Positions 1-64,000 of a stretch of 64,000 nucleotides of DNA are shown piece after piece. The position numbers and the translations under genes were made by a program. Under the pieces are notes generated by a model, which had not been told where the DNA came from, searched no databases, and worked only from the letters and a program-made list of their open reading frames with translations. Source of the DNA: a virus. Lineage: Duplodnaviria; Heunggongvirae; Uroviricota; Caudoviricetes. How positions within the stretch are numbered: the first letter of the stretch is position 1; the number at the start of each line of letters is the position of its first letter. The DNA is taken from the IMG/VR virus record IMGVR_UViG_3300042270_000314; one strand, written 5' to 3'.

Positions 1-416
1 CGGATTTCCCTTTTTTGTTTTTGTGTGATTTTGATATCATCAGGGAAGAAAGAACCTCTAGAATAATAATGAGAAATAGCTAATAGTCTTTGCTCAAAAA
101 GAGAAAATGGAACATTAGGAAAATTCTCATAAAACACCCTAGCATTTTGAATAAGTTTCTTTGAAGTGATAGTTTCAAGAGCAGTTTGAAGATTATCAAA
201 AATCTGAGCAATTTGATAATCATCCATAGACATTAGATCATCAAACATCTGACGAGAGGGAATATAACCATATTCCATCATCATAGATGCAAATGTATGA
301 GCTACTTGAAAATCTGTTGGATTATAAAGATATGTTCGTTTTTGAGTGCGAAGATTTGTGATTGCAGGGCAAACTACCATTTTGTATTTAATAGCAGAAA
401 GAAATAGATCAGACAT
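1..416 (-). CDS. hypothetical protein (5'-partial at window edge; start ATG at 414-416)
   Basis: Open minus-strand frame running off the left edge; hand translation MSDLFLSAIKYKMVVCPAITNL...; no recognisable motif. Confidence 0.35.
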   Translation of the reverse strand, partial: MSDLFLSAIKYKMVVCPAITNLRTQKRTYLYNPTDFQVAHTFASMMMEYGYIPSRQMFDDLMSMDDYQIAQIFDNLQTALETITSKKLIQNARVFYENFPNVPFSLFEQRLLAISHYYSRGSFFPDDIKITQKQKREI

Positions 417-475
417 TTTTACCTCACAAAATTAAGAATGGAAATTGGGTAAAGTATTTTTTATTTCATAATTAA

Positions 476-651
476 TTAGAAGGAACTTTACCCATAGCCA
501 TATAAAATGTAGGAAAGCAGCAAAACTATTTTTATGTAGTGATCCTTAATAAGAAGGAAGTTTTACTATAGCCTACTGACATTAGGAAATTGAATTTACT
601 ATTTACAAATTAACGGTTTGTTCCTTTGGGAGGAAGTAAATTCATAGCCTA
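476..651. repeat. three direct repeats (~35 bp, ~70 bp period) of consensus aGGAAGt-ttaCyaTAGCC upstream of the 1..416 gene
   Basis: Copies at 476-512 (tagaaggaactttacccatagcc...), 548-585 (taagaaggaagttttactatagcc...) and 617-651 (tgggaggaagtaaattcatagcc...), all in the intergenic region. Confidence 0.5.
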
Positions 652-877
652 AAATTTAAAGATAAATTTCAATTTCACCTGGGTCATTAAGAACTACACA
701 TTCAATAGAATCATTTTCTTCCATGTTTTCAAGAGCTTTTTCATATGAATAATAGGGGAAACTCTCTGTTTCAGTTCTAACAATCCACATAGTGATCATT
801 TTTATTTTCCTGGTTTATTGTTTGTTGATAAATTATTTATAAGTTAGGTCAAAGAACATGTAAACAAATTATTTTTG

Positions 878-950
878 AGCGGTTAGTCGGAATTGAACCG
901 ACATCTCCAGTTTGGAAGACTGAGATAATAACCATTATATGATAACCGCT
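878..950 (-). tRNA. tRNA-Gly (anticodon UCC)
   Basis: Hand-folded cloverleaf from the reverse complement: acceptor AGCGGTT/AACCGCT, T-arm GTCGG-TTCAATT-CCGAC, anticodon loop CTTCCAA. Confidence 0.6.
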
Positions 951-952
951 TT

Positions 953-1027
953 TGGTCAGAGTGGGAAGAATCGAACTTCCACTACGTGCGTCCAAGGCAC
1001 GGATGCAACCACTACATTACACTCTGA
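953..1027 (-). tRNA. tRNA-Gln (anticodon UUG), CCA encoded
   Basis: Acceptor TCAGAGT/ACTCTGA, anticodon stem CGTGC/GCACG with loop CTTGGAC, T-arm GGAAG-TTCGATT-CTTCC. Confidence 0.65.
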
Positions 1028-1046
1028 TTGACCATCCATAAAAATT

Positions 1047-1124
1047 TGGTACCCCCGGTAGGATTCGAACCTACACTGTTCAGCTTCTAAGGCTGCTGTC
1101 TCCTTCCAGTTGGACTACAAGGGT
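1047..1124 (-). tRNA. class-I tRNA with anticodon UAG (would read CUA/Leu) but a short variable arm; CCA encoded
   Basis: Acceptor ACCCTTG/CGGGGGT (two G-U pairs), T-arm GTAGG-TTCGAAT-CCTAC, anticodon stem CAGC/GCTG with loop CTTAGAA; identity uncertain. Confidence 0.5.
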
Positions 1125-1128
1125 AAAT

Positions 1129-1204
1129 TGGTGTATCTAGTCAGGGTCGAACTGACATAATCCGGATTGAAAGTCCGGTGCACTAACCATTATGCTATAG
1201 ATAC
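1129..1204 (-). tRNA. tRNA-Glu (anticodon UUC), CCA encoded
   Basis: Acceptor GTATCTA/TAGATAC, anticodon stem CCGGA/TCCGG with loop CTTTCAA, T-arm CAGTTCGACCCTG. Confidence 0.65.
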
Positions 1205-1206
1205 AT

Positions 1207-1281
1207 TGGAGCCTCCACACGGAACTGACCCGTGAACTAGGGGTTACAAATCCCTCGTTTTTCCAGTTAAACTATAGAGGC
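1207..1281 (-). tRNA. tRNA-Thr (anticodon UGU), atypical T-loop
   Basis: Acceptor GCCTCTA/TGGAGGC, anticodon stem AGGG/CCCT (A-C mismatch at 31-39) with loop TTTGTAA, T-arm CACGG-GTCAGTT-CCGTG. Confidence 0.45.
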
Positions 1282-1287
1282 GTAATA

Positions 1288-1345
1288 AGTAGAAAATACT
1301 GGCCTACGTCCAGTAGCGTTTTAGACTTCCACCGCTTATATTTCT
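1288..1345. other. tRNA-like or hairpin element (terminal 7-bp stem GTAGAAA/TTTCTAC around CTGG-CCTACGT-CCAG); too short for a canonical tRNA
   Basis: Perfect terminal inverted repeat plus an internal hairpin, directly abutting the tRNA cluster. Confidence 0.3.
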
Positions 1346-1565
1346 ACTAGATTTGTGTTTTTCTTCTATATACCTCGTATTCTTTTAAATACTTATTCAT
1401 ATACCTTTTGACTTGTGTATGGGAACAATTTCATAATTTGGAAACTTTATCTACCCAACCATATTTCGTCAAATCTATTCCAGATTTATCTAATAGTTCT
1501 CTTCTTTCGATTATTAAATTATTATTAAAGTTCCCTAATTTTAGAACTGTAGCTTTATCATGTAT

Positions 1566-2342
1566 TCATGTTATTGTGTGTTTTAAAATTTTTATTTTTT
1601 CTTTTTTGATATTTCTATTTCTATGAACGTCAGATTCAACACAACTATTTAAATCTATTCCCAATCTTTCTAATTGTTTCTTTTGTAAAATGCGTATTTT
1701 TTTATCTCTATTATATTGTATAACGTACTTCATTTTCTCTTTATCTGAATTCATGAATCATCCTTTAACTTCATGGTATTCATCCAAATCAGGTAAATAA
1801 AAATCTGGAAAGTAGTGTCTTTCTATTTTATTAAAATATTTTAATATGTATTTTCTTGAATGGACCCACTTTATATTTTGTTTATTAAGATATTCTGCAT
1901 ACTTAAACTCCCATGTACCTTGTACATTAACATAATCTTCTATATAGGGACAATATATTTTATAATATTTTGTTTTAACAAATCCAGAATTTGAAGATTC
2001 TTCTAGATTTTTTATTCTACCTTTTGAAATAGATTCTCTATGTTCTTTAGAGAGGTGTTTTCCTTTTAGTGGGTGTTTTATTTCTCCCGCATTATATCTT
2101 TTTATATATGTTTCTGCACCTTTAGCAACTCTTTCATCTGTTTCTTTTGTTAAACCCTTATTTCATTCTCTTTTTCCATCAAGTTGAGAATAACTTCTTT
2201 TGCCTTCTCTGTGTTCTCTTTTTAACGAGATTGATTTCTTTTTTCTATAATTAGGACATTGTGAAAATTTTTTTGAGCAACATCATTTTCCATTTTTAAA
2301 TTTATATTTAGCTTCTTGGCCGCACCCATATTCACATTTCAT
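1566..2342 (-). CDS. homing-endonuclease-like protein: N-terminal Cys zinc finger, NUMOD3-like motif (KGKHLSKEHRESISKG) and C-terminal nuclease-like region; 3 in-frame TGA
   Basis: Track ORF 1566..1754 extends upstream through TGA codons to ATG 2340-2342 (MKCEYGCGQEAKYKFKNGKW*CCSKKFSQCPNYRKK...EYHEVKGW*FMNSDKEK...); no TAA/TAG over 258 codons. Confidence 0.5.
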
Positions 2343-2421
2343 AATAGATATATTCTCCTTTGTTTGAACCTAAATATCTATTTATATTTTTAAAAAAGTA
2401 AATTGCGTTTCAACTAAAATG

Positions 2422-2508
2422 TGGCCCCGGTAGGGTTCGAACCTACACGCAGTTTTTTCCTGCCGAAAATTTTGAGTTTTCGTTGTCTTCCTATTCCAGC
2501 ACGAGGCC
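2422..2508 (-). tRNA. tRNA-Leu (anticodon CAA), class II with long variable arm
   Basis: Acceptor GGCCTCG/CGGGGCC, anticodon stem CGAAAA/TTTTCG with loop CTCAAAA, variable stem GCAG/CTGC, T-arm GTAGG-TTCGAAC-CCTAC. Confidence 0.65.
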
Positions 2509-2551
2509 ATATCTACTTCTTATCAAGGATTAACCATGTTGTAAACAAAAA

Positions 2552-2758
2552 CTATTCTCCAACTTCTTCACAGAATGGAATCTGTTCCCATTCAATTGCT
2601 GAAATATCTTCAGCCCTTACTGAGCAATTCTCAAACTGTAAAATCTTTGCTTTACCAGAATACCAATTATCATAAAGTTCAAAATATGTATCTTCATCAT
2701 ATTCTGCAGTAAGAATGTAACCATTTTTGAGATAAAGATCAACAGTATTCTTAGACAT
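2552..2758 (-). CDS. hypothetical small protein (likely starts at the MSKNTVDLY methionine, preceded by AGGAGA)
   Basis: Track ORF 2552..2788; internal ATG with a good RBS, so the start was adjusted. Confidence 0.4.
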   Translation of the reverse strand: MSKNTVDLYLKNGYILTAEYDEDTYFELYDNWYSGKAKILQFENCSVRAEDISAIEWEQIPFCEEVGE

Positions 2759-2797
2759 TATACTCTCCTTTAAACAGATTGTAAACAAAAAACTTTT

Positions 2798-2873
2798 TGG
2801 TGGAGCCAGGGAGACTTGAACTCCTAACCCCCTGCGTGCAAGGCAGGTGCTCTCCCAGTTGAGCTATGGCCCC
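2798..2873 (-). tRNA. tRNA-Ala (anticodon UGC), G3:U70 present, CCA encoded
   Basis: GGGGCCATAGCTCAACTGGGAGAGCACCTGCCTTGCACGCAGG...: canonical D-arm, anticodon loop CTTGCAC, acceptor GGGGCCA/TGGCTCC. Confidence 0.8.
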
Positions 2874-2880
2874 ATGTTTT

Positions 2881-2954
2881 TGCTCCGGGAGTAGGGGTTG
2901 AACCTACGACCGAGCGGTTAACAGCCGCTTGCTCTGCCACTGAGCTATCCCGGA
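2881..2954 (-). tRNA. tRNA-Asn (anticodon GUU)
   Basis: TCCGGGATAGCTCAGTGGCAGAGCAAGCGGCTGTTAACCGCT...: anticodon stem AGCGG/CCGCT with loop CTGTTAA, T-arm GTAGG-TTCAACC-CCTAC. Confidence 0.8.
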
Positions 2955-2964
2955 ATATTCAATA

Positions 2965-3372
2965 TTAAATTTTTAAAGGGCACCATTCAGGTACTTCTTT
3001 AGGTTCTTCGCTTTCATATTCTACATAACCAGTAATAAGTTTATTATTAACTGTGCATGTATAATCATACGCACACCCAGCATTAACTGTTACAGATTTT
3101 TTAACTTTAGGACACTGAAGACAACTTTCGACTTCCAATTTGATAGTGGTCATACCCTCATTTCTCCATTCGTAAATGTGGCCCATACACTTTAAGTATC
3201 CCCTATATGTTCCAGATAAAAACCACTTTGGAACAGTATGTGCTTTCAATTTTCTATATATACCATTCTCATCTACAACATACTCAAAAAATATTGTTAG
3301 GTTAGTATCATCTGTCTTTTCAATTACGCCGGTATGAAAAATTTTAACACCGTCCACATACAATATCAACAT
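2965..3372 (-). CDS. hypothetical protein (135 aa)
   Basis: Track ORF; no TGA interruption; Cys-containing. Confidence 0.45.
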   Translation of the reverse strand: MLILYVDGVKIFHTGVIEKTDDTNLTIFFEYVVDENGIYRKLKAHTVPKWFLSGTYRGYLKCMGHIYEWRNEGMTTIKLEVESCLQCPKVKKSVTVNAGCAYDYTCTVNNKLITGYVEYESEEPKEVPEWCPLKI

Positions 3373-3383
3373 ATTTTTTCCTC

Positions 3384-3602
3384 TTACTGATCCATTACCA
3401 TTTCAGTTTTTGCAGTAACATAGATCTCACCAGACTTAGATTTAATAGTAATATGGGATTTTGATACCTTAGTAACAATCCCGTGATAGAGAAAGTCAGA
3501 TGCACCTTTGTGCTTGCCTTTGTAAAACTTTACTTCATCACCTTTCTTAATCTTTTTGACTTCTGGGTCGATTTCTTCAAGCAAATATCTTTTTAAGTTC
3601 AT
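3384..3602 (-). CDS. hypothetical small basic protein (72 aa)
   Basis: Track ORF; a GTTTAC-N16-TATAAA sigma70-like promoter lies ~55 nt upstream (3650-3690, minus orientation). Confidence 0.45.
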   Translation of the reverse strand: MNLKRYLLEEIDPEVKKIKKGDEVKFYKGKHKGASDFLYHGIVTKVSKSHITIKSKSGEIYVTAKTEMVMDQ

Positions 3603-4167
3603 TAAGCCTATCCTTTAGTTTGTTTGAATAAAAATATATTTATAATAAACATAATTAATTGTAAACAAAAAATTTCTAATAACCGCAACTTCCATTATAA
3701 TGCTCCCACTCTTCTGCCTCTTCGCGCTTTCTTCTTTCCTCTAAAGATTCAGTGGGTTCATAGTCTTCATCCAAAAATTCATTCTTTTCCTGTTCTGCAC
3801 TTGTTAGCCATTTCTTATACATGATTATTCCTCTTCAAAAAATTTTTGTTTAAATTTGCGGCACTTTCTACGATCCTTTTCACGTTTCTTATCTTCATGT
3901 GCAACTGAGGGATTACGCATACAATGTCTTTGTTTAACCTTTACATCAAGAATACCATTTTCAAAAATTTCTTCGAAGAGTGCAGGATTAATTTTTCCCA
4001 TTTCTAAATCCTATTTAACTTTAGGGGTAGGTTTAAAATCTCTATTTCCAAAAATATATTGAACATAATTCAAAGGAAAAGACACTTTTCTATCTTTAAT
4101 AGAAAGAATAGCTTTATTGGATTTTGCTCTAAAAGAAATCTTCATAAACAAGCCCCTTATTTTTTTA

Positions 4168-4584
4168 TCTATTTTTAATAAATTTATAAAACAAACCAAA
4201 AAACATGTAAATCATAATTAATGGTGAAGGAAAAAATAATTTAATTTTATGACCTGTTCTTTCTAAAAATTCTTCTTTTGAAAGGGCCTCCCTAGTAAAA
4301 TTATCAAATCAATAACCATTAGCATAACCTACGGCGTGGCCTCCGCCAGATCGAGTTTTTGCAAAATATATTCTATATCTATGTAATATAAAAACATTTA
4401 AAATAAATGTAAATATATTTTTGTTACATGCATATCAAATAGATGTAAGAGCAAAATCTTCACAATCTCCGACCATAACATCTGATTTTTTCATAATATA
4501 CCATAAATCTGCAATGTAAATCTTTGGATCTTTCATATACTGAAATCTTTTACCTACAAAAGATACCGCATCCCTAATATTCAT
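4168..4584 (-). CDS. putative transglutaminase-like/permuted-papain cysteine peptidase (Cys..His motifs GDCEDFA and GGHAV), hydrophobic C-terminus; 2 in-frame TGA
   Basis: Hand translation MNIRDAVSFVGKRF...VMVGDCEDFALTSIW*YACNK...SGGGHAVGYANGYW*FDNF...; missed by the track because of TGA. Confidence 0.35.
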
Positions 4585-5905
4585 TTTTAATCTCCTCCAA
4601 ATGATTCTTAAGAAAATTTAAAATATCTTCTTTATCATTTGTAATTTTATTATCATATACCATTTCCAAAGTAAACCTAAGAATATCCCCAATAATCTTT
4701 CCAGGTTTAAGATCAAATGTTTCAATTAAATCATTACCATTAATCTTAAGATCTTTAATAGAGAAAACTGAATCCTCTTTCCCAGTAAAAAGATTTTCAT
4801 ATTTCAAAAGAATATTCTTAATCTCAGAATACTTGAAATTTGGTTTATTGAAATTACCTGCTCTATCTGCACACTTTAACCTGGTATGAGACCTGTAATT
4901 TATACCACTTTCATTAAGCTCTCTAACAAGCTTTCTAATACTCTTCTCTTTACCATAATTGTTTCTCATATGATAACGAATATATGCTTTAATTTTATTT
5001 ATATCATCATTTGAGAATTTAAGGGATTTTAATTCCTTTTCTACACCATATTCCCCAGTTTTTTCATGCCCGTGAAAAGATCTTTCAACAGGGTCATAAG
5101 CTTTAACTTTCCCAATATCATGAAGATATCCAGCAAGTTTAAGAATATAACATCTAGTAGATAGATAATCACCGGCAGTCATCATATGAGTAAACAGATC
5201 TTCAGCATGATGAGGTCCACCATCATGCTCCCAACATTTATCTAAAGTAGGAAAAATATACTGAAGCAACCTCATGTCATGAAGAGCAATAAAAAAATTA
5301 GAAGCATTCTTAATCTTCATCGCTTTGATGATTTCTTGTGAAATCCTCTCTTTTGCAATGTTATTGAACAGCCCATGTGAATTGCGAATTGCTTCTAAAG
5401 TATTATTATGGATGGCCCCCTGAAGCTTTGCAGCAAAACGAGCCGCTCTAATCATTCTATTTGGGTCTTCATTAATACGTTTATAAGGATCACCAACAAA
5501 ACGAATTCGCCGCATTTTAATATCATCAATCCCACCAAAAGGATCAATAATCTTACCGGTTTTGGCACATTGAGCCAAAGCATTTATAGTAAGATCACGA
5601 CGTGAAAGGTCTTCTTCAATAGTTTCGGCATATTCAATTTTACAATTCTTGTCTGAACCACCAAAGTAATGATCCCTACGATAAGTAGCAACCTCAATAC
5701 CATTAACAATAAGAACCTTGAAGGTTTCGCCAACAAAGTCAATTTTATCTCCAGCAAAAATAATTGCTAATTCATGGGGCTTGGCGTTAGTTGCCAAATC
5801 AATGTCTTCAGATTTGATACCCATAATAGAGTCTCTTACAAAACCACCAACATAGTAACACTCAAATCCAGTATTGATTATTTTTTGAACAATATATTTG
5901 TGCAT
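4574..5905 (-). CDS. cca: tRNA nucleotidyltransferase (CCA-adding enzyme) with HD domain
   Basis: Pol-beta nucleotidyltransferase motifs GGFVRDSIMG...DIDLAT and RRDLTINA, plus HD motif LHDIGK; most tRNAs here lack an encoded CCA. Confidence 0.8.
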   Translation of the reverse strand: MHKYIVQKIINTGFECYYVGGFVRDSIMGIKSEDIDLATNAKPHELAIIFAGDKIDFVGETFKVLIVNGIEVATYRRDHYFGGSDKNCKIEYAETIEEDLSRRDLTINALAQCAKTGKIIDPFGGIDDIKMRRIRFVGDPYKRINEDPNRMIRAARFAAKLQGAIHNNTLEAIRNSHGLFNNIAKERISQEIIKAMKIKNASNFFIALHDMRLLQYIFPTLDKCWEHDGGPHHAEDLFTHMMTAGDYLSTRCYILKLAGYLHDIGKVKAYDPVERSFHGHEKTGEYGVEKELKSLKFSNDDINKIKAYIRYHMRNNYGKEKSIRKLVRELNESGINYRSHTRLKCADRAGNFNKPNFKYSEIKNILLKYENLFTGKEDSVFSIKDLKINGNDLIETFDLKPGKIIGDILRFTLEMVYDNKITNDKEDILNFLKNHLEEIKNEY

Positions 5906-5946
5906 GTCTATCTCCTTGACAATTAATACATAAACAATATTAAAAT

Positions 5947-6498
5947 TTATGTCAAGACCTTATTTTTTAAAGCCGTTTGCAAAACATCTTCATATTCATC
6001 AGCATTTGCGAATCCTTCAAATTTTTCCCAATCCAAAAAACTTGGTTTAGTTTCTGGATCATTCAGATCAACACCATATTTAGCGGTATATATATGTACA
6101 TATTTTCTTAAATGTAGCCATCCCCTCAAGGAATAACCACTTGTTAAAACATCCAAACCCATTACCGCAGCATATTTAAAAAGTTCTTCAAGAAGTCTTT
6201 TTCCTATACCAAAACCAAAATAACCTTTTCTAACAGAACAAAAACTTATCCAATTTTTCCAACCGGGATATGCATAACAACCTCTATCACCAACAAACAA
6301 TTTTGCAACACCAACAAGATCATCGCCATCATATGCACAAAAAAATCTTGTTCCTTCGTAATGGGCCTCGCCGTTTAAATTGAAATATTTAATCTCTTCC
6401 GATAACTCTTCTAATTTAACATAGGGGTCATCAAGATTATAATCAACCAAAAGTTCATACAAATCATCAACAGTAAGTGTCTTGTAAGAAATGTTCAT
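5947..6498 (-). CDS. GNAT-family N-acetyltransferase (putative)
   Basis: Motif A-like SVRKGYFGFGIGKRLLEELFKYA. Confidence 0.45.
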   Translation of the reverse strand: MNISYKTLTVDDLYELLVDYNLDDPYVKLEELSEEIKYFNLNGEAHYEGTRFFCAYDGDDLVGVAKLFVGDRGCYAYPGWKNWISFCSVRKGYFGFGIGKRLLEELFKYAAVMGLDVLTSGYSLRGWLHLRKYVHIYTAKYGVDLNDPETKPSFLDWEKFEGFANADEYEDVLQTALKNKVLT

Positions 6499-6499
6499 A

Positions 6500-6565
6500 A
6501 ATTATACATCCTTGGCTAATTGTTTCGTTAAAACAAAATTAACAAATTCAGCCAAGGATGTACAC
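6500..6565. terminator. 13-bp inverted repeat TACATCCTTGGCT...AGCCAAGGATGTA (long loop) between convergently arranged minus-strand genes
   Basis: Seen directly at 6503-6563. Confidence 0.35.
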
Positions 6566-6599
6566 TATTATTTTTAGAATTTTACTTTAGTTCGTTTTG

Positions 6600-6997
6600 G
6601 AGTAGATGTGGTCCTTAATTTTTTGTTTACAATAGTTTAAATTGTAGTCCTCACCGTCTGAAGATCAAATTTTTATTAAATAAAATCCTCTATTTATAGC
6701 ATGAGCAGTCTTTTTCATATCTTTGTGATACACGGTATTAGAATCTTCTTTTGAGAACGGAGATTTCCACATATCCCATTTTTCTTTGTCTTCTTTTAAC
6801 CACTTCGGGTTTGGATGAAAGGCTTCCCCATTATATTCTATAATGATTTTGAATTTTGGAATAGTGAAATCGTAAAAATATATTTCTTGATCCCGTATAA
6901 ACCACTCCGTACTTCCCTTTATTCCCACATAAATTTCATCAAATGTACAAATTTCTTCTTCTAACAACCAATCCATTAATGGAAAGAACACATTCAT
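6600..6997 (-). CDS. Vsr/DUF559-like endonuclease-domain protein (IIEYNGEAFH motif); 1 in-frame TGA; possibly the nuclease module of the upstream Zn-finger/repeat gene
   Basis: Track ORF 6665..6997 continues through TGA at 6665 to TAA (...YLIKIW*SSDGEDYNLNYCKQKIKDHIYSKTN). Confidence 0.45.
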
Positions 6998-7042
6998 TGA
7001 TTCCTTTGATGCATCATTAAAGTTTACTTGTGATTTTTCTAT

Positions 7043-7891
7043 TCATAAAAAGTATTTTTCTTTACCTTCCTTCTCACCATACTTATCTATGAAAAAATTT
7101 AGATCATGTGAACACCCATCACAGTACTTTTTATATTTTTCTTTCCCTACTAACTCACCATATCTTTTAATAAAATTCTCTTGTGTGTTTCCATAACTTT
7201 TACAATTTTTATTGTATAATTCTGTTCCTTTATCTTCACCATATTTGTTAATATAGTACTCAAGATTCCCATTGCCTTTAGTGTTTTTGGATATATTTTC
7301 ACATCTTTTATTATATAAGTTCTCCCCTTCTTCTCCATATCTGGCAATAAAGGACTCCTTAGAGGTTGAAGATTTTTTACAAATTTCTATATATTTTTTA
7401 GTCCCTTCTTCTTCACCAAGTTTTTCAATGTGGTATTCAAGAGTGCCTTTCCCTTTACGAGATTTAGATACTTTTTTAGAGAATGAATTGAACTTTTCAG
7501 TTCCCTCTTCTTCTCCATATTTTTTAATATAATTTTCTAAAGACGCCCCACTTCTTCCTTTAGTAGATTTAGAAATATTTTTCTTCCTTTGAGAATATAA
7601 CCTAGTTCCCTCTTCTTTACCATATCTAATTTCGTAGAACTCTAGTGTGGATACTCTAGTGTTATTACATATTTTACAAATTTTTTTATATTCAAATTTC
7701 TTTGAATCAAATTCTGTAAAATTTTCACAATTACTCATTAAACAAACATTTTCATTATTTTTTAAAATAAAAGTGTCATAATACTCTTTTAATGTAATAT
7801 TATGACACTTTTTAATATGGCGCAAAAGACCAACTTTTGTTAATAGTTGTTTACCACACATAACACATAGTAAATGCTCTTCTTTAAACAT
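7043..7891 (-). CDS. Zn-finger protein with ~7 tandem ~25-aa YG(E/K)EEG...Y repeats (homing-endonuclease-like DNA-binding repeat protein)
   Basis: N-terminal CxxC..HxxxCH finger, then repeats RYGKEEGTRLY, KKYGEEEGTEKF, EKLGEEEGTKKY, ARYGEEGENLY, NKYGEDKGTELY, KRYGELVGKEKY, DKYGEKEGKEKY. Confidence 0.5.
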   Translation of the reverse strand: MFKEEHLLCVMCGKQLLTKVGLLRHIKKCHNITLKEYYDTFILKNNENVCLMSNCENFTEFDSKKFEYKKICKICNNTRVSTLEFYEIRYGKEEGTRLYSQRKKNISKSTKGRSGASLENYIKKYGEEEGTEKFNSFSKKVSKSRKGKGTLEYHIEKLGEEEGTKKYIEICKKSSTSKESFIARYGEEGENLYNKRCENISKNTKGNGNLEYYINKYGEDKGTELYNKNCKSYGNTQENFIKRYGELVGKEKYKKYCDGCSHDLNFFIDKYGEKEGKEKYFL

Positions 7892-7922
7892 AGTAGCAAC
7901 CTCATCTTAAAATTTTATATTA

Positions 7923-7983
7923 GGTTAGATGATTTAGATGAGGTTAAATCATCAACTCTGGCCGGAGCTGTCCCTAATATTAT
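7923..7983. terminator. hairpin (TTAGATGATTTA...TAAATCATCAA) followed by GC-rich motif CTGGCCGGAGCTGTCC downstream of nrdD; the same motif class recurs at 29177-29222
   Basis: Inverted repeat and GC motif seen directly; both copies lie just upstream of endonuclease-like genes. Confidence 0.4.
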
Positions 7984-7991
7984 ATAACTAT

Positions 7992-9989
7992 TTATACTTT
8001 AGCAAAAGTTCTTCGTGGAAACTCCCATTCTCTTCTTACTTTATTCATAGAAGAAACTGGAACAAAAAATCCGACAACTCTGCTAAACTTATCAATAATT
8101 TCTCCATTACAAATGGGACATATTTCTAAATCCCCAAAACTCATATGCCCATTTTCACATTTACTATAGATAGAATTTAATGCAAAATGCTCACATCCAG
8201 ATTTTACTGCGTAGTTAATTATCTCCTTGGCTTGTGTTTTTGTTATTTTTTCGCCCAACTGTGCATGTACTAAAGACCCACCAGTAATCAATTTATTATA
8301 TTTACCATCAATATCAAGTTTTTCCCAAACAGTTGCATCTTCCCACAATGGTAAAAATTGATTAGCATATAGTTTACATGGAACAAGCTCTTCGCCAAAA
8401 AGTAATTTATCTACATTACATAGTCTTACTGCATATGATTCACCAGGGATTTGTTCAATGTTGAATACATAACCCTCACCATTTGTAGAAAATTCTTTAG
8501 ACTTCTTATTTAGATGTATTAAAGATTGTTCTATAATATCATACTCTATATTAAATTTTCTCTCCATTGTTTTTTGACATTCTACTAATCCCATAATTCC
8601 AAATGTAGAAAAGAGCCTTTTTACATTTATCCACCCATTAGATATAAACTTTTGTAGGCCCTTGTTAGCCAACATTACAATAAGAGTTTTATGGGCTTTC
8701 AAAATATCCCTACTATCTTCAATTCTTTGGTTATATATCTTCCAAAAATCTTCAACAGATTTGGCTTCCAATGCAATGCGATTAAAGTTGATTGTTGCAA
8801 CTCTATGAGAACCTAAAGAAGATAGCGCGCCAGATCCAAAAGAGTTTGATTGCGTTCCCATATCAAATAATTCATTATCATTTACAAGGCGGCAACAACT
8901 GGCTATTTTTGTTCCCTCAGATAGAAAAATATTATATCTAAAAATATCCCTAGACGTAACATTTTCAAGAAAATCAACATCTTTAATCTTTTCATCATCT
9001 TTACTAAAATTTAATGTAATAACTGGGAATCTATATGGAGTACCATTGTTTAATGGATCTCCTTTATCAAAGAAATCAAGAAAGATGTTTTGAATCTCAT
9101 ATATATAATCTGTCATATATGAATAAAAATCATCTTTACTCCCTTCCCAAGTATCAGGAATAGGAAACATCCATTCAACTTCTTGTGAGACAAAATATTT
9201 CAATTTAACTTTATCAAAAATTGAAATATTCGTAAATGGACTTTCTGAAGAATTCCTTGAAAGGTGGTTTACAGAATGTACAAATTGTTGAAACTCATTT
9301 TCAAAATGTTTTCTACATTTGGGGTCATATAAGTTTTCAATTTTTAAATCCATATTATAGTATGCAAGTTTAGATACACATAGAAAAAAATCCCCAATAG
9401 CGCACGCGCCAGCCAAATTTGTAGCAAAATTATGTACTGTCTCACATAGTGCAGAAATGTATGAACTAATTCTTTTTGCAGGGCCTGATGGTAATTGTCC
9501 AAATTCTCTACCGATAGTTAATAACTTACTTGAATCCATTGCCCAGCAATAGGGAAGAAGAATGTTTGTAGAATCAGATAGACCAATAGAATAATCATAC
9601 ATATTAGAAGCAAGACGTTTTGCTCGAGCCTTGCCATACATTTCTTTCATTGTTCTATATAGATAATCAAATCCCACAACCTTTTTAATTGGTGCTATTG
9701 CTTCAGCATAAATACCAGCAATTGTTTTTTCATTTTTGTTAGAGTTATCATCAATAGAAACATCATTTAGTTGTTCGGAAATAACCTTTTCAATTACATG
9801 AATGAAATTAAAATGGTTAAAATCAATGCCATTTTTCTCAAGAATTTTCTCAGTAACTTCGTTATATCAATCATTATCTTTATCTGGAAACTTACGTTTG
9901 ATATTTGCCTTAAGTCCTTTAGCAATTTGTTTAATTGTTACTGTAGTATCTGCTTCGTTATAAAATGTTTGAGAAAAATTAAATTCCAT
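7992..9989 (-). CDS. nrdD: anaerobic ribonucleoside-triphosphate reductase NrdD (class III RNR); 1 in-frame TGA
   Basis: Track ORF 7992..9677 extends upstream through TGA to ATG 9987-9989 (MEFNFSQTFYNEADTTV...DKDNDW*YNEV...); C-terminal Zn ribbon CPICNG and glycyl-radical region SRVVGFFVPVSS. Confidence 0.85.
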
Positions 9990-10003
9990 ATAATAAACGC
10001 TCC

Positions 10004-10522
10004 TTAGTTAAAATATAAAATACCGTCTTGGGTAAGACATTTAAAATCACTGTTGTAAATTTTTTGATTTTTACTTGCTAACTGAAAATAATCATCTGTC
10101 TTTAGAGATTGTTGTTTTTGTGTATGATCAAATCTCCCTGTTTTTAAAAATTTAAAATTTTCAATTCTATTATATCTGACATATTCAACATCGTACCCAG
10201 TATAAATACAATAATCATATTTGGTATATGTTCTGTTTAATAATTCTTTAACAAATTCTCTATTTTTATAAAATAATGGATCACCACCTAAAAGAGTAAT
10301 TTTATTTGTTCTATATCGTTTTGTTTCTATGGAAATTATATTTATCAATTCAGATAATGTAAATATCTTTCCATATAAAGGATCTTGAAGTTCTTTATTT
10401 TGACACTGTGGACAAATCCCATCGCATCCAGCAAAATATAATGACAAACAAATATCCTCTTTAGAAGGATAATCTAAAAAACTTCCTTGAATAATTTCAC
10501 TAATATTAACTTTTAAGTCCAA
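10004..10522 (-). CDS. nrdG: anaerobic RNR activating protein NrdG (radical SAM)
   Basis: Cys-cluster motif YFAGCDGICPQC and radical-SAM-like layout, immediately upstream of nrdD. Confidence 0.75.
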   Translation of the reverse strand: MDLKVNISEIIQGSFLDYPSKEDICLSLYFAGCDGICPQCQNKELQDPLYGKIFTLSELINIISIETKRYRTNKITLLGGDPLFYKNREFVKELLNRTYTKYDYCIYTGYDVEYVRYNRIENFKFLKTGRFDHTQKQQSLKTDDYFQLASKNQKIYNSDFKCLTQDGILYFN

Positions 10523-10548
10523 TTTAAATGTTCCTTAAATATAATTTA

Positions 10549-11058
10549 TTAATTTGTTTTTGTATATGAAATCTGATTTATAGACCCTCTATTAATATTT
10601 CTACTATATTTGTATCCTGAATCTATCATAATAAATTTAAATACTTGAGTATTATTTAATAGTCTTTCAATACAATTCATTTTATTAAAGAAAATAAACT
10701 GAATTTCTTTTACCTTTTTTTCTTTTAATAGCATTCTTAATGAAGTTAAAAATCCATAATAATACTCAAATAGCTGCTCTTTAGTAAGATTCTTTATGTT
10801 ATTGTATTCATTTTCATTATGAAAAGAAATTTTCCAAATATTCCCTTCTTCAATATATGCAATAAAATTAAACTGCTTAGAACCTATTGTAAACAAAGTA
10901 CAAAAATCATAGATAGGGGAATCCTCTTTAACTACTTCCAATGTTGGAAATGTTGTAGAAAATTCTTGATCAATATCTGAGAATGAATTAGATAACTGGA
11001 GAAAACGCTCAAACTCTGTTAATGAAAATAGTCCCATTAATACCTCTCTTAATTTCAA
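10549..11058 (-). CDS. hypothetical protein (169 aa)
   Basis: Track ORF in the nrd operon block. Confidence 0.4.
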   Translation of the reverse strand: MKLREVLMGLFSLTEFERFLQLSNSFSDIDQEFSTTFPTLEVVKEDSPIYDFCTLFTIGSKQFNFIAYIEEGNIWKISFHNENEYNNIKNLTKEQLFEYYYGFLTSLRMLLKEKKVKEIQFIFFNKMNCIERLLNNTQVFKFIMIDSGYKYSRNINRGSINQISYTKTN

Positions 11059-11061
11059 TTT

Positions 11062-11580
11062 TTAATTCAAAAATCCTCTTTCGATTTCATTACAAAGGAA
11101 ATCAATAAATGCTGTCTGCTCATCTGTAAAATTATATTTTGGATATGCCTTTTGATCTTTAAATTCGACCAAGGAATTTTTGAATTCAAAGCTCATAGCT
11201 CCCCAATCACAAACCATTTCAATAAGATCAATAAACATCATTTGTTTGATATCTTCAAAATATTCGGGATGGTGTCTATTTACGAATTTATGATGATCCC
11301 ATGCTTTAGTCATAATAGTATCATCTTCAGGTGTAAACTTATACCCAACCTTTCTATTATATTTCTCAGTCATCAAAATATAGCCCATCATTTCTTCAAT
11401 AGAAAATTTGGATTCATCATGTGCTTCGATTCGTTCTTCAAGTTCAGTTTTCGAAATAAACATATCATCTAAATATGACTTTGTTGCTTCATTAGAAAAA
11501 ATAAACTCAAAAACATCTTGAACATTCTTGATATGATTTTCTGTTCTCTCCTTGTAGTTCTTGAACATTTTACCTATCAT
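11062..11580 (-). CDS. hypothetical protein, possible HD-domain phosphohydrolase (HD...HH...HH motifs)
   Basis: EAHDESKF and WDHHKFVNRHHPEY motifs; weak. Confidence 0.3.
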   Translation of the reverse strand: MIGKMFKNYKERTENHIKNVQDVFEFIFSNEATKSYLDDMFISKTELEERIEAHDESKFSIEEMMGYILMTEKYNRKVGYKFTPEDDTIMTKAWDHHKFVNRHHPEYFEDIKQMMFIDLIEMVCDWGAMSFEFKNSLVEFKDQKAYPKYNFTDEQTAFIDFLCNEIERGFLN

Positions 11581-12178
11581 TTTTCAGCTCCCACCAATCT
11601 ACTTTATTGTCTCTAATATCTTCCCATGTGTCGGTCCATTCTTCATATATTGGTTTATTAGGAACATCATAAGGAAACTCTACCGGTAATCTGCTATAAT
11701 AATTTGTGAAATATGATTTATATGTTTCACCTGTTTTTTCATCAGTATACCATTCCCAAAACACTCTACCATCAATATTACAAGCCCTTCCGGTATCATC
11801 TTTAAATATAGTACTACATCTTTTATTCTGGCAAACACCTTCAGATACTTCATTCCACTCTTCATCTTTACCTGTAAGTGGACCTAAAGGTTTGAAATCA
11901 AATAATTTATTTAATGCGGTGATAGCATAACCAGCACTGAATCCAGAATGTCCTTCTTTAGCAAACTCAGTAACCATATGAATCAAGTGCCTTCTCATCA
12001 TACGATTCATATCATCTGGACTATTTTCTGTCATTCCGATATAATCAAGCTCGTCCATAGCATGACGTACTAATCTAGATTTTTCCGGTTTAAATGACCA
12101 ATTATCATTTGATTCCATTGTTTCATTTTCCACTAATTCGCTCGGTTCCATAAAACCTTCTACAGATGGGTCATTCAT
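11570..12178 (-). CDS. hypothetical protein (202 aa)
   Basis: Track ORF. Confidence 0.4.
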   Translation of the reverse strand: MNDPSVEGFMEPSELVENETMESNDNWSFKPEKSRLVRHAMDELDYIGMTENSPDDMNRMMRRHLIHMVTEFAKEGHSGFSAGYAITALNKLFDFKPLGPLTGKDEEWNEVSEGVCQNKRCSTIFKDDTGRACNIDGRVFWEWYTDEKTGETYKSYFTNYYSRLPVEFPYDVPNKPIYEEWTDTWEDIRDNKVDWWELKNDR

Positions 12179-12879
12179 TACTTTACTCCTTTATATATCA
12201 TATTATGTTTAGAACAATATCTTCTAATAGCTTCTATTGGAGCTTCATTAGGCGCAATTTCTTCACTTGTACCAATAATACCACCCTTCCAAGAACCTTT
12301 TTTTGGACCAGTCTCTTTGTTGAATTCTATATCTATATTTCTCCTAACAATAGGTTTAGTAAAATATTTTAACCAAGAACACCATTTCTCGCCTTTAGTC
12401 CACATTCTTTCTTCAATATAGCATGTAGCTTCAATTTCTTCACCATCATAATCTTCAAGAATAAATGTAACTTTTGGTAATCTAGAATATATTTTACAAT
12501 CTCTATCAATGTGTTTACCATATTCTACAGCAAGTTCATTATGATTTAAATCAAATATCTTATGATGTCTGAATGTATATTGGGTCCAAGGAAGAAAGAA
12601 TGATTTATAATTGTTATTCTTAATCTCTCCAAAATAATCTGGTTGATCCCCCCATTTAATCATTACATGACCATCAAAAACATAGAAACCATATTCTCTG
12701 CGTGCATAATAACTATAATTTCCGGCTGGTGAATGCATTTTATATTCTTTTGGTTTAATGATAGCAGGAATACTAAAATAATATGATCCTAACCTTATAA
12801 AGTTTCTATATTGTGATTCTTCTCCACCAGAACAAAATTCTAAACCAAAACTATCCAACTTACCTTCATATTTAATCAT
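12178..12879 (-). CDS. hypothetical protein (233 aa)
   Basis: Track ORF. Confidence 0.4.
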   Translation of the reverse strand: MIKYEGKLDSFGLEFCSGGEESQYRNFIRLGSYYFSIPAIIKPKEYKMHSPAGNYSYYARREYGFYVFDGHVMIKWGDQPDYFGEIKNNNYKSFFLPWTQYTFRHHKIFDLNHNELAVEYGKHIDRDCKIYSRLPKVTFILEDYDGEEIEATCYIEERMWTKGEKWCSWLKYFTKPIVRRNIDIEFNKETGPKKGSWKGGIIGTSEEIAPNEAPIEAIRRYCSKHNMIYKGVK

Positions 12880-12882
12880 TGA

Positions 12883-13626
12883 TTATTCCTCTAACAACTT
12901 CATCTTATTAAACTTTTTCTTTTCCTCTTCAATCTCTTCTAAAGTTTTATCACCTAAGATCAAGTTACCAGAGGGTGGGTCGGTGATCAATAAACTTTCA
13001 TTTACAATTTTTTCCATTTTCGTAAATAACTCCCATTCGTCTTTTACATAAGATCTGTATTTTGATATATTATTTAAGAAATCTGAAATTTTTTCTTTCT
13101 CATCTATAGATAATATTATATATTTTTTAAGTAGTAAATAAAGGAATGTATAAGGGTCAATATGACCCCGAATATAATCATTAACAACATTTAATGAAAA
13201 TTCATTTTTAGATTTACAATATTCTAATATTGAATTCCTTTGATCTTTCTTTAGAATTCCTTTCATGAATTTAAAACTTTTTAAAATTTGTTTTTTACAT
13301 GCTTCACAATGAAATTTTTGAATCTTATCATTTTGAATGTACTGCTTTAAAATTTTATCATTGAGGAAATTCGTATAAGTGAATTTTGGGAATAATTTGA
13401 ACCCCGTTTCAAGATACTTGATTGGATCAATATTTTGCCATTTGGTATTAAAATAATCTGAGAGTGTTTTAATCTTGTCATAGTTAGCTTGATTAGATTG
13501 TCTTAGCTTTTCTAATGAAAGATCAGGGTTCTTTGGTAGTCTATATGGTCTATTATTTATAATTCCTTTCATTTTGAGGTATTCTACATATAGAAATTCC
13601 ATTGTGATCATATGGTCTCCTAACAT
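12883..13626 (-). CDS. hypothetical protein (247 aa)
   Basis: Track ORF; first gene downstream of the 13740-13810 repeat module. Confidence 0.4.
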   Translation of the reverse strand: MLGDHMITMEFLYVEYLKMKGIINNRPYRLPKNPDLSLEKLRQSNQANYDKIKTLSDYFNTKWQNIDPIKYLETGFKLFPKFTYTNFLNDKILKQYIQNDKIQKFHCEACKKQILKSFKFMKGILKKDQRNSILEYCKSKNEFSLNVVNDYIRGHIDPYTFLYLLLKKYIILSIDEKEKISDFLNNISKYRSYVKDEWELFTKMEKIVNESLLITDPPSGNLILGDKTLEEIEEEKKKFNKMKLLEE

Positions 13627-13859
13627 ATTAAAATTATTAGTTAAAATTTAAAAATCTTGAAAACTAGGAAAAACTCTCAAAATACTAATATAATATACAC
13701 AGTTTTTTCATAATTTCTGGATTTTTCATATAAGTTATTGAAATCATTAGATATTCATAAAACTTGGTGGATTCCTAAGTTATTGAAATAGTTAGATAAT
13801 TTATTTTATCCTCTTTTTTAGAGTTTTCCAGATGTTTTTATTATAAATGAGAAATTTAA

Positions 13860-13900
13860 CTTGTAAACCTTAAAAATTCTTTGTTTACAATTGATACCGA
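13860..13900 (+). promoter_or_regulatory. sigma70/T4-early-like promoter GTTTACA-N17-ATAAAT pointing into the GC-rich non-coding island
   Basis: tttGTTTACAattgataccgaagtagaTAAATTat seen directly. Confidence 0.35.
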
Positions 13901-13959
13901 AGTAGATAAATTATTTTATAAATAAGTTTAATTGATATTTGAATAGGTGGAATTAAGAG

Positions 13960-14560
13960 TTTGGACTTGCTAGTTGGTTAAGAGCTAATTAGTGAGCGCT
14001 TGGTAAAATATTTCCGAGTGAGGACGACTTCTTCATAAAATGTTTGTCCCATTGTCAATGACAATGCAAGATCCGCCCCTGAAGCAACCAAAGGGGATGT
14101 ATGAATTTCACGCGAGTGACTTTTGTGTCAATTTGACTCATGCTAGGTCCAATCCCTTCATGAGCCACCGGCATAAATGCCCAGCAGACGTTATCCTAAA
14201 GCCATCTGCTGGAGAGGATAGAATCCGACTGTACTAGTTTCTTGTAACGATTTTGATTTTTGCTAGTGTTCTTAGTGATCAAAATTTATTAACGGGAAAG
14301 GGAAGATCGTTTTGTAGATTGGGAGCATATGAATGCCCAAGAAGTTCAGATCAAACTAGACCATACCTGAACTTGGCTTAATCAACCAAACAGAACGTAG
14401 GAAAACATAAGGAACCTCGCCGCAATGCATACTGTTTCAAAGCTCTTTTGTGGGGTAATGAGAACGGGATGTGTTTGGCAGGAAATTGAATGTTTCTTCT
14501 TAGATTAAATTAGTCTAGGTAAGTCACGTTCAATTTCCTGCCGAATGCATTGATAGAATA
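13960..14560. ncRNA. GC-rich (~45% vs ~28% background), hairpin-dense non-coding island; candidate structured RNA (group-I-intron-like, RNase P or tmRNA not resolvable by eye)
   Basis: No ORF >65 aa in any frame even with TGA as sense; multiple long perfect stems (CCCCT...AGGGG; CCAGCAGA...TCTGCTGG; CCAAGAAGTTCAG...CTGAACTTGG; 14-bp GGCAGGAAATTGAA...TTCAATTTCCTGCC). Confidence 0.4.
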
Positions 14561-14629
14561 TATATAAAAAATTTTCTATATTATTATTTTATAATTTATT
14601 ATGGGTGGATTAGAATCTAAATTTGAAAT

Positions 14630-15064
14630 CTAAAGCTCAATAGCAATATCATCTACGAATACTGAATTTGATGTTTTCATTTGAATAGAATACATTTCAA
14701 ATCCATTTGCAGCAACTATTTCTTCAATATTCTTAATCTTTTTTCTTCCAAATAATATACTTGAAATATTGAGTTTTTTTGCTTTGACTGCTGTATTGTT
14801 GACTAGGATAAGTTTGGTGTCATGGGAAACTTGAAATGCAAAACCATCTTCAAGTGTGATTTTGATTAATGATGGTACTTTTTCTTCTTCGATTAGTAAT
14901 ACAGGGGAAAACCCTTTTAATGTAGTTAATTCAAGAAATTTTTTGTTTAGTTCTTTTTTCTTATAAACAAGATTTTTGAGTAGATCAATTCTGATTTTGA
15001 AAATGTTGTTTTTTCCTGCTTTGACAGTAACCATTGATCCCCTGTGAACAAGACATGTTTTCAT
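14630..15064 (-). CDS. free-standing Hint/intein-like domain protein (MKTC-LVHRGSMVTV block-A-like, VSHDTKLIL block-B-like; lacks terminal HN)
   Basis: Track ORF; ends with a true TAG; located just downstream of terL. Confidence 0.4.
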   Translation of the reverse strand: MKTCLVHRGSMVTVKAGKNNIFKIRIDLLKNLVYKKKELNKKFLELTTLKGFSPVLLIEEEKVPSLIKITLEDGFAFQVSHDTKLILVNNTAVKAKKLNISSILFGRKKIKNIEEIVAANGFEMYSIQMKTSNSVFVDDIAIEL

Positions 15065-15098
15065 ATTATAATTCCTTTCTAATTTGAATTATAATTAT

Positions 15099-18000
15099 TT
15101 ATGTGTTCATTCAAGATCAGTCTGCATTTTCAAGATAGTGATCATCATCAATGTCTGCTAGAATCCCTCATACATCCTCATCTTCTTCTTTGTTTTTAAA
15201 TAGGTCAACATCATCTTCAAAAAGTTGAGTATCAATAAGGAAACATAACCAATAAAGAGCCGAGACAAGGTCATCCCCGGTGTCTGCGCTTGAAGAAAAT
15301 TTTCCGTTTTTTTCAATGAATGTTGAAATTTGTTTAGCTGTTTCCCTATCTTTAACTATTAGTGATCCATCTTCAATGAGTTTCTTCATTGTAATAACAG
15401 CTTTTGTCTTTGATGAAGAAGTTGCTCTAATGCCAATCTCGTTTTCTTTGTTTCCTGAATTATAAAGGTTTGGGTTTTCAAAGACCCACCAAAGATTCTG
15501 TGAAACTGTGGATCCTTCAGCATTATTCTCAATACCGATAATAGCATCATTATAGTAAATTGATAATCTATTAATGATAGAAGAAAGTTCATAGGTGTCA
15601 GTAACATTGGACTGGAATGTTGCTGCATTAACTAATTTTACTGGTTTAAATGAATCTATTCTATAAATTTGTATACAAGCATCATGAGCTCCCGATCCTT
15701 TAGACGGATCAACACCGATGAGATATTTTTCTCCATCTTTTGGTTTAAGATAAACCCTAAGTCTTTCATTAAGATCCATAGCAATGGGGTCTTCTAGAGT
15801 AGTGTTAATATATCCAATGGCTTCAGTGGAAACAACGGTATTTGATGACCCAAGAAACTCGACCTCAAATTCCTGGTTGAACTTCTGTATGTTTCCCATG
15901 TTTTTAATTTGTTTTTCTTTTCATTTTTTATTTCTACCAGGTATCATGTCCCAAGTGACTTTCATATGCTTGTATTCGTTTTTACTTGTTTCAGCTCCAG
16001 AATAAATTTCATGAAAGAGATTGAATACACCATTTGGAGTAGAAATAATAATAATTTTTGCTTCATCAGAAGATGAAATTGCTGGATAGACTGAAGTATA
16101 AAATTCTCTAGCAATGTTATCTGAGACGAAGGCTAGCTCGTCGAGGAGAAGCATTGAACAATTGTGTGATATTACACCATTTGTTCAATATGATTGTGTG
16201 TCTTGTACATTCAATGCGTCGAAAACTTCTATATCATCCCATTGATATTCTTTTTCTAATACTGTTGTTTTTGGAAAAAGAATATCACCAACAATAATAT
16301 CTTTAGCTTCTTTAAAAGTAATACCATCAGACAAAAGAAATTTGTGATTATGTGTGCAATCTATAGTTTCATTGGTTGATAAATCAAATTTTATCAATGT
16401 TGATTTTCCTTGATTTATAAACCCATCAAATGGTTTAAATCCTTTGTGTGTTAATATTTCCATTACTTTCTTCCTATTGATCATCCTTCTGGTAAGTTTT
16501 TATCTTTATCATACATTTTTATTTCTTTTGTTTTTACATTATGAATTCAAATAGTATTTTTTCTGGACTCTTTCTTTTTCCCTGTTCCTTTCAATCAACC
16601 ATCTGGGATTTCATGATTTTTACTGATTTGTATAGTTTCTAATGTTAGGGGATTATATATATGAATTTTACCCTTATTTGGGGCATCCTTTCCTATTCGC
16701 GAATTTGATATACGCTTTCGAGTTACTTCACTTCTTTTCATACCCCTATGTTTTTCTGCTGTTTTTCGAATTTTTTCAGGATTTCTATTTATTTTATCAA
16801 CTCATTCATCTGATTTTTTATGACCCTTTAAAGAGTTACTTAATTTTTTATTTCTTTCTTCTGTAAATGTTTTATTATATCATGTATTATATTCTTCTAA
16901 ATTCATGTTTGTAAATTTTAAAAGTCTACTTGTAGATATATTTTTTCTATGTTCTAAAGAAAGTCTTCTTCCTCTTAATTTATTTGATAATTTTTGTCTT
17001 GTTTCTTTACTTACTGGAGGTCTATTTTTAAGAGCTTTTATTTGTTTTTCCCTATATTCATTGTTTTTTCATCTTTCTTTCGATGATATAGAAATTAACT
17101 TTTTGGCTTTTGGAGTATGTTTATAATTTCTAGATTTTTCAGAAATGAGCTTTTTTGTTTTATCAGAATGTTTTCTGCCATAAAAGCCATTTGCTTCTCC
17201 ACATAAAATACACACATTACCACCCAATGATAAATTATAGTTTGAGTTATCTTTAACAAACTCTTCATTCACAAGTTCCCTTTCCAATAATTCTGCATCT
17301 TCTTTATTATCAAACACCATTATAATTTCTCTTTTAAAATTTTCTGGTCCATATTTTTCAATAGCTCTTCTTATATATTTTCCAGACCCCAAATACCCAT
17401 CATCCAAATCATTTGTAGAATGGAACCCTATATAGTATTTCCCATTAATTAAATTTGTCGTTTTATACACCATATAATATTTTTTAGTATTTTTGAAATT
17501 CATTTCATCTCCCATAAATCTATTTATATTAGATGAAATTGCTTTTGTTTTTTCTATGGTTGTATAAAAAATATCTCCATTATCATCACACACACAAACT
17601 TTTGTATATTTGGGAACACAGGATCTCCCACGGAATGTGTCTTCAGTTGTTCCAGCAGTTTCAATTTTAGATCCATTTTCAAATTCAATGGAATTTTTGT
17701 TATATTCTATAACCCCAGGTTTTAATCAAAAAGGCAGCTCCTCATACATAATCTTAATACGTCTAAGAAGATCTTTTGCTGAACTTGCTTTATTAGATGC
17801 AATTCCGATGAATTTATCAGAATTAAAAATTGCATATCAAAGAGCAAAAGCCCCTACTGTAGTTGAATTGTGACTCTTTATACCATTAGTATAATAACAT
17901 TCCCCATCAACATCTAAACAATCATACATATTAGAAAATGTGTTTAGTTTTTCAATACTAGAAATTTCTATATCACCATTTTCTGTTTCTATAAAATTGC

Positions 18001-18568
18001 CTGCACTTAAATCTTTGACATAAATTTCTTTATTATTTGAAAATAAAATATGATTATCTGCACATATTAATTCTATACCATTTGATAATGATACTTTATA
18101 TTCATCATATTCAATAGTTTTGCCAACCCCAGAAAAATCTTTTCACCCTTCTGGGGTTCATATTTCATAATCTTCACAGAAACGCTTTTCAACAAATTTA
18201 TCATCTATATTAAAAGAAGATATTGTTAATTTATCAAAAAATTCTCCAATAGTTAGTTCTTCCTCTATTCCAGTTTTTTTGTTTCTAATTTTTATTTTTG
18301 TGTCCCAAGAAACGCACTTTCCCGATTGTCTGCAGAACAAGAAAACCAAATAACGATTGTCTTTACACATTTTAATCATTTTTTTCTGAAATGGGTAAAG
18401 AAGATCCCCTAATTTTTTCCTGCCACCATCGATAGTAACAATAGTAACAAAATTAAGAAAATACAAAACATCTTCTGAACACCTAACAAGATCTGATATC
18501 ATCTCAGGTGTATATTCATTTTCCATTCCTGGGGTCTTTACAAATTTATCATCGTATCTAATTGACAT
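15099..18568 (-). CDS. terL: large terminase subunit (T4 gp17-like) interrupted by two inteins; several in-frame TGA; frame break inside intein 2
   Basis: N-terminus LYPFQKKMIKMCKDNRYLVFLFCRQSGK then intein 1; extein STTVGAFALWYAIFNSDKFIGIASNK...LPFW*LKPGVIEYNKNSIEFENGSKIE matches the T4 gp17 region TVVAIFLAHF...[23 protein letters not shown]; after intein 2 the extein CSMLLLDELAFV (Walker B)...IIIISTPNG...nuclease domain IGVDPSKGSGAHDACIQIY...DDLVSALYWLCF. Confidence 0.8.
16161..17620 (-). mobile_element. intein 2 of terL (begins CVPKYTKVCV, ends VISHN|C): N-terminal part fused in frame to a complete GIY-YIG endonuclease with NUMOD3 repeats ending at TAA 16464-16466; blocks B and F/G follow in the -1 frame from ~16484
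   Basis: GIY-YIG YYMVYKTTNLINGKYYIGFHSTN...YLGSGKYIRRAIEKYG; NUMOD3-like GRKHSDKTKKLISEKS, GMKRSEVTRKRISNSRIG; I-TevI-like tail IPDGW*LKGTG; block B IDCTHNHKFLLSDGITFKEAKDIIVGDILF; block F/G VFDALNVQDTQSYW*TNGVISHN. Confidence 0.6.
17867..18316 (-). mobile_element. intein 1 of terL: ~150-aa mini-intein inserted in the Walker A P-loop (GK|C...SHN|S)
   Basis: CVSWDTKIKIRN (block A), GIELICADNHILF (block B), MYDCLDVDGECYYTNGIKSHN (blocks F/G) then +1 Ser; contains 2 TGA codons. Confidence 0.7.
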
Positions 18569-18653
18569 ATTAAAAGCCTTTTCATAGTTTGATTTATTTA
18601 TATAAATATTATAAACATCAAGTGAATCATAAAATTCTGGAGGAATTTAACTC

Positions 18654-19817
18654 ATGTCTGAAATCTTAAAATTATTTACAGAGAAAGAACAAAAATCAAA
18701 ACATTTTAATGAAATCTCTACTTTGTTAGAGAATACAATTAAAACTATAAGAAAATTTAATCCTTCCTTTACACTAGAAGAGGCAATTTCTTATACTACT
18801 GGGGCACTAGGTACAATTGCAGATAATGATACAAATGGAATTTACCAAAAACTCTCTTTGGGGTTATCAAAGAGAACTTGGGACAGATTGATTGCCAGAG
18901 AAATTGTAGGTGTTCAGCCTTTGTCTGGTCCTGTTGGCCTATATTATGCTTTGAGATATTACGCCAGTGGAACTTATGCTGGGGGAACAGATACTGAAGT
19001 TGGATTCAATAAGGCAGATAGCACCTATACTGGTTCCTATTCTACATCTGCCGGGGAATCTTTAGGTTCTAATACAAATATAGGATTAGGAATTGGTGAT
19101 GATACTCTTATTAAGGAGTTGAATGTCAAGCTTGAGAAAAAACAAGCAGAAGCGGTTTCAAGAAAGCTTAGAGCATCGTTCTCTGAAGAGCTTTTTCAGG
19201 ATGTTTTTGCTATGCATAGTCTTAATCTAAGAGAGCAAACATGGGATGCTATTGCTAGAGAAATTGCTACAGAAATTGATCTTGAAGTTATTAACAAACT
19301 TGACACAGTAGCTACATCAAACTCTCTAGATTTTGCTACTGTTGCTGGCGATAATAAGTCTGATAAGTACAATTCATTTGTCTCCTATATTATTACATTG
19401 GCCAATAGAATTGGAACTCTTACTAATCACGGGGTAGGAAACTTTGTAATTGCTAATGCAAATGTTTGTACTTGTTTAGAATCATCTCAACAGTTTGCTG
19501 TTTCTCTGCTTAACGATTTTCAGGATGATTGAGATAAGCGTGTATGTTTTGCTGGAACAATTAATGGAATGAAGATTTATCGAAATATTTTCTGGGATAC
19601 AGATAAATATATTGTAGGATATAAAGGATCAACTGAACTAGATGCTGGAGTTTTTTATCTTCCTTATATTTTTATGATGCTACAGTCTATGCATGAAAAT
19701 TCATATCAGAATTCTGTTTCAGTACTTTCAAGATATGCTATTGGCGAAAATATATTTGGTGCAGAAAATTATTATCAAAAAGTTGATGTATCCAATATGG
19801 ACGTTTTATATTCATAA
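18654..19817 (+). CDS. gp24: major capsid protein paralog (T4 gp24-like vertex protein); 1 in-frame TGA at 19530
   Basis: Track ORFs 18654..19532 and 19569..19817 are in one frame joined by TGA; strong similarity to the 25031..26272 capsid protein (GVQPLSGPVGL..., ...YAIGENIFGAENYY). Confidence 0.75.
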
Positions 19818-19820
19818 AAA

Positions 19821-19845
19821 AGGGAGCATTTAGCTCCCTTTTTCT
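19821..19845 (+). terminator. rho-independent terminator GGGAGCatttaGCTCCC+T5
   Basis: Seen directly after the gp24-like gene. Confidence 0.6.
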
Positions 19846-19938
19846 TATTCAAAAATCTTTGAAATTTTCTTGTCTTTTACCTTATGCTCTGTAATTTTTA
19901 CTTCAATTGGTAGAATAAAGAATCATAGCTTCTCTCAT

Positions 19939-19946
19939 TATAAATA
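19939..19946 (+). promoter_or_regulatory. T4-type late promoter TATAAATA
   Basis: Exact T4 late promoter consensus ~40 nt upstream of ATG 19986; gp55 is encoded in this window. Confidence 0.5.
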
Positions 19947-19985
19947 GTTTATATATAGTTATTTATATTCATAGGAGAAAAAATA

Positions 19986-20354
19986 ATGCCTCTTCCAGAA
20001 CCAAAATCAAATGAAAATAAAAAAGATTTTATAAGTAGATGTATAACATCAATTGCTGATGAAAAAGATGAAAAGGGAAATTTACGTTGAAAGGATAATG
20101 ATCAACGAGTTGCAGTATGTTTCTCACAATGAGAACGAAAAAATGAATCTGAATTAGTTATAAAAATAAATAACTTTATTGGTGAATCTACTGTTACTGG
20201 AGACATTGCTTCTTTTGAAAAGCCAATTGGGATATCAAAAAATTCATATATCCAAAAACGAGATTCCAGATGGACTTATGTAGTTGATGAAACAGAAATG
20301 GATTCTGATGAAGATTTAGAAAAATTAAAGAAACGAATTAAGGTGGTAAAGTAA
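19986..20354 (+). CDS. hypothetical small protein (122 aa, 2 in-frame TGA)
   Basis: Hand translation MPLPEPKSNENKKDFISRCITSIADEKDEKGNLRW*KDNDQRVAVCFSQW*ERKNE...; RBS AGGAGA upstream; absent from the track because of TGA. Confidence 0.45.
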
Positions 20355-20355
20355 T

Positions 20356-21910
20356 ATGGGGTTTTTTACAGGGTTAAAGGATTTTTTCTTTTCCAATGAT
20401 GTTAATGAAGAGCTAAAACAATTCAAAAACATTGGAACGGAAAAAGACAAAAAGGAATCTGAATTTGGTGAAGGTTTTGAGAACCCAATATTTGCTGCAG
20501 CTGGTCTAATAACTAATCAGTTTTACGACAAATATCTATATCAGAAGCTTGATACCAAACTTAAGAAAATTGAAGAATATAGAAGAATAGCTGCTAATGC
20601 TGAAATTTCTGATGTCATTGAGGATGCTGTTATTGAATCAACAATGCCTAATGATAGTGATGAAATTTTTAAATTAGTATTTAGAGATGAGAAACTTGAG
20701 AAGAATAAAAATGCTAATAAGAATATTATGAATGAGTTTAATGAGCTCATCTATAATAGACTAAGACTTAATACTAAAATTCAAAACTATATGGAAGATT
20801 ATTTTATTGATGGAGAATTATATTTAGAAAATGTAATTGATGTCAATAATTCTAAACGTGGTATTCTATATTGGAAAAAACTTCCCACTGAGACTATGGA
20901 CTTCATTTACAACTATGAAAAAAGCATGGTTGAAGGATATATTCAACATCTTAAAATGGGAACTTCTAATTCATTAATTAGATCTATTGAAGATGCTAGA
21001 AATAACAAAGATATTATAGTTTTCAATAAATCCCAGATTTCTTATATGAACTATGGAAAATTTTCCCCAGTAGATAGAACAAAAGTATTTGGCTATCTTG
21101 AAAAAGCTAGAAAGCCATTTAACCAATTGAATATGCTTGAAACATCTGTAATCATTTATAGATTGGTTAGAGCACCAGAAAGATTTGTATTCAATATCGA
21201 TGTAGGTAATATGCCGCGAGATAAGGCAATGCAGTTTGTTGAAAAAATGAAACAAAAGCTTTCAACAAAAGAATCATTTGATCCTGAAACTGGGCTATTG
21301 AAAAAAGCAACAAATGTAATGTCAATTAGTGAGAATTTTTTCTTACCTACATCTAGCTCAGGTAGAGCAAGTTCGGTTTCTACAGTAGGGGGTAACCCTT
21401 CAGGATTTGCTGAATTGGGTGATATTTATTACTTTCAAAAGAAACTATACAAAGCACTAAAATATCCTATCACCCGAGTTCAGAATACTCAGGACAATAG
21501 AAGTGGCGATAATCTATTTGGTGGTGGATCAAATTTTGGGGAAATCCCTAGAGATGAAATCAAATGATCTGTGTTTTTGGAAAATCAACAGGACAAATTT
21601 TGTAGGATGCTTCTAAAAACATTTTTAATTCATCTTGAATTCAAAGGATTATTAAAACAATATGGATTAGATGAATACTCATTTGCTATTACTATGAATT
21701 GCCCAAATTCATATAAAGATCAAATTGAGCAGAAAGGAAGAGAAACAAGATTTAACAACTATAATTCTCTTGTTTCAAATGCAGAATTTTCAAAATCATA
21801 TCTTATGAAAAAATATCTTGATATGGATGATGATGATCTAAAGGCGAATGCCGAAGGATTTAAACTTGATAAAGAATTATTTGGCATTGGAGAAGAGGAG
21901 GATATGTAAT
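20356..21910 (+). CDS. gp20: portal protein (T4 gp20-like), ~517 aa, 1 in-frame TGA at 21565
   Basis: Track ORFs 20356..21567 and 21571..21909 are in one frame joined by TGA; size and position (between gp24-like and protease) match T4 gp20. Confidence 0.65.
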
Positions 21911-22225
21911 GAAATTTGAAATCAAACCGTTTTTTGTTGCTGTATGAACAGTAATACTTGCTATAGGGGCAATCTTCCTTAGATCTTTATTCTCTAAGAG
22001 GCCAGAAGGTAAAGTCAATATTCCTTCTAAACCGATTTTAGACAAGGTCTCTGAAGATGAATATGTGCATCCTAATATTTCAAAAGAAGAGGAGGCAGCA
22101 GACTATCAAACGCAAAATGTTAATACAGTCATTAAGGATGGAGCGGAGAAAGTTAAAGCTGCAAAAAAAGATTCAGACATTAAAACAGTCCAAGACAGAA
22201 TAGATACAGGATGAGACGAACTATA
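21910..22225 (+). CDS. hypothetical small membrane protein (one TM helix), 2 in-frame TGA
   Basis: MKFEIKPFFVAVW*TVILAIGAIFLRSLF... Confidence 0.3.
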
Positions 22226-22615
22226 ATGAAAAAAGTAATTTTGTTTATTTGTTTAATTTTATTTTTTGTTGGGTGTGCTCCAAAGCATTTTGAACCCTTT
22301 CAGCCCCCCGAAATTAAATTTGAAAAGACCACTGAATATAAATTGGATTTATCACCTATTAAGAAGCCAGACAAGATAAATCCAATTTATTTGGATGATA
22401 GATTTAAAGAAGTACCTATTGAGCAAGCAAAATTCATTTTACTTAGTCCTCAGGAATATGCCAAAATAGGGGCCCTTTTAGAAATTGCTATTACATACAA
22501 GAAAGTAGCATTGGAACAGGAAACATTAGTTAATCTTCATATAAATACTATTAATGCACTAAAGGAATTTTTGGAACTAGAAAGACAAAAATCTCTCCAA
22601 TATAGAGAACTTTGA
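22226..22615 (+). CDS. putative lipoprotein (signal peptide MKKVILFICLILFFVGC)
   Basis: Lipobox FVGC after a hydrophobic signal peptide; start shifted to the second ATG because the upstream gene ends at TAA 22223-22225. Confidence 0.5.
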   Translation: MKKVILFICLILFFVGCAPKHFEPFQPPEIKFEKTTEYKLDLSPIKKPDKINPIYLDDRFKEVPIEQAKFILLSPQEYAKIGALLEIAITYKKVALEQETLVNLHINTINALKEFLELERQKSLQYREL

Positions 22616-22763
22616 GTGAATGCAGAAAATAACTATAGATATGAGAAATGAGAACACCAAAAAACCTCTTTCTTTTATCAGAGTGGCCTGTATTTAATTT
22701 CATTTGGATCTCTAATAGCATTATTTGCATTATAAATTGTATAAATAATTATAGGAGCTTGTT

Positions 22764-22931
22764 ATGAATAAGGAAAATTTTATTAAGGCTTTCAATGCAT
22801 TTGCAGAAGATGATTATGAAACATCAAAAGAAGTCCTTTCAAAGGAATTAGATTCCTCAATTAATGATTATTTTAAGAGAGAACTTGAACTTCAAAATGA
22901 TGTATTTACTTTAGAAAAACCGGAGGAATAG
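22764..22931 (+). CDS. hypothetical small acidic protein (55 aa) downstream of a TATAAATA late promoter
   Basis: gtaTAAATAattataggagcttgttATG seen directly. Confidence 0.35.
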   Translation: MNKENFIKAFNAFAEDDYETSKEVLSKELDSSINDYFKRELELQNDVFTLEKPEE

Positions 22932-22936
22932 ACACC

Positions 22937-23524
22937 GTGAAACTTATTACGGAAACAACATATAATATTTCAACAAAGAAGAGCGAAAAGTCTCTTTTTA
23001 TTGAGGGAATTTTTTCAACTGCTGAAGAAAGAAATCGCAACGGCCGAATTTACCCAAAGCGAATTCTTGAAAGAGAAGTAGATAAGCTTAGAGAAAATAT
23101 TTCAAATAAATCTGCTTTAGGTGAACTTGAACACCCCTCTTCAAATACAATTACCCTTGAGCGTGCTGCTATTTTAATTGAGGACCTTGTTTGAGAGGGA
23201 AATCATGTCATGGGAAAAGCAAAAGTTCTTTCAACTCCATGTGGCCAGATTGTAAAAAATCTAATTGAAGATGGTGCTCGAATTGGTATTAGCTCTCGTG
23301 GTCTTGGAACTGTAAACGAAAAAACAAATCATGTTAATGAAGACTTTAATCTAATTTGTTGGGACATTGTTAGCCAACCATCCAACTTGGGGAGCTGGGT
23401 TAATGGCGTGTTAGAGGGTGTAGATTTTGGTACTTCTAATCAAGAAAAGCTTATTGAACAAGCTAAACAAGAATATAGAAAGAGGATTTTTCAAGTAATC
23501 GATCAGATTTCTAAAAACATCTAG
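22937..23524 (+). CDS. gp21: prohead core protease (T4 gp21-like); 1 in-frame TGA at 23192
   Basis: LFIEGIFSTAEERNRNGRIYPKRILEREV...ALGELEHPSS...AAILIEDLVW*EGNHVMGKAKV...ISSRGLG matches T4 gp21 (LYIEGIFMQAE..NRNKRLYPKRILEKAV...ALGELNHP...AAIIIEDMWWKGNDVYGRARV...VSSRGLG, recalled from memory); TGA falls on a conserved Trp. Confidence 0.8.
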
Positions 23525-23532
23525 GGGAAAAA

Positions 23533-23769
23533 ATGAAACTAATTGAAAAAATTGATGAATATTTGAACGAAGGGTCTATAGCTAGGAATCCTAAAACAGA
23601 TTCTGTTGTAGAAAAGGGGAAAGATTGGACCCTTATGAAAACTGAGCCATATGGACCAAAAGGAAAATATCAAGATTTTTATATTGTTTTTAAAGCTGGA
23701 GGTTCAAAACCTACTTTTGAAACTCTTAAAGATGCCAAAAACTATTTAAAAGATCAAGATTACGAATAA
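23533..23769 (+). CDS. hypothetical protein (78 aa)
   Basis: Track ORF. Confidence 0.4.
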   Translation: MKLIEKIDEYLNEGSIARNPKTDSVVEKGKDWTLMKTEPYGPKGKYQDFYIVFKAGGSKPTFETLKDAKNYLKDQDYE

Positions 23770-23784
23770 TTTGAATTTAAAAAT

Positions 23785-23792
23785 TATAAATA
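23785..23792 (+). promoter_or_regulatory. T4-type late promoter TATAAATA with conserved leader (duplicate of 24985-25030)
   Basis: ATTATAAATAAATTTATAAGGAACAATTCTTAGGAGGAATTTA repeated almost exactly upstream of the scaffold and capsid genes. Confidence 0.55.
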
Positions 23793-23830
23793 AATTTATA
23801 AGGAACAATTCTTAGGAGGAATTTATACTA

Positions 23831-24799
23831 ATGAATATTAAGGACATTACCAAACTACTTGGTGTTGAAGCTCTTGATGAGTCTGTAGTTACCGAAGTAG
23901 AAACAAAGATCTCTGATCTTATCAATACTAAAGTAGATGAGAAAGTCGAAGAGCTTTCCAGGGAAAAGGCTGAGGTTCTAGCCAAAGAAATGGTTGAGGC
24001 TGCTCTTGAAGAAGAAAAAACTTCTTTAAAGGAAGAGCTTGTACAGGAATATGAAGAGAAGTTTGAAACTTATAAGGACACTCTTGCTGAAAAGTTTTCT
24101 CTTTTCGTAGATGATATTCTTGCTGAAAAACTTCAGATCCCCGAAAACATCAAGGAATTTGCTCGTAAGGGTGAACTATACTCCGATCTAATTGAGCAGT
24201 TTAAGGTTCGTCTTGGTATTGATGAAGGTCTAGTCAATGAAGAAGCTAAGTCTCTTCTTTCCGAAGCTAAAGATGAAATTCTAAAACTCCGTGATGAAAA
24301 GAATCATTTAACAGAAAAATTCTTAAACGGAAAGCAGCTACTTCATGAAGCTTCAGTCACCCTTTATATTTATGAGAAGTGTGAAGGTCTAACTGAATCC
24401 CAGAAGGAAAAAGTTTTCTCCATCCTTGAAGGTATCACTGATAAAGAAGTTATTGACAAGAAGTTTGATATCATTGTTGATACTCTAACAGAGGAAGAAG
24501 TTATTACTGAAAAGATGGTAACAGTAAAAGTAGTTGATCCTAAAAAGGCAGTTTCCGAATTAAAGAAAGCTGGTGTATCTGCTAAAGCAGTATCTGAGTC
24601 TGAAGTATCTTTTGATGCAAAAGACAAAAAGACTGCTGTAGAATGGCTACTTAAAGATGGTGGTTGGGATAGAAAAGAACTTAAGAAAGAATATCCTGAT
24701 CTAGTTGAAGCTGAAGGCGATGGTGTTGCAACACCCCTAATCACAGAAGAAAAGGAAGAGGATAACTCTTTCGTTTCTAAATATCTTAACTTTATCTAA
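23831..24799 (+). CDS. gp22: prohead scaffold protein (gp22-like; acidic, coiled-coil)
   Basis: E/K-rich low-complexity 322-aa protein between protease and capsid protein, as in T4. Confidence 0.6.
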   Translation: MNIKDITKLLGVEALDESVVTEVETKISDLINTKVDEKVEELSREKAEVLAKEMVEAALEEEKTSLKEELVQEYEEKFETYKDTLAEKFSLFVDDILAEKLQIPENIKEFARKGELYSDLIEQFKVRLGIDEGLVNEEAKSLLSEAKDEILKLRDEKNHLTEKFLNGKQLLHEASVTLYIYEKCEGLTESQKEKVFSILEGITDKEVIDKKFDIIVDTLTEEEVITEKMVTVKVVDPKKAVSELKKAGVSAKAVSESEVSFDAKDKKTAVEWLLKDGGWDRKELKKEYPDLVEAEGDGVATPLITEEKEEDNSFVSKYLNFI

Positions 24800-24984
24800 A
24801 ACTTAAAACGAAAAAATATAAATAGATATATACATAATAAACTTTAAAAGAATGGTATTCTTTTAAAAATATTATTAAAATTATGTATAATCAATACTAG
24901 GCATTATTTGATTTTAAAAAATCTATTTGGCAATTTATAGTTACCAAAGCCAAAAATCTAATTTCTAAATTGAAAATTAGAAAC

Positions 24985-24992
24985 TATAAATA
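24985..24992 (+). promoter_or_regulatory. T4-type late promoter TATAAATA plus conserved leader/RBS upstream of the major capsid gene
   Basis: Same ~45-nt sequence as 23782-23826. Confidence 0.55.
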
Positions 24993-25030
24993 AATTTATA
25001 AGGAACAATTCTTAGGAGGAATTTAATAAA

Positions 25031-26272
25031 ATGTCTAAAATTAACGTTAATCAGCTAGTAGAAAAGTGGAATCCACTTATCAACGAGGAAAAAGTCGTTG
25101 CCAAGGTAGGCAAGATTAAAGATAATAAAATTGAAACCATGACAGCTATTATGCTTGAGAATGAGTTCAATTATCTAAAAGAACAGAATATGGTTAATGA
25201 AGCATCTTATACAGATGGTTCTTTTGGCTCTAACTATGCAACTTCTGGTGAATTCCACAAGATTGCTATTCCCATGGTTCGTAGAACTTTCCCTAATCTA
25301 ATTGCTCACGAAACCGTTGGTGTTCAGCCTATGACCTCCCCTGTTGGTCTAGCTTTCGCTCTTCGTTTCCGCGCTGGTCAGACTTACAACTCTGGTTCTA
25401 ACACTGAACTTGGTTACAACACTGTAGATAAGTCATACACTGGCTCTATGGTTACTTCTGCTGGTGAAATTCTAGGTTCTAGTACTTCTCCTGCTGTTGG
25501 TCTAGGTATTGGTACTGGCGATCAGATCAAGGAAGTTAACCTAACCATCGAAAAAGCTCAGATTGAAGCTAAGACCCGTAAGCTACGCAGCCGCTGGTCC
25601 TTAGAAGTTGCTCAGGATCTTAATGCTATGCATGGTCTTGACATCGAATCTGAAATGCTTGATATCCTTGGTTATGAAATTCAGGCTGAAATTGACCGTG
25701 AAATCATTGATGCTGTAAAAACTGCTGCTAATACCAATGCTTACTCTTATGTAGATGGTCAGCTCGGCACTCTATCTTGGGCTTCTTCTGCTCATTTTGA
25801 TGGCCGCTGGGAACATGAAAAATATCGTAACCTTTACAATCGTACCGTTCGTATGGCTAACCGCATTGCTATCACAACCCGTCGTGGTGCTGGTAACTTC
25901 GTAGTTGCTAATCCTACTGTATGCGCAGCTCTTGAAGGAACTTCCAGTTTCACAATTGCTCCTGTATCTGGTAATGTAAACACTGCTAATACCTCTGTTG
26001 AAATCATTGGTACACTAGACGGTCGTATGAAAGTTATCCGTGATACTTTCGCTACTGTAGACGAACTAACTGTTGGTTACAAGGGTGCTGGCGGCTCAGG
26101 TATGGATGCCGGAATAATTTATTGCCCATTTATTCAACTTCTATTAAGCAGAGCAACTTTTGAGAACTCATTCAACCCCACAATAGGTCTAATGAGCCGA
26201 TATGCCCTTCATAGCAATATCTTTGGCGCCGAAAATTACTATATCCGTAGCGTTATTACGGAAATGCCGTAA
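25031..26272 (+). CDS. gp23: major capsid protein (gp23-like)
   Basis: 413 aa; paralogous to the 18654..19817 protein; follows protease and scaffold; strong terminator downstream. Confidence 0.8.
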   Translation: MSKINVNQLVEKWNPLINEEKVVAKVGKIKDNKIETMTAIMLENEFNYLKEQNMVNEASYTDGSFGSNYATSGEFHKIAIPMVRRTFPNLIAHETVGVQPMTSPVGLAFALRFRAGQTYNSGSNTELGYNTVDKSYTGSMVTSAGEILGSSTSPAVGLGIGTGDQIKEVNLTIEKAQIEAKTRKLRSRWSLEVAQDLNAMHGLDIESEMLDILGYEIQAEIDREIIDAVKTAANTNAYSYVDGQLGTLSWASSAHFDGRWEHEKYRNLYNRTVRMANRIAITTRRGAGNFVVANPTVCAALEGTSSFTIAPVSGNVNTANTSVEIIGTLDGRMKVIRDTFATVDELTVGYKGAGGSGMDAGIIYCPFIQLLLSRATFENSFNPTIGLMSRYALHSNIFGAENYYIRSVITEMP

Positions 26273-26299
26273 AATATTGTTTTTTATTAACAATTAAAA

Positions 26300-26321
26300 G
26301 GGAGCTTCGGCTCCCTTTTTT
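26300..26321 (+). terminator. rho-independent terminator GGGAGCttcgGCTCCC+T6
   Basis: Seen directly; the identical hairpin recurs at 45458-45472. Confidence 0.65.
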
Positions 26322-26353
26322 GTTTACATATTTTGAAATTTTTTCTTAAAACT

Positions 26354-26381
26354 GTTTACAAACTTTCAAAACTTTTATATT
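26354..26381 (+). promoter_or_regulatory. sigma70/T4-early-like promoter GTTTACA-N16-TATATT with conserved leader (near-identical copy on the minus strand at ~58530-58615)
   Basis: aactGTTTACAaactttcaaaacttttaTATTCTaatcttaacacaacaacaaataacccaggagatcaaaATG versus the reverse complement of 58530-58615. Confidence 0.5.
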
Positions 26382-26420
26382 CTAATCTTAACACAACAAC
26401 AAATAACCCAGGAGATCAAA

Positions 26421-26567
26421 ATGTATATCCCAACTGAATGTGAAATTGCTCTCTACAAGGAAAAGTTTATTGCTCAATATGGAAAGGAACCTGAATTTGA
26501 AATGGAGTTTGAATCTGGGGATCAATTTCTTAATTACCTTTTTAATATAGGAAAGGAGGAATAATCA
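26421..26567 (+). CDS. hypothetical small protein (48 aa)
   Basis: ATG 26421 with RBS caggagat; MYIPTECEIALYKEKF... Confidence 0.35.
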
Positions 26568-26947
26568 TGAACCTCAAGATTTTTACCCCTGAAGATTGGC
26601 AGCTCTATTCTGATATGCACAGGGATGCTCATGGTTTTCGCCCCCGATATTTCCCCTTCAACACAATGGAAGAATTTCTGAATGCCATAAAATCCCTGGA
26701 TGATGAGATCTCTCGCCAGATTGAAGAACAGGAAGCTCAAGAAAAAGCAGATTTGGCAAAGTTTGAAGAAAAAATCTCTGAAGTGAGAAAAACATGTAAT
26801 TGTTCTTGGAAGAGAGCGTTTGAGATTTTGATGGAAGCTGAGGAGTCCCCCTATGGAATGTATGATATTGATTATTTTCTTTATGGATGGGGTATCTCTG
26901 GAAAGGATTCATATGACTTAATTAATAGATTTAAAGTGGAGGAATAA
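26567..26947 (+). CDS. hypothetical protein (126 aa)
   Basis: Track ORF. Confidence 0.45.
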   Translation: MNLKIFTPEDWQLYSDMHRDAHGFRPRYFPFNTMEEFLNAIKSLDDEISRQIEEQEAQEKADLAKFEEKISEVRKTCNCSWKRAFEILMEAEESPYGMYDIDYFLYGWGISGKDSYDLINRFKVEE

Positions 26948-27001
26948 ATGAGTGTGAATTAGGTTTATTTTAGAATTAGATAAAAATATTATAAAATAAA
27001 A

Positions 27002-27025
27002 AGGAGCCTTTGGGCTCCTTTTTAT
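27002..27025. terminator. hairpin GGAGCCtttgGGCTCC flanked by A/T runs (bidirectional terminator between plus and minus blocks)
   Basis: Seen directly. Confidence 0.55.
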
Positions 27026-27178
27026 TCTTTTAATTTTTCATTTTCAAATTTTTGTATTTTTTTAATAAGTTTATTAATATATTCTTCTTCATGATTTTCA
27101 TAGCCAACAAGTTCAATCCTAAATAATTCATCTATAGCTTTTTTATAATCATCTATATTCTCTATTTTCATAATATTT

Positions 27179-29130
27179 CTACCTTGCATACCTATAAACT
27201 AAACACCCACAATCCCAAATTCTATCAAATCCATTCATTTGCATATTTTCCCATTCAGTAAGATTAGGATCAAAATCCTTTAATAAACTTGGTAATTTAT
27301 GTTTCATATAAACGGATCTATGTACCAACTTCCCATTAATAATGTACCAATAGGACGGAGCACTCTTATGACTAAATTCAAACCCAAGTTGTTCATATAA
27401 ATTACCATTAGACCATCTACGATCTGCATAGGAAATTATTTCTTCAAATTCATTGTTTCTAACAAAGTGTTTAAATAATTTACTTGCTCCCCCAATGACT
27501 TGTGTATTAAGTTTATTACAAAATCTTAAAAGCTCAAGTTTAGTTTTTCCTGTTATTTTTCTCTTACCAAAAGTCATACATGAAACAAGTTCATCATTAT
27601 AAAAAAGCCCATATCTAATAGACGAATTACAATATCCTTGGAGGTGATTTTGAAGAAGAAAGATATTAGATTCTTCAAAAGTAAGAGATCTTATTTCGCA
27701 TTTTCTAGCATATATTCTATTTTCAAAAATACCCAACTTAGAAAGAAGTGCAGATTTAACTATAGATTGTTTATCTTTCCATTCCGTTTCAAATATATGA
27801 ATAAGTTGAATATTATTTTCATCACAAATATCTGTCTTATTTATATGATATTTTTTATTTTTATTTCCTGAAATTTCAGAATGATAATATATACCATCAT
27901 ATTCAATCCCCAAATTGGAATTTGGAATAAAGATATCTATCTCAAGACCATCTAAAATTTCTTTATTTCCCCTGCGATGATTAATATTCAAAAATTTTGC
28001 TATTTCGTTTTCTGCCTTACTAGTTCCTCCCTTAACTCTACAGGAACAAGAAACTCCTTTATTTATTAATTCTATAGATAATGGTCTGATATTTTTACAT
28101 CTTAAACATTTAACATCGGTCGTTTTTAGAGGACTAAGAGCAAATTCATATCTAGATGCTATCATTTCATAATCATTATCTTTACAATAATTATATATTA
28201 ATGGATATTTTTTAAATCTCGCAATAATATTACTATGTTTATTTCCACAATTAGTACAATAGCTTCTATAACCATTTCTTAATAATGGTGTTTTCTCTTT
28301 TTTACAAATATAACATATTCTTTCTTTTGGATTATTATTTAGAATAAGGTAATATATTTCTCTATGAGTAAAATCCGCATAATAGATGTTTATACTTTTA
28401 TATAATTTTGGGGACTTGTTAAGAATTTTTATGGCAACATTTTGAAAATCATAATTGAATTTAGCTAAAAATAAAAGAAAAATTTTATTGGTTCTTTCTA
28501 ATGAATAAACTTTAATATCTGAAGATTTTAAAATTTTAATTCCTCTATTATTTCTTTCCTTTTTAACATCTTGGTTAGGATCACGTTTTCTTATTAAATC
28601 TGGATTATTTATAGCACATATTCTTGAACAAAATTTTCTATATCCCCATGACTCTAATAATGTGTTAAATGGTAATATATTTCCACAAAGAGGGCATACA
28701 GGAATATTTTTTAAATTAAAAACATAATGGAATATTTTTTGAGATAATATACTGTTAGTAATATTGGATTTAATGTCATTAAAAAACAATTCTATTTGTT
28801 GTATTGTTTTTGGATATTTGTTTTTTAATATTTTAATATATCTTTTGGGGTATTTAACTCTTAATTCTAAAATTTCCTCTTTTGTTAATATAATATCAGT
28901 AGATTCATTAAGAAGTGCTTTTTCATTTCCAATTTTTTCTCTATATATTTGAGACTTAGTCATACATTCATATGAACAATATTGTATATTATGTTTTCCT
29001 TTACTTAAAAAAGGCTCACCACATTCTAGACATAAATCATGATAATAATATGTACCATCATTACCTCTAAAATTTCCTCTATTGCTTAATTTAATATTAT
29101 GTTTTTCTAGATTGTCTCAACAAATAATCA
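27179..29130 (-). CDS. large homing-endonuclease-like protein: multiple Cys zinc fingers plus a Vsr/DUF559-like nuclease motif (LGIEYDGIYYHSE); ~650 aa, 1 in-frame TGA
   Basis: Track ORF 27179..28963 extends upstream through TGA to ATG ~29128-29130 (MIICW*DNLEKHNIKLSNRGNF...CLECGEPF...). Confidence 0.5.
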
Positions 29131-29176
29131 TGATAGTCTACTCCCATAGAATTTGAAATTTAAAGAGAAGTTAGAG

Positions 29177-29222
29177 GGATGTGGGAGCAACCCTCAGCAC
29201 TGGCCGGTGTTGTCCTTCTCCA
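29177..29222. other. GC-rich hairpin GAGGGatgtgggagcaaCCCTC followed by CTGGCCGGTGTTGTCC motif (paralog of the 7923-7983 element)
   Basis: Seen directly between the sheath gene end and the endonuclease-like gene start. Confidence 0.4.
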
Positions 29223-29267
29223 TTAAATTTAAAGATAAGATATTTTATTTATATTGTAAATAAAAAA

Positions 29268-31208
29268 TTAAGAAACCGCACCTGCTCCAATTAGTTCATC
29301 GAAGTTAGCCCCAGTTTTTGTTGCGATAAAGTTAAGCCGGATAAACTCGACTGCTCTGGCGGGCTGGATCCATATATTCCCAACTAGCTCGTTACGATCA
29401 ATTCTTTCTGGGGTATTAGTTGTTTCATCAATCTGGACCTTGAAGGCATAAATGCCACGGCGGCCCTGAATATCACGAAGGAAAGGCTCAATCATATTGG
29501 TCATTAACATCCAAGTAATTTCATCGTTCATCTCGAATAAAAAGTATTTGGCACTTTTTGCGATGGCTTTTTCCAATATGAGGAACAACCTGCGAACATT
29601 AATTCTATTAAATGCACTCTGTTTATCTAATAGGGTCTTCTGTCCTCAAACTACTTTGCCCTGACCACTAAAAGAAACAACAGGGTTAATTCCTGCAACA
29701 TACATTGCATCTCGATTTCCTTCAGTAGGATTAAAAGCAAGTCTACGAACACCAGTTAGAATAGCTCTATTCAATCCAGCAGGTGCTCACCATGCATCAG
29801 CTACATCATCTGTATGAGCATATAGACCAGCCATATGACCGGAGAGAGGAAGCCAACGATATTTTTTGTTCCAAGTATCAAATACTTCGATCCAGTTACC
29901 ATATAGAGCAGCATATGAAGTATTAGGATTAAATGTAGAACCAGCTTGTCCTTTTCTCCATTTTACCATATCTAATGTTTCAGAACCTTTGTTGTTTAGA
30001 ACATGGGATCTTAGAACATCAAGTACAACAAAACAATCTCTACGAATTGATTCACAAAGCTCTACAAGGTAGGTTTTTACAGTTACACCCTTATCTGATT
30101 CGATAAAGAGATTGACATCAATTTCTTCAGGATTAGCATAAAGATTATATGCTTCAATACAAGCAGCATCTTCACCAGCCTGAACAGTTACATCTTCATG
30201 TCTTCCAAATACACCATTCTTTCCACCAGAAAGGGTGGCCATACGAGTCATAATGGCCCCAATCGCGGGCGAATCAATTTCTGTAGTTGTTTTAAAGACA
30301 GGATTCAAAGCTACATTAATATACTTTGACTGTTCATTTACAACAGTCTCAACAAAATTAGAAACGCCGGAATCATCAATTGAATTTTCATCAGAAGAAA
30401 CAATGAAGACCTCTTTGTCTTCCCATATTGTTGAACCCTGATCTTTAGCTTGGACTACGATTGTGAATTGTTTTTCATCAGTCATAGGAGTATCGAGATC
30501 ACGAATTACAACAAATGGAAGATCATCCTGGTAACCAGGAGTTCCAAAATCGGGATTAGCTTCATAATCTACCCACATTCCAGATACTGCTGCCGTAGCT
30601 GAAGCAGTTAAAGATACGCCAGAAGGAATATCAAATGTTTCAGTCTGTGTATCAAAATACTTAACAGCATCATATGTGGCCTTGTCATAAACAAGTAAAC
30701 GAGTATTGTTTCCAAATTCACCACGATATTTAGCAAGTACCCAAAGTGGGTCATCTTCACCCATTAAAGTGTCTACCATTTCAGGGAACATCTTCATATC
30801 AGTTGTTCCTAATGAGGTATAGGTATAAGGACCATCATCTTCAGTTCCTTCAACAGTTCCAGTAGCTTCAAAAGTGAAGTTAGCAGTGGCTTCCTGGGTA
30901 GAATTTGTTCCAGTTAAAATTTTTGTACCAGCAAAAGTAGCATCAGTAGGCATAACCCTTGTACAATAGAGCATGCTTCCATATTTAAGATATCCTGCAG
31001 AAGACAGAATATCAATAAAAGAACTATCAGCAGGTTTACCAAATGCATCAATAAGTTCATCTGTATTTGTTACTAAATACTGTTCGTATTCAGGGCCTTT
31101 GTATGTTTTTCTTAGGACGTTTACAGCAATAGAAGTTGCTACTGCAGGAATTGTGGTGCTTAGATCCACTTCCCTCGTCGCCACGCCCGGCGAAATTCCG
31201 AAACTCAT
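29268..31208 (-). CDS. gp18: tail sheath protein (T4 gp18-like), ~646 aa, 2 in-frame TGA
   Basis: Track ORFs 29787..31208 and 29268..29588 are joined through two TGA codons; C-terminus VVW*GQKTLLDKQSAFNRINVRRLFLILEKAIAKSAKY...IDETTNTPERIDRNELVGNIWIQPARAVEFIRLNFIATKT matches the conserved gp18 C-terminal domain. Confidence 0.85.
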
Positions 31209-31271
31209 GTATTGTTTCCTCCATAAATTAGAATCTAAGAATCATTAGATTATAATTATATTTATATATTT

Positions 31272-31787
31272 TTATCCTCTTTCCATTCTATCATAAGAAA
31301 TTGTTGCATTACATTCAATGTAAGTTTCACCCTCTCTATAAGATAATGTTACTGTTCCCAAATCCATAGGGAAACAATTTATCAATTTTAATTTTAAAAT
31401 ACTTTTTCCAAAATTATCCATAATCATAATATAAGAATCTGTAGTATAAGTTCTGGGGTGCTTACTTAATACATCTTTATTGTTGTTGATGTTTGTCATT
31501 CAATCAAAAAGAACTTGTCAGTTTTTGAATTCTTCATCAATCATGAAATCAAAAGTGAAGTCTGCAAAAAGTAAAGTTCCATCTGCTCTTTTTGTGTCTC
31601 ATCCCTGCCAACTTATTGGTGTACTGTCAAATGACATACTAGGAATAACAACATTGAACAGATTTAGTGTTAGTTCCTTACTGTCTTGTAATTCAGTAGA
31701 AAAAGGTAAAACAGGGAAATATAATTGAAAGTTATTTCCAGAAGCTATATTTAAAGTAGTGCAGCCCATTATGCGTCTCCAGGAATA
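31272..31787 (-). CDS. gp19: tail tube protein (T4 gp19-like), 171 aa, 2 in-frame TGA
   Basis: MGCTTLNIASGNNFQLYFPV...EEFKNW*QVLFDW*MTNINN...KLKLINCFPMDLGTVTLSYREGETYIECNATISYDRME resembles T4 gp19 (NLFQVEISYLG..., FVDWQS..., IKGLWPTNVGELQLDWDS...TFEVTLALDYWE). Confidence 0.6.
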
Positions 31788-31789
31788 AG

Positions 31790-32476
31790 TTCATATGAGC
31801 TTATTACTTGATTATCATCATTCATATATCCAGATAAATGCATAGTTTCATACACTAAATCATTATTTCTCATTTCAAGAAAAATTTCCTCAATGTATTT
31901 TCCAGCACTTATTGGCTGTAATGCAAATGTATGAACAGTAAAATTTAATTTTCAATTTATCATTCTATAATCATCTTCTGGGATATCTGTTTCCATATCA
32001 GGGGAAATAGATTCTAAAATGACTTTACAATCAAAATGATTATCTATTTCAGGAATTGATACCCTTGTAATTACATATGGAGTAAAATAAGGAATAATTT
32101 GTTCAAAAATTTGATCTATTTCATTATGAAACAATGTAGAAATTGCAAGCTCATATTCAATAGTATATGGAACTAATGTCTTATGATATAACTGTCTATC
32201 ACAAGACAAGACTTTCATATGTTTATTTGTTCCTCGTTCATTTATCGCAGGAGAAATACTTGTAATATAAGCACTCATCATTGGTAGTTTTATTTCATGT
32301 TTCCTTTCATATAATCAATAATAAAACTTTTCTTTTGGTGCATACTTTAAAGGAACAGTTACAAATTCCCTTACTGATCCATCTGAATTATATTTAGCAA
32401 TCTTAATATTGTTAAAAATATTAAGAAATTGAATAGTTGTTTTTCGTAATGTATGATAATGAAAAAATGTATCCAT
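31790..32476 (-). CDS. tail-associated protein (possible gp15/gp3-like tail completion protein), 228 aa, 2 in-frame TGA
   Basis: Track ORF 31952..32281 joined through TGA upstream (ATG 32474-32476) and downstream (TAA ~31790). Confidence 0.4.
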
Positions 32477-32496
32477 AGTTTATCCTAATCTAAAGT

Positions 32497-33153
32497 ATCA
32501 TATCCATAATAAGAAGAATCTACACTATTATTGTCAATAGCATCAGATTCTTCTTCTACTGTATCGTTGTCGCCGAATGCTGATAGAGGTTTTGATATAT
32601 ATTCAAAGTTGATTCCAGGGAAATCAATATCATTCGGTGTATTGAAAACAATCTCATCTGCTGAAGCACTTTGTGAACTGTGTCTGAATGGTTTACAAAT
32701 AAAATCTCAAACCATTTTTTTGCCCTGAAAAATTTTAGATTCGGCACCAACATCAGTAATTTCATACATTTTGTTATTTCATAAAGTTTTAATAACATCA
32801 CCAACTTTAGGAATAAAATCATATGAAATATCTCTTGAAAAAACTGATTTTGTCATCATCATTGATGTAATAACATCATCAGATGAGAACCCAAAAGAAT
32901 TTAATACTTCTGTTTCATTTGTAGGTTCATATATAATTTTTGTTCTATATGGACCATTCCAATTCATATTAGGAATTTCTCCATATAGAAGATCTATGTT
33001 TCCATTTTGAGCATCTAATACATAATACTCAATTGCAAAACCAGAAACATCATTAAATTCCGAGGCAATTGAATCAAACAATTCATATTCTTGTTCTACC
33101 TGTTGAAAGTCTAAAAGCTCTCATTCAGGTTTAAAATTTACATCTAAAGTCAT
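32497..33153 (-). CDS. neck/tail-associated protein (possible gp14-like), ~218 aa, 3 in-frame TGA
   Basis: Track ORF 32779..33081 joined upstream (MTLDVNFKPEW*ELLDFQQ...) and downstream through TGA to TAG ~32497. Confidence 0.35.
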
Positions 33154-33175
33154 TTTGTATTCCTCATATAACTAT

Positions 33176-33586
33176 TTATCGAGAAATCTTAGCATAACCC
33201 GAAACACTTTCTGAGAAGGTTAAAACAACCTGATTGACAGAGGTAAAAGAAACAGAATCCGGGAAAATTTGGAGATAAGAAGAATCAGCAGCAATTATTT
33301 GTACTAATCTTGAATTTAAATTATGATTAATTGTTCATGTTGTGGAAGCAGAACTTTGAGTGTGTTCATATGAGTGGGTATGTGTAAATATTGTACCGGT
33401 TAAAACAGCTTCAACATTAGATTTTGTTATTTCTTTAATTGGAATAATAGATTCTGTTCCATTATTCTTTTTTAAATAAAGTACACCATCAAAAGTATTG
33501 ATTGCTATTTCACCAAGAGACAAATCTCCAATAAGAGGAGATTTTGATGCCACAGAAGACTTTTTGTGAATAATAGTATTTGCCAT
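33176..33586 (-). CDS. hypothetical protein just downstream of the fiber gene (possible fiber chaperone or assembly protein), 1 in-frame TGA
   Basis: Track ORF 33335..33586 joined downstream through TGA. Confidence 0.3.
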
Positions 33587-33676
33587 AAAGATGGACTCCT
33601 TGTACGCTTAAAGAAGCAGGAATAAAAAAAGGGGATATAGAAATATCCCCATAAAATATTTCTTATTTTTATTTAT

Positions 33677-35122
33677 TTAGAATGTTCCACCGTCAATAGT
33701 GATCCCATCAAAAGTTGTTAAGTTTGTAATTGAGCCGCCAGTAATTGCAACGCTTGATGCTGCTTGAGTAGCAATTGTTCCTAATCCTAAAGTAGTTCTT
33801 GCAGTTGAAGCATTATCATCATCAATTAATGATCTACCAAAAGATGTTAATGCTGTTAAGGAGGCAGTAGAAGCACTTGTATAATAAGCAATTCTATCAG
33901 CTGCTGGGGTTAAGGTACCAACAGTAGACAATGCAGTAGACAATGAAATAGTTGGGTTAGCTGATACGCCATTTCCATCTGCGACGGATATGCCAGTTCC
34001 TGAAGTAGAAATAGTTCTTGAAGTAACAGTTCCAGATCCAGTTCTTGTTATTAACCCATTTGTAGATAAATTATGTAATGCTAAAGACTGTCCTGTTAAA
34101 GCAACATCATCAGCACCAACTGTGATACCCGTTCCTGCACCAACATTAAGTGTATTGCCATCTTTTGATAAACCCGTCCCAGCAGTTATTGATCCTGCGC
34201 TTGAAAACTGAACCCATGTAATCGCCGTTGTATCTAATGTACCACCACTATTTGCGGAACATAACCAACCAGTATCGGCGTTTGTAGTACCTTCCTCAAC
34301 AAATACGAATGCTGAAACAACTTCATCCCATGAATTCATATCCGCAGCGCGAGTCCATGCACTACCAGAAACAATATAAATACCATTCTGTGAACTTGTT
34401 GTTTGGTTTTTTACTAATACTCTATCCCCATCTATAACAGAAATATCATCAATTGTTTGTGTTGCAGATAATGTGATATTACCTGTTGTCGCTGCCTTTA
34501 CAGAGTTCTTTGGTTTAATGCCCTGAATTGCAGTATCAACATATAATTTATTTGCAGCATCATTATCATTAACAGGTGTTGCAAGATTTGTAATTCTAAC
34601 ATCATTAAATGATACATTTGATTCTGGTTCGGCCATTTGGTCTAAACCGGATAATCTTACTTGGGTATCAAAATCAGATATTTTGGAAGCTGTTAATGAA
34701 GGGATATCAGAAGCACTAAGTGTTGAACCTAGCGTAACATATCCGTTTGAATTTATAGTAACCTTTGTAAATGTTCCCGTAACTACACCAGTAGGGGCAG
34801 GAACATATCCTATTGATTTTACAAAAGCTGTTGTAGCTACCTTTGTTGAATCATCAGTAGAATCCTGAGTTGGAGCAATAACTGTACCTACAAAAGTTTT
34901 TTCTCCGTCTATAGTTTGATCAATATTATTTTTTGAAACAAAGGCTCCTATACCACCAATAGGTTCTATAGTTGTAGCAGAACCCCCTACACCACCTGTT
35001 CCTTTACCATAATACAAAGTATCATCTGCCTCATTAAATGCTAATTCTGCATTTTCAAGAGAAGAAGGGGCACCTATGGCACCACCTATAGCGCGTCTTT
35101 TAATTCTAATAGTATTTGACAT
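33677..35122 (-). CDS. tail fiber/fibritin-like protein (Gly/Thr/Ser-rich)
   Basis: N-terminus MSNTIRIKRRAIGGAIGAPSSLENAELAFNEADDTLYYGKG is typical of phage fiber N-termini; long low-complexity G/T/S repeats; sits inside the neck/tail module. Confidence 0.6.
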   Translation of the reverse strand: MSNTIRIKRRAIGGAIGAPSSLENAELAFNEADDTLYYGKGTGGVGGSATTIEPIGGIGAFVSKNNIDQTIDGEKTFVGTVIAPTQDSTDDSTKVATTAFVKSIGYVPAPTGVVTGTFTKVTINSNGYVTLGSTLSASDIPSLTASKISDFDTQVRLSGLDQMAEPESNVSFNDVRITNLATPVNDNDAANKLYVDTAIQGIKPKNSVKAATTGNITLSATQTIDDISVIDGDRVLVKNQTTSSQNGIYIVSGSAWTRAADMNSWDEVVSAFVFVEEGTTNADTGWLCSANSGGTLDTTAITWVQFSSAGSITAGTGLSKDGNTLNVGAGTGITVGADDVALTGQSLALHNLSTNGLITRTGSGTVTSRTISTSGTGISVADGNGVSANPTISLSTALSTVGTLTPAADRIAYYTSASTASLTALTSFGRSLIDDDNASTARTTLGLGTIATQAASSVAITGGSITNLTTFDGITIDGGTF

Positions 35123-35331
35123 TTATGTTTCCTTTAAAAATTACCACCATCTAAGATAGTTTCCTTTTTAATATTTTTTCATTTTCCTAGAGAACTTGAA
35201 TATTGTAATAAATCACTATCACTAACATTTTCTATTTGAAAAATATTTATAGCTTCACTTAATTGTTTAATATCTGTGCCAACTGCATTTGCAAAGTTCG
35301 CTAATGTTTCTTCACTTGTCATTTTAATCCC

Positions 35332-35592
35332 CTATACTTTAGCTTCCTCATAAATGGAAGTTAAATCAAAATCTATCTCTGGAACAAATAACCCACCTTC
35401 AACAGTTCTTGATAATCTATTTCCATCATTGGGGCTTACCAAAGATGAAAAATTTGCTGTTTCAATGGATATATCATATGATCTTTCTTCCTTTATAACC
35501 TCTACTGAAATATCATTAGAAAGAAGATCTACCTCAATACTATATTTATTATCTTTTATACCTTCGATATTTACATCAAATACATTTCCCAT
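35332..35592 (-). CDS. hypothetical protein (86 aa)
   Basis: Track ORF. Confidence 0.35.
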   Translation of the reverse strand: MGNVFDVNIEGIKDNKYSIEVDLLSNDISVEVIKEERSYDISIETANFSSLVSPNDGNRLSRTVEGGLFVPEIDFDLTSIYEEAKV

Positions 35593-35623
35593 AATATTAC
35601 CTTGTTATATCATTTATAACATT

Positions 35624-35947
35624 TCAAACTATTTCTGGAATAATGGTGAAGTATCTTTCATCTTGTGTCTTAACTTGCACATCAGAAAATAAATTTCCTC
35701 CGGGAAGAGTAAGAACACGACCAGAAATATTAAAAACACCATTAGAACCATCTATGATTTGAATAGTTCCATCTGTTGTTGACCATTCTGCTAATACGGC
35801 ATCAGAAGGTTTCCTTCCTCTTCTTATTTGCATTTTAATTTCTGTGGATGTTAAATCCAATGGATCGCCATTTACCCTAACAGTAATAGGCCCCATACCA
35901 TTTCACCAATCCCCAGAAATATGTGTAGGTAGTTCTATTTTTTCCAT
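35624..35947 (-). CDS. hypothetical structural-module protein (107 aa, 1 in-frame TGA)
   Basis: Track ORF 35624..35896 extended upstream through TGA (MEKIELPTHISGDWW*NGMGPITV...). Confidence 0.35.
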
Positions 35948-35956
35948 TTTAAATCC

Positions 35957-36250
35957 TTAATAAGTTACTTTTGATCCACCAATAGTGCAATGACAAAAAG
36001 GCTTTCCTTTACTTAGACAACCTTCACAAGGATTGTCGCTTGATCCAGCTGTATAAAATTTAAACTTTGGTTGATCCTCATAAGGCGTAGGCCAATCTTT
36101 TACCCATTTAAAAGTTTTTAAAGGATTCTCAATCTCCATTGGTACATGAGGATTGTTATTTATTACTACTTTATAACATTCACATTCGTTTACATAAGGA
36201 CTTAAACACTTTCCACATTTAGGACAAATCCACCCAAGTTTCTTTTCCAT
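35957..36250 (-). CDS. Cys-rich small protein (putative Zn-binding)
   Basis: CPKCGKC...CEC...CEGC...CHC motifs. Confidence 0.4.
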   Translation of the reverse strand: MEKKLGWICPKCGKCLSPYVNECECYKVVINNNPHVPMEIENPLKTFKWVKDWPTPYEDQPKFKFYTAGSSDNPCEGCLSKGKPFCHCTIGGSKVTY

Positions 36251-37050
36251 TATATTGCTCCCATTGTAATACCATACCCTTCATAGGCATAGTTAGTATC
36301 AATTTCTTCTATTAGTCTATCCATTTCTTCTTTGCCTTCAGAAATTAATTCAGCACCATCCAAAGTTATTCCAGTATTTCCTATTGAATTATAACTTGAA
36401 AACTTTCTTCTAATTTGACCTAATGTTGTTTTTAGTTTTGCTAATGCATATTTTTTAACTCAACCTTCACTAAGTGCTTGATCTTCAAAATCTAAATAGG
36501 TTCAGCCATCAACAAAGGATCCATCATATGCCATACATCTAACTAAAAGATATCCAGCAAAATCCCATTCAGTTCCATTAATAGTTCTGACATCTTTTAA
36601 AACAGGAGTAGGACTCAAGTTAAGAATCTTTTTGTGTCTAGCATACTTAAATGTATATTGCTCAGGCATATATCTTTCTAATGTTTCAATATAATCCATA
36701 GCAAGCTGATACCCAATTAGTCCACCAGATCCCATAAACTGTTGGGGGTCAATATATCCTTGTGTGTATAAAAAATTCTCAATGGTAAAGAGAGTATTAA
36801 TACCTGTACTCCATGTGTCAGATTTGAAGCCCAGTACGTCTGTAACATATGCTGGTAGGACATATTCATATTGACCAGCAGACAGTGGCATAGTAAAATA
36901 ATATTCTTTTGTAGAATTACCTACTGCTCATTCTTCTCATTTTTCCAAAGCATCATCGATGGCATCATTTAGATGATCATCTGTGACTTCAACTTTGTTA
37001 TATGGATACCCCAAATCTCTTTTTAATCTTGCTCTTAAATCAGCTCTAGT
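36250..37050 (-). CDS. gp13: neck protein (T4 gp13-like), ~266 aa, 4 in-frame TGA
   Basis: MTRADLRARLKRDLGYPYNKVEVTDDHLNDAIDDALEKW*EEW*AVG... and C-terminus GITLDGAELISEGKEEMDRLIEEI match T4 gp13 ([38 protein letters not shown]...; [24 protein letters not shown]). Confidence 0.65.
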
Positions 37051-37129
37051 CATATTATTCCTCTAAAAAACTTTATTGTGTTTTAATTATTTATAGAAAT
37101 TTCTAATGGAGAAAAAGAGGATTTTAAGA

Positions 37130-37480
37130 AATCCTAAATTATTAAAATTATTAACTATTCGAAATCCTAAGAAAATGATGTATAAAACATTACGTTTTTC
37201 TATAGATTTTGGTGGATTTCTCGTAAGTTATTGATATTATTAGGAAAACTAAGATTTTGGTGGATTTCTAAGTTATTGAAATAATTAAGCTTCCTGGAAA
37301 CATGAAAAATCTCAAAATTTCCAGACTTTCTGATAAAAAAATATTCGAGATGTGGTATAAACTTGAATTTTCTCTATTTACAACTCCGGAGAAATATGAT
37401 AGTTAATATATTAACTTGGTACGGAGGGTATAGTATATAGAATTATATTGATTGGTGAAACAATATTTTGGTAATATGTA
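37130..37480. repeat. ~340-bp repeated intergenic module (second copy at 59395-59730, partial copy at 13740-13810): tandem ~28-bp direct repeats (TTTCAATAACTTAGAAATCCACCAAAA in minus orientation), palindrome GTTAATATATTAAC, TATA-rich core
   Basis: ~75-bp and ~65-bp blocks are identical between the copies; each copy lies 140-210 bp upstream of the first gene of a minus-strand operon (starts 37050, 59310, 13626). Confidence 0.7.
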
Positions 37481-37540
37481 CTTATGAATTTTTGATAAAT
37501 AATTTATAAACTATATTAATTTGGATGAGGTAAAAGCTAG

Positions 37541-38515
37541 ATGTGTGTAGCAATTGGCTTAAAATTAAAAAATAGAAATAACAAGGAACAATGATTCCTC
37601 TATAAAATTAGGGATAGAGCGTATAAACCAAAATACTCCTTGAAATATTATTCTCATGATGGGATTTCATCAGCATTTCTAATTGATGAATATAATGATT
37701 GGACTGAAGGTATTAATTCAAAAGGCATAATGTTAGTTTCTGTTGCTTTGCAAAATCATGAAGATAAGAAAGACGGTAAAGTTAGACTATCTATTAAAAA
37801 TAGAAAAACTAATAGAAATGGGATTATCTTAAGACAAGTTCTTAAAATGGATAATATCAAAGATGTTGTTGATACTTTGGTTGAAGAAAGATTCGAAGGT
37901 AATACAATAGTCTCAGATGGGGAAAAACTTTTCTATTTAGAAATATTTCTTCATAATAAAACCAAAGAAGCCATTTTAAGGAATTTAGAAATTGATCCAA
38001 TTGAAGATGATGAAGATGTAAAGAAAATCTTACTTAAACATATTGTCCCTGAAGATTATAATGTAAAAGTTAAAGAAATTAAAGACTATAATTTGGTTGT
38101 TAGAACTAATCATGGAATTTTTTTAAAAGATGCTGGTTATACTAAAGAAGATGGAGAAGGTTATAAGTCTTCTATAATGAGAAGAGATACTGTCATTGAT
38201 GCTATAGAAAAAGAAGAACCAAATCATCCATTAGAAGTTTTAACAACATTAAAAAATCTAACTTCTAAAAATTTAGATAGAAATACAAAATTTTGCCCTA
38301 TTAGAGAAGAACCCTCAGATTATATTTCGACATCTATAGTTCTATTAACTCCAACTTCTTCAATGTATGTTGTTCCTTTACAATGTTCTTTTAGTGATTC
38401 TTCTTTTGAAAGAGTTGTTAAGGATAGGGATGTTTCAATAGTTGTTCTACCTAAAAAATTAAAATTATTTGAGAATTCTATTGAAGGTAGAATTCAACAT
38501 TATTTACTATCATAG
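37541..38515 (+). CDS. hypothetical protein with N-terminal Met-Cys (possible Ntn-hydrolase-type enzyme), 324 aa, 1 in-frame TGA
   Basis: Track ORF 37640..38515 extended upstream through TGA to ATG 37541 (MCVAIGLKLKNRNNKEQW*FLYKIRDRAYKPKYSLKYYSHDG...). Confidence 0.35.
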
Positions 38516-38529
38516 GAGTTTTTATTAAA

Positions 38530-39069
38530 ATGGAAATAAGAAATAAATTAAAACAATTAATGCTTGATGAAAATGTAAATACAAAATTCTATTCAGATAT
38601 GACAAAGCAGGAATTTAAAGCTTTTCATAAAAAGAATTTTGAATTGAGAAATAAATGAGCTAAAGATTATATTTTTCTTTTCATTAAAAATTTTAAACAC
38701 ATTTTCCCTGAAGGAATTATCAACCTAAAGAAAGGTGATAAAGGATTTGCACTAAAAGATTTAAAAGAAGAACAAATTTTAAATGCTTGGTCCTTCAATC
38801 AAAAAAAGGCCAAAGAATATGAATATGCCACATCAAATTTAGGAAAAGAAATTGATGCTGATACATTTTTCATGAATGTTCTTGATTGGACAGAAGGATT
38901 TGCTCCTAGATCAATTGATGTTAAAACTGAACAAATAAGAGATATAATTATTAAAAGAATGGATAATGAAGTTACAAATAATAAGACCCCATATGACGTA
39001 GATATTATCGGAGATTGAGATGATCTCAAGGCTGAGGGTTTCTTTGACAAATATCCCCATCTAAAATAG
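38530..39069 (+). CDS. hypothetical protein (~179 aa, 2 in-frame TGA)
   Basis: Hand translation MEIRNKLKQLMLDENVNTKFY...; not in the track because of TGA. Confidence 0.35.
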
Positions 39070-39085
39070 TTTTAGGAGAAAATTT

Positions 39086-39493
39086 GTGGCAATTGATAAA
39101 GATAAAATTGTTGATGATCTACTTAAAGAATATCCAATATATGAACTTGTAGCTTTTGATGAATTGAATATTTCTCAAAAGCTACAAGATAATCCTTATC
39201 AAGTAATTAGATTTCAAGATCAATTACTTAAAGAAAAAATCAGATATGAAGAACTTGAAGAGCTTCAAGAAAAACTTGTTGGTGAACTTTATCACAAGTA
39301 TCGATTTCAATCTGAAGAAGAACTCTCAAACAAGGAAATAGAAAAATACTATTTGCCTAAAGATCCAAAATATCTTAAAATGAAAGAGATTTTGAGAAAA
39401 CAAAAAATTCGTATAGCATTCTTTGAGCTCTGTGTAAAAGGTCTTGATAGACAGTATTGGAGTATGAAAGAATTTGCTAATAAGAGAATCTAA
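39086..39493 (+). CDS. hypothetical protein (135 aa)
   Basis: Track ORF; its stop overlaps the helicase start (TAATG). Confidence 0.4.
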   Translation: MAIDKDKIVDDLLKEYPIYELVAFDELNISQKLQDNPYQVIRFQDQLLKEKIRYEELEELQEKLVGELYHKYRFQSEEELSNKEIEKYYLPKDPKYLKMKEILRKQKIRIAFFELCVKGLDRQYWSMKEFANKRI

Positions 39494-40926
39494 TGATTAC
39501 TTTAAAAATGTATGACAGATTACATATATTTGTAGATTGTGATGATAGAGAAATTTTATTAAAATTAAAAGATCATTTTTCTGAATATGCTCCTGGGTAT
39601 GCTTTTAGTCCAAAGTTTAAAGTTGGACATTGAGATGGAAAAATTTATTTGTTTAGTATCTATGATAAGATTCTTCCTTATGGATTATTGACTGAATTTC
39701 TTTCATTTTACAAAAAGAATTATCCCAAAACCCAACTGATTATAGATGATGAAGTAAAAGAGTTTCTCAAACAGGATTCAAGTTTTGATAATATTGAATT
39801 AGAAAAATGTGAGCCCTGGGATTATCGCCCATACCAAGAAGAATGTATTCGTAAAGCATTAAAATATAAAAAATGTATTATTAGGGCCGCAACTTCTGCA
39901 GGAAAAAGCTATATTATTGCTGGTATAATCAAAAATCTTCTTCATAGCAAGAAAATTTCAAATGCTATGATAATTGTCCCTACTACTTCACTGGTAGAGC
40001 AATTTTATAAAGATATCTTAGACTATGGATTTTATAAAGAAGATCTTGGCCGTGTATATTCAAAATTTAAAGAATGGGATAAGAAGATTGTTATTTCAAC
40101 CTGACAATCTTTATCACATAATGTTTCTCAAGTAGAGAATTTTGATTGTGTAATTATTGATGAAGTACATGGCGCTAGAGCCACAGTTATTAGGGATATT
40201 TTAAAAGCTTCAAATGCAGACTATCGAATTGGCTGTACTGGTACAATGCCTGAAGCAAGACTTGAAACTATGAATGTAAAAAGTTACTTGGGTCCTATAG
40301 TTGTTGAAGTACCAGCATCAGAACTTGCAGACTTAGGATACATCTCAGATAGTAAAATTGTAATGTATCATATTAAATATAATACAAAATTTTCTACTGA
40401 CTATAATGAAGCAAAAGATGAGATATTTAGAAATTCTTTTAGATTAAACAATATATGTAATATTCTTAATAGTATTAATAAAACTGTTTTACTTTTAGTT
40501 GGTAAAGTTGAAACAGAAGGTGAATTCCTTAAACGATTTTTATTGGATCGCGGGTTATGTGAGGAAGACAATATAGTATTCATTTCTGGATCTATGGATA
40601 CATCAGATAGAGAGATCTGAAGACAAAAAGTGATACAAAACCCCGATAAAAAATATATAATTTGCGCAACATACGGGACGTTTAGTACAGGGATCAATAT
40701 ACCTAATTTAGGGCATCTTATTTTTGCTGCCCCCTATAAGTCGAAAATCAGGATACTCCAATCTATAGGCCGGGTTTTACGTAAACATGCATCAAAAAAT
40801 GGTGCTATTATATACGATTTGGTAGATCATAATAACAAATGGTTCCCAAAATACGGCGATATTAGATTAAGATTTTATGATAAAGAAAAGTTTGAAGTAA
40901 TAGAGAAGGAGTTAAAAGAACCTTAA
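39493..40926 (+). CDS. uvsW: SF2 DExH-box DNA helicase (T4 UvsW-like), ~477 aa, 3 in-frame TGA
   Basis: Track ORFs 39649.., 40246.. and 40630..40926 share one frame joined by TGA; motifs RPYQEE, AATSAGKS (Walker A), IIDEVH (DExH), GCTGT (motif III), QSIGRVLR (motif VI). Confidence 0.65.
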
Positions 40927-41210
40927 TGAAATTTAAAGAATTTATGCTTAATGAGATGTTATCTAATGAGATGAATCTCAATGATAAAACTGATGATGAA
41001 ATTTTAAGAATGGCTATTGTTGCTGAACAGGATGCTATTGTTCTTTATCAATTGATGGCTAGAAAAGTAAAAAACAAAAAAGTAAAGGAAGTTCTTCTTG
41101 ATGTTGCTCGAGAAGAAAAAGTTCATATTGGTGAATTTAAAGGCCTTTTAGAAATGTTAGATAAAGAAGAAATTCCTTCAGAGAAAGAAGGAAAAGATGA
41201 AATTGAATAA
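40926..41210 (+). CDS. small hypothetical protein with ferritin-like ExxH motif (94 aa)
   Basis: AIVAEQDAIVLYQ...VAREEKVHIGEF. Confidence 0.3.
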   Translation: MKFKEFMLNEMLSNEMNLNDKTDDEILRMAIVAEQDAIVLYQLMARKVKNKKVKEVLLDVAREEKVHIGEFKGLLEMLDKEEIPSEKEGKDEIE

Positions 41211-41245
41211 ATAATTAAAATATGCTTTAGTAGGAGTCAGTTTAA

Positions 41246-44200
41246 ATGAGAGATTATTTAATAGAAAATCATATATGAAAAGATCAAGAAGGGAAAGATA
41301 AATTCCTTGCAAAAGAAAAGAAAATTACAAATGAATTTTGGATTAATTTTCTTGGCTTTCTTGGTCTGTATGCAAAATATAAAGATGAGAACAAACTCAT
41401 TCAATATTTTAAACAGTCTACAGTAAGACTAGACAAAGTTACTGATACAGATTCTGATCTAATGGTTATTTTGAAAGTCATTGATGACAAAAAAGTTATA
41501 CCTGACATGACTATGACCAAGATTACCAAAATGCTCGCCAAAATTAAAATGGGAACATTGGGTGGGCTGGACGAAAATATGTTTAGAGACGAAATTATCA
41601 AAAGAATAAAAGTTTCATCTTTATACCCATATCCACAAATTTCCGCTCTTCTTAAAGATTTTAAGAAAGGAAATAAAACTTTATCTGATATGCTTCCAGA
41701 ACTCTACAGTTTAGCGATGCAGCATAAGAGAGCACATGAATTTAGGGTATTATATAAAAGGCTTTCAAGTCCTTCAGATAGTACCCAGGATGCTACAGAC
41801 GCACCTGTAACTGTTGATACTGTTGTCCCAAAAGTTTCGTCAGTCAAATCTGCATTAACAGGCGAACCTAAGACTACAAATATTCCTGTTAAAACTCAAG
41901 TTATCCCTACTGATGAGCCAAAAGAAATTCCTGCTCCAACTTGGCAGGATATTACTTTATATACTAATGCAAATCAACTAGATCTTGAATTAAGCACATA
42001 TTATCTTCTAATGTATCTGGTTTCTAATAGTAAATCTTCTAGTGATATTCAAACTATTGTTAGAAGTCTTTATATGAGATATACTCCTTCAAGAACAGTA
42101 ATGAAGCAGTTTTTGTTTGACGAAATTCCAGATGAAATCAAAAAGCAATTCCCTACAATCGAAAAATTATATACCCCAATTAAAGGAGATTTTTCTAGAT
42201 TGTCTCCATATTTTATTGAATATGCATTTAAAGATTCACTTCTTTTTGATTTTAGATATATGGTTAGAACTCTTCAGATGAAAGATAATATAAAAGATCT
42301 ATATACAACTTTTTCTTCTTTTTTTATTGAAGATTTAAAAAAATATTTTTCAGAATGAAGAGGCTCTTTAAAAATTGCTTCTAAAGTTCCTGACAAATAT
42401 ATTGATGAATTAGATTCTATTCTTAAATCTACATTCCCAGATTGTTTGAATGAAAAAAATATAATTAGAGCAATTATTATGCTGCGGGGAAACGATTTTG
42501 AGACTCTTATTCATGGCATTTATGGGGATCAAAAAATTGAAATTGTAGATTATTTAGGGCATTTTGCTGAATATATGACTTTGGATACTATAAATGTTGT
42601 GATTTCTATTGAGAGTAGATCATCAAAAGAAATAGCAAAAAAATGGATTTTATTAGATGATAAAAAAAGTGCAGCATATAGATGAGCTGATTCAATGTTG
42701 ACACTTAAAGACAAAATTGGTGATAAATTATCATATGAAATTCTTAATTCTGAGTTAGTGAAGAGAACAAATCCAACCTCCTTTCATGAATTTTATTTAA
42801 AACATTTGAAAGATAATAATTGAACTTTAAAAGAATATATTGAACACTATAATTTACCATATTCTGAATTTATTGAACGAGTAAAATCAAGTAATGATGA
42901 TCTTAGAAAGTATCTTACTTTGGCATTTTTTTTACATAAAGAATATCAAACAGATCATTCATATTTGATTGAGGATCTTGCACTTGAGACTGGCCCAGGA
43001 TTTAAATGGATAGATGTTTATATTAGTGAACGAGAAGAATTTAGTTTGGTTGGACTTTATTGTTTGAATTATTTTGCATATAAAGGAAACTGGACCAAAT
43101 TTGCGTATTTGGTCAAAACTATAGAAAGAGACTCAAAAAACAATTATCACCCCAAATATATTATTGGCGAAGTTAAAGTTATTAAAAATATTTTTAGGAA
43201 GCTTAATACATCTATGCCTGAGTTTCTACTTTTTTATACACTATTAACAAAATTAATAGATGATAAGTTCGATATGAGTACGGTGCAAAATTGGGGAATT
43301 GAAGCAGATTTTATATTTAAGAACCCCGATTTGTTTATAGATTTAAATAAAATAGTAGCATACAGATTACAGAATTTTATTAAATATTTTGAAAATAGTG
43401 ATTATGATTTATCAAAAAGCATAAAGATAGACGCAGCCATTAAAACTATAATTAAAGAGAATGATGATAGTACATATGGTTTCTTTTCAGTTAAAGACTA
43501 TAGGTTTAATTTAAAAACTTTTAATTCATATAAAGATATATGGTTAGAACATGTAAAATATAAAATTAAGATTTCAGGTCTTCATATTCTAAGAGATTTT
43601 AATTATTTAATTTCGAAAGGATTTTTAGATAAAGCTTTTGTTCAACAATTTTTAGCAGACAATATGGACGATGAAAGATATAAAAAAAATGTATATGATT
43701 ATGTATATAACTTTCCGGTATATGAACAAGATGAATTAAAAAAATCTTTTGCCTTAGAATATTTCGATTCAAAAGACAAAATAAATGATTTCTTATTAAA
43801 TCATGAAGATAATGATTGAAGATTAAAATATCTTAATAGAGCAGGATACTATACATCTAAGGAAGCTACTGAAAATATTGCGGAATATTTAGATCGAAAT
43901 TCTTTCATGATTGGAAAGTTATATGACGATTATGGAGTAGATGCCCTAATAGAATATTTTAAGAATGATAATGTTCAAGGGGTTTGGGATAAAATTAGTT
44001 CTGGTAAAAGACTTTTAAATAAGACCAATAGTCTTGAATATATCATGTTAGATATGTTATCTGATAAAGATAAACTTCAAAAACTTGATGATCTATTAGA
44101 TGCATTTCCTAATAAAATTGCTAATTCATTAGTTAATACATTGAAAGATCAACTTTTGATTTATCCACTATTAAAAGATATTTTCAATGATGATAACCCT

Positions 44201-45451
44201 TTAAAACCCTCAATTAAATTAACCCCTTCTAGAATCAAAACATTATTGAAATATAATAACTTTGAATTTAAGGGAGCAATGCTTAGAAAGAAGCCAAGAG
44301 AAAAATGGGCAGATTACTTTGTGCGTGTTGAACAAGTATTAAAGGGAGATGCTCTCATTCCAGATATCAATTTGGAAAAAATTGAGGAAACTCAAGATCA
44401 GCTTAATGAAAAGTCTGTTGAATATTCTAAATATTATAATGGAAAACATGGAAATTCTGCTGTTGAATTTATTGAATCCTTTAATGTTAATATGAAATAT
44501 CCTGAATTTGATCAATTTAGAACAAGATTTGGAGCTAGTGAACTTATTCCAGCTTTCCATGCTTCAGGATTAACAGCATCAAACTTTATTTTAAGATTTG
44601 GGTTTACTGTTATTCCTGCAAACGATTCTTCTACTGTTGGCAGAATGCTTGATATTCATAATATGCTTTTAGTTAAACCTAAAAGTGATGGAGATGCTAT
44701 TGAAGAGTCTAATGATTATATTGAATATTTAGAAAATGGATATTTTCCTGTATCATCACGAGAATCTGGTAAACGAGTTACATATAGTGATTATCCAACA
44801 GATTTATATCATTGGAGAACAATAGATACTGTTGGTGGAATTTATGTAACTAATGTTATTGAAAAGGCTGCTCAATATCTTGGAGATGATGGTTACTCAA
44901 GAAGAGAAGGAACAGTTGGGACAATCTATGAATGTGAAGTAAATCTAGGGGATTATGGACTTCATCATCATGTTGCAGGTACCGGAAACGACTCAATTCG
45001 TTCTCCCGAATGAGCAATTTGTTGACCTCAAGCTCAAATTAACATTGTAAAAGCTCATAAAGTAATGTTCACAAATAAGAAAAGAATTAAAGAACTTAAA
45101 GCTAAATATCCTAATGCTTTAAAAGAAAACAAGTATTTTAAACGATTTGCAGATTATCTTCAGGAGCAAGAAATGATTAAAAGTAAAAATGTTATTACAT
45201 TTGTGTTTCATCAGTGTACAGTACCAACTGCTAAAGAAATTATGCCTTGGGAAGATTTTGAAAAGAAAGTTATTAAGAAATCTAACAAGATGTATGTTGA
45301 TTCAAATCAGTTTGGTATCGGTATAACCTTCCATACGGATAAAGATCTTAATGGTGTAGTTCGAGTTCCATTTACTGATGAGTTTATGGTAGATGACCCC
45401 GAAGGTTTATATTCTCAGTTTCTGATGTTAGTTGATGAATGTAAAGGTTAA
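41246..45451 (+). CDS. giant 1401-codon protein (7 in-frame TGA; no TAA/TAG for 4.2 kb) with a putative C-terminal ADP-ribosyltransferase-like domain (R...SST...YECEV); candidate virion-injected protein analogous to T4 Alt
   Basis: Track ORFs 41462.., 42446.., 42920.., 43907.. and 45065..45451 plus an upstream extension to ATG 41246 are all in the same frame separated only by TGA; C-terminal motifs FHASGLTASNF, ANDSSTVGR, GTIYECEVNLG. Confidence 0.55.
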
Positions 45452-45456
45452 GGAGA

Positions 45457-45476
45457 CGGGAGCTTCGGCTCCCTTT
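45457..45476 (+). terminator. terminator hairpin GGGAGCttcgGCTCCC+TTT (identical stem-loop to 26300-26321)
   Basis: Seen directly. Confidence 0.55.
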
Positions 45477-45480
45477 CATT

Positions 45481-45972
45481 ATGACACAATTTATTAAATT
45501 TTTGAGAATGGATCTAAAGAGTGGTGATTCTAAAAGGTCCTATTTTGGAAAGGCGGCTGCTGGTGCCATTGTATATGCTAAAAAGGAAAAAGCCTTCCTA
45601 GTTCTTCAAAGACAAAAAGATACTATAGACGGATGGAAAAAAGTCAAAGAGGCAGGAACTTGAAGCATTGTTGTTTCGGGAAAAGTTGATGATTCTGATA
45701 AATGACCAAAAATAACAGCCAAAAGAGAATTTAAAGAAGAACTGCGATATAATGGCACCTTTAAAATTTCAGAAAAACCATTTGATATTTTTGAGGATGG
45801 AGATTTTACTTTTACAACCTTTATAATAACTGTGGATGAGATATTTGAACCAAAGTTAAATTGGGAACATTCAGCTTATAAATGAATTACATCTTTTAAA
45901 GATATTCCTGCGCCTATTCATTTTGGAACAAAAAGAATTTTAAAGAAGTTGCAAATCAAATACAAAATGTAA
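45481..45972 (+). CDS. NUDIX hydrolase (163 aa, 3 in-frame TGA)
   Basis: Nudix box GKVDDSDKW*PKITAKREFKEELRY fits GX5EX7REUXEEXGU; track ORF 45481..45663 extended through TGA to TAA 45970-45972. Confidence 0.6.
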
Positions 45973-45974
45973 TT

Positions 45975-46032
45975 TGACTAATAAGTTATACATTAAGCTC
46001 TTTAATGAGTTATATGTATAACTTATTAGTCA
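45975..46032. terminator. perfect 19-bp inverted repeat TGACTAATAAGTTATACAT...ATGTATAACTTATTAGTCA between convergent gene blocks (bidirectional terminator)
   Basis: Seen directly. Confidence 0.6.
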
Positions 46033-46042
46033 TTTTTCCTAA

Positions 46043-47536
46043 TTAGAGAATTACTTCTCCAGTTTCTTCATCAATCATTTCTTCCAATATAAATTTTTTA
46101 CATAACTTTAAATTTTCTTCAAATTTATCTTCTGCTCATACAGTAAGAATTTTATAACCAGCATTAATAGCGATATTATTTTTAAAGGCGTCCCTTTCAA
46201 GTGCTTTAATATAGTCACATTCTTTGTCTCAAACATGCCTTCATTGTTCTTTTTTATCTATAGATCATGTATCTCTTACATGAGATCCATTGCCATTATA
46301 TTCTATTATAAGTTTATCAAATAATGTAAAATCAAACATAAATCTATTTTTTCTATTATTGTATGTTATACACAATTCAGAACTTTCTGGTATACCACAT
46401 TTAATATCTTTAAAATCTGCAATATTCTCTTCAAATAATCAATCTATCAATTCATAAAATAACTTTAAGGATTCTTTGGAAACCGACCTAGTATTTCCTG
46501 ATGATCTTTCACAAAACAAATTATATCTTTTTATGCCCTCATCTTCTCCATATCTATCTATAAAATTGTGTAAATTTTGTTTTGATTTTTCTCTAAATAT
46601 GGTATGTCTTCTAGTTCCTTCTTCCTTTCCATATATTCTAATCATATTATCTAATGTAGGCACACTAGACTTACTTCATCTATTATAAAAAGAAGCTCCT
46701 TCTTCCTTTCCGTATCTATTAATACAATATTTTAAAGAGCCAATGCCTTTTTTGTTACTGCAAACTTCTTTATATCTTCTAGTTCCTTCTTCCTCTCCAT
46801 ATATTCTAATCAAATTGTTTAAACCACAGCCAACTTTATTACAATATTCATTATATTTCTTTAATCCTTCTTCCTCTCCATATCTAATAATAAAGTTTTC
46901 TTTGGAATTTTTAGCAGAATTTACTCATTCATTGTATCTTCTAGTTCCTTCTTCCTCTCCATGCTTTGATATATATTCTTCTAATGTAAGATGTGATTTT
47001 GATCATTCATTGTATCTTCTAGTTCCTTCTTCCTCTCCATGCTTATAAATAAATTTTTCTTTAGATAAAGATTTTGATAAACAATATTCGTCATATTTCT
47101 TTAATCCTTCTTCTTCCCCGTGTCGTTTTATAAAATTTTGTTTATTATTTTTTGTTTTATTAACTCATTCATTGTATCTTCTAGTTCCTTCTTCCTCTCC
47201 ATATTTGTTGGTGAAGAATGCTAAGTCTCTACTACAACCAGCACAGATTTCATTGTATCTTCTAGTTCCTTCTTCCTCTCCATATAAAATTTTTAGTGCA
47301 TGAATACTCCTGGATTTGCCGCATTTTTCGCACAATGGTTTATATTTGCCAGAAGAACTTATAAAATATGTTTCATTTGTTTTACATAACTTACATATAC
47401 CGTCCATATTATCTACTTTAAGATTATTATCATAATAAAATTTAAAAGATATATTATGTTTTTTTGTTAAATGTGTTTTAAGTGCTTTCATAGATTTACA
47501 TTCTATATTGCATATAAGACATATTATTGACATCAA
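46043..47536 (-). CDS. homing-endonuclease-like protein: N-terminal Cys zinc fingers, ~10 tandem YGEEEGTRRYNE-type 25-28-aa repeats, C-terminal Vsr/DUF559-like nuclease motif (IIEYNGNGSHV); ~498 aa with ~9 in-frame TGA
   Basis: Track ORFs 47165..47536 and 46439..46663 share a frame; the intervening sequence is open with TGA as Trp (…YGEEEGTRRYNEW*VNKTKNN…); plus-strand ORFs 46476..46688 and 46743..47048 (SSSPY repeats) are its antisense. Confidence 0.55.
46590..47290. repeat. tandem DNA repeats (~78-85 bp period, core ctcattcattgtatcttctagttccttcttcctctccat) encoding the YGEEEGTRRYNEW protein repeats
   Basis: Near-identical 39-mers at ~46925, 47007, 47163, 47248 and degenerate copies at ~46600 and 46774. 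Confidence 0.65.
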
Positions 47537-47591
47537 AAAACTCCCTTTTATTTTATTTATAAAAAGGAGTTTTTAAAATTGGCGCCAGATA

Positions 47592-48650
47592 TTATTCTTC
47601 TAAAGAAACATCTTTTAGTGATTCCTTAAGTTCTTCATCGATCGTACTATATCCAGTAGCTTTAAGTTCATTATTTATTTTTTCTAACATTTCCCTGTTA
47701 AATCATGGAATAGTTTTTTCGATTCCCTGAACTTTTTCACCTGTTATAACATTTGTACATCAACCAGCCCCTGCCTTAGTAATAAATCCAAATTTTTCAG
47801 CTAAATCAAACATACCATGAACTTTGTTAATACCATGTACATAATCAATATCAACCTCACATCTATTAAATGCAGGGTAAAATCTATTTTTTAACGTGTA
47901 TGCTTTAACTACATTTCCAATTACTGTTTTATCTTTATCATATTTCTTTGACTTTTTGAGCATAATAATACAATCGGCTAAATATTTACAAGCTTTACCA
48001 CCACCTATTTCTTCTTCAGTAGCATAAAGACCAGCATTTGGACTTCCGTATGTATGCCCGGTATAAATACCAATGGAACTTTTCTTTTTAATGATTGTGG
48101 TGAATAACTTCATCATTTGCTTAATTTTTCTTGCGAGGCCACCTTGATCTGATTTAACATTTCCATCTGAAGCATCTGATAGAAGTTTATTTGATTCAAG
48201 ACCGCCAATAGAATCTAAAATAATTAAAAATTTTTCATCTTCTTCTTCAAGTAATTGTCCAAAAATAGAGCTTACATTATCTACAATTGGTTCATAAATA
48301 TATAATATCTCATCAGGGTCTAGACCCCATCTTTTTACAAATTCCCCTGATAGTCCCCCTTCAGTATCTATGATAATTACTTTATATCCTTCTTTTTGTG
48401 AATTAGCTGCACAGATACATGCAAATGAAGATTTAAAAGATGCTTCCATGCCAGCTAAAAAATTCATAGATCTAACAGGCAGCCCCTTAAAAAGATCCCC
48501 AGAAATAATTCTATTTAAATCATAACTTGGGGTACTGATTCAAGAATCACAATTCATGATTTCACTATCACTTAAAATTTCACAATGTACACCCTTAACT
48601 TTTTTATTAATTTTAGCTTTCAATTCTTTTAATGTTGTCATATTTTTTTC
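47592..48650 (-). CDS. uvsX: RecA-like recombinase UvsX, ~352 aa, 3 in-frame TGA
   Basis: Track ORF 47760..48467 extended in both directions through TGA; RIISGDLFKGLPVRSMNFLAGMEASFKSSFA matches T4 UvsX IALSGEITGGMQSGLLILAGPSKSFKSNF; RecA L2-like SDQGGLARKIKQMMKLF. Confidence 0.7.
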
Positions 48651-48653
48651 TCC

Positions 48654-49100
48654 TTAACATTTATACATATCTTCAATATTAAGATCTTCTAAATAATCTT
48701 TCATATTTTTATTTTCTAATAAATTTTTAAAAACATTAAAACATTTATCTTGTAAAAATTTCATTCTTGCTTCATGGCCATATAACATTTCTGGCATATC
48801 ATTTTCATCAAATGAAATGTAATATTCATCAACAATTTTTAAATCTTTAATATGTATAAGACCACTTAGATAAGTATATATAGCAATAATTCTTTTAGCA
48901 GAATCTAATTCACAAGAGAATCCAATAATAATATCATTTTCAAAGACAGTTAAAGTTAAATTTCCATCTAAAAGGGATATTACTTCATTTTCCTCATTAT
49001 AATAAGCAAGCTCTTTACCTAGATACTTATCATCTTTAACGATATCCCAAATTCTTTTTGTAATTTCTACATCTGATAACCCCCGCTTCCATTCATCCAT
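48654..49100 (-). CDS. hypothetical protein (148 aa)
   Basis: Track ORF. Confidence 0.4.
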   Translation of the reverse strand: MDEWKRGLSDVEITKRIWDIVKDDKYLGKELAYYNEENEVISLLDGNLTLTVFENDIIIGFSCELDSAKRIIAIYTYLSGLIHIKDLKIVDEYYISFDENDMPEMLYGHEARMKFLQDKCFNVFKNLLENKNMKDYLEDLNIEDMYKC

Positions 49101-51127
49101 TATACTTCCTCCTTAATAGAGCTATATCCATTAGATTTAATAATATTAAACCTACGATCAAATGTAAACGAACTAATTTCTTTTCTATGAGAAACAATGA
49201 ATGTAGCAAGATTGTCTTCACGTTGTTTGATAGTTACAATATTCATAAGATTTTCAATACCTTTAACATCTACAGAAGAATCCAAAATTTCATCAAGAAT
49301 AAGAATGTTTGGGAGATTTTTGCATTTTAATTTTGAAATGTCATAAAGAGCAAATTGAAGAGCCAATTCTAAAGATTTCTTTTCTCCCCCGGAAAGACTA
49401 CTGGCTGTTGCATTAGAAATTCCAGCTCCCTTGATTTCACAATCCAGCCATCCATCAAGCTTGATATAAAACCCTACGGCTGCCTCTGAGAGGTAATGGT
49501 TAGCTCTCTGGTTAATGATAGGTACTAGACTACTAATGGCATATTGCTTAATCTGGTCATCACCACAGAGCTTCTTCAGGAAGGAATAATAATCCTTCAA
49601 AAGACTAAGATTAGTATTCTTCTTTTTGAGTTCAACATTTTCACTCTTCAGAAGACTCAGTTCAGAAATAGCATTTGCTTTGTATTCTTCAAGCTTCTCA
49701 ATCTGAGCTTTTCTTTCTTCAATTCTATTTTTTTCATTTTCAATCTGAGAAAGAAGAAGATCTCTATTGTACAATGAGGCCCTTTCCTTCATTTCTTTCA
49801 ATTTTGAATTGCAATTAAATACAGTATTAGAGAATTTTTCTTTTGTTTCCTTTAGAGTCTTAATAGATTCCATAATCTCTAAATACTTACTATTTTCTTC
49901 AATTACTTTTGTTAATCTTTCAATTTCAGATTCATAATACTTATAATCCATATTAGATTTTTTAATATCATTATGCTTAGAAATAAGGAGGTTTTCCTTT
50001 TCTTCTACTTCAGTAAGCTCCTTGTTTAATCTATCTTTTTCTTTTGCTTTGTGTTCTCTAATAGATTCATTATTCATTTTAGATCCACAAATAGGACAAT
50101 TATCAAGATCTTCATATTGCCCTTTTTGTGAGACCTTTTTCAGATCTGAAAGGATGGATTCTTTCTTTACCTTATAATCGAAACACTCATCATAAAGAAG
50201 CTTTTCAAGTTCCTCATCGTAGTTTACACTAGTAAAATTCTTCTTACATTCTTCTAACTTGTCAGCAGCATTAGGGTCATAACTAATTCCCTTTAGAAGA
50301 GCATTCTTTTCTGAAAAAGCTATTTCAGCTTTATTTTTAACTACTTCAATATCTTTAATCTTTTGTTCATATTTCTCAATATCTTCTTTTGAAGGAAGAT
50401 CATCCGGGATATCGTTGAGTTGTTCCTGAAGTAACTGTAAGTGAGTATCTGAAATGTCAATACTTCGAATATCAGAAGTGTATTTTGAAACATTTATTTC
50501 TAATGAAGAAATTCTCTCTTCATTTTTCGAAACAGAAGTTTTGTTCTCTAATATTGCACTATCAATATTAGAAACTTTTTTATTAATCTTATTCTTTATA
50601 TCTGAGTATGCTTCAAGATTGAAAATGTTCTCTAGAAATTTTCTTTTCTGAGCTTTAGGAATATCAAAGATTGAAACGAAGTTATTTGGATTATAATAGA
50701 ACAAGGAAATAAAGGTTTTGTAATCAATTTTCAAAATTTCTTCTTCGAGATATTTTTGAAAATCTGTGACAGAAGCTAAAGAATCAAGTTCTTTATCGCC
50801 CTTGTAAATTTTTAGAACATTAGGTTTGATTCCTCGTTCAATCCTATATTTAATCCCATCAATAGAGAATGAAATTTCTACCAAGCATTTTTTCTTATTC
50901 TTCCAATTTACTATTTGATCTTTAGTAATATCTTTAATTGTTTTGCCAAACAATGCCCAAACAATACTTTCATTTAAACCAGATTTCCCTGCTCCATTTG
51001 ATCGTGAAGTATCCTTGTTTTGCCCTGAGATCAAAGTCAGCCCGTGGTCAATTTTAAATGTTGAAACATTAGATCCATATGATAGAAAATTCTTTATCTT
51101 GACTTCTTCTAAATGAATTATAGACAT
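49100..51127 (-). CDS. gp46: recombination endonuclease subunit gp46 (Rad50/SbcC-like ATPase)
   Basis: N-terminus KIKNFLSYGSNVSTFKIDHGLTLISGQNKDTSRSNGAGKSGL...YRIERGIKPNVLKI matches T4 gp46 (…TGRNGGGKST…YYIKRGQKPNVFEI); long coiled-coil; C-terminal LSGGEKK signature and LILDEILDS D-loop. Confidence 0.8.
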   Translation of the reverse strand: MSIIHLEEVKIKNFLSYGSNVSTFKIDHGLTLISGQNKDTSRSNGAGKSGLNESIVWALFGKTIKDITKDQIVNWKNKKKCLVEISFSIDGIKYRIERGIKPNVLKIYKGDKELDSLASVTDFQKYLEEEILKIDYKTFISLFYYNPNNFVSIFDIPKAQKRKFLENIFNLEAYSDIKNKINKKVSNIDSAILENKTSVSKNEERISSLEINVSKYTSDIRSIDISDTHLQLLQEQLNDIPDDLPSKEDIEKYEQKIKDIEVVKNKAEIAFSEKNALLKGISYDPNAADKLEECKKNFTSVNYDEELEKLLYDECFDYKVKKESILSDLKKVSQKGQYEDLDNCPICGSKMNNESIREHKAKEKDRLNKELTEVEEKENLLISKHNDIKKSNMDYKYYESEIERLTKVIEENSKYLEIMESIKTLKETKEKFSNTVFNCNSKLKEMKERASLYNRDLLLSQIENEKNRIEERKAQIEKLEEYKANAISELSLLKSENVELKKKNTNLSLLKDYYSFLKKLCGDDQIKQYAISSLVPIINQRANHYLSEAAVGFYIKLDGWLDCEIKGAGISNATASSLSGGEKKSLELALQFALYDISKLKCKNLPNILILDEILDSSVDVKGIENLMNIVTIKQREDNLATFIVSHRKEISSFTFDRRFNIIKSNGYSSIKEEV

Positions 51128-51130
51128 TTA

Positions 51131-51625
51131 TTATTCCTTAAAAAACAAATTTTCATTTACATAACGGTTTCTTAATTCCATTAAAATAAAGCCTAGATGA
51201 TTATGTTTTACTTTTACTTTTTTACATTTTTCACATTTACATACACCCCAAAAATTATCATGCCATAAGTTTCCTTCGATTAATATATAGGGGTGTGTTG
51301 CTATAAGTTTTTCTTTAATACTCTTATTATATTCAAATTTTTCATATATAATGTCTCTCATTATTTGAACTTTTACATTATTCCAATCTTCTCTTAATGT
51401 CAATTTCTTCCCTATTTCTTTGACAAGATGGGGAGTAGGGCAATCTATAATCCATTTTTTCTCTTTTGGATCAAGGGTTTTGGATGCTTGATAAGCATGT
51501 TCAGCAGTTTTCCATACAATATCATTATATAGAACAAAGGAAAAATAAAAATTACTTAGAAAGACATGTTCTCCCCTAAAAGTTTCAATACTGTTTTCAT
51601 CAAATATATTATAGATAGTAGACAT
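51131..51625 (-). CDS. NADAR (YbiA-like) domain protein
   Basis: FRGEHVFLSNFYFSF...AEHAYQASK...GNLWHDNFWG...HLGFILMELR match the NADAR/YbiA family signature. Confidence 0.65.
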   Translation of the reverse strand: MSTIYNIFDENSIETFRGEHVFLSNFYFSFVLYNDIVWKTAEHAYQASKTLDPKEKKWIIDCPTPHLVKEIGKKLTLREDWNNVKVQIMRDIIYEKFEYNKSIKEKLIATHPYILIEGNLWHDNFWGVCKCEKCKKVKVKHNHLGFILMELRNRYVNENLFFKE

Positions 51626-52025
51626 TAAAAGTTACCTCACTGTCTCCAAATACATATTTAAGTTGTTCCTTAACTGCGGGCCAAGATAACCTATCAAGCC
51701 CACAACCAATTTTAGGCATATAGACTTCTGTAATGATGTTATTTCTCATTACCTCTGCCATATTTTGGAGTGCAAAGCACATAGACTCATAAGAGGGTTT
51801 ACCGGAACTTCGTCTTTTTGTTACAATATTTAATACTGGGGAAACATAATAAGTTTTCCCTACTTCAAGAACTTCATTTCGAAGTCTTTTAATTTGTGGA
51901 TAATTTTTCACAAAATCAACCGCAATACCAGCACCCATTTCAGCATCTGCTGCAATACAATGAGCAACCACAGTATCTTTTTTAACAAAATTGAACAGGT
52001 TTCCCTGAGTTTCATTGATTATCAT
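51609..52025 (-). CDS. Macro-domain protein (ADP-ribose binding or hydrolase)
   Basis: VVAHCIAADAEMGAGIAVDF...YMPKIGCGLDRLSW match the macrodomain glycine-rich and GCG(L/I)DxL motifs. Confidence 0.6.
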   Translation of the reverse strand: MIINETQGNLFNFVKKDTVVAHCIAADAEMGAGIAVDFVKNYPQIKRLRNEVLEVGKTYYVSPVLNIVTKRRSSGKPSYESMCFALQNMAEVMRNNIITEVYMPKIGCGLDRLSWPAVKEQLKYVFGDSEVTFNVYYL

Positions 52026-52318
52026 TATTTGAATTCCTCATAGTTATACTTATATCCATTTGGAATATAATATTCTTCATGCTCATAAATGTTAACCATA
52101 CCATTATAATATGCGTTTAAGGATTTTGATGCTGAAATACAAAAAGGCGTGTCACCAAAATCCCATACAGCCTTTACAAATTTAACTTTAAAAGAATATT
52201 CATCATCCGTGGAATTGTCTTCTAATATTTCAATTTCACCAATAAGACCGGATTCTTTATATTGGTATCTTTTTCCAACCTCAACAAAATCCCAGCCACC
52301 ATTATGCCATGTTGCCAT
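52025..52318 (-). CDS. hypothetical protein (97 aa)
   Basis: Track ORF. Confidence 0.4.
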   Translation of the reverse strand: MATWHNGGWDFVEVGKRYQYKESGLIGEIEILEDNSTDDEYSFKVKFVKAVWDFGDTPFCISASKSLNAYYNGMVNIYEHEEYYIPNGYKYNYEEFK

Positions 52319-52331
52319 AATTTACACCCCC

Positions 52332-52769
52332 TTAATTTACATCACCAAATGACATATCTTTATCTTCTGAATCAATTACAATTTTTGCACCATATAAATG
52401 TTCATAGTAACCACACCAAAATGGATAAAGTTGATATTCTCTTTCTCCATCATCATGAAGTAATTTGATAGCATAATCATATCTTGAAGTTGCTTTATAA
52501 AAAGTTGCTTTAACGCAAAACTTAGGAACATTTTTTAACCATTTCTCTTCATTTACATGAGGAGGTTGGGTTGCATATGTAAACCATTCGTAATGTGCTT
52601 TGATTCTTTTTAGATTCTTTTTAGCAATATCAAGATTCTTCCATTCATACTCAAGAATAGAAGTCTCATCAGATGTTGAGAAAGAATCTCCGGCGCGATA
52701 ATAAATTTTAATTTGATAAGACATATGAACTCCAATATTAAAAGTGACTTGATAAAAATAATCTATCAA
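52332..52769 (-). CDS. hypothetical protein (145 aa)
   Basis: Track ORF. Confidence 0.4.
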   Translation of the reverse strand: MIDYFYQVTFNIGVHMSYQIKIYYRAGDSFSTSDETSILEYEWKNLDIAKKNLKRIKAHYEWFTYATQPPHVNEEKWLKNVPKFCVKATFYKATSRYDYAIKLLHDDGEREYQLYPFWCGYYEHLYGAKIVIDSEDKDMSFGDVN

Positions 52770-52797
52770 GCCACTTATCTATTGTAAATAAAATTCT

Positions 52798-53655
52798 TTA
52801 TTCTTTAATCGATAGCATCGGGGACGGCATTGTTCCTGCCATATATGTTGGCATAATTCCGTTCCACTTTTCAATTCGTTTATATTCAACAAGAGTAGCA
52901 GTAATTGAGTTAGATAGGATTTTATTTGCTTCGGCCTGTGCAAGAGCTACAAGCTTAATAGATTCTGCCTCGCCTTGTGCGGCAGCAATTTTCTTACGGG
53001 CCTCGGCTTCAGCTTCGCGGACTTGATTTTCAACCCTTTGTGCAGTCTGCGTGGCCTCAATTTTAGCGTTAAGTGCTGTAATTACGGATCCAGGAAGACG
53101 AAGATCACCAACAAAGGAAATCTGTTCAATAATAATACCAATAGGTTCAACCTTACTCTTTACAATTGATTCAACTTCATCACGAAGAGCAGCCTTACCT
53201 TCACCATAAACAAATTCAACAGGCTTATTTGAAGATGCTACGACAAAAGCATCTCGCACAATATTCCTTAGATAAATGTCAGTAATTTCTTCTACACCCT
53301 TACGATACTTCTGGAAAATATCATTAACCTTATTTGGATCAATGTGATACGCAATACCAATATCAGCATTTACAGAAAGACCTTCCTTTGTCTGAAACGT
53401 AATTGATTCATCATCAGGAGAACCTTCACGAGAATCTGCAGACCAAACATAATTCTGAGTATATGTTGGAAAAATATATAGTTCTTCATTCCAACCAATC
53501 CAATATCGTCCAACACCAAGCTCTTCAGTGTCAACCCCTTTATTTCCACCAAGAAGATAAACCTTCACACCAACATTGCCAGAAGGTACTTTGGTACAAG
53601 CTACACTTCCAAAAGTCAACACCATAAACAGAATTAGATAAACAAGATTTTTCAT
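52798..53655 (-). CDS. SPFH/band-7 (stomatin/prohibitin/HflK/C-like) lipoprotein
   Basis: Signal peptide with lipobox (…FGSVAC); central SPFH fold; C-terminal Ala/Glu-rich coiled coil (AEAEARKKIAAAQGEAESIKLVALAQAEANK). Confidence 0.6.
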   Translation of the reverse strand: MKNLVYLILFMVLTFGSVACTKVPSGNVGVKVYLLGGNKGVDTEELGVGRYWIGWNEELYIFPTYTQNYVWSADSREGSPDDESITFQTKEGLSVNADIGIAYHIDPNKVNDIFQKYRKGVEEITDIYLRNIVRDAFVVASSNKPVEFVYGEGKAALRDEVESIVKSKVEPIGIIIEQISFVGDLRLPGSVITALNAKIEATQTAQRVENQVREAEAEARKKIAAAQGEAESIKLVALAQAEANKILSNSITATLVEYKRIEKWNGIMPTYMAGTMPSPMLSIKE

Positions 53656-53658
53656 AAA

Positions 53659-53892
53659 CTACTCCTTTGATTTAAGTTTTCTAACAATAGGTAAAATCTT
53701 CTTCATAATGATAAAAGCAATCATAATTGGGGATACAGCAATTGTAAACACCCCAAGGAAAAAAAGTTCAGTGTTTGCAGCCGAAATTAGATAGGGCGCA
53801 GCATACCCAAACGAAAAAGCAAACACACACAAAAGAATAGCCCCCCATACATACAACTTAACATAGTCATTCATAATTATCCTCATTACCAA
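53659..53892 (-). CDS. small 2-TM membrane protein (possible NfeD-like partner of the SPFH protein)
   Basis: Two hydrophobic helices; immediately upstream of the SPFH gene. Confidence 0.4.
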   Translation of the reverse strand: MVMRIIMNDYVKLYVWGAILLCVFAFSFGYAAPYLISAANTELFFLGVFTIAVSPIMIAFIIMKKILPIVRKLKSKE

Positions 53893-54281
53893 TCAAAATT
53901 AAAGTTGGAATATCCATGTTCTAATACCTCTTCCTTCAATTTGTCAATATCAATATCAAGATCGTAATCTTCTACACGTTCAACCAAATTTACTAAATTA
54001 ACTGTTTCATGTCTCTCGTAGTTGAAATCGTCATAGTAGTTTATATTATTACTTTCTAATTCTTTGTAATGAATAATCCACTCAGATTTAGGAAACATAT
54101 CTTCATTGTTACGAAACATATCCCATCTCTCATTAATAGGAATGCTTTTGTTTTTAATATATACGGAAATATAATCAAAAATTTCTTTCTGCTTTAATTT
54201 TAACTTTTTAATTTCCTCGTAGAGTTCATCAATGTTATCAATGGTCATTCTAGATTTCCCTCCATCGCCATTTATTAGCAA
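53886..54281 (-). CDS. hypothetical protein (131 aa)
   Basis: Track ORF. Confidence 0.4.
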   Translation of the reverse strand: MLINGDGGKSRMTIDNIDELYEEIKKLKLKQKEIFDYISVYIKNKSIPINERWDMFRNNEDMFPKSEWIIHYKELESNNINYYDDFNYERHETVNLVNLVERVEDYDLDIDIDKLKEEVLEHGYSNFNFDW

Positions 54282-54440
54282 TTTCTAAAAAGTTATCATC
54301 ATATTCATACTGGAAAGACCATTCAGGGCCATACATTTCAAACATTCTTTTTCGGGATTCATCAAAAGACCCTTCAATCACAACATAACAATTTGCGTGT
54401 TTTTGACCACAACCAAAAGTAAATGCATACTTACTCATTT

Positions 54441-54893
54441 TTACATCTCCATTACAATAGATTTCACAAGATTTCCATCTACATTGCCATTAAAGTGTTT
54501 TGTAACAACACCAATAGCTTGCATCTTATTCTTAAACTGAGAAAAGTCAACTGTTTTTAGAAAATTTCTAATTTCTTCTTCTGTTGCCATTTGAGGTAGA
54601 ATTGATTCACAAAGTTCAATAAAATCATATGCTTCTGTGAGTTTTGGATTTGGTGTGTCTAGCCCAATTCCCTGTATAGGGTTCTGAATAAGATTTGGGA
54701 TAGTTACTTCCTTAACAGATTTAACAATATTCTTGATAATCTTAATAGCTTCTTCGTCAGTAACAGTTTTTTCTTTGTTCTTGGATGCTGTCTGAAACTG
54801 GCCAATTAGGAATTTAATATTATCCTTACGAATTGAATTACCAGCCTTTAGAGCCTCAATCATAGCTTTCTGTAGTTGTTCCTGAATTGTCAT
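54441..54893 (-). CDS. GatB/YqeY-domain protein
   Basis: MTIQEQLQKAMIEALKAGNSIRKDNIKFLIGQ...EEEIRNFLKT...AIGVVTKHFNGNVDGNLVKSIVMEM matches the YqeY family pattern. Confidence 0.5.
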   Translation of the reverse strand: MTIQEQLQKAMIEALKAGNSIRKDNIKFLIGQFQTASKNKEKTVTDEEAIKIIKNIVKSVKEVTIPNLIQNPIQGIGLDTPNPKLTEAYDFIELCESILPQMATEEEIRNFLKTVDFSQFKNKMQAIGVVTKHFNGNVDGNLVKSIVMEM

Positions 54894-55156
54894 TTTACTT
54901 TTCCACCTTTTTATAAATGTTTAAAAACTCTTTAATTTCCATTGTTTCATTTTGAAACATTCTATGTTTTCCTAAAGGATGCATAGCATATAAAACCCAT
55001 CCATCTTTCACATCTTTAATTGTTACAAATCTATATTCGTCTACAAAGAAAGGATTTCCATCACCATATGACAAATAAAATAAATCATCTTTCTTAATAA
55101 ACGGATCAGAAGTTTGTTTTGTTTTAAAAATCTTCTTTAAAAAATGTAAACATCTA

Positions 55157-55408
55157 TCAACTCCAATTAAAAATACAATTTAGAAGTGATTGTTTTTCTT
55201 CAAAATAAGGACATTTGTTTAATAGATTGTCGGAATATGGATTACAATATCTTGGTGTTGTTATAACTTCGAGAGGAGTATCTCTCTGTTTATATTCTTT
55301 TATCCTTTTACATCTAGCTTCAGCCATTCGAGGTCCATCTACCGGAATCCAATCAATATATCGGCAATCTTTACAGAAGACTTTCATTACCACCACCAAC
55401 TTTGCCAA
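55157..55408 (-). CDS. Cys-rich small protein (83 aa)
   Basis: Track ORF with several CxxC pairs. Confidence 0.35.
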   Translation of the reverse strand: MAKLVVVMKVFCKDCRYIDWIPVDGPRMAEARCKRIKEYKQRDTPLEVITTPRYCNPYSDNLLNKCPYFEEKQSLLNCIFNWS

Positions 55409-55920
55409 TACTTGTTAATGTAATTTAAAAGCATATTCATATCTTCTTTCTTATGTTGTTCAACAAGTTTATGTATATTCAAAAATTGTTGGGTTTCAAT
55501 TTTTTCATCTTCAGGAGTCTTTACATTTTCTCGATGTGTTTTAAAAAATCCGTTTTCTACAGAACAATCGAGGGTTCCCCATTTCTTATCATGAAACATA
55601 AATCCATTTTCATGATACCACCAATCATCTTTCTGTCTTCTACAAATTTCTTTACAAATTTTTAATCTTTTAATGTGTTTTTCACAACCACAAACATACT
55701 TGCTTCCTCTCTTGAATGATTCAATCATCAAATCAAATTTCTTTTCCCAAATAGGAAACATATACGAATAATCCCAGCTTCTATCTTTCCAGATAATAGG
55801 GAACCAAATGATAAGATTTTTAATACCATATTTGATATCATAATAGAAGTTCTGGATTTTCTTCCAAATCCACACAATATCATCAATCTTATCTTCTAAA
55901 AATTCTTTCATGCTATTCAC
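55387..55920 (-). CDS. hypothetical protein (177 aa, Trp-rich)
   Basis: Track ORF. Confidence 0.4.
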   Translation of the reverse strand: MNSMKEFLEDKIDDIVWIWKKIQNFYYDIKYGIKNLIIWFPIIWKDRSWDYSYMFPIWEKKFDLMIESFKRGSKYVCGCEKHIKRLKICKEICRRQKDDWWYHENGFMFHDKKWGTLDCSVENGFFKTHRENVKTPEDEKIETQQFLNIHKLVEQHKKEDMNMLLNYINKYWQSWWW

Positions 55921-55922
55921 CT

Positions 55923-56330
55923 TTATAGAAGGATATTATCAAAAATATCTTCAAGATCAGCAAAACGATATTTAATTATTTGATCGTTTTTAATAACCAC
56001 ATCAGCTAGGGACAGTAGTCTATAATAAGAAGTCGATGATACAACATCACTACGTTTATGATTAAGCCATATTTCTTCATCAATATAAAATGTAATTCTA
56101 TTCCATAACTGCTCACTAGGTTTATAAAATTTTTTACTAATTTTAATATACTTGTTTTTATTTTTGTTGGGATTCAATTTCATACTTTTGTTTTCTTTAA
56201 TAAGCTCATTATTATGTTCTCTTAAATGATTAATAAGATCAACTATTTGAGTTGTTTTCAGTGAGGTGATAGACTTTGATAGAAACAAATCTGTGTATTC
56301 TTTAATTAAATCAAGGTCTGGATAAGACAT
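55923..56330 (-). CDS. hypothetical protein (135 aa)
   Basis: Track ORF. Confidence 0.4.
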   Translation of the reverse strand: MSYPDLDLIKEYTDLFLSKSITSLKTTQIVDLINHLREHNNELIKENKSMKLNPNKNKNKYIKISKKFYKPSEQLWNRITFYIDEEIWLNHKRSDVVSSTSYYRLLSLADVVIKNDQIIKYRFADLEDIFDNILL

Positions 56331-56346
56331 AATAATCCCCCTGTTT

Positions 56347-56568
56347 TTATCGTTCCAGAATTACAAAATGACCAAAATGACTATCAAACACAGTAACTAG
56401 ATGTTCATAATCACCATTCATCATATCACTAATCAGTTCTTCGATTTCTTCTTTTGAATATGAAAGATGTTTAGCAAAACTTTTTGCATAACCTAATAGG
56501 CAAAAGGCATTACCTTCAGGACCAGTCAAATCAATAATCATTTCTTTGTTCTGTTTTTCTCTGATCAT
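56347..56568 (-). CDS. hypothetical protein (start moved to the internal Met because the track start overlaps tRNA-Met)
   Basis: Track ORF 56347..56619 overlaps the tRNA at 56590-56663. Confidence 0.35.
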   Translation of the reverse strand: MIREKQNKEMIIDLTGPEGNAFCLLGYAKSFAKHLSYSKEEIEELISDMMNGDYEHLVTVFDSHFGHFVILER

Positions 56569-56589
56569 AATGTTTTCCTTTGAAGATTG

Positions 56590-56663
56590 TACCCCTACCA
56601 AGATTTGAACTTGGGACATTCCGGTTATGAGCCGGGGGTTCTAACCAACTGAACTATAGGGGT
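56590..56663 (-). tRNA. tRNA-Met (anticodon CAU; elongator or Ile2-type)
   Basis: ACCCCTATAGTTCAGTTGGTTAGAAC...CCGGCTCATAACCGG...GTTCAAATCTTGGTAGGGGTA; A1-U72 paired, so not an initiator. Confidence 0.65.
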
Positions 56664-56666
56664 AAA

Positions 56667-56744
56667 TGGTGACCCTGACAAGAATCGAACTTGTGACATC
56701 GAACTTAGAAGGATCGTACTCTATTCCAACTGAGTTACAGGGCC
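56667..56744 (-). tRNA. tRNA-Arg (anticodon UCU), CCA encoded
   Basis: GGCCCTGTAACTCAGTTGGAATAGAGT...CGATCCTTCTAAGTTCG...ACAAGTTCGATTCTTGTCAGGGTCACCA; one U-U mismatch in the anticodon stem. Confidence 0.55.
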
Positions 56745-56750
56745 ATGTTG

Positions 56751-57107
56751 TTAATAAGTTAATTTTAATTTAGGTTTAACCTTTTGTAAATAAAAATCTT
56801 TTATAGATTGATTCTTAATTGTTTCAGGCCAAAACCAAATATCAAATCCATATTTTTCAATTTGTGTAATGACTCTTGAAACGTGTTTGGCACTTAATGA
56901 ATCATTACCTTTTTTCCAAGGAATTTCAAAGTCAGTAATTAAACTATAGTCAACTCTACCAAAGTCATTAATATACCAAACATCAAATGTTTTAGATGTA
57001 TCAGACAAATCTCTAAAAGTTAAAAAATATAATAGCTTTTTATCTCTAAAAACAAGGAAGACGGAATTTAGAGTAAAAAGACCGTCTTCCTTGTCAACTT
57101 TAAACAT
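56751..57107 (-). CDS. hypothetical protein (start moved to MFKVDKED..., avoiding the overlap)
   Basis: The track ORF 56751..57296 N-terminus overlaps the better-looking ORF 57100..57483 in another frame. Confidence 0.35.
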   Translation of the reverse strand: MFKVDKEDGLFTLNSVFLVFRDKKLLYFLTFRDLSDTSKTFDVWYINDFGRVDYSLITDFEIPWKKGNDSLSAKHVSRVITQIEKYGFDIWFWPETIKNQSIKDFYLQKVKPKLKLTY

Positions 57108-57483
57108 CGAGAGGTACTTCCTTATAGATAACATACTTATGGGTAAAATTATTGAGCTTATAAAACTTCTTTGCGCGTTTACAAAACTTAACAAATTGTT
57201 TTTCAAGAGAAGATGGAATAGGCATCTTCGAACCAAATTCATAATCAAAAGGCCTTTCAGCGGCAATAGACACTGCATCATCCTTTGTAAATACATCTTT
57301 CTTATTACAAAGACTCCAACCTACTATAATCTTGCATTCTCCATTAAGATCGCAAAATGTTTTTGCATAGAGACACCCATAAGGAGTTCCCTTTTCTCTA
57401 TAAGGAGTAGCAATTCCCTCTTCATCATAATCAAATCCAACAATTCTACCCTTTTTACGAACATATTCAATAAGATGTGACAT
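57100..57483 (-). CDS. hypothetical protein (127 aa)
   Basis: Track ORF. Confidence 0.4.
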   Translation of the reverse strand: MSHLIEYVRKKGRIVGFDYDEEGIATPYREKGTPYGCLYAKTFCDLNGECKIIVGWSLCNKKDVFTKDDAVSIAAERPFDYEFGSKMPIPSSLEKQFVKFCKRAKKFYKLNNFTHKYVIYKEVPLDV

Positions 57484-57484
57484 T

Positions 57485-57676
57485 TTAAACTCCTTCTGTA
57501 TATTGTTTGAATAATTCTTTTTCTAATTTGTGAATTTCATATTGTAAACACCTAAATTTAGTTAATTCTTGTTCATGTTCAATCTCCCTGATAAGGTTAA
57601 TGTATTTTATTTTAAGAGAAAGATTGGGAGAGCTGGATTCTTCCAGGGCAGATTCAAGGTCTGCTATGACGTCCAT
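57485..57676 (-). CDS. hypothetical small coiled-coil protein (63 aa)
   Basis: Track ORF. Confidence 0.35.
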   Translation of the reverse strand: MDVIADLESALEESSSPNLSLKIKYINLIREIEHEQELTKFRCLQYEIHKLEKELFKQYTEGV

Positions 57677-57701
57677 ACGTTCATCTCTCCCAAAATTTTA
57701 T

Positions 57702-58526
57702 TTACATAGGAAGGGCATACATATCCATAGCAAGTCTTTCATACTTGCGATATGCATTTCCAAAAATGTTAGAAGTATCTTCGCGGCGAGTAGAAGTCTG
57801 GTGAGTCATGATTTCAGTGATAGCATTGAATGCACCAAATCGGGTTTCATCATGTTTTTCACGATTCATCACTTCTTCATAAGTTACAAGGATTCTTTCC
57901 TTCATCTTGTCATTATTGACATAATCACGAGAATCAAGGAAAACTTCCATATCATTCATGGTATGAGGGATCTTCGTCCACTTCTGCCAAATCGGGATAA
58001 TTTCTTCGCCAATGGACTTAGCACCAATTTCAAATGTGGATCGAATTGTTTCGAGCTGATCTGAGTTGTGAGTGAAATTTAATCCAAAGAGATTCTTTTT
58101 ACCAAAAACCATTCCATTGGAACAGATGCTCCTGAAAAGGCTGAGATTATATCCATATCGGATGGTTGTATTAAATCCGTTATAAATTTCAAGCATAACA
58201 TGGGAAATATCGCCATTAGCAACTTCGAAAGTCAGTTCATCATCTTCGAAGACGATTCGACGAACCCAAGTTTCCCCACCCTTCTTAATGAAATCCATGG
58301 TCTGCTTAACCTTGTACTTCGAGAAGGCTTCTCCAAAAAGCTCGTTGACTTCATTATTAGTAATAACCTTATAATCCTTACCAACCATACCCACAGGGCG
58401 TCCGGTTTCAGTATTGATAAGAACATCCTTTGCCAACTGAATTTCCTTGTTCCCATACTTTGCAAAAACAGGGGTACGTTCTACTTCAAAGAAGGGATTG
58501 AAAGTGGTAGTAGCGGGAGTAGCCAT
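57702..58526 (-). CDS. hypothetical protein (274 aa) expressed from the duplicated promoter/leader
   Basis: Track ORF; upstream 58530-58615 is the reverse-complement copy of the 26341-26423 promoter/leader/RBS. Confidence 0.45.
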   Translation of the reverse strand: MATPATTTFNPFFEVERTPVFAKYGNKEIQLAKDVLINTETGRPVGMVGKDYKVITNNEVNELFGEAFSKYKVKQTMDFIKKGGETWVRRIVFEDDELTFEVANGDISHVMLEIYNGFNTTIRYGYNLSLFRSICSNGMVFGKKNLFGLNFTHNSDQLETIRSTFEIGAKSIGEEIIPIWQKWTKIPHTMNDMEVFLDSRDYVNNDKMKERILVTYEEVMNREKHDETRFGAFNAITEIMTHQTSTRREDTSNIFGNAYRKYERLAMDMYALPM

Positions 58527-58587
58527 TTTTAATCTCCTGTGTTATTTGTTGTTGTGTTGAGATTAGAATATAAAATTTTTGAAAGTT

Positions 58588-58615
58588 TGTAAACAGTTTT
58601 TTTAAACTTTCATAA
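58588..58615 (-). promoter_or_regulatory. sigma70/T4-early-like promoter (GTTTACA-N16-TATATT) with conserved leader; copy of 26354-26381
   Basis: ctGTTTACAaactttcaaaaattttaTATTCTaatctcaacacaacaacaaataacacaggagattaaaaATG on the minus strand. Confidence 0.5.
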
Positions 58616-58877
58616 AATTTTCTACTTCTTCGCGAACATCAGGAGGGAAGGCATTGAAGAAAATTCGAATTTCATCGGTATCTTCAATTCCAAAAAATTC
58701 CCGGATGGCATTTACAATTTCAAAGGGGGTCATGTCAGGATTTTTCTTCTTGAGGGACTTGTAGATTTTGCGAAGGGCAGATTTTAATGTATTACAAACA
58801 TACTGACGGGTAGTTCCGAGTTCCTGGGCAATTTGTTCACCGTCCATGGGTTCGACTTTTTCAAAATAAGAATTCAT
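58602..58877 (-). CDS. small DNA-binding protein with sigma-70 region-4-like HTH
   Basis: GEQIAQELGTTRQYVCNTLKSALRKI. Confidence 0.4.
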   Translation of the reverse strand: MNSYFEKVEPMDGEQIAQELGTTRQYVCNTLKSALRKIYKSLKKKNPDMTPFEIVNAIREFFGIEDTDEIRIFFNAFPPDVREEVENFMKV

Positions 58878-58941
58878 TTGATTTCTCCATTGTTATTGTG
58901 TTGATAAAAAGAACTTAACAAAAACTTTCGACAATGTAAAC

Positions 58942-59310
58942 TTATTTTTTAATTTTTCTAAAACTAGGGCAACGAATGATTTTTGCCAGGGCAGACTGCT
59001 TACAGTCACCCTCACAGCGAAGACACTTTTCATTATATCCAGATTCGAAGAAAGAAGTCTCATCGAATTCAATGTTTTCTTCCTGAACTTTCGTTTCTTC
59101 TTTGGACTTCCTTCTTCTCTTTCCAGGTACAGGAATTTCAGAAACTTCAATAACCCTGAGGGTTCCAAGATTTTCATTTTTCAACTTTTCAATAAGCCTT
59201 AAAGCAGGAGCTTCATTCTTCCAAAGACAACATCTTTTAGAATCATCCACAAATTTGAATGTGTAAGCATTTGCAAGTCGTTCATTGTTATCATTAATAA
59301 TAGCAAACAT
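58942..59310 (-). CDS. hypothetical protein (122 aa); first gene downstream of the 59395-59730 repeat module
   Basis: Track ORF. Confidence 0.4.
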   Translation of the reverse strand: MFAIINDNNERLANAYTFKFVDDSKRCCLWKNEAPALRLIEKLKNENLGTLRVIEVSEIPVPGKRRRKSKEETKVQEENIEFDETSFFESGYNEKCLRCEGDCKQSALAKIIRCPSFRKIKK

Positions 59311-59394
59311 CTTAATCTCCGATTTGGTTTGTGTGGTTAAGATGAATTTAGAATAACCAATCTCTTAGAAGAAGTACACTAAAAAGTGGAATCC

Positions 59395-59730
59395 TAAATT
59401 ATTGAAATTATTAGCTTTTTCAAAACTCATCGGAATCGTAATGTTTTATACACCTTTTTTCATAGTTTTCCCCAGTTTTCTCGTAAGTTATTGATATTAT
59501 TAGGAAAACTAAGATTTTGGTGGATTTCTAAGTTATTGAAATAATTAGGCTTCCGGAAAAGTGTGAAAATCTCGAGATTTCCGGACTTATTTTCCTCATT
59601 GAGCATATTTTATCATCTGATCTCATTTTCCCTGTTTACAATTGAATCCCGGCAGGGTAGTTAATATATTAACTTGGTACGGAGGGTATAGTATATAGAA
59701 TTATATTGATTGGTGAAACAATACAGGAAA
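59395..59730. repeat. second copy of the ~340-bp intergenic regulatory module (see 37130-37480)
   Basis: ttctcgtaagttattgatattattaggaaaactaagattttggtggatttctaagttattgaaataatta and gttaatatattaacttggtacggagggtatagtatatagaattatattgattggtgaaacaata are identical to the 37.2-37.5 kb copy. Confidence 0.7.
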
Positions 59731-59794
59731 TAATTATGAAAAAAGGTAACTAGAAAAATCTAATTACCTTTTGAATGGATTGGATTTAGAAAGA

Positions 59795-60781
59795 CTATTC
59801 AGTTGGCTTGAATAAATCTTCAAGTATCTTTTTACACATTGTCAATTTTAAATGATCTGGGATAGAAATTTTATCAAGGTAAGTCAAGAATAATTGTTTC
59901 TCATCTAATGTTGAAAATTCCTCAGTAGGAATATCCATTTTGACATCTTCAATTTCAATTCTTGAATAATCAACATCAACTTGTAAAGGTTCTAGGGATT
60001 TGATTTTTGTCAAGAAATCTAAAATATCCATTTCTGAATATTCTTTTGTGAAATAAATTTTAACAATGTTCCCTTTAATTAGGGTTTCATCAAGATTCAT
60101 GTCAAAAACATGAATAAATTTTGGTGCATCAATAAATTCAACAAATTCCAATTCTAATGTTTCATCATCAAAAATATGGAACCCTCTTTTTGCATTAATA
60201 TCATTAAAATTATGCCCATACATATTGCCAATATAAATGATGTTATCTTTTTGGGATTGAGTATGATAATGACCTGATAGAACAATTTCATAATCCTTAA
60301 AAGAAGAAATTTCTTCTCCATGAAATGATGTTGTGTTATCATTCATCTTAAAATCTTTAATATCAAAATGCCCCATTAGAATTTTGGTATTTAAAGATTT
60401 GTACTCATTTGATCATGGGCAAAGCCCAATCTTATCATAAATAACAGTTGGTTCATTTACAATCTTAATATTATCATACTTATCAATAGTTTGAAGTGAA
60501 TTAAGTTCATTTGTATGCTTAAAATAAGCATCATGATTTCCACAAATAATATAGGTGGAAAAATCATTCAACATTTCACAAATTATCCTAGCAGAATCAA
60601 TAGCCTTAACAGATAATTCTTTCTTGTCATGATAAAAATCACCAAGAAAAATTATTGATTTAATGTTTCTTCTTCTTGATTCTGTGGTTAAAAAATCCAC
60701 AGCTTTAATTGGAAGTTTTTCTCATACTTCATTATTAATGTTTAGACCCACATGAAGGTCTGTAAAAAGAGCATGTTTCAT
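59795..60781 (-). CDS. gp47: recombination endonuclease subunit gp47 (Mre11/SbcD-like metallophosphoesterase), 328 aa, 2 in-frame TGA
   Basis: Track ORFs 59795..60376 and 60413..60700 plus an upstream extension share a frame (MKHALFTDLHVGLNINNEVW*EKL...IIFLGDFYHDKK...IICGNHDAYF...LMGHFDIKDF...VLSGHYH). Confidence 0.75.
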
Positions 60782-60783
60782 TA

Positions 60784-61269
60784 TTCTTTATCCTCACATA
60801 TTTCTAAATTACAATTGTTCAAATTAGGTGTCTCTTCATCTATTTCAAAAACTTCAATTTCACAATAATATGAATAGTTGATAGCACTCATAGAATCGTC
60901 TTCTTGAATGATTTCTTTAAGATCAAATAATCTTTTCTTTGTTTTGGATTTTTTCTTTTCATTGCCTATAAATGCGATAAATGCATTTCAAGCAATCTGA
61001 GTGATGTAAGCGAATGGATTATTAGATTTTTCTAAATCAAAATTTCTGAGACCTTTGATGATTGCTACATGAGCATCTGACTTCATATCTTCCAAATATG
61101 TGTAACCATTAAAGTTTGGTCTATGAGAAAGACCATTTACAATCTGAATAATATATTTCCCTAAAGTATCAGAAAAGACATTGGTGCTCTTAAGCTTTTC
61201 AATCTCAATAATAAGATCTTTATTCTTTACATAATAATTACATTTAGTTTCCTTTGTTTTAGGTTCCAT
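60784..61269 (-). CDS. gp55: late-transcription sigma factor gp55, ~162 aa, 1 in-frame TGA
   Basis: MEPKTKETKCNYYVKNKDLI...HVAIIKGLRNFDLEKSNNPFAYITQIAW*NAFIAFIGNEKKK matches T4 gp55 (MSETKPKYNYVNNKELL...[34 protein letters not shown]); its stop overlaps the gp47 start. Confidence 0.75.
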
Positions 61270-61338
61270 AATAAAAAATACCCCCATTTCAAATTTATAT
61301 AAATTTAAAACAGGGGAATTAAATTGTAAACAATACAA

Positions 61339-61748
61339 TTAATCTTTTTTGTGTAATTCATATTCATCACATATCATCTCTAACAACTTCTTCAGATTTA
61401 ATGATTCACTATTATCTTCTTTTATATTTTCTTTTAATTTACAGACATCATGTGCATTAAAATTATCTACTATTTTATTTAGAAGAGCTATTTGTTCTTT
61501 CTGTTTTGAGCTAATATCATCTGTAGTTGTAACAACACCTATAAATTTATCTACAATTTTTAAAAATTCTTCGTGTTGTTCTTGTATTTTTTCCATATGT
61601 AAATTTAGTTTTTTAGAAGTTTCTTTTAATTCTTTAATATCTTGTTCAACCAAATCTTCTAATTTAAAATATCTATTGTAAATTCTAACTAGAAAAAATA
61701 TGGCTGCTAATAATAAAATGGATATTGTTTTTCAAACCTCTATACTAA
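61339..61748 (-). CDS. membrane-anchored coiled-coil protein (136 aa, 1 in-frame TGA)
   Basis: Track ORF 61339..61653 extended upstream through TGA to ATG 61748 (MVELFLSLPFSIEVW*KTISILLLAAIFFLV...). Confidence 0.4.
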
Positions 61749-61807
61749 ATGGCAAACTTAAAAATAATTCTACCATATCGTTCTCCTTATTATTTACACA
61801 TCACCTC

Positions 61808-62113
61808 CTATTTTAAAACATCAACCCGTATTAAGAAGGAATTGTTTTCATTAAGTTCTTTCTTATGAACTATGATCCTTGATCTATGTGGAACTTTTAA
61901 AATTATTGACTTCCCGAATTCATTATTAATGTATATTTCATCAACATTTTCAAAAGTTTTATCTAATAATACATCCTCCAGGTTGACTTCCTCTGACTTA
62001 TAAAACAGCATATTAGTTATAAACAAAATACCTATGATGATTGCTGAAATATAATGAAGATTAGATAATATTTTATGTAAAAATAATCCTATCTTCCCTT
62101 TAATATACTGCAT
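61808..62113 (-). CDS. small membrane protein (101 aa)
   Basis: Track ORF with a hydrophobic helix. Confidence 0.4.
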   Translation of the reverse strand: MQYIKGKIGLFLHKILSNLHYISAIIIGILFITNMLFYKSEEVNLEDVLLDKTFENVDEIYINNEFGKSIILKVPHRSRIIVHKKELNENNSFLIRVDVLK

Positions 62114-63155
62114 AAGACCCGTCTACCTCTTCAATTATTTTACTATATATTCAACCGAAGTTAAGTTCCTCAAGTCTTTTAATATTTATTGAAAATTTAG
62201 TTTGAGAGCTCAAAATTTTAGATTCTCAATTATTATTTAATAATGCTTCTTGAAATAATATTGCTGTATCTGACCCCATTTTATAAAAATCTGGTGAAAT
62301 TGTCATAGCTATCCCCTTTTGTGAATAATAAAAATTTTCACATAGTTCTAAATGTTTTCTATTATATTTAAACATATCATCTAAAACTGATTTTTTGGAT
62401 TTTACAACATTATAATCAGTATCTGTTAATGTTTGAAAAGCATATATTATTACACCAAGTTTTTCTCTTTGCAATTTATTTAATGTTTCTCTTAATCCTG
62501 AAATTGTATTTATAACTATTACATTAACATCAAATGAGGTATTCTTTTTAATCTGTTCTTTATATTGATCAGCTAGAAAAAAAGAAGTTGTGCTGGAATC
62601 TGATAATATTCAAAACTTCGATGGATAAACTTCTATTTTCGAAAGCATTTTAAAAAATTTATCTAAAGTAATATATTCTTCTATACCACTATATTTTGAT
62701 ATTTCTATATTATCTGAATTAACATAATCTAAAATAGGTTTATTAATCCCGGTAAAAAATATTTTATGAGTTTTAGAAAAAGGTATTCCTATGTTCTTAA
62801 ATGCAGTATCATCAACAGTAAAGATATAATCTGGGGCGAATGCTTTAATATCCCATATAACTTTTTTTGATATGTATTCTATTTCTTCTGGTGTTGTAAA
62901 AGTCAAACCAGTTTTCATGTATCATACTTGAATATCAAATTGATAATCATTCTTTCATTTTGTCAACTGTGAAATTATGCCTTGTGTTTGTGGGCTTCCA
63001 CAAACATGGTCAATATCATATGAATTAACTATAGCAATTTTTAATACTGGTAATAAAAGACTCTTATTCAAATTCGATGTTGATACTGGTTTAGTAATCA
63101 ACAAAAGATCTAACGTAAAAATTAAAGTTATAAATAACAATTTCCACAGCCGCAT
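62100..63155 (-). CDS. putative secreted protein (~351 aa) with N-terminal signal peptide; 4 in-frame TGA
   Basis: Track ORFs 62955..63155, 62610..62918 and 62226..62474 share one frame joined by TGA; MRLWKLLFITLIFTLDLLLITKPVSTS signal-like N-terminus. Confidence 0.4.
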
Positions 63156-63165
63156 AGCAAATCCT

Positions 63166-63635
63166 CTTTATCTTCTTTTGAAAATTTGAGCAATTTTCAT
63201 TCTAAGTTTTTTACTGAAATCTTTGGCCCAATTGCCCACAATAACCTTTTCTATTTTTTCAATAGTATCTAAATGTTCCATTTTTGACATATAATAAGGG
63301 GGCTTCCAAAAATATCTTCTAATTCCAAATGCAATATAAGGGTATTTTCTTTTTATTAATTGTCATGTGAAATTTAAATTTTTTGATTTTGAATAATTCT
63401 TAATCCAATCATCTACAAATTTTCTTCTGTCCTGTCTAGGGATATATGTCAGGTTAATGCCCTGTATATAGTGATGCTCATGATTTGACTTGGGATGTAT
63501 TCCTGAAATTTTGTTAATAAAAAGAATATGAGGTCTAGGATCATGAGCGAATCCAGTGTAATTGAATGTATAGAATTCACCAGATCTCATTGTAATATTG
63601 CCATGTTTATGGGTAAGCGATATTTTAATTGCCAT
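63166..63635 (-). CDS. hypothetical protein (~156 aa, 1 in-frame TGA)
   Basis: Track ORF 63363..63635 extended downstream through TGA to TAA ~63166. Confidence 0.35.
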
Positions 63636-63650
63636 AGTTTTGTTCCTTTA

Positions 63651-64000
63651 TCATTGTTCTTTACAAGTACTTAGAAATCCATAATTACAATTATTACTAT
63701 GTATCATATTATGACAGGTTCTACATACACTAATACAATTATCTACATCCGCGCTTTCAACTGGATTATTCTTTATTGGATCTATATGGTGGCAGCATAA
63801 ATGAACATTTCCCAATTCTTCTTTTGTTTTTCCACATATTTGACATGTATAATTGTCTCTTTCAAAAACAATCTGTTTTATTTCATTCTGTATATTTAAT
63901 TGGGCATATGGTTCATGTCCCAATGTATATTTTCTTTTTCCAAATGTTGGGCATACTTCTTTACAATTATCGCTACAATAAAAATATCCTTTGCCAACAT
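63651..64000 (-). CDS. HNH endonuclease (5'-partial; frame continues past the window end)
   Basis: CQICGKT...LCCHHIDPIKNNP...CISVCRTCHNMIH HNH motif; upstream frame stays open to position 64000. Confidence 0.6.
   Translation of the reverse strand, partial: VGKGYFYCSDNCKEVCPTFGKRKYTLGHEPYAQLNIQNEIKQIVFERDNYTCQICGKTKEELGNVHLCCHHIDPIKNNPVESADVDNCISVCRTCHNMIHSNNCNYGFLSTCKEQ

What the first reader, a model, noticed from the sequence alone, without database searches (positions are those of the whole stretch)
41246..45451. Giant 1401-codon ORF hidden by 7 TGA codons, with an ART-like (R-S-E type) C-terminal domain: candidate injected effector analogous to T4 Alt
- Five track ORFs plus an upstream extension lie in one frame for 4.2 kb with no TAA or TAG. 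This is a single huge protein under TGA=Trp.
- The last ~200 aa carry a plausible ADP-ribosyltransferase triad arrangement: an Arg-containing segment FHASGLTASNFILRFGF, an S-S-T motif (ANDSSTVGR) and an E-x-E motif (GTIYECEVNLG).
- T4 packages the 682-aa ART Alt into heads and injects it.
- A 1400-aa ART-tailed protein next to head and tail genes could be an ejection or anti-defence effector.
Basis: inference. Interest (0 to 1): 0.65.

Follow-up and report, generated by a model that had tools for sequence, protein, structure and literature searches.

The report
Giant phage PARP-type ADP-ribosyltransferase, TGA-recoded
The 4.2-kb stretch is one real 1401-residue gene of a T4-like phage that reads TGA as tryptophan, and its C-terminal end is a PARP-type (not Alt-type) ADP-ribosyltransferase from an already catalogued but uncharacterised family of giant phage proteins.

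Summary
Window 41246-45451 (+) is a single frame of 1401 codons with 7 in-frame TGA, no internal TAA or TAG, a ribosome-binding site and a hairpin just after the stop.

TGA encodes Trp here:
- A 94.5%-identical relative has the same gap-free ORF, with TGA/TGG swaps at four Trp codons.
- TGA columns align with W/Y/F in standard-code homologs.

The "ART-like" reading is right, but the R-S-E/Alt assignment is wrong:
- The domain (about residues 1041-1275) is PARP-like, H-Y-E type.
- Evidence: homologs pass Pfam PF00644; hhalign to PARP1 gives 94%; Foldseek top 50 are all PARP1/2.
- H1105, Y1200 and E1255 are near-invariant in 111 family representatives.
- Profile comparison with T4 Alt gives nothing.

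The protein belongs to a fixed-architecture family of 1000-1700-aa proteins. Members are found in T4-like phages such as Aeh1, phiAS5, pf16, RSP15 and Stenotrophomonas Menderavirus. The family is phrog_18612, and some members are already annotated as ART or PARP.

Injection like Alt is untested. The gene looks late (TGA-rich, a 7/8 late-promoter motif), but the family sits mostly among replication and recombination genes, and I found no virion proteomics.

It is a new member of a known kind, of moderate interest.

The parts
41206..41213 (+). AATAAATA, a 7/8 match to the T4-type late-promoter motif TATAAATA. Its ATAAATA core starts 39 nt before the ATG.
   Evidence: Exact TATAAATA lies 24-58 nt upstream of 11 genes, mostly structural or TGA-using, and upstream of none in the TGA-free block 48654-59310. 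This is a lead, not a proven promoter.
41232..41236 (+). Ribosome-binding site AGGAG, 9 nt before the ATG.
   Evidence: Read directly from the sequence.
41246..45451 (+). Single gene for a 1401-aa protein, read with TGA = Trp. In-frame TGA codons start at 41276, 42356, 42683, 42821, 43817, 45011 and 45023. The stop is TAA at 45449.
   Evidence: phrog_18612 matches at E 1e-81.
41246..41761 (+). Conserved N-terminal domain of about 172 aa, the family hallmark. It carries a conserved [LI]-x-E-N motif at residues 5-8 and a TGA-Trp at codon 11.
   Evidence: alignments. A profile search found 155 representatives, matched mostly through this domain. It has no Pfam, PDB or NCBIfam match.
41762..41941 (+). 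Low-complexity P/T/V/S-rich linker, about residues 173-232, variable in length and sequence.
   Evidence: Alignment.
41942..44365 (+). Poorly conserved middle region, about residues 233-1040. Residues 859-1035 are predicted helical.
   Evidence: Identity is 25-34% in segments 372-857 against relatives. The AF2 model of 859-1255 is helical up to about residue 1035. No domain match was found.
44366..45070 (+). PARP-like (H-Y-E) ADP-ribosyltransferase domain, about residues 1041-1275. H1105 is at nt 44558-44560, Y1200 at 44843-44845, Y1211, and E1255 at 45008-45010.
44651..44833 (+). Lineage-specific insertion of about 60 aa between GRML and GGIY, at the position of the PARP donor-site loop.
   Evidence: Alignment. 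Only 4 of 96 representatives in which the motif pair could be found have a 60-70-aa spacer; 92 have 2 residues.
45011..45025 (+). Two TGA-Trp codons (1256 and 1260) in the strand directly after the candidate catalytic Glu. Standard decoding would cut the ART fold here.
   Evidence: Standard-code gene calls P0005 and P0008 end at ...IRSPE. W1256 is W in 94/111 and Y in 14/111. Both codons are TGG in L008.
45071..45448 (+). Conserved C-terminal alpha/beta tail domain, about residues 1276-1401, function unknown, present throughout the family.
   Evidence: pLDDT about 80-92.
45458..45483 (+). GC-rich hairpin GGGAGC-TTCG-GCTCCC followed by a T-rich tail. It is terminator-like or a stabilising hairpin.
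45481..45972 (+). NUDIX hydrolase gene immediately downstream, a candidate partner that processes ADP-ribose or NAD-derived products. A NUDIX gene also follows the giant gene in L004.
   Evidence: Pfam PF00293 at 3.9e-11. phrog_1198. L004 context.
40926..41210 (+). 94-aa rubrerythrin / encapsulin-ferritin-like gene immediately upstream. It is conserved upstream of the giant gene in L003, L004, L005 and L008.
39493..40926 (+). UvsW-type helicase gene, running in the same direction upstream.
   Evidence: phrog_16 at 4e-88. Pfam UvsW_N in relatives.

Best explanation
Window 41246-45451 encodes one 1401-residue protein of a T4-like myovirus that decodes TGA as tryptophan.

**Family.** It is a member of a conserved, fixed-architecture family of giant proteins (about 1000-1700 aa) in T4-like phages. 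The layout is a hallmark N-terminal domain of about 170 aa, a disordered linker, a fast-evolving middle region of about 800 aa (helical where modelled), a PARP-type H-Y-E ADP-ribosyltransferase domain, and a conserved C-terminal tail.

**Mechanism.**
- Shown: the fold, and the NAD-site residues His and Tyr.
- Inferred: the enzyme binds NAD+ through H1105, Y1200 and Y1211. With E1255 it transfers ADP-ribose, mono or possibly poly, onto macromolecular targets in the infected cell.
- Inferred: the large N-terminal part provides target recognition or localisation.

**Timing.** Translation is impossible beyond codon 10 without TGA-to-Trp decoding. The gene sits in the TGA-rich part of the genome that also carries the late-promoter motifs. 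It is therefore most likely a late-expressed gene (inferred).

**Open.** Whether the late-made protein is loaded into heads and injected, as Alt is, or acts inside the producing cell is not resolved.
For: **One gene with TGA = Trp:**

**PARP-type fold and residues**
- Family members P0009, P0010, P0011 and P0014 pass the Pfam PF00644 gathering score. Marzo gp73 and Aeh1 ORF131c fall just below it.
- P0011 against PDB PARP1 gives E 5e-5. PAFHGTG aligns with LLWHGSR, and GDGIYFSN..AAQY with GKGIYFAD..SANY.
- hhalign of the family against the PARP1 catalytic domain gives probability 94%, E 1e-7.
- The AF2 model of the C-terminal 428 aa of P0001 (76% identical to the window) has pLDDT 81.8. Its Foldseek PDB top 50 are all PARP1/2 catalytic domains, E about 1e-8.
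- BFVD top hits are family members (1183-1373 aa; one UniProt name is "PARP catalytic domain-containing protein"), followed by giant-virus PARPs.
- H1105 is conserved in 111/111, Y1200 in 109/111, Y1211 in 108/111 and E1255 in 109/111.

**Fixed architecture:** all 111 proteins of at least 900 aa found with the N-terminal profile also carry the C-terminal ART domain.

**T4-like genome:** homologs of gp21 protease, gp23/24, gp20, gp18, gp13, UvsW, UvsX and gp46 are present.

**Late-gene indications**
- TGA/TGG is 75/72 in 14600-48650, against 2/54 and 3/37 in the TGA-free blocks (Fisher p about 1e-11).
- TATAAATA motifs occur upstream of no gene in the TGA-free block 48654-59310.
- A 7/8 motif lies 39 nt before the ATG.

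**NAD/ADP-ribose context:** a NUDIX gene lies downstream here and in L004. An ADP-ribosylglycohydrolase-like gene and NAD salvage genes lie near the Aeh1 and Marzo homologs.

**Literature:** phage PART (PARP) ARTs are listed among the commonest viral ARTs (PMC9503650).
Against: - The window protein itself gives no Pfam PARP hit at E <= 1. The assignment rests on homologs, a profile comparison and a model of a 76%-identical relative.
- The equivalence of E1255 with PARP1 E988 is inferred from invariance and strand position. A forced global hhalign did not align it reliably.
- I could not measure spatial co-location of H, Y and E because no model coordinates were available.
- The window and its closest relatives have H-A (FHASG) where all 111 representatives have the H-G of the NAD site. 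They also carry a 60-aa insertion in the donor loop. Activity could be altered.
- No suppressor tRNA(UCA) lies in the window or the related loci. The means of TGA decoding (a code-4 host or a phage factor elsewhere in the genome) is unknown.
- Late timing rests on motif and codon-usage patterns only.
Confidence: 0.85

Rival explanations
1. Alt-like injected effector. The protein is made late and loaded into the prohead. It may be trimmed by the gp21-type protease at the N-terminal L-I-E|N site. It is then ejected with the DNA and ADP-ribosylates host targets, such as RNA polymerase or defence proteins, at the start of the next infection.
For: - The gene is in the TGA-rich, late-promoter-bearing part of the genome and has a 7/8 late motif at the right distance.
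- A gp21-type head maturation protease is encoded at 22877-23524.
- Seven of nine family members align an [LI]-x-E-[NS] motif at the position of residues 5-8, which fits the T4 prohead-protease site type (L/I-x-E, from my own knowledge of T4). pf16 and RSP15 have an [LI]-x-E tripeptide near the N-terminus but outside that column.
- T4 Alt sets the precedent, and PMC9503650 argues that many myovirus ARTs are head-packaged.
- An encapsulin-cargo-like ferritin gene lies directly upstream.
Against: - No homology to Alt.
- No MuF or other head-associated domain.
- The N-terminal domain is never fused to other effectors, so it is not a generic delivery module.
- Neighbours in 59 viral loci are mainly replication and recombination genes: UvsW 11, gp32 11, RNaseH 12, against MCP 1, portal 3, sheath 2.
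- No virion proteomics for any family member turned up in my searches.
- [LI]-x-E is a short motif and could simply be part of the domain fold.
Confidence: 0.3
2. Intracellular PARP-like enzyme that is not packaged. It acts in the producing cell on phage or host DNA ends, RNA or proteins. It may be tied to recombination-dependent replication and repair (the UvsW, UvsX, gp46, gp32 neighbourhood), or it may counter NAD+/ADP-ribose-based defence. NUDIX, ARG and NAD-salvage genes would handle products, reversal and NAD+ supply.
For: - Synteny with replication and recombination genes here and in 59 loci.
- An ADP-ribosylglycohydrolase-like gene is adjacent in Aeh1, and NadV/NatV lie nearby in Marzo and Aeh1.
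- A NUDIX gene is adjacent here.
- PMC9503650 reads the Aeromonas-phage ART-ARG pair as a DraT/DraG-like macromolecule-modifying pair.
- Cellular PARPs act at DNA breaks (established knowledge).
Against: - No DNA-binding or break-sensing domain was detected in the N-terminal 1040 aa.
- Gene order in T4-like genomes is largely inherited, so neighbourhood is weak functional evidence.
- T4 alt is also not encoded among head genes.
Confidence: 0.4
3. Catalytically degenerate ART fold. In the window lineage the PARP-like domain has lost or changed activity and serves as an NAD/ADP-ribose binder or a structural module.
For: FHASG replaces the invariant H-G, and a 60-aa insertion sits in the donor loop, in the window clade only.
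Against: - H, Y, Y and E are all retained.
- The domain is 66-72% identical to P0001 and P0002, which have H-G.
- Against L008, segment 859-1255 is 92% identical and has 66 synonymous codon differences. Over the whole gene there are 98 synonymous and 77 non-synonymous differences. Both indicate purifying selection.
Confidence: 0.07
4. TGA terminates translation here, and the region holds several separate small genes.
For: Standard-code gene callers split the region. No suppressor tRNA is seen in the window.
Against: - No TAA or TAG in 1401 codons, against 78 and 123 in the other two frames.
- TGA/TGG swaps in a 94.5%-identical relative with no frame shifts.
- TGA aligns with W in standard-code full-length homologs of 1200-1370 aa.
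- Termination at codon 1256 would cut the ART fold just after its candidate catalytic Glu.
Confidence: 0.01

Closest known systems
Giant PARP-domain proteins of T4-like phages (phrog_18612). Examples: Aeromonas phage Aeh1 ORF131c (1211 aa), phiAS5, Pseudomonas phage pf16 gp92 (1312 aa), Ralstonia phage RSP15 ORF127 (1373 aa), and Stenotrophomonas Menderavirus Marzo gp73, Moby and Ps15 ORF165 (1202 aa).
   Same: - Full-length homology: an N-terminal hallmark domain, a variable middle, the PARP-like ART and a C-terminal tail.
- The same invariant H, Y, Y and E residues.
- The same size class.
- A T4-like genome context.
   Different: - About 20% overall identity.
- The window lineage is TGA-recoded.
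- It has a 60-aa insertion in the donor loop.
- It has H-A instead of H-G.
- It has a small ferritin-like gene upstream.
Cellular PARPs / ARTD family (Pfam PF00644), for example the PARP1 catalytic domain.
   Same: - The ART fold and H-Y-E type NAD+ site.
- The closest structural matches are PARP1/2.
   Different: - 13-16% identity.
- No PARP regulatory helical domain, zinc-finger, WGR or BRCT modules detected.
- A much shorter segment between the EVxLG strand and the candidate catalytic Glu, so no PARP1-type acceptor loop.
- Poly- versus mono-ADP-ribosylation is unknown.
Phage T4 Alt (682 aa, R-S-E ART, head-packaged and injected).
   Same: - An NAD+-using ART encoded by a T4-type phage.
- Probably late-expressed.
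- Large, with a long non-catalytic N-terminal part.
- An [LI]-x-E motif near the N-terminus.
   Different: - A different ART clade (H-Y-E against R-S-E).
- No detectable sequence or profile similarity.
- Packaging not shown.
- A different genomic position.
Stop-codon-recoded (TGA to Trp, table 4) phages.
   Same: - In-frame TGA at Trp positions.
- Uneven use of the recoded codon between gene blocks, as in the proposed link between recoding and late or lytic genes (cited in PMC11210395).
   Different: - Here the genome is T4-like.
- No Sup-tRNA(UCA) is seen in the 64 kb available.
- A code-4 host cannot be excluded.

Membership tests
PARP / ARTD-type (H-Y-E) ADP-ribosyltransferases | ART (NAD+-binding beta-alpha-loop-beta-alpha) fold. 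| tested here: met
   The AF2 model of the 76%-identical P0001 C-terminus has pLDDT 81.8. Its Foldseek PDB top 50 are all PARP1/2 catalytic domains, E about 1e-8, probability 1.00.
PARP / ARTD-type (H-Y-E) ADP-ribosyltransferases | His of strand 1, and the Tyr-Tyr pair that stacks on nicotinamide. | tested here: met
   H1105 (FHASG) aligns with PARP1 WHGS. GGIY..AAQY aligns with GIYF..SANY. These are conserved in 111, 109 and 108 of 111 representatives.
PARP / ARTD-type (H-Y-E) ADP-ribosyltransferases | Catalytic Glu on strand 5. | tested here: inconclusive
   E1255 (IRSPEW) is conserved in 109/111 and lies in a predicted strand with pLDDT about 89. hhalign did not align it confidently with PARP1 E988, and no coordinates were available.
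PARP / ARTD-type (H-Y-E) ADP-ribosyltransferases | Gly following the His (the H-G NAD-site motif). | tested here: not met
   The window has H-A (FHASG). All 111 representatives have H-G.
PARP / ARTD-type (H-Y-E) ADP-ribosyltransferases | Pfam PF00644 match above the gathering score. | tested here: inconclusive
   The window protein has no hit at E <= 1. Homologs P0009, P0010, P0011 and P0014 score 29.7-39.6 bits against a cut-off of 26.7.
PARP / ARTD-type (H-Y-E) ADP-ribosyltransferases | NAD+-dependent ADP-ribosyl transfer activity. | not testable with these tools
   Needs biochemistry.
Giant T4-like-phage PARP-domain proteins (phrog_18612) | Full-length similarity: N-terminal hallmark domain plus C-terminal ART and tail. 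| tested here: met
   phrog_18612 matches at E 1e-81. tblastn to Menderavirus proteins spans residues 5-1367. The nine-member alignment has 45 invariant columns. All 111 long hits share both ends.
T4 Alt / VIP2 (R-S-E) ARTs | R, S-x-S and E-x-E catalytic motifs. | tested here: not met
   The proposed S-S-T is S in 61/111, then mostly V, then V/A/T. The proposed E-x-E is E in 77/111 and 39/111. YECEV aligns with the non-catalytic PARP1 LLGEVALG.
T4 Alt / VIP2 (R-S-E) ARTs | Sequence or profile similarity to Alt. | tested here: not met
   hhalign of the family against T4 Alt gives probability 0.1%. There is no tblastn hit of Alt in the window or in the 59 loci.
T4 Alt / VIP2 (R-S-E) ARTs | Packaged in the head and injected with the DNA. 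| not testable with these tools
   Only indirect leads exist: late-gene features, the N-terminal L-I-E motif and a gp21-type protease. No proteomics was found.
Polyvalent / MuF-fused head-packaged effectors | MuF or portal fusion, or several different effector domains in one polypeptide. | tested here: not met
   No MuF or any second enzymatic domain was detected. The N-terminal domain is always paired with the same ART.
TGA-to-Trp recoded phage (table 4) | In-frame TGA at conserved Trp positions, interchangeable with TGG. | tested here: met
TGA-to-Trp recoded phage (table 4) | Phage-encoded suppressor tRNA(UCA) or other recoding machinery. | tested here: not met
   The window has 10 tRNAs, none with anticodon UCA, and the related loci have none. 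Only part of the genome is available.

The most novel reading that the evidence does not exclude
The most novel reading not excluded has four parts.
- In this recoded T4-like lineage the giant PARP-type enzyme is gated by the genetic-code switch. There is a conserved TGA at codon 11 and two TGA beside the candidate catalytic Glu. The enzyme would then be made only late in infection.
- It is loaded into the capsid, possibly with the adjacent encapsulin-cargo-like ferritin, and trimmed by the gp21-type protease at L-I-E|N.
- It is injected, which would make it a PARP-class functional replacement of Alt.
- This would be the first head-delivered H-Y-E or poly-ADP-ribosylating effector in T4-like phages.
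Probability: 0.2. Interest if true: 0.65.

Novelty: new member of a known kind. Interest (0 to 1): 0.38.

Why it matters
- **Annotation.** Standard-code gene calling shatters this gene. One break falls directly after its candidate catalytic residue. Public databases hold such truncated fragments, for example P0005, P0006 and P0008. Recognising code 4 restores a 160-kDa enzyme.
- **Biology.** The family is widespread in T4-like phages. The N-terminal profile finds at least 111 clusters at 50% identity, and 59 IMG/VR loci encode relatives. It has strictly conserved NAD-site residues, yet no member has a known target, timing or location.
- **Testability.** Cultured members exist in Aeromonas, Pseudomonas, Ralstonia and Stenotrophomonas phages. 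The injected-versus-intracellular question and the mono-versus-poly question can be tested directly.
- **This finding.** It adds a recoded, insertion-bearing variant. It does not define a new kind of system.

Tried and rejected
1. Pfam, PDB-sequence and NCBIfam scans of the full protein or its ends gave nothing significant.
2. The profile of alignment A1 against PDB gave no PARP hit. The profile was dominated by insertion-bearing members.
3. The first AF2 model used the window's own residues 859-1255 and was cut at the TGA after the Glu. It scored pLDDT 69, and Foldseek returned only weak helical-repeat hits. It was discarded as uninformative because the fold was truncated.
4. A forced global hhalign to extend the PARP1 alignment to the catalytic Glu was unreliable.
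5. The afdb50 fold library was unavailable.
6. The search for related loci with the broad alignment A3 failed, so I used a trimmed core alignment instead.
7. Virion-proteomics evidence for any family member was not found in the pf16, Ps15 or DLP6 papers, nor in a general search.
8. Code 25 (TGA = Gly) was rejected, because TGA columns align with W/Y/F and swap with TGG.
9. The R-S-E triad was rejected.
10. The idea that the N-terminal domain is a modular delivery domain fused to varied effectors was rejected.
11. A MotA-box-like TATGCTTTA lies 16 nt before the ATG. I judged it too close to serve this gene and did not pursue it.

Full report
**1. The observation**

Translating window 41246-45451 (+) in one frame gives 1401 codons ending in TAA.
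- The seven internal stops are all TGA, at codons 11, 371, 480, 526, 858, 1256 and 1260.
- The other two frames of the same stretch contain 78 and 123 TAA/TAG codons, so the open frame cannot be chance.
- Under the standard code the frame splits into six ORFs of at least 40 aa.
- The frame opens right after a TAA. Its first codon is ATG, with AGGAG 9 nt upstream.
- A GC-rich hairpin, GGGAGC-TTCG-GCTCCC followed by a T-rich tail, follows the TAA at 45458-45473.

**2. TGA is read as tryptophan**

- A search of 5.8 billion proteins returned four full-length homologs of 1400-1419 aa at 35-53% identity.
- Their contigs (L003, L004, L005) do not translate to those proteins under table 11 and carry 5-6 in-frame TGA each. 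The database proteins have W at those sites.
- In a family alignment the TGA columns hold W, Y or F, including in the standard-code phage proteins Marzo gp73 and Aeh1 ORF131c.
- The closest relative is L008, a 131-kb JGI contig whose genes were called with the standard code and so are fragmented. It has the same 1401-codon frame at 94.5% amino-acid identity and without a single gap.
- Between the window and L008, TGA and TGG are exchanged at codons 233, 1190, 1256 and 1260.
- All eight inter-TGA segments are conserved in frame in four relatives.
- TGA = Gly (code 25) and "TGA terminates" are therefore both rejected.

**3. What kind of genome this is**

PHROG scans identify homologs of the following:
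- a T4 gp21-type head maturation protease (22877-23524);
- two gp23/gp24-type capsid proteins, a gp20 portal, a gp18 sheath and a gp13 adaptor;
- a large terminase, UvsW (39493-40926), UvsX (47592-48641, minus strand) and gp46 (49100-51127, minus strand).

The window is therefore part of a T4-like myovirus with about 30% G+C. There is no nucleotide-level match among 50,697 phage records.

TGA use is strikingly uneven.
- In 14600-48650 there are 75 TGA against 72 TGG. This block holds the structural genes, uvsW, the giant gene and uvsX.
- In 48650-59400 the counts are 2 against 54, and in 4570-14300 they are 3 against 37 (Fisher p about 1e-11 and 2e-7).

The T4 late-promoter motif TATAAATA is enriched, with 31 copies against 15 expected.
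- It lies 24-58 nt upstream of 11 genes, mostly structural or TGA-using. It lies upstream of none in the TGA-free block 48654-59310.
- This fits the published idea that recoded stops mark late genes (cited in PMC11210395).
- No tRNA with anticodon UCA occurs in the window or in related loci. A natively code-4 host cannot be excluded.

**4. The C-terminal domain is PARP-type, not Alt-type**

- The full protein has no Pfam or PDB sequence hit. It does match phrog_18612 (unknown function, 1214 positions) at E 1e-81.
- It also matches 1200-1370-aa proteins of T4-like phages of Stenotrophomonas, Aeromonas, Pseudomonas and Ralstonia. [quoted passage not shown]
- A search with the last 426 aa found homologs that pass the Pfam PARP (PF00644) gathering score.
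- One of them, P0011, hits PARP1 chains in the PDB at E 5e-5. PAFHGTG aligns with LLWHGSR, and GDGIYFSN..AAQY with GKGIYFAD..SANY.
- A local hhalign of the family against the PARP1 catalytic domain gives 94% probability, E 1e-7.

Structure prediction:
- The window's own sequence could not be submitted across its TGA codons.
- A first model of residues 859-1255 stopped at the TGA after E1255. It was mediocre (pLDDT 69) and found no ART fold.
- A model of the C-terminal 428 aa of P0001, which is 76% identical to the window, reached pLDDT 81.8.
- Its 50 best Foldseek matches in the PDB are all PARP1/PARP2 catalytic domains, E about 1e-8, probability 1.00.
- In the viral structure library it matches the RSP15, Menderavirus, pf16 and phiAS5 giants, then giant-virus PARPs. 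UniProt names the pf16 protein "PARP catalytic domain-containing protein".

Residue conservation across 111 family representatives:

| Position | Conservation |
|---|---|
| H1105 | 111/111 |
| Y1200 | 109/111 |
| Y1211 | 108/111 |
| E1255 | 109/111 |

- A profile comparison of the family with T4 Alt (taken from the T4 record) gives probability 0.1%.
- So "ART-like" is confirmed, while "R-S-E type" and family kinship with Alt are not.
- The assignment of E1255 as the catalytic Glu is an inference from invariance and strand position. A forced global alignment did not settle it, and I had no model coordinates to check co-location.

**5. Anatomy of the protein**

- Residues 1-172 form a conserved domain, with a conserved [LI]-x-E-N motif at residues 5-8 and a TGA-Trp at codon 11.
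- Residues of about 173-232 are a P/T/V/S-rich linker.
- Residues of about 233-1040 evolve fast, at 25-34% identity in their central part. They are predicted helical where modelled, and no domain matched.
- Residues of about 1041-1275 are the ART domain.
- Residues of about 1276-1401 are a conserved alpha/beta tail of unknown function.

Two features are specific to the window's clade:
- an insertion of about 60 aa between GRML and GGIY, at the PARP donor-loop position, seen in only 4 of 96 representatives where the motif pair could be found;
- Ala instead of the otherwise invariant Gly after the catalytic-site His (FHASG).

Codons 1256 and 1260 are both TGA and lie directly after E1255. Standard-code gene calls in public data (P0005, P0008) end exactly at ...IRSPE.

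**6. The family**

- A profile of residues 1-975 searched against 1.84 billion representatives found 155 proteins with E <= 1e-3, matched mostly through the N-terminal domain.
- All 111 that are at least 900 aa long also carry the C-terminal ART domain, with hmmsearch E values from 1e-20 to 1e-145.
- The architecture is fixed. The N-terminal domain is not a module that delivers assorted effectors, and no MuF or second enzymatic domain is present.
- In IMG/VR, 59 loci on contigs of up to 249 kb encode relatives.
- Within 10 kb of these genes, tblastn finds UvsW (11 loci), gp32 (11), RNaseH (12), primase (9), DexA (9), NadV (8), gp46 (7), gp59 (5) and ADP-ribosylglycohydrolase (4).
- Head and tail genes are rare there: MCP 1, portal 3, sheath 2, protease 2.
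- In the window the gene runs in the same direction as uvsW and a 94-aa ferritin-like gene, and is followed by a NUDIX hydrolase gene.
- The literature already lists PART (PARP) ARTs among the most frequent viral ARTs and discusses an ART-ARG pair in Aeromonas phages (PMC9503650).

**7. How it most likely works**

- Shown: one protein, TGA = Trp, a PARP-type fold, and conserved NAD-site His and Tyr.
- Inferred: it uses NAD+ to ADP-ribosylate macromolecules, with E1255 as the catalytic Glu and the N-terminal 1040 aa giving specificity or localisation.
- Inferred: nothing beyond codon 10 can be made without TGA decoding. The gene shares the codon usage of the late block and has AATAAATA (7/8 of the late motif) 39 nt before its ATG. 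It is therefore probably late.
- A late-made ART could be packaged and injected like Alt. A gp21-type protease is present, and the N-terminal L-I-E|N resembles its cleavage-site type. Alternatively it could act in the producing cell, in keeping with its replication/recombination and NAD/ADP-ribose neighbourhood.
- I found no virion proteomics for any member.
- My estimates are about 0.3 for injection and 0.4 for a purely intracellular role.

**8. Verdict**

- The finding is real and the gene model is correct.
- The enzymatic class was half right: it is an ART, but of the PARP H-Y-E type, not R-S-E.
- The Alt analogy remains an untested hypothesis.
- It is a new, recoded, insertion-bearing member of a known and widespread but experimentally uncharacterised family.
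- Interest is moderate.

Noticed in passing
window 40926-41210 (+): A 94-aa rubrerythrin-fold protein lies directly upstream of the giant gene. Its best NCBIfam matches are encapsulin ferritin-like cargo families: EncB_fam at 1.6e-14 and ferrit_encaps at 4.7e-9, both below their cut-offs. It has an EExxH motif. It is conserved upstream of the giant gene in L003, L004, L005 and L008. An encapsulin-cargo-like protein in an HK97-fold phage is curious.
   Followed up: partly
window 4570-14300 and 48650-59400 versus 14600-48650: TGA-Trp use is blocky. Counts are 3/37 and 2/54 TGA/TGG in two blocks against 75/72 in the structural/uvsW/uvsX block. The TGA-free block 48654-59310 also has no TATAAATA motif upstream of its genes. 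This looks like early versus late partition of the recoded codon in a T4-like phage. No Sup-tRNA(UCA) is among the 10 tRNAs of the window.
   Followed up: partly
window 15099-18568 (-): The large terminase gene appears split or expanded into 461-aa and 701-aa overlapping ORFs with 15 TGA in total. The larger ORF contains a long basic repeat-rich insert that looks like a homing endonuclease or intein-type insertion.
   Followed up: no
window 46043-47533 (-), 6587-7891 (-), 27179-29131 (-), 1347-2342 (-): These look like paralogous proteins, with an N-terminal zinc-finger-like segment and, in 46043-47533 and 6587-7891, about ten 'YGEEEGTRRYNEW'-type repeats plus a C-terminal nuclease-like end. 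Only 46043-47533 was scanned (phrog_22677, unknown function). They are probably mobile homing-endonuclease-like genes. One sits between the NUDIX gene and uvsX.
   Followed up: no
window 37190-37270: GATTTTGGTGGATTTCT occurs twice as a direct repeat in the divergent intergenic region between the gp13-like gene (minus strand) and the plus-strand gene run that contains uvsW and the giant gene. It may be a regulatory site.
   Followed up: no
window 44558-44563 (codons 1105-1106): The window and its nearest relatives (P0005, P0006) have His-Ala (FHASG), where all 111 family representatives, and PARPs generally, have His-Gly at the NAD site.
   Followed up: partly
L004 1299-2105: In the more distant recoded relative, a separate 268-aa R-S-E-type ART (Pfam ADPrib_exo_Tox) lies two genes upstream of the giant PARP-type gene, and a NUDIX gene lies just downstream. 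That phage therefore carries both ART classes side by side. No such gene is in this window.
   Followed up: partly
window 4574-5905 (-) and tRNA clusters 877-2954, 56589-56744: A tRNA nucleotidyltransferase (CCA-adding enzyme) gene lies next to a cluster of 8 tRNA genes. A second pair of tRNAs (Met, Arg-UCU) sits in the TGA-free block.
   Followed up: no
window 41222-41230: TATGCTTTA matches the T4 MotA-box consensus. It lies only 16 nt before the giant gene's ATG, probably too close to serve it.
   Followed up: no

Follow-up and report, generated by a model that had tools for sequence, protein, structure and literature searches.

The window, a stretch of 64,000 nucleotides from a Caudoviricetes virus, carries four endonuclease-like genes, A to D, all on the minus strand. 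Gene A (1347..2342, not 1566..2342 as initially annotated) lies inside a tRNA cluster, with tRNA genes at 877-1281, 2421-2508 and 2798-2954. Gene B (6587..7891) lies directly downstream of nrdD and is a single ORF; it had been read as two pieces, 6600..6997 and 7043..7891. Gene C (27179..29131) lies downstream of the sheath gene, and gene D (46043..47533) starts at an ATG at 47533, just after the Shine-Dalgarno sequence AAGGGAG, and occupies the 3' end of uvsX. The placement of such genes beside nrdD, the sheath gene and uvsX, as proposed in the initial annotation, is what we find. The same annotation placed a repeat-nuclease gene at 46043..47536; the gene stands, as 46043-47533, under a genetic code in which TGA is tryptophan, a dependence that had been left unstated.

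Insertion into uvsX and the homing interpretation

The uvsX gene of the window (RecA_N family; 47592..48641, minus strand) is shortened by about 11 codons. In a blastn comparison with the endonuclease-less locus L006, window positions 48668-47595 align with L006 7700-8772 and positions 46099-46053 with L006 8752-8798, which defines an insert of 1516 nt (46079..47594, minus strand) in the uvsX 3' end, flanked by a GAAGAA direct repeat (47595-47600 and 46079-46084). The captured ancestral uvsX tail follows at 46043..46078 (minus strand), and its codons, MIDEETGEVIL plus stop, form the C-terminus of D. UvsX ends in (I/F)DEETGEVxx* in L006, L009, L010, P0121, P0125 and P0127, whereas the window UvsX ends in SLKDVSLEE*. 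The cassette sits inside the last dozen uvsX codons and supplies uvsX with a stop codon and a terminator-like hairpin and carries a T4-type late promoter, while the D reading frame continues into the displaced uvsX tail and ends at the old uvsX stop codon. Here a free-standing endonuclease can be followed, to the nucleotide, into a coding sequence without killing uvsX: the cassette brings stop, terminator and promoter, its frame takes over the displaced tail, and a co-conversion-like mosaic lies next to it. Between the convergent D/uvsX-tail and NUDIX genes, the backbone has an 18-bp perfect inverted repeat that reads as terminator-like (45976..46031, unstranded).

The hairpin 5' of D (47537..47573, minus strand; outer pairs 47528-47587) consists of a 15-bp core followed by U6 and folds with a minimum free energy of -19.8 kcal/mol (z = -5.2). 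Its 3' arm includes the D Shine-Dalgarno, the late promoter TATAAATA (47554-47561) is located at its apex, and the same hairpin doubles as a terminator-like element for the shortened uvsX. An equivalent hairpin built from other arm sequences is present at the ortholog locus L001 (z = -5.9), and in both D and L001 the predicted layout is that of T4-type control, i.e., a stable hairpin pairs the Shine-Dalgarno and TATAAATA lies within. There are 31 occurrences of TATAAATA in the window (14.9 expected), and it stands directly upstream of all four genes, at 2379-2386 for A and near the leaders of B (7989-7996) and C (29246-29253). In read-through transcripts the hairpin would hide the D Shine-Dalgarno; late transcripts would lack the hairpin 5' arm because the promoter is at the apex, and the Shine-Dalgarno would be free. 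By analogy with T4 I-TevI, segB and Aeh1 mobE, expression of D is probably confined to late infection.

At the uvsX/NUDIX junction D is absent from L006-L011, the closest uvsX relatives among them, and an ortholog is present in L001-L003. The uvsX nucleotide identity is 81.9% to L006 versus 67.9% to L010, but in the flanks the order is reversed (74-79% to L010, 66-73% to L006). The tract at 47595-48668 is thus of an L006-like lineage, unlike its flanks, and this mosaic looks like co-conversion. The L006-like genomes have no endonuclease, and the proposed donor lineage is not among the relatives observed. No INPHARED phage matched positions 44000-50000 in blastn, tblastn with D as query retrieved just eight weak, unannotated phage matches, and a UvsX query against viral contigs found no related loci.

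Our preferred reading, at a probability of about 80%, is that D is a bipartite, free-standing EDxHD homing-endonuclease gene of a T4-like phage with TGA as tryptophan, carried on a cassette in uvsX, expressed late and spread by intronless homing. During mixed infection, uvsX alleles without the endonuclease would be cleaved by D within or close to the sequence that encodes the conserved tail, with the predicted cut near GAAGAA|AAGATTGATGAGGAAACTGGAGAAGT of the L006-type (empty) uvsX 3' end; repair by recombination would then carry over both the cassette and adjoining uvsX sequence, as in the intronless homing of T4 segA at uvsX. The paralog B would behave likewise next to nrdD. The initial annotation had called these genes free-standing and homing-endonuclease-like, and had taken orthologous positions without a presence/absence pattern, along with a C-terminal domain unlike nuclease folds, as the sign to the contrary; close relatives do differ in presence and absence, at three sites, uvsX, nrdD and portal/protease. 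The B ortholog occupies the same nrdD site in L012 and is absent in L013 (the far end of the 164.7-kb relative was not retrieved with the C-terminal NrdD half as query). The family member P0002 occupies the portal/protease site, which is empty in the window. Another member, P0113 (locus L016), lies within a split intein of a DnaB helicase gene, and P0014 stands alone on the plus strand amid a long series of minus-strand genes. Presence/absence among relatives and residence in an intein are the mobile context of EDxHD genes.

It is also conceivable, albeit unlikely, that D has been domesticated, i.e., that it has lost homing and is kept for a benefit to the phage such as excluding or out-competing co-infecting relatives or processing host or phage DNA. 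A D ortholog of 56% identity occupies the uvsX locus in a phage with a UvsX of just 52% identity, and the B ortholog (48.5% identity) occupies the B locus where NrdD is 75% identical; the D ORF is intact with all catalytic residues retained, and its expression is, by the hairpin prediction, tightly controlled. Residence at the diverged D locus, where the junction differs and the captured tail is absent, has been long-term and could mean domestication. However, the closest uvsX relatives have empty sites, and the captured tail and mosaic uvsX bear the marks of insertion and co-conversion. Moreover, homing and the exclusion of rivals are compatible, since T4 seg genes do both (PMC2988022).

Protein D and the genetic code

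Protein D (496 amino acids) begins with a C2H2 zinc finger (aa 4-26, CLICNIECKSMKALKTHLTKKH; 47456..47524, minus strand), which has weak Pfam matches of the C2H2 type. In a structure model of the ortholog P0001 (57% identity to D), which stands in for D, this region is a beta-beta-alpha element with pLDDT 85-93, and Foldseek matches it to the zinc finger of AFV1p06. A CxxC...CxxC segment that reads as zinc-ribbon-like follows (aa 47-71; 47321..47395, minus strand), modeled at low confidence. Next are ten tandem YGEEEG repeats (aa 76-346; 46496..47308, minus strand) of 26-29 aa, mostly 27 aa (81 nt), each formed by a short helix and a long helix, with units 2-4 similar to units 5-7. Finger, ribbon and repeats may together serve DNA recognition.

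The earlier count of seven to ten tandem repeats of about 25 aa at two loci agrees with our seven in B and ten in D. Its description at the DNA level does not hold: a 39-mer supposed to recur at least four times occurs exactly only twice (a 36-mer three times, a 30-mer four times, a 24-mer five times), whole 81-nt units of D are only 44-75% identical rather than near-identical repeats of about 80 bp, and identity between units is confined to a core of 24-36 nt, so that recent expansion is not supported. Tandem Repeats Finder reports no array at locus D because the units are too diverged, and no exact DNA repeat in locus B reaches 18 nt. That the repeat belongs to no named family is borne out: neither Pfam nor NCBIfam gives a match, and the PHROG match is annotated "unknown"; a literature search on "YGEEEG" found nothing. 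The family is nonetheless large, with about 15,800 clusters at 50% identity (6,764 of them at E <= 1e-10), units of 27/29 aa, copy numbers from 2 to more than 10, and variable positions that are clustered. What is new here is the array, without a Pfam model despite all these clusters; the nuclease type is already known. We are dealing with a large uncharacterised family in which a known homing nuclease is joined to an undescribed repeat array, and if the array reads DNA modularly, it would be a candidate scaffold for engineered nucleases.

The nuclease domain at the C-terminal side (46079..46486, minus strand; D401/E411/H418/D448/W464) is Vsr-like, of the EDxHD type. A profile of the B/D family matches Vsr-like folds among PDB sequences at E = 0.006-0.03, and the catalytic motif in D comprises D401, E411 (IIEYNG), H418 and D448 (LERD), aligned to Vsr D51 and H69. 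The D and H are invariant and the E is present in at least 90% of sequences in family alignments of 60 and 90 sequences. By these matches, the nuclease belongs to the known EDxHD homing-endonuclease type of I-Bth0305I, and we infer cleavage activity from the fold and the conserved residues. In the Pfam search, the multidomain D protein has no Vsr match at E <= 1, and neither B nor D reaches the gathering threshold of DUF559 (PF04480), which a few homologs pass, e.g., P0113 with 28.2 bits (cut-off 20.6). Pfam also gives no NUMOD match in D, so the N-terminal NUMOD2-like helix-turn-helix feature is absent; two such motifs are a trait of I-Bth0305I and do not define the family, and Hef-type members differ in this respect too (PMC3239194). 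No GIY-YIG or HNH domain was found in loci A-D by Pfam or PHROG.

FASTK/RAP and OPR/HPR proteins, which carry RNA-binding helical repeats, also end in a Vsr-like RAP domain, and the YGEEEG repeats are acidic (EEE), unusual in a DNA binder; that D is an RNA-targeting enzyme or RNA-binding protein whose helical repeats bind RNA is nevertheless very improbable, given that the best nuclease matches are DNA endonucleases, one of them a proven homing endonuclease, that the gene behaves genomically as a DNA mobile element, and that the YGEEEG array is also found fused to a TnsA-like DNA nuclease.

The description of D as one gene holds because TGA is tryptophan. With this reading the ORF has no interruption, with nine in-frame TGA and no TGG. 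Across 39 genes of the window there are 78 in-frame TGA codons versus 131 TGG, and none of the 39 ends in TGA. TGA codons of the window uvsX align with TGG in L006, and those in D align with TGG in B and with a nearly invariant tryptophan of the family. The closest homolog of D is P0001, matched over 98% of the query at E = 1.9e-171. As the initial annotation had it, antisense artefacts account for the plus-strand ORFs at 46476-47048, with PSSSPY encoded by the reverse complement of YGEEEG. Translation table 11 splits the region into ORFs of at most 123 aa plus antisense ORFs, but the corresponding reading of D as a decayed pseudogene with nine TGA stops and unstable simple-sequence repeats is rejected, being effectively refuted by genome-wide read-through of TGA, its fall on conserved tryptophans, the full-length homolog match, the lack of frameshifts, and repeat units so diverged that the repeat finder calls none. 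Under the standard code, every such endonuclease gene in this phage group is mis-annotated as fragments.

Loci A, B and C and the leader RNA

The four loci had been taken for one family. PHROG assignments and hhalign results lead us to reject this in favor of three unrelated or distantly related families: B and D are paralogs, C is weakly related, and A is unrelated. The 434-aa protein B, with seven repeats, is 32% identical to D. N-terminal fingers and a C-terminal EYNG...H motif are present in B and D (C2H2; IIEYNG...H). In C, the supposedly C-terminal IEYDG is central and is followed by a Mom-like domain of roughly 190 aa. Protein C (650 aa) has several Cys fingers, a central Vsr-like core and this C-terminal Mom-like domain; it matches phrog_3339 (E = 2e-118), phrog_559 and phrog_1384, and its nuclease core is weakly related to the B/D profile (hhalign E = 4.6e-4). 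C is a Hef-like EDxHD homing endonuclease. Protein A (331 aa) combines Cys fingers, a NUMOD3-like motif and a PD-(D/E)xK-like core (PDFYLP...HEVKG), and matches phrog_15137, phrog_945 and phrog_9019. The core is the nuclease, not NUMOD3 as had been annotated; NUMOD3 is a DNA-binding motif. The hhalign comparison of the B/D profile with A was not significant, placing A outside that family.

A GC-rich element upstream of two of the genes is confirmed: GGACAnnnCCGGCCAG occurs exactly twice (minus strand, 7958-7973 and 29200-29215), with 0.06 expected by chance. It belongs to structured leaders of one family at B (7892..7974, minus strand; covariance-model match 7922-7974, E = 2.7e-10) and C (29132..29216, minus strand; match 29168-29216, E = 2.5e-14). 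In B the order is GGACA, hairpin P1, hairpin P2, TCTAAC, an AT-rich spacer and the Shine-Dalgarno. The P2 loop AACCTCATCT is predicted to pair with AGATGAGGTT at the Shine-Dalgarno, and in C the loop CTCCCA with the Shine-Dalgarno TGGGAG. Both hairpins show covariation, and the loop covaries with the Shine-Dalgarno. This leader type is common to at least four endonuclease families and marks the exact boundary of ORF exchange.

Among 4227 Rfam covariance models, only tRNAs reach the gathering threshold; at the two leader regions nothing is better than E of about 1, all far below gathering scores. The compact, covariation-supported leader, absent from Rfam, is likewise new here. Scanned over the window and 295 kb of related loci, the leader model turned up no additional copies, and six matches from a pattern scan of metagenomes were discarded as high-GC chance matches. 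The leader suggests a common phage means to restrain and exchange several kinds of selfish nuclease genes. We consider it possible, but on balance doubtful, that two things hold jointly: that the YGEEEG repeats are a new modular DNA-recognition solenoid, joined to two or more nuclease folds (Vsr-like and TnsA-like) and maybe reading DNA repeat by repeat, and that the GGACA-P1-P2-TCTAAC leader is a new cis-regulatory RNA class, maybe giving portable homology for ORF swaps at the start codon.

Relation to known endonucleases and control elements

Vsr-like endonucleases have been described as free-standing or in introns and inteins, with hairpins containing TATAAATA and 3' overlaps with host ORFs (Dassa 2009, PMC2677866), and I-Bth0305I is the described example (Taylor 2011, PMC3239194; PDB 3R3P). 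Like D, the EDxHD endonucleases, including the phage Hef type, carry the Vsr-like nuclease, with its conserved E, D, H and D, at the C-terminal side, preceded by a DNA-binding part, in D a putative one. They share with the D family the free-standing, intron and intein settings in large phages, and with D the 5' hairpins with TATAAATA and the overlap or fusion with host coding sequence; the in-frame fusion to a displaced host-gene 3' tail is peculiar to D. Where I-Bth0305I has two NUMOD2-like helix-turn-helix motifs, D has a C2H2 finger, a zinc ribbon and YGEEEG helical hairpins.

In T4, segA lies at uvsX and segB in the tRNA cluster (Edgell 2010, PMC2988022). The genes of the window occupy the same hot spots as segA (between uvsX and beta-gt, cleaving uvsX), segB and mobC (nrdG/nrdD), and the T4 seg/mob genes likewise have middle or late promoters with structures that sequester the ribosome-binding site, and spread by intronless homing with co-conversion, as proposed for D (PMC2988022). 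Their nucleases, however, are GIY-YIG and HNH rather than Vsr-like, and segA leaves uvsX untruncated. By analogy, D would act as the seg/mob enzymes do, but it falls outside their families. With E. coli Vsr and DUF559 proteins (1CW0, 3HRL), D has the fold and the catalytic Asp and His in common; E. coli Vsr, unlike D, stands alone as a repair nickase of about 150 aa and has a zinc site of its own.

The Pfam DUF7487 proteins (L004) resemble D in having a Cys finger, tandem (K/R)YG repeats of about 27 aa and a C-terminal nuclease, and their genes occur in the same phage group with the same leader RNA as B and C. Their repeats have no detectable homology to the YGEEEG repeats, with hhalign aligning the nuclease core only, and their nuclease is of the PD-(D/E)xK "PDFYIP...IEVK" type, unlike that of D.

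The hairpin of D is of the classical T4 kind known from I-TevI, segB and Aeh1 mobE (PMC2839356, PMC4122927). The B/C leader shares with these hairpins the predicted occlusion of the Shine-Dalgarno, and with the PeSL mobile regulatory cassettes (PMC2839356, PMC4122927) its position at the boundary of ORF exchange. It differs from the T4-type hairpins in its conserved pair of hairpins, with GGACA and TCT(A/T)AC invariant, in its pseudoknot-type pairing of loop to Shine-Dalgarno, and in that the late promoter, where present, is upstream of the whole structure; therefore, late transcription of B and C would not relieve the occlusion.

Gene D at the 3' end of uvsX

Translated by the standard bacterial code, 46043-47536 on the minus strand gives only pieces of at most 123 aa, together with plus-strand antisense ORFs, and all of the interruptions are in-frame TGA codons. 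TGA read-through is a window-wide property: when TGA is not taken as a stop, the ORFs of 80 aa or more add up to 25,408 aa, versus 16,790 aa under table 11, and the 39 confident genes contain 78 in-frame TGA and 131 TGG codons and terminate, 39 of 39, in TAA or TAG. The TGA in the window uvsX (IPwF) corresponds to TGG in the related locus L006, and TGA codons of D (LIDwLFEE, TVwAED) align with TGG codons of the paralog B as well as a nearly invariant tryptophan of the family. On these alignments, TGA encodes tryptophan in this phage. Because TGA is tryptophan and not a stop, D is one 496-aa gene (46043-47533, minus strand; nine TGA, no TGG), and the antisense ORFs are, as the initial annotation had it, artefacts of the repeats. 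Its gene boundaries need revision elsewhere: locus A, placed at 1566..2342, occupies 1347-2342 (minus), and locus B, given in two pieces, is a single 434-aa gene at 6587-7891 (minus) with TGA as tryptophan. A tRNA-Trp(UCA) is not among the 10 tRNA genes found in the window. TGA usage is very uneven, e.g., 10 TGA versus 1 TGG in the ORF 16463-18568 encoding part of the large terminase (TerL), and TGA is absent from the blocks 10004-13626 (18 Trp codons) and 49100-58526 (28 Trp codons).

Related contigs were retrieved via the encoded proteins. In L006-L008, whose uvsX is 82% identical in nucleotides to that of the window, and in L009, uvsX directly adjoins the convergent NUDIX gene and D is absent; in the 164.7-kb relative (L010/L011) a small RyR-domain gene takes the place of D between uvsX and NUDIX, and in L001-L003 a D ortholog follows uvsX immediately. 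The UvsX C-terminus reads ...(I/F)DEETGEVxx in L006, L009, L010 and the homologs P0121 (88% identical to the window protein), P0125 and P0127. The window UvsX ends in ...SLKDVSLEE, and the C-terminus of D is ...FILEE-MIDEETGEVIL; blastn matches window 46099-46053 to the L006 uvsX 3' end with 85% identity. Since the DEETGEV tail now ends D and blastn places the junction against L006, the 1516-nt cassette at 46079-47594, with a GAAGAA direct repeat at both bounds, entered uvsX about 11 codons short of its stop, and its junction is exact. The TAA stop of uvsX comes from the cassette, and the D reading frame continues into the displaced uvsX tail and reuses the old uvsX stop.

The uvsX tract 47595-48668 is of a different lineage from its flanks, i.e., its nucleotide identity is 81.9% to L006 and 67.9% to L010, versus 66-73% and 74-79%, respectively, for the flanks (gp46, NUDIX and a 1401-aa gene). 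Co-conversion in the course of homing would produce a mosaic of this kind. The capture of the uvsX tail, exact to the nucleotide, with the mosaic beside it is new here. The 1401-aa ORF (41246-45451, plus strand, 7 TGA) is kept beside NUDIX in relatives, and its 1404-aa counterpart in L010/L011 has no Pfam family on record.

The likeness to mobile genes drawn in the initial annotation is borne out by presence and absence at uvsX/NUDIX (L001-L003 versus L006-L011), nrdD (L012 versus L013) and the portal/protease site. A B ortholog (48.5% identical) lies directly after nrdD in L012 and is absent from L013; the family member P0002 occupies the portal/protease intergenic site in L004/L005, and the same site is empty in the window. 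Further members are P0014, which alone lies on the opposite strand amid a long series of genes on a 254-kb phage contig, and P0093, located between a DnaB-like helicase gene and a gene run including gp32 on a 198-kb phage contig. At L016 4705-7591, the YGEEEG/Vsr-like endonuclease P0113 comes after block A of an intein, to which it is fused; the intein splits a DnaB helicase, and the next ORF opens with the remaining intein blocks (...ADNHCF...VLSHN/S) and goes on into DnaB_C. Such an atypically split intein corresponds to the "fractured gene" arrangement described in PMC2677866. Across the available 230 aa, the window NrdD shares 94.7% identity with its counterpart in the 164.7-kb genome.

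Repeats, nuclease and relatives of D

From the N-terminus, D carries a C2H2 finger (aa 4-26) and a zinc ribbon of the form CxxC...CxxC (aa 47-71); ten repeats follow (aa 76-346), each 26-29 aa long and most of them 27 aa, and then a C-terminal alpha/beta domain. As had been suspected, the repeats belong to no named family: no informative match was found in Pfam, NCBIfam or PHROGs, the sole family match being phrog_22677, annotated "unknown function". A homolog search with D gave at least 674 clusters, and a profile from 90 homologs retrieved 15,844 cluster representatives at E <= 1e-3, 6,764 at E <= 1e-10 and 1,991 at E <= 1e-30. Among the 90 homologs the repeat consensus is (T/S)LE(N/G)(F/Y)Ix(K/R)(Y/H)GEEEGx(K/R)(R/K)(Y/W/F)xE(F/W/Y), with spacings of 27 and 29 aa in alternation, 2-9 repeats per protein by motif count, and variable positions gathered at the unit ends. 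The structural model is of the ortholog P0001 (57% identical to D; mean pLDDT 86.4), not of D itself, and has a short and a long helix per repeat, then a mixed alpha/beta domain. The array is also fused to a TnsA-like PD-(D/E)xK nuclease (P0081), which argues that it is an independent, presumably nucleic-acid-recognition, module. The YGEEEG module is undescribed and very abundant, and is new here.

The family profile gave three Vsr-like matches among PDB sequences (E = 0.006-0.03). The Asp and His aligned to Vsr D51 and H69 are invariant across the family, and at least 90% of the sequences keep the additional Glu of the EDxHD motif; the corresponding residues in D are D401, E411, H418 and D448. 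These matches and residues place the D nuclease in the Vsr-like "EDxHD" homing-endonuclease lineage (PMC2677866, PMC3239194). The N-terminal region of D differs from that of I-Bth0305I, which has two NUMOD2-like motifs there.

The DNA repeats had been described as nearly identical, with a 39-mer present at least four times, and as recently expanded; neither statement stands. The ten 81-nt units share 44-75% pairwise identity, units 2-4 resemble units 5-7, and identical stretches are limited to the core (A)TGGAGAGGAAGAAGGAACTAGAAGATACAATGAATGA, with exact copies of 24 nt (five), 30 nt (four), 36 nt (three) and 39 nt (two). Locus B has no exact DNA repeat of 18 nt or more, and D has ten repeats versus nine in its ortholog by the same motif count. 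The array is an old protein-level one with some local homogenisation, not a recent tandem DNA expansion.

The reading of these loci as free-standing homing-endonuclease genes with a Vsr-like nuclease holds; their assignment to one family holds for B and D only. B, with 7 repeats, is 32% identical to D and is its true paralog. C is a Hef-like gene of 650 aa (27179-29131, minus) that matches phrog_3339, annotated "homing endonuclease" (E = 2e-118), and ends in a Mom-like domain; the alignment of its nuclease core to the B/D profile is weak (E = 4.6e-4). For A, the PHROG matches are to endonucleases and resolvases; its core PDFYLP...HEVKG is like that of the L004 DUF7487 nucleases, and no relationship to the B/D profile was found. 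The ten tRNA genes lie in two minus-strand clusters, 877-2954 (Gly, Pro, Leu, Glu, Thr, Leu, Ala, Asn), split by A, and 56589-56744 (Met, Arg). T4 segB likewise lies inside a tRNA cluster, and the sites of T4 segA, segB and mobC (downstream of uvsX, tRNA cluster, beside nrdD) are mirrored here, but with different nuclease families (PMC2988022, Table 1).

RNA hairpins upstream of the endonuclease genes

Between the new uvsX stop and the D ATG is a hairpin with a 15-bp stem (minus strand, core 47537-47573; 47528-47587 with outer pairs), followed by U6 (MFE -19.8 kcal/mol, z = -5.2). The D Shine-Dalgarno AAGGGAG is inside its 3' arm, and the late-promoter motif TATAAATA is at its apex; the L001 ortholog locus has an equivalent hairpin with other arm sequences (z = -5.9). 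The window is enriched in TATAAATA, with 31 copies versus 14.9 expected; many stand ahead of structural genes, and A, B, C and D each have one immediately upstream. The same arrangement occurs in T4 I-TevI and segB, Aeh1 mobE (PMC2988022) and metagenomic Vsr-like endonucleases (PMC2677866, section 14); there, the ribosome-binding site is hidden on read-through transcripts and exposed on late transcripts starting within the hairpin (PMC2988022, PMC2677866). Published work already describes this nuclease lineage, its late-promoter hairpin and its overlaps with host ORFs.

B and C have a different element, marked in the window by GGACAnnnCCGGCCAG, which occurs upstream of these two only. The GC-rich element with a hairpin noted before at least two copies is confirmed for both and is actually a structured two-hairpin leader. 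Related loci, compared with the window, and pattern scans together yielded 13 distinct copies of it. From 5' to 3' it consists of (A/G)GGACA, hairpins P1 and P2, TCT(A/T)AC, an AT-rich spacer of 15-35 nt, and the Shine-Dalgarno and ATG. A covariance model of this structure, run on 295 kb, recovered just the known instances, each at E <= 1e-9, with no further match at E <= 1, and there is no Rfam family match. Paired cells amount to 91% versus 66% in shuffles (30-47% in slid controls), cells changed on both sides to 43 versus 11.3 (reached in 0 of 500 shuffles), and 9 of 13 pairs have compensatory changes; the alignment was fitted to the model, which biases these pair counts towards the structure.

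The P2 loop can pair without a mismatch, over 5-10 nt, with the Shine-Dalgarno region of the leader's own gene in 12 of the 13 instances. The pairing reaches past the GGAG core (e.g., CCGATT/AATCGG, CCTATGC/GCATAGG, CCACAT/ATGTGG), and the mean match is 6.3 nt versus 3.9 nt with the Shine-Dalgarno regions of other genes. The leader may attenuate translation through a pseudoknot-type pairing of loop and Shine-Dalgarno. Where present, TATAAATA is upstream of the entire leader, so late transcription would not relieve this occlusion. The genes behind the leader are three YGEEEG/Vsr-like endonucleases, one Hef-like, three DUF7487 (PD-(D/E)xK), one hybrid of KYG-type repeats and a Vsr-like nuclease, two GIY-YIG-like, one zinc-finger ORF (182 aa), one truncated ORF and one NUDIX hydrolase gene; the leader of the last (L032 8107-8189), the sole copy lacking the loop pairing, may be a relic or reflect another use of the cassette.

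Downstream of the sheath gene (window 27179-29216 versus L004 14776-15874), identity between the two is 80% from the 3' end of the sheath gene across the leader up to the ATG, past which the ORFs are unrelated, Hef-like C (650 aa) in the window versus a 323-aa DUF7487 gene in L004; homology picks up again downstream. Because homology breaks exactly at the ATG, the leader marks an exact exchange boundary, much like PeSL cassettes (PMC2839356, PMC4122927), and could act as portable homology for ORF exchange. A covarying leader common to several endonuclease families is new here. Endonuclease modules are shuffled within this phage group; examples are L004 11303-12832 and 14818-15789, P0081 with its YGEEEG repeats and TnsA-like nuclease, and L024b (L024 3789-3870 and downstream), in which a C-like N-terminus is joined with KYG repeats of the DUF7487 type and with a Vsr-like nuclease.

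The split terminase and other neighbours

The large terminase gene is fractured (15099-18568, minus). ORF 16463-18568 (minus) encodes the TerL N-part, a complete mini-intein in the Walker A motif (CVSWDT...IKSHN/S), more extein, a short N-fragment of a second intein (CVPKYTKVCVCDD...) and a GIY-YIG endonuclease with NUMOD3 motifs (Pfam: NUMOD3, 2e-10; Terminase_6N; Intein_splicing; SegE_GIY-YIG). ORF 15099-16484 (minus) opens with the rest of the second intein (CTHNHKF...VISHN/C), followed by the TerL C-part (Pfam: Intein_splicing, Terminase_6C). This GIY-YIG gene is the fifth endonuclease gene in the window, and the arrangement is similar to the atypically split "Terminase" intein of PMC2677866. 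Just downstream, a 144-aa ORF (14630-15064, minus; MKTCLVHRGSMVTV...VFVDDIAIEL) has no Pfam match and looks Hint/intein-like by eye. The 164.7-kb relative has a Cas12f1-like TnpB gene (PF07282; L010 5069-6250) between Band_7 and NADAR genes, and the matching window interval, about 51625-52798, holds other small ORFs instead.

What the first reader, a model, noticed from the sequence alone, without database searches (positions are those of the whole stretch)
51131..52025. Adjacent Macro-domain and NADAR-domain genes (plus a nearby NUDIX and the ART-like giant ORF): an ADP-ribosylation-reversal toolkit, possibly anti-DarTG counter-defence
- 51609..52025 has macrodomain signatures: the glycine-rich AADAEMGAGIA segment and GCGLDRLSW.
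- 51131..51625 has NADAR/YbiA signatures: FRGEHVFLSNFY, AEHAYQASK and WHDNFWG.
- Macrodomains (DarG) remove ADP-ribose from thymidine placed by DarT2. NADAR proteins reverse guanine ADP-ribosylation by DarT1-type toxins.
- A phage carrying both back-to-back looks like a dual antidote against DNA-ADP-ribosylating defence systems.
- Alternatively they regulate the phage's own ART.
- The NUDIX hydrolase at 45481..45972 may degrade ADP-ribose.
Basis: partly seen in the sequence, partly recalled or inferred. Interest (0 to 1): 0.7.

Follow-up and report, generated by a model that had tools for sequence, protein, structure and literature searches.

The report
Phage macrodomain–NADAR ADP-ribose eraser pair
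A T4-like phage that reads TGA as tryptophan carries two overlapping genes for enzymes that strip ADP-ribose off nucleic acids; this most likely protects its DNA from ADP-ribosylating bacterial defences, and it is a new example of a strategy already described in other phages.

Summary
51609..52025(-) encodes a 138-aa macrodomain and 51131..51625(-) a 164-aa NADAR protein. The two genes overlap by 17 nt.

- **Macrodomain:** TARG1/OARD1 type. PDB E = 1.4e-23; the AF2 model superposes on TARG1 at TM 0.91. The catalytic pair K70/D111 is invariant in 63 homologues. DarG macrodomains are the next-best fold.
- **NADAR:** YbiA subfamily. Pfam E = 6e-26. It has E42, K49, E117, D123 and W126. It is 37% identical to AdfN-Bas32, a phage NADAR shown experimentally to defeat DarTG1.
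- **Selection and conservation:** both genes are under purifying selection. The pair is kept in related phages. In one relative the NADAR is swapped in place for a 38%-identical allele. In another the macrodomain is broken by a TnpB insertion.
- **Other reader claims:** the NUDIX gene and the "ART-like giant ORF" are real only if TGA is read as Trp, which this phage does. The giant ORF belongs to a PARP-like family.

Phage NADAR (AdfN) and macrodomain (AdfM) anti-DarT factors, and viral Macro+NADAR neighbourhoods, are already published. This is therefore a new member of a known kind. The anti-DarTG role is plausible but untested. Rivals are erasing the phage's own PARP-like enzyme's marks and processing soluble ADP-ribose derivatives.

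The parts
51609..52025 (-). TARG1/OARD1-type macrodomain gene (138 aa). Catalytic Lys70 corresponds to TARG1 K84 and DarG K80. Asp111 in GCGLDRLSW corresponds to TARG1 D125.
   Evidence: PDB phmmer TARG1 E = 1.4e-23. AF2 pLDDT 95.1. Foldseek: TARG1 TM 0.91, then DarG TM 0.82. PADLOC DarG model 4.7e-14. K70 and D111 invariant in 63 homologues. dN/dS 0.07 vs L006.
51131..51625 (-). YbiA-subfamily NADAR gene (164 aa). Active-site residues E42, K49, E117, D123, W126. Lineage-specific CxCxxC insert at C129/C131/C134.
   Evidence: Pfam PF08719 6.3e-26. NCBIfam TIGR02464 above cut-off. YbiA 2b3w 1.5e-15. 37% identity, E = 2e-31 to AdfN-Bas32. Residue mapping. dN/dS 0.12 vs L001.
51609..51638 (-). Gene junction. 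The NADAR start codon (51625..51623) lies 17 nt inside the macrodomain gene. A GAGG Shine-Dalgarno-like motif (51638..51635) sits 9 nt upstream. This arrangement suits translational coupling.
   Evidence: Sequence read. Coupling is an inference.
52025..52318 (-). orf97, unknown function. Its stop overlaps the macrodomain start by 1 nt. Conserved in relative L006 (80% aa).
   Evidence: (no family).
52332..52769 (-). orf145 (called as 130 aa in public gene calls), phrog_10176, unknown function. First gene after a 15-bp hairpin at 52776..52742.
49100..51127 (-). gp46 / SbcC-Rad50-like recombination nuclease subunit. It starts 4 nt after the NADAR stop, same strand.
   Evidence: phrog_77 2.2e-103; Pfam AAA_23 and SMC_N.
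47592..48641 (-). UvsX/RecA-like recombinase (349 aa with 3 TGA = Trp), downstream in the same gene string.
   Evidence: Pfam RecA 5.3e-18 on the code-4 translation.
45481..45972 (+). NUDIX hydrolase (163 aa) with three in-frame TGA (Trp) codons. REFKEE catalytic box present. Substrate unknown.
   Evidence: Pfam NUDIX 3.9e-11 and phrog_1198.
41246..45451 (+). Giant ORF (1401 aa, 7 TGA = Trp). Member of a family of 1000-1700 aa phage proteins with a C-terminal PARP-like (H-Y-E) ADP-ribosyltransferase domain. This copy has a ~60-aa insertion in the domain.
   Evidence: phrog_18612 9.8e-82. A profile of its C-terminus finds 248 clusters. 26 of 30 members hit Pfam PARP, best 4.2e-11. Homologous to the Stenotrophomonas phage Moby 'ADP ribosyltransferase'. 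No direct Pfam or PDB hit for this copy. AF2 of the domain failed.

Best explanation
The two genes encode a pair of ADP-ribosyl hydrolases with complementary bond specificities. They are made together from one non-late transcript that also carries the phage's recombination and repair genes.

The NADAR cuts the N-glycosidic bond between ADP-ribose and guanine. NADARs have also been reported to reverse cytidine ADP-ribosylation. The TARG1-type macrodomain uses its Lys70/Asp111 pair to remove ADP-ribose from thymine, and possibly from phosphate ends or acidic side chains.

Together they would clear ADP-ribose adducts that host ADP-ribosyltransferase defences (DarT1-like and DarT2-like toxins and relatives) place on replicating single-stranded phage DNA. 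Replication and recombination could then proceed.

Shown here: the gene structures, family membership, intact active sites, purifying selection, conserved pairing and a non-late context. Inferred: the substrates, and that the target is a host defence.
For: - **Enzyme identity.**
- **NADAR active site.** All residues mutated or seen contacting ADPr in characterised NADARs are present: E42/K49 correspond to T4 AdfN E36/K43 and PnNADAR E43/K50, and E117/D123/W126 correspond to Pn E125/D130/W133 (PMC11825919, PMC11543638).
- **Closest tested NADAR.** It is 37% identical (E = 2e-31) to AdfN-Bas32. That protein neutralises DarT1 and rescues three phages on DarTG1 hosts (PMC11825919).
- **Macrodomain fold ranking.** The closest folds are TARG1 and then DarG. 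TARG1 reverses DarT thymidine-ADPr and rescues bacteria from DarT. The K84A mutant does not (PMC8501950). The equivalent K70 is invariant.
- **DarG profile match.** The DarG profile is the only PADLOC hit, at 4.7e-14.
- **Gene context.** The pair is packed between orf97 and gp46/SbcC, with UvsX downstream. It lies in an 8.7-kb accessory block between gp47 and gp46.
- **Timing.** No T4-type late promoter (TATAAATA) occurs between 48.07 and 62.5 kb. The motif is twofold enriched in the window as a whole and sits directly upstream of several structural genes.
- **Arms-race style turnover.**
  - In relative L006 the macrodomain and SbcC are 85% identical, but the NADAR is a 38%-identical replacement. 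DNA homology breaks exactly over the NADAR body.
  - In relative L001 the macrodomain is disrupted by a TnpB element.
- **Other counter-defence genes in the same phage.** Acb3 and Tad3 family members.
Against: - No experiment was done. The host is unknown, so it is not known whether it carries any DarT-like system.
- The macrodomain is not in the DarG2/AdfM clade and has Ala where DarG has N22.
- The NADAR passes NCBI's cut-off for the YbiA-type riboflavin-intermediate N-glycosidase domain.
- E. coli YbiA failed to protect against DarT1 in vivo despite in-vitro activity (PMC11125620).
- The phage has its own PARP-like ART 6 kb away, and the pair could serve that enzyme instead.
- Iyer et al. 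(PMC9503650) argue that most phage Macro and NADAR proteins act on soluble ADPr derivatives.
- The Macro-NADAR adjacency is confined to this lineage. More distant macrodomain homologues (54-60% identity) are not next to a NADAR.
Confidence: 0.5

Rival explanations
1. Eraser arm of a phage-run ADP-ribosylation cycle. The 1401-aa PARP-like protein writes ADP-ribose on host or phage targets. The TARG1-like macrodomain, and perhaps the NADAR, remove it from the phage's own proteins or nucleic acids or limit its spread. The NUDIX enzyme degrades the released ADP-ribose.
For: - The giant ORF belongs to a PARP-domain family.
- Recalled from memory, not checked in a paper here: in eukaryotes TARG1 is the natural partner of PARPs, removing Glu/Asp-linked and DNA-linked ADPr.
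- The writer, the NUDIX gene and the erasers lie within 11 kb.
- Two cultured phages with the giant ART homologue also carry a YbiA-like NADAR: Stenotrophomonas phages Bhz51 and IME-SM1.
- Iyer et al. note that NADARs of T4-like phages are expressed with ARTs (PMC9503650).
Against: - The writer is on the opposite strand, in a different transcription unit.
- In the Stenotrophomonas phages the ART and the NADAR are more than 40 kb apart.
- Counts by organism name suggest most of the 459 NADAR-carrying phage records lack the giant ART, which is found in 37 records. The full lists were not intersected.
- NADARs have only been shown to act on nucleobase-linked ADPr, not on protein-linked ADPr.
- In T4, the NADAR near alt works against DarTG1, not against Alt.
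- This copy of the PARP-like domain carries a 60-aa insertion, and its activity is unknown.
Confidence: 0.2
2. Processing of soluble ADP-ribose derivatives rather than macromolecular adducts. The macrodomain would act as an ADPR-1''-phosphate phosphatase (Adpp-like, countering aRES-type NAD+ depletion) or as an O-acyl-ADPr deacylase. The NADAR would cleave N-glycosidic bonds in ADPr-derived immune signals.
For: - PHROG 335 'phosphatase' 3.3e-24.
- The macrodomain is 28% identical (E = 3e-11) to the Adpp-type macrodomain in the Adps-Adpp-Namat operon of Vibrio phage P018-4. That protein also has TARG1 as its best PDB match (bioRxiv 10.64898/2026.01.28.702374).
- Poa1p is a fold match at TM 0.77.
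- General argument of Iyer et al. (PMC9503650).
- The phage also carries a Tad3-family Thoeris inhibitor, so NAD-derived signalling defences are relevant to it.
Against: - No Adps or Namat (NARP1) gene is in the window. The neighbours are recombination genes.
- The Adpp-type protein has GLAGG where this protein and TARG1 have GLDRL.
- The window protein is much closer to TARG1 (40% identity, 1e-23) than to Adpp or Poa1p.
- No NADAR activity on cyclic ADPr signals is reported in the papers read here.
Confidence: 0.15
3. Housekeeping metabolism. The NADAR acts as a YbiA-type N-glycosidase that removes reactive riboflavin-pathway intermediates. The macrodomain clears ADPr-1''P from tRNA repair or splicing.
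For: - TIGR02464 (riboflavin intermediates N-glycosidase domain) is matched above its curated cut-off.
- The window is rich in tRNA-related genes: 10 tRNAs, a CCA-adding enzyme and a YqeY-like protein.
Against: - No riboflavin genes, RNA ligase, Tpt1/KptA or polynucleotide kinase were found among the ORFs scanned.
- All tested NADARs, YbiA included, hydrolyse guanine-ADPr (PMC11125620).
- In-place allele replacement and IS disruption are not typical of housekeeping genes.
Confidence: 0.05

Closest known systems
AdfN (anti-DarT factor NADAR): T4 gp30.3, AdfN-Bas32, AdfN-Bas60 (Johannesman et al. 2025, PMC11825919)
   Same: - Orphan phage NADAR with the same catalytic Glu and Lys seven residues apart.
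- 37% identity (E = 2e-31) to AdfN-Bas32 (bas33_0070), with the same IEGN...D..WG active-site layout.
- Found in a T4-like phage.
   Different: - Not related at BLAST level to T4 gp30.3 (E = 0.89).
- Has Glu117 where T4-type NADARs have His.
- Carries a CxCxxC insert absent from AdfN-Bas32.
- Overlaps a macrodomain gene.
- Activity untested.
AdfM (anti-DarT factor macro), PhiKZ gp104 (Cell Rep 2026, PMC13309987), and DarG2 macrodomains
   Same: - Single-domain phage macrodomain with the conserved MGxG loop and the catalytic Lys in the T-K motif.
- The DarG profile is its only PADLOC hit.
- DarG is the second-best fold match.
   Different: - AdfM groups with DarG (9.4e-25), whereas this protein groups with TARG1.
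- Only a 16-residue local BLAST match to PhiKZ gp104.
- Ala25 replaces DarG N22 / AdfM N23.
- Has the TARG1-type Asp111, which DarG and AdfM lack.
- Not from a nucleus-forming phage.
Human TARG1/OARD1 (C6orf130)
   Same: - About 40% identity over the whole domain.
- TM 0.91, rmsd 1.5 A.
- Shares the K84 and D125 equivalents and a nearly identical GCGLDRL(Q/S)W motif.
- TARG1 reverses DarT thymidine-ADPr (PMC8501950).
   Different: - Phage-encoded.
- Ala25 where TARG1 has Ser35.
- Physiological substrate unknown.
E. coli YbiA and the YbiA subfamily of NADARs
   Same: - Best solved-structure match (1.5e-15).
- Subfamily-defining Glu present.
- Passes the TIGR02464 cut-off.
- E. coli ybiA sits in a LexA-controlled DNA-damage operon with dinG (PMC11125620). 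Here the gene sits with gp46 and UvsX.
   Different: - Phage gene.
- CxCxxC insert.
- YbiA itself does not protect against DarT1 in vivo.
Macro+NADAR tandem proteins and gene neighbourhoods in DNA viruses (Iyer et al. 2022, PMC9503650); Aeromonas phage phiA047 macro-NADAR gene pair
   Same: - Same two families side by side in a large myovirus.
- phiA047 has macro then NADAR with a 4-nt overlap.
   Different: - The phiA047 macrodomain is a different subtype (17% identity, no T-K Lys, GCGLANY).
- Iyer et al. favour soluble ADPr substrates.
- No SLOG or DUF4326 partner here.
Adpp, the macrodomain phosphatase of the NARP1-AP pathway (Osterman et al., bioRxiv 2026)
   Same: - Same broad Poa1p/TARG1-like macrodomain branch.
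- 28% identity.
   Different: - Not in an Adps-Namat operon.
- Retains the TARG1 Asp that Adpp-type proteins lack.

Membership tests
Macrodomain superfamily | Three-layer alpha/beta/alpha macro fold with a glycine-rich ADPr-binding loop | tested here: met
   AF2 pLDDT 95.1, pTM 0.90. 206 PDB matches at E <= 0.001. The named top-50 matches are macrodomains or chains designed on a macrodomain-like scaffold. MGAG loop at residues 30-33. The generic Pfam Macro model scores only 17 bits, below the cut-off of 22.
TARG1/OARD1-type macrodomain | Catalytic Lys (TARG1 K84) and Asp (D125) pair | tested here: met
   K70 and D111 align to K84 and D125. Both are invariant in 63 homologues. The K84 role is taken from PMC8501950. 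The D125 role is from memory (Sharifi et al. 2013).
TARG1/OARD1-type macrodomain | Closest solved relatives are TARG1 | tested here: met
   phmmer 1.4e-23. The top 8 Foldseek hits are all TARG1, TM 0.85-0.91.
DarG2 antitoxin / AdfM clade | Active-site Asn (Taq DarG N22, AdfM N23) | tested here: not met
   Ala25 occupies this column. TARG1 has Ser there.
DarG2 antitoxin / AdfM clade | Catalytic Lys (DarG K80, AdfM K78) | tested here: met
   K70 is in the invariant T-K column.
DarG2 antitoxin / AdfM clade | Groups with DarG macrodomains by sequence | tested here: not met
   DarG 5m3i only 1.5e-3, against 9.4e-25 for PhiKZ AdfM. NCBIfam antitoxin_DarG 42.9 bits against a cut-off of 250. The PADLOC DarG profile is nevertheless matched at 4.7e-14.
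DarG2 antitoxin | C-terminal DarT-binding domain and an adjacent darT gene | tested here: not met
   138-aa single domain. The neighbours are orf97 and the NADAR, with no DarT.
NADAR superfamily (PF08719) | Profile match above the curated threshold | tested here: met
   92 bits against 35.1, covering 9-161 of 163 profile positions.
NADAR superfamily (PF08719) | Catalytic and ADPr-contact residues (Pn E43, K50, D130, W133) | tested here: met
   E42, K49, D123 and W126. Residue roles from PMC11543638 and PMC11825919.
YbiA subfamily of NADAR | Glu at the Pn E125 position (Asp in the DarT1-linked BC4488 subfamily, His in T4-type phage NADARs) | tested here: met
   E117 in IEGN aligns with Pn E125 and with the YbiA VEH Glu. 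Rule from PMC11543638. TIGR02464 is above its cut-off.
DarG1 (DarT1-associated NADAR) | Asp at that position, a basic N-terminal extension and an adjacent darT1 | tested here: not met
   Glu117. Only about 15 residues precede the core. No DarT neighbour.
AdfN, T4 gp30.3 clade | Sequence relationship to gp30.3 (PF08010) | tested here: not met
   BLASTP E = 0.89, 20% identity. No PF08010 hit.
AdfN as a functional class (phage NADAR that defeats DarTG1) | Removes ADPr from DarT1-modified DNA and restores plaquing on DarTG1 hosts | not testable with these tools
   Only homology is available: 37% identity to the validated AdfN-Bas32.
Adpp (NARP1-AP ADPR-1''P phosphatase) | Macrodomain gene embedded in an Adps-Namat operon | tested here: not met
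   No Adps, Namat or NAMPT homologue in the 64-kb window. The rest of the genome was not seen.
NUDIX hydrolase (45481..45972) | Profile match and the REUxEE catalytic box | tested here: met
   Pfam 43.5 bits against 21.1 on the TGA = Trp translation. REFKEE present. ADP-ribose specificity not testable.
PARP-like (ARTD, H-Y-E) ADP-ribosyltransferase (41246..45451) | PARP catalytic domain with His, Tyr and Glu | tested here: inconclusive
   26 of 30 family members hit PF00644. The hit overlaps the region homologous to the window protein. FHASG, GGIY and YECEV are present. This copy gives no Pfam or PDB hit. Its AF2 model is unusable at pLDDT 39.6. Two close homologues have Ser in place of the His.

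The most novel reading that the evidence does not exclude
The phage runs a complete, self-encoded reversible ADP-ribosylation system of eukaryote-like design. It would consist of a giant PARP-like writer, a TARG1-type eraser, a NADAR base-specific eraser and a NUDIX scavenger. The phage would use it to reprogramme the host while keeping its own replicating DNA and proteins clean. In that case the Macro-NADAR pair is a self-immunity module rather than, or as well as, a counter-defence against host DarT toxins.
Probability: 0.15. Interest if true: 0.65.

Novelty: new member of a known kind. Interest (0 to 1): 0.35.

Why it matters
**If the pair works as proposed.** One small cassette would make a phage resistant to both known classes of DNA-ADP-ribosylating defence: guanine-targeting DarTG1 and thymine-targeting DarTG2.

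**What it would extend.**
- Anti-DarT macrodomains would reach beyond the DarG-like AdfM clade to TARG1-type proteins.
- Validated anti-DarT NADARs would reach further into the YbiA subfamily.

**Evolutionary reading.** The in-place swap of the NADAR allele and the transposon hit in the macrodomain of a relative give a natural record of gain and loss, which suggests ongoing selection by host defences.

**Practical points.**
- Both proteins are small, confidently assigned and cheap to test with published assays.
- The window is a warning for annotation: under the standard code the NUDIX gene, the PARP-like protein, UvsX, the terminase and many other genes are fragmented.

Tried and rejected
- **Megablast of the locus against 50,697 phage records:** no match. 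The phage has no close cultured relative. gp46 is below 30% identical to its best hits, which are cyanophages.
- **Direct tests of the giant ORF as an ART:** Pfam, PHROG function, PDB sequence search and BLASTP to T4 Alt were all negative. An AF2 model from a 5-sequence alignment had pLDDT 39.6, so no fold search was attempted. The question was settled only at family level.
- **TGA-free status as a marker of early genes:** rejected. The NADAR of relative L001 has two TGA codons, and the major capsid gene has none.
- **Sigma-70 promoter and terminator scans of 47-57 kb:** not above shuffled expectation. Only the T4-type late-promoter motif was informative.
- **Supplementary tables of the AdfN paper:** not held. 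AdfN-Bas32 was identified instead through the bas33 locus tag and a paper naming HildyBeyeler as Bas33.
- **NARP1, NAD-salvage, T4 Alt and AdfM homologues in the window:** none found by tblastn.
- **T4 AdfN clade membership for the NADAR:** rejected.
- **DarG2/AdfM clade membership for the macrodomain:** rejected.
- **Macro-NADAR fusion proteins:** none seen among the listed best homologues of either protein. Some NADAR relatives are fused to PF10686.
Full report
**Observation**

The 138-aa ORF is at 51609..52025 and the 164-aa ORF at 51131..51625. Both start with ATG and end with TAA. They overlap by 17 nt. A GAGG motif lies 9 nt upstream of the second start codon.

**The NADAR**

- It matches Pfam PF08719 at E = 6.3e-26, 92 bits against a cut-off of 35.1, over almost the whole model.
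- It matches NCBIfam TIGR02464 above the curated cut-off.
- Its best solved relative is E. coli YbiA (1.5e-15). The Phytophthora NADAR co-crystallised with ADP-ribose follows at 0.011.
- Pairwise and multiple alignments place E42 and K49 on T4 AdfN E36/K43 and on PnNADAR E43/K50. They place E117, D123 and W126 on Pn E125, D130 and W133.
- Schuller et al. (PMC11543638) use the E125 position to split the superfamily: Glu in the YbiA subfamily, Asp in DarT1-linked antitoxins, His in T4-type phage NADARs. The window protein has Glu.
- It is unrelated at BLAST level to T4 gp30.3 (E = 0.89).
- It is 37% identical (E = 2e-31) to bas33_0070 of phage HildyBeyeler/Bas33. Bas32 and Bas33 carry identical NADARs, named AdfN-Bas32. 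That protein neutralises DarT1 in E. coli and rescues three phages on DarTG1 hosts (PMC11825919).
- A CxCxxC insert (C129, C131, C134) is shared by the NADARs of this phage lineage and by L002. It is absent from YbiA and from AdfN-Bas32.

**The macrodomain**

- The generic Pfam Macro model scores below threshold, at 17 bits against a cut-off of 22.
- The protein matches human TARG1/OARD1 at E = 1.4e-23 and about 40% identity over its full length.
- In an alignment with TARG1, two DarG macrodomains and PhiKZ AdfM, K70 falls in the invariant T-K column (TARG1 K84, DarG K80, AdfM K78). D111 in GCGLDRLSW matches TARG1 D125.
- K70 and D111 are invariant in 63 homologues of 36-85% identity.
- An AF2 model built on that alignment is confident (pLDDT 95.1, pTM 0.90).
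- Its eight best PDB matches are all TARG1 (TM up to 0.91, rmsd 1.5 A). These are followed by the DarG macrodomains of Thermus and Mycobacterium (TM 0.81-0.82), the Thermosipho DarTG complex and, lower down, Poa1p.
- The DarG profile is its only PADLOC hit (4.7e-14).
- The protein is not a DarG2 or AdfM clade member:
  - PhiKZ AdfM matches DarG at 9.4e-25, whereas the window protein matches DarG at only 1.5e-3.
  - BLASTP to AdfM finds only a 16-residue stretch.
  - Ala25 sits where DarG has N22.
  - The DarT-binding domain is absent.
- Human TARG1 reverses DarT-made thymidine-ADPr and rescues bacteria from DarT, and the K84A mutant does not (PMC8501950).

**Genetic code**

- When TGA is read through, ORFs tile the window. 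In a set of 59 genes, 50 end in TAA, 9 in TAG and none in TGA. These genes contain 88 TGA and 163 TGG codons.
- In orthologues from two related phages, 14 of 16 TGA codons align with TGG or TGA.
- In relative L001, the Trp of the NADAR HDNFWG motif is itself encoded by TGA.
- TGA therefore means Trp in this phage.
- The two genes of the finding contain no TGA and are unaffected.

**The giant ORF**

- It has no Pfam hit, no PDB hit and no similarity to T4 Alt. An AF2 model of its conserved C-terminal region failed at pLDDT 39.6.
- A profile of that region finds 248 clusters of mostly 1000-1700-aa proteins.
- Of 30 sampled members, 26 match the Pfam PARP catalytic domain (best 4.2e-11) and 5 also match WGR.
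- The PARP matches overlap the region homologous to the window protein.
- Homologues in cultured T4-like phages of Stenotrophomonas, Aeromonas, Ralstonia and Pseudomonas include records annotated as ADP-ribosyltransferase or PARP catalytic domain.
- The Moby protein aligns with the window ORF at both its N-terminus and its C-terminus.
- The family consensus FHGTGS...ILRFGF...GRMLGDGIYFSN...QY...YIFEMEA resembles a PARP H-Y-E signature. This comparison with PARP is from memory.
- The window copy keeps FHASG, GGIY and YECEV, but has about 60 residues inserted between GRMLD and GGIY.
It is unproven for this copy.

**Context**

- The phage is T4-like. The window encodes gp23 and gp20 homologues, tail sheath, terminase, NrdD, gp46, gp47 and UvsX. 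It has no close cultured relative.
- The minus-strand string runs gp47 (59795..60781), several small ORFs, two tRNAs, YqeY, DUF7020, an SPFH lipoprotein, orf145, orf97, Macro, NADAR, gp46, orf148, UvsX. From orf145 through gp46 and orf148 the intergenic gaps are 0-13 nt or overlaps.
- The pair therefore lies in an 8.7-kb accessory block between the two subunits of the recombination nuclease.
- The T4-type late-promoter motif TATAAATA is enriched in the window: 31 matches against 14.9 +/- 3.5 expected, with no shuffle out of 100 reaching 31. It lies just upstream of several structural genes. It is absent on both strands from 48,070 to 62,506. This argues for non-late expression of the block.
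- Sigma-70-type scans were uninformative.

**Relatives**

- The identical NADAR protein occurs on at least 20 contigs from several JGI and SRA samples. Wherever the upstream flank is present, a macrodomain gene precedes it.
- In relative L006, Macro is 85%, SbcC 85% and SPFH 78% identical, but the NADAR is only 38% identical. DNA homology stops at 51547, inside the FLSNFY region, and resumes at the SbcC start. This is an in-place allele replacement. It also brought in an extra 112-aa gene.
- In relative L001 (a 164-kb IMG/VR contig), the NADAR is 75% identical. The first 64 codons of the macrodomain gene are replaced by a TnpB-type element (PF07282, 9.7e-20).
- Nonsynonymous change is far below synonymous change for both genes. 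dN/dS is 0.07 for Macro and 0.12 for NADAR, similar to SbcC. dS is near saturation, so these values are rough.
- Macrodomain homologues at 54-60% identity sit in conjugative or integrative contexts without a NADAR.
- A concatenated Macro+NADAR query found one cultured phage in 50,697 records with the two genes adjacent in this order, Aeromonas phage phiA047. Its macrodomain is a different subtype. This count is a lower bound, given tblastn sensitivity and the joining rule.

**Interpretation**

- The best-supported reading is a two-enzyme eraser cassette for nucleic-acid ADP-ribosylation. The NADAR handles guanine-linked adducts. The TARG1-type macrodomain handles thymine-linked adducts, and possibly phosphate- or carboxylate-linked ones. 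Both are expressed before late genes, together with recombination functions, and protect replicating phage DNA from DarT-like host toxins.
- Each half has a published phage precedent: AdfN in 2025 and AdfM in 2026. Iyer et al. (PMC9503650) had already recorded tandem Macro-NADAR proteins and neighbourhoods in DNA viruses.
- New here are the subtype combination (TARG1-type with YbiA-type), the overlapping arrangement inside the gp47-gp46 interval, the evidence of allele swapping and IS disruption, and the recoded host phage.
- Arguments against over-reading:
  - E. coli YbiA and T4 NADAR did not protect against DarT1 on their own (PMC11125620).
  - The host is unknown.
  - The phage encodes its own PARP-like enzyme and a NUDIX hydrolase within 11 kb.
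  - Macrodomains of the same broad branch act as ADPR-1''P phosphatases in NARP1-AP operons (bioRxiv 10.64898/2026.01.28.702374). No NARP1 gene is in the window, and the window protein keeps the TARG1 Asp that the Adpp-type protein lacks.

**Verdict**

- The enzyme families and intact active sites are close to certain.
- My probabilities are about 0.5 for counter-defence against ADP-ribosylating toxins, 0.2 for self-ART erasure, 0.15 for soluble-ADPr processing and 0.05 for housekeeping.
- This is a new member of a known kind, of moderate interest, and straightforward to test.

Noticed in passing
whole window; e.g. 45661..45663, 45703..45705, 45883..45885: The phage uses TGA as a Trp codon. 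In 59 genes there are 88 in-frame TGA against 163 TGG, and the stops are 50 TAA, 9 TAG and 0 TGA. 14 of 16 TGA codons align with TGG or TGA in orthologues, including the invariant Trp of the NADAR motif in relative L001. Usage is patchy: some genes have none (major capsid, gp46, Macro, NADAR), while 16463..18568 has 10 TGA and 1 TGG. None of the 10 tRNAs found in the window has a UCA anticodon. Table-11 gene calls in public databases truncate many of these genes.
   Followed up: partly
11570..12178(-) and 12178..12879(-): Two adjacent genes match recently defined anti-defence families: Pfam PF25185 'Type I Thoeris inhibitor Tad3' (1.7e-37) and PF25187 'CBASS inhibitor Acb3' (3.6e-51). The phage therefore carries other counter-defence genes 40 kb from the finding.
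   Followed up: no
41246..45451(+): This 1401-aa protein belongs to a large family (248 clusters at 50% identity) of giant phage proteins with a C-terminal PARP-like domain, some also with WGR. This copy has a ~60-aa insertion inside the catalytic domain. Two close homologues have Ser in place of the motif His.
   Followed up: partly
L001:4791..5972 (relative of window 51830..52320): In a related 164-kb IMG/VR phage, a TnpB/Cas12f-like element (PF07282, 9.7e-20) has replaced most of orf97 and the first 64 codons of the macrodomain gene. The NADAR is left intact.
   Followed up: partly
L006:5431..6233 and L001:6707..7027 (between NADAR and gp46; absent at window 51127..51131): Relatives carry an extra 106-112-aa gene (MKVITLCGSTKF...) between the NADAR and gp46, with no Pfam match. 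In L006 it arrived together with a 38%-identical replacement NADAR.
   Followed up: partly
46043..47536(-) and 6587..7891(-): Two proteins (497 aa and 434 aa under code 4) contain many copies of a ~28-residue repeat with the core (Y/H)GEEEGTRRYNEW. Both match phrog_22677 (unknown function). The first has 9 TGA codons and no TGG. It lies between the NUDIX gene and UvsX, right after a late-promoter motif.
   Followed up: no
59795..60781(-) versus 49100..51127(-): The SbcD/gp47-like and SbcC/gp46-like nuclease subunit genes are separated by about 8.7 kb of accessory genes: two tRNAs, YqeY, DUF7020, an SPFH lipoprotein, Macro and NADAR. In T4, as recalled from memory, the two genes are close neighbours.
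   Followed up: no
18595..18608, 19939, 23785, 24985, 31259, 35244, 37088 and others: The T4-type late-promoter motif TATAAATA is twofold enriched (31 against 14.9 expected). It sits immediately upstream of several structural genes, including a back-to-back divergent pair at 18595..18608. None occurs between 48,070 and 62,506.
   Followed up: partly
51221..51241(-), NADAR residues 129-134: A CxCxxC insert follows the catalytic HDNFWG motif. It is shared by the divergent NADAR alleles of this phage group and by L002, and is absent from YbiA and AdfN-Bas32. It could be a small metal-binding knuckle.
   Followed up: no
27179..29131(-): A 650-aa protein in the structural region strongly matches PHROG families labelled homing/HNH endonuclease (2e-118). 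It has a weaker match to a Mom-like DNA modification family.
   Followed up: no
877..2954(-) and 4574..5905(-): A cluster of eight tRNA genes lies next to a CCA-adding enzyme/poly(A) polymerase-family protein with an HD domain. A GNAT acetyltransferase and anaerobic NrdD/NrdG lie further along.
   Followed up: no
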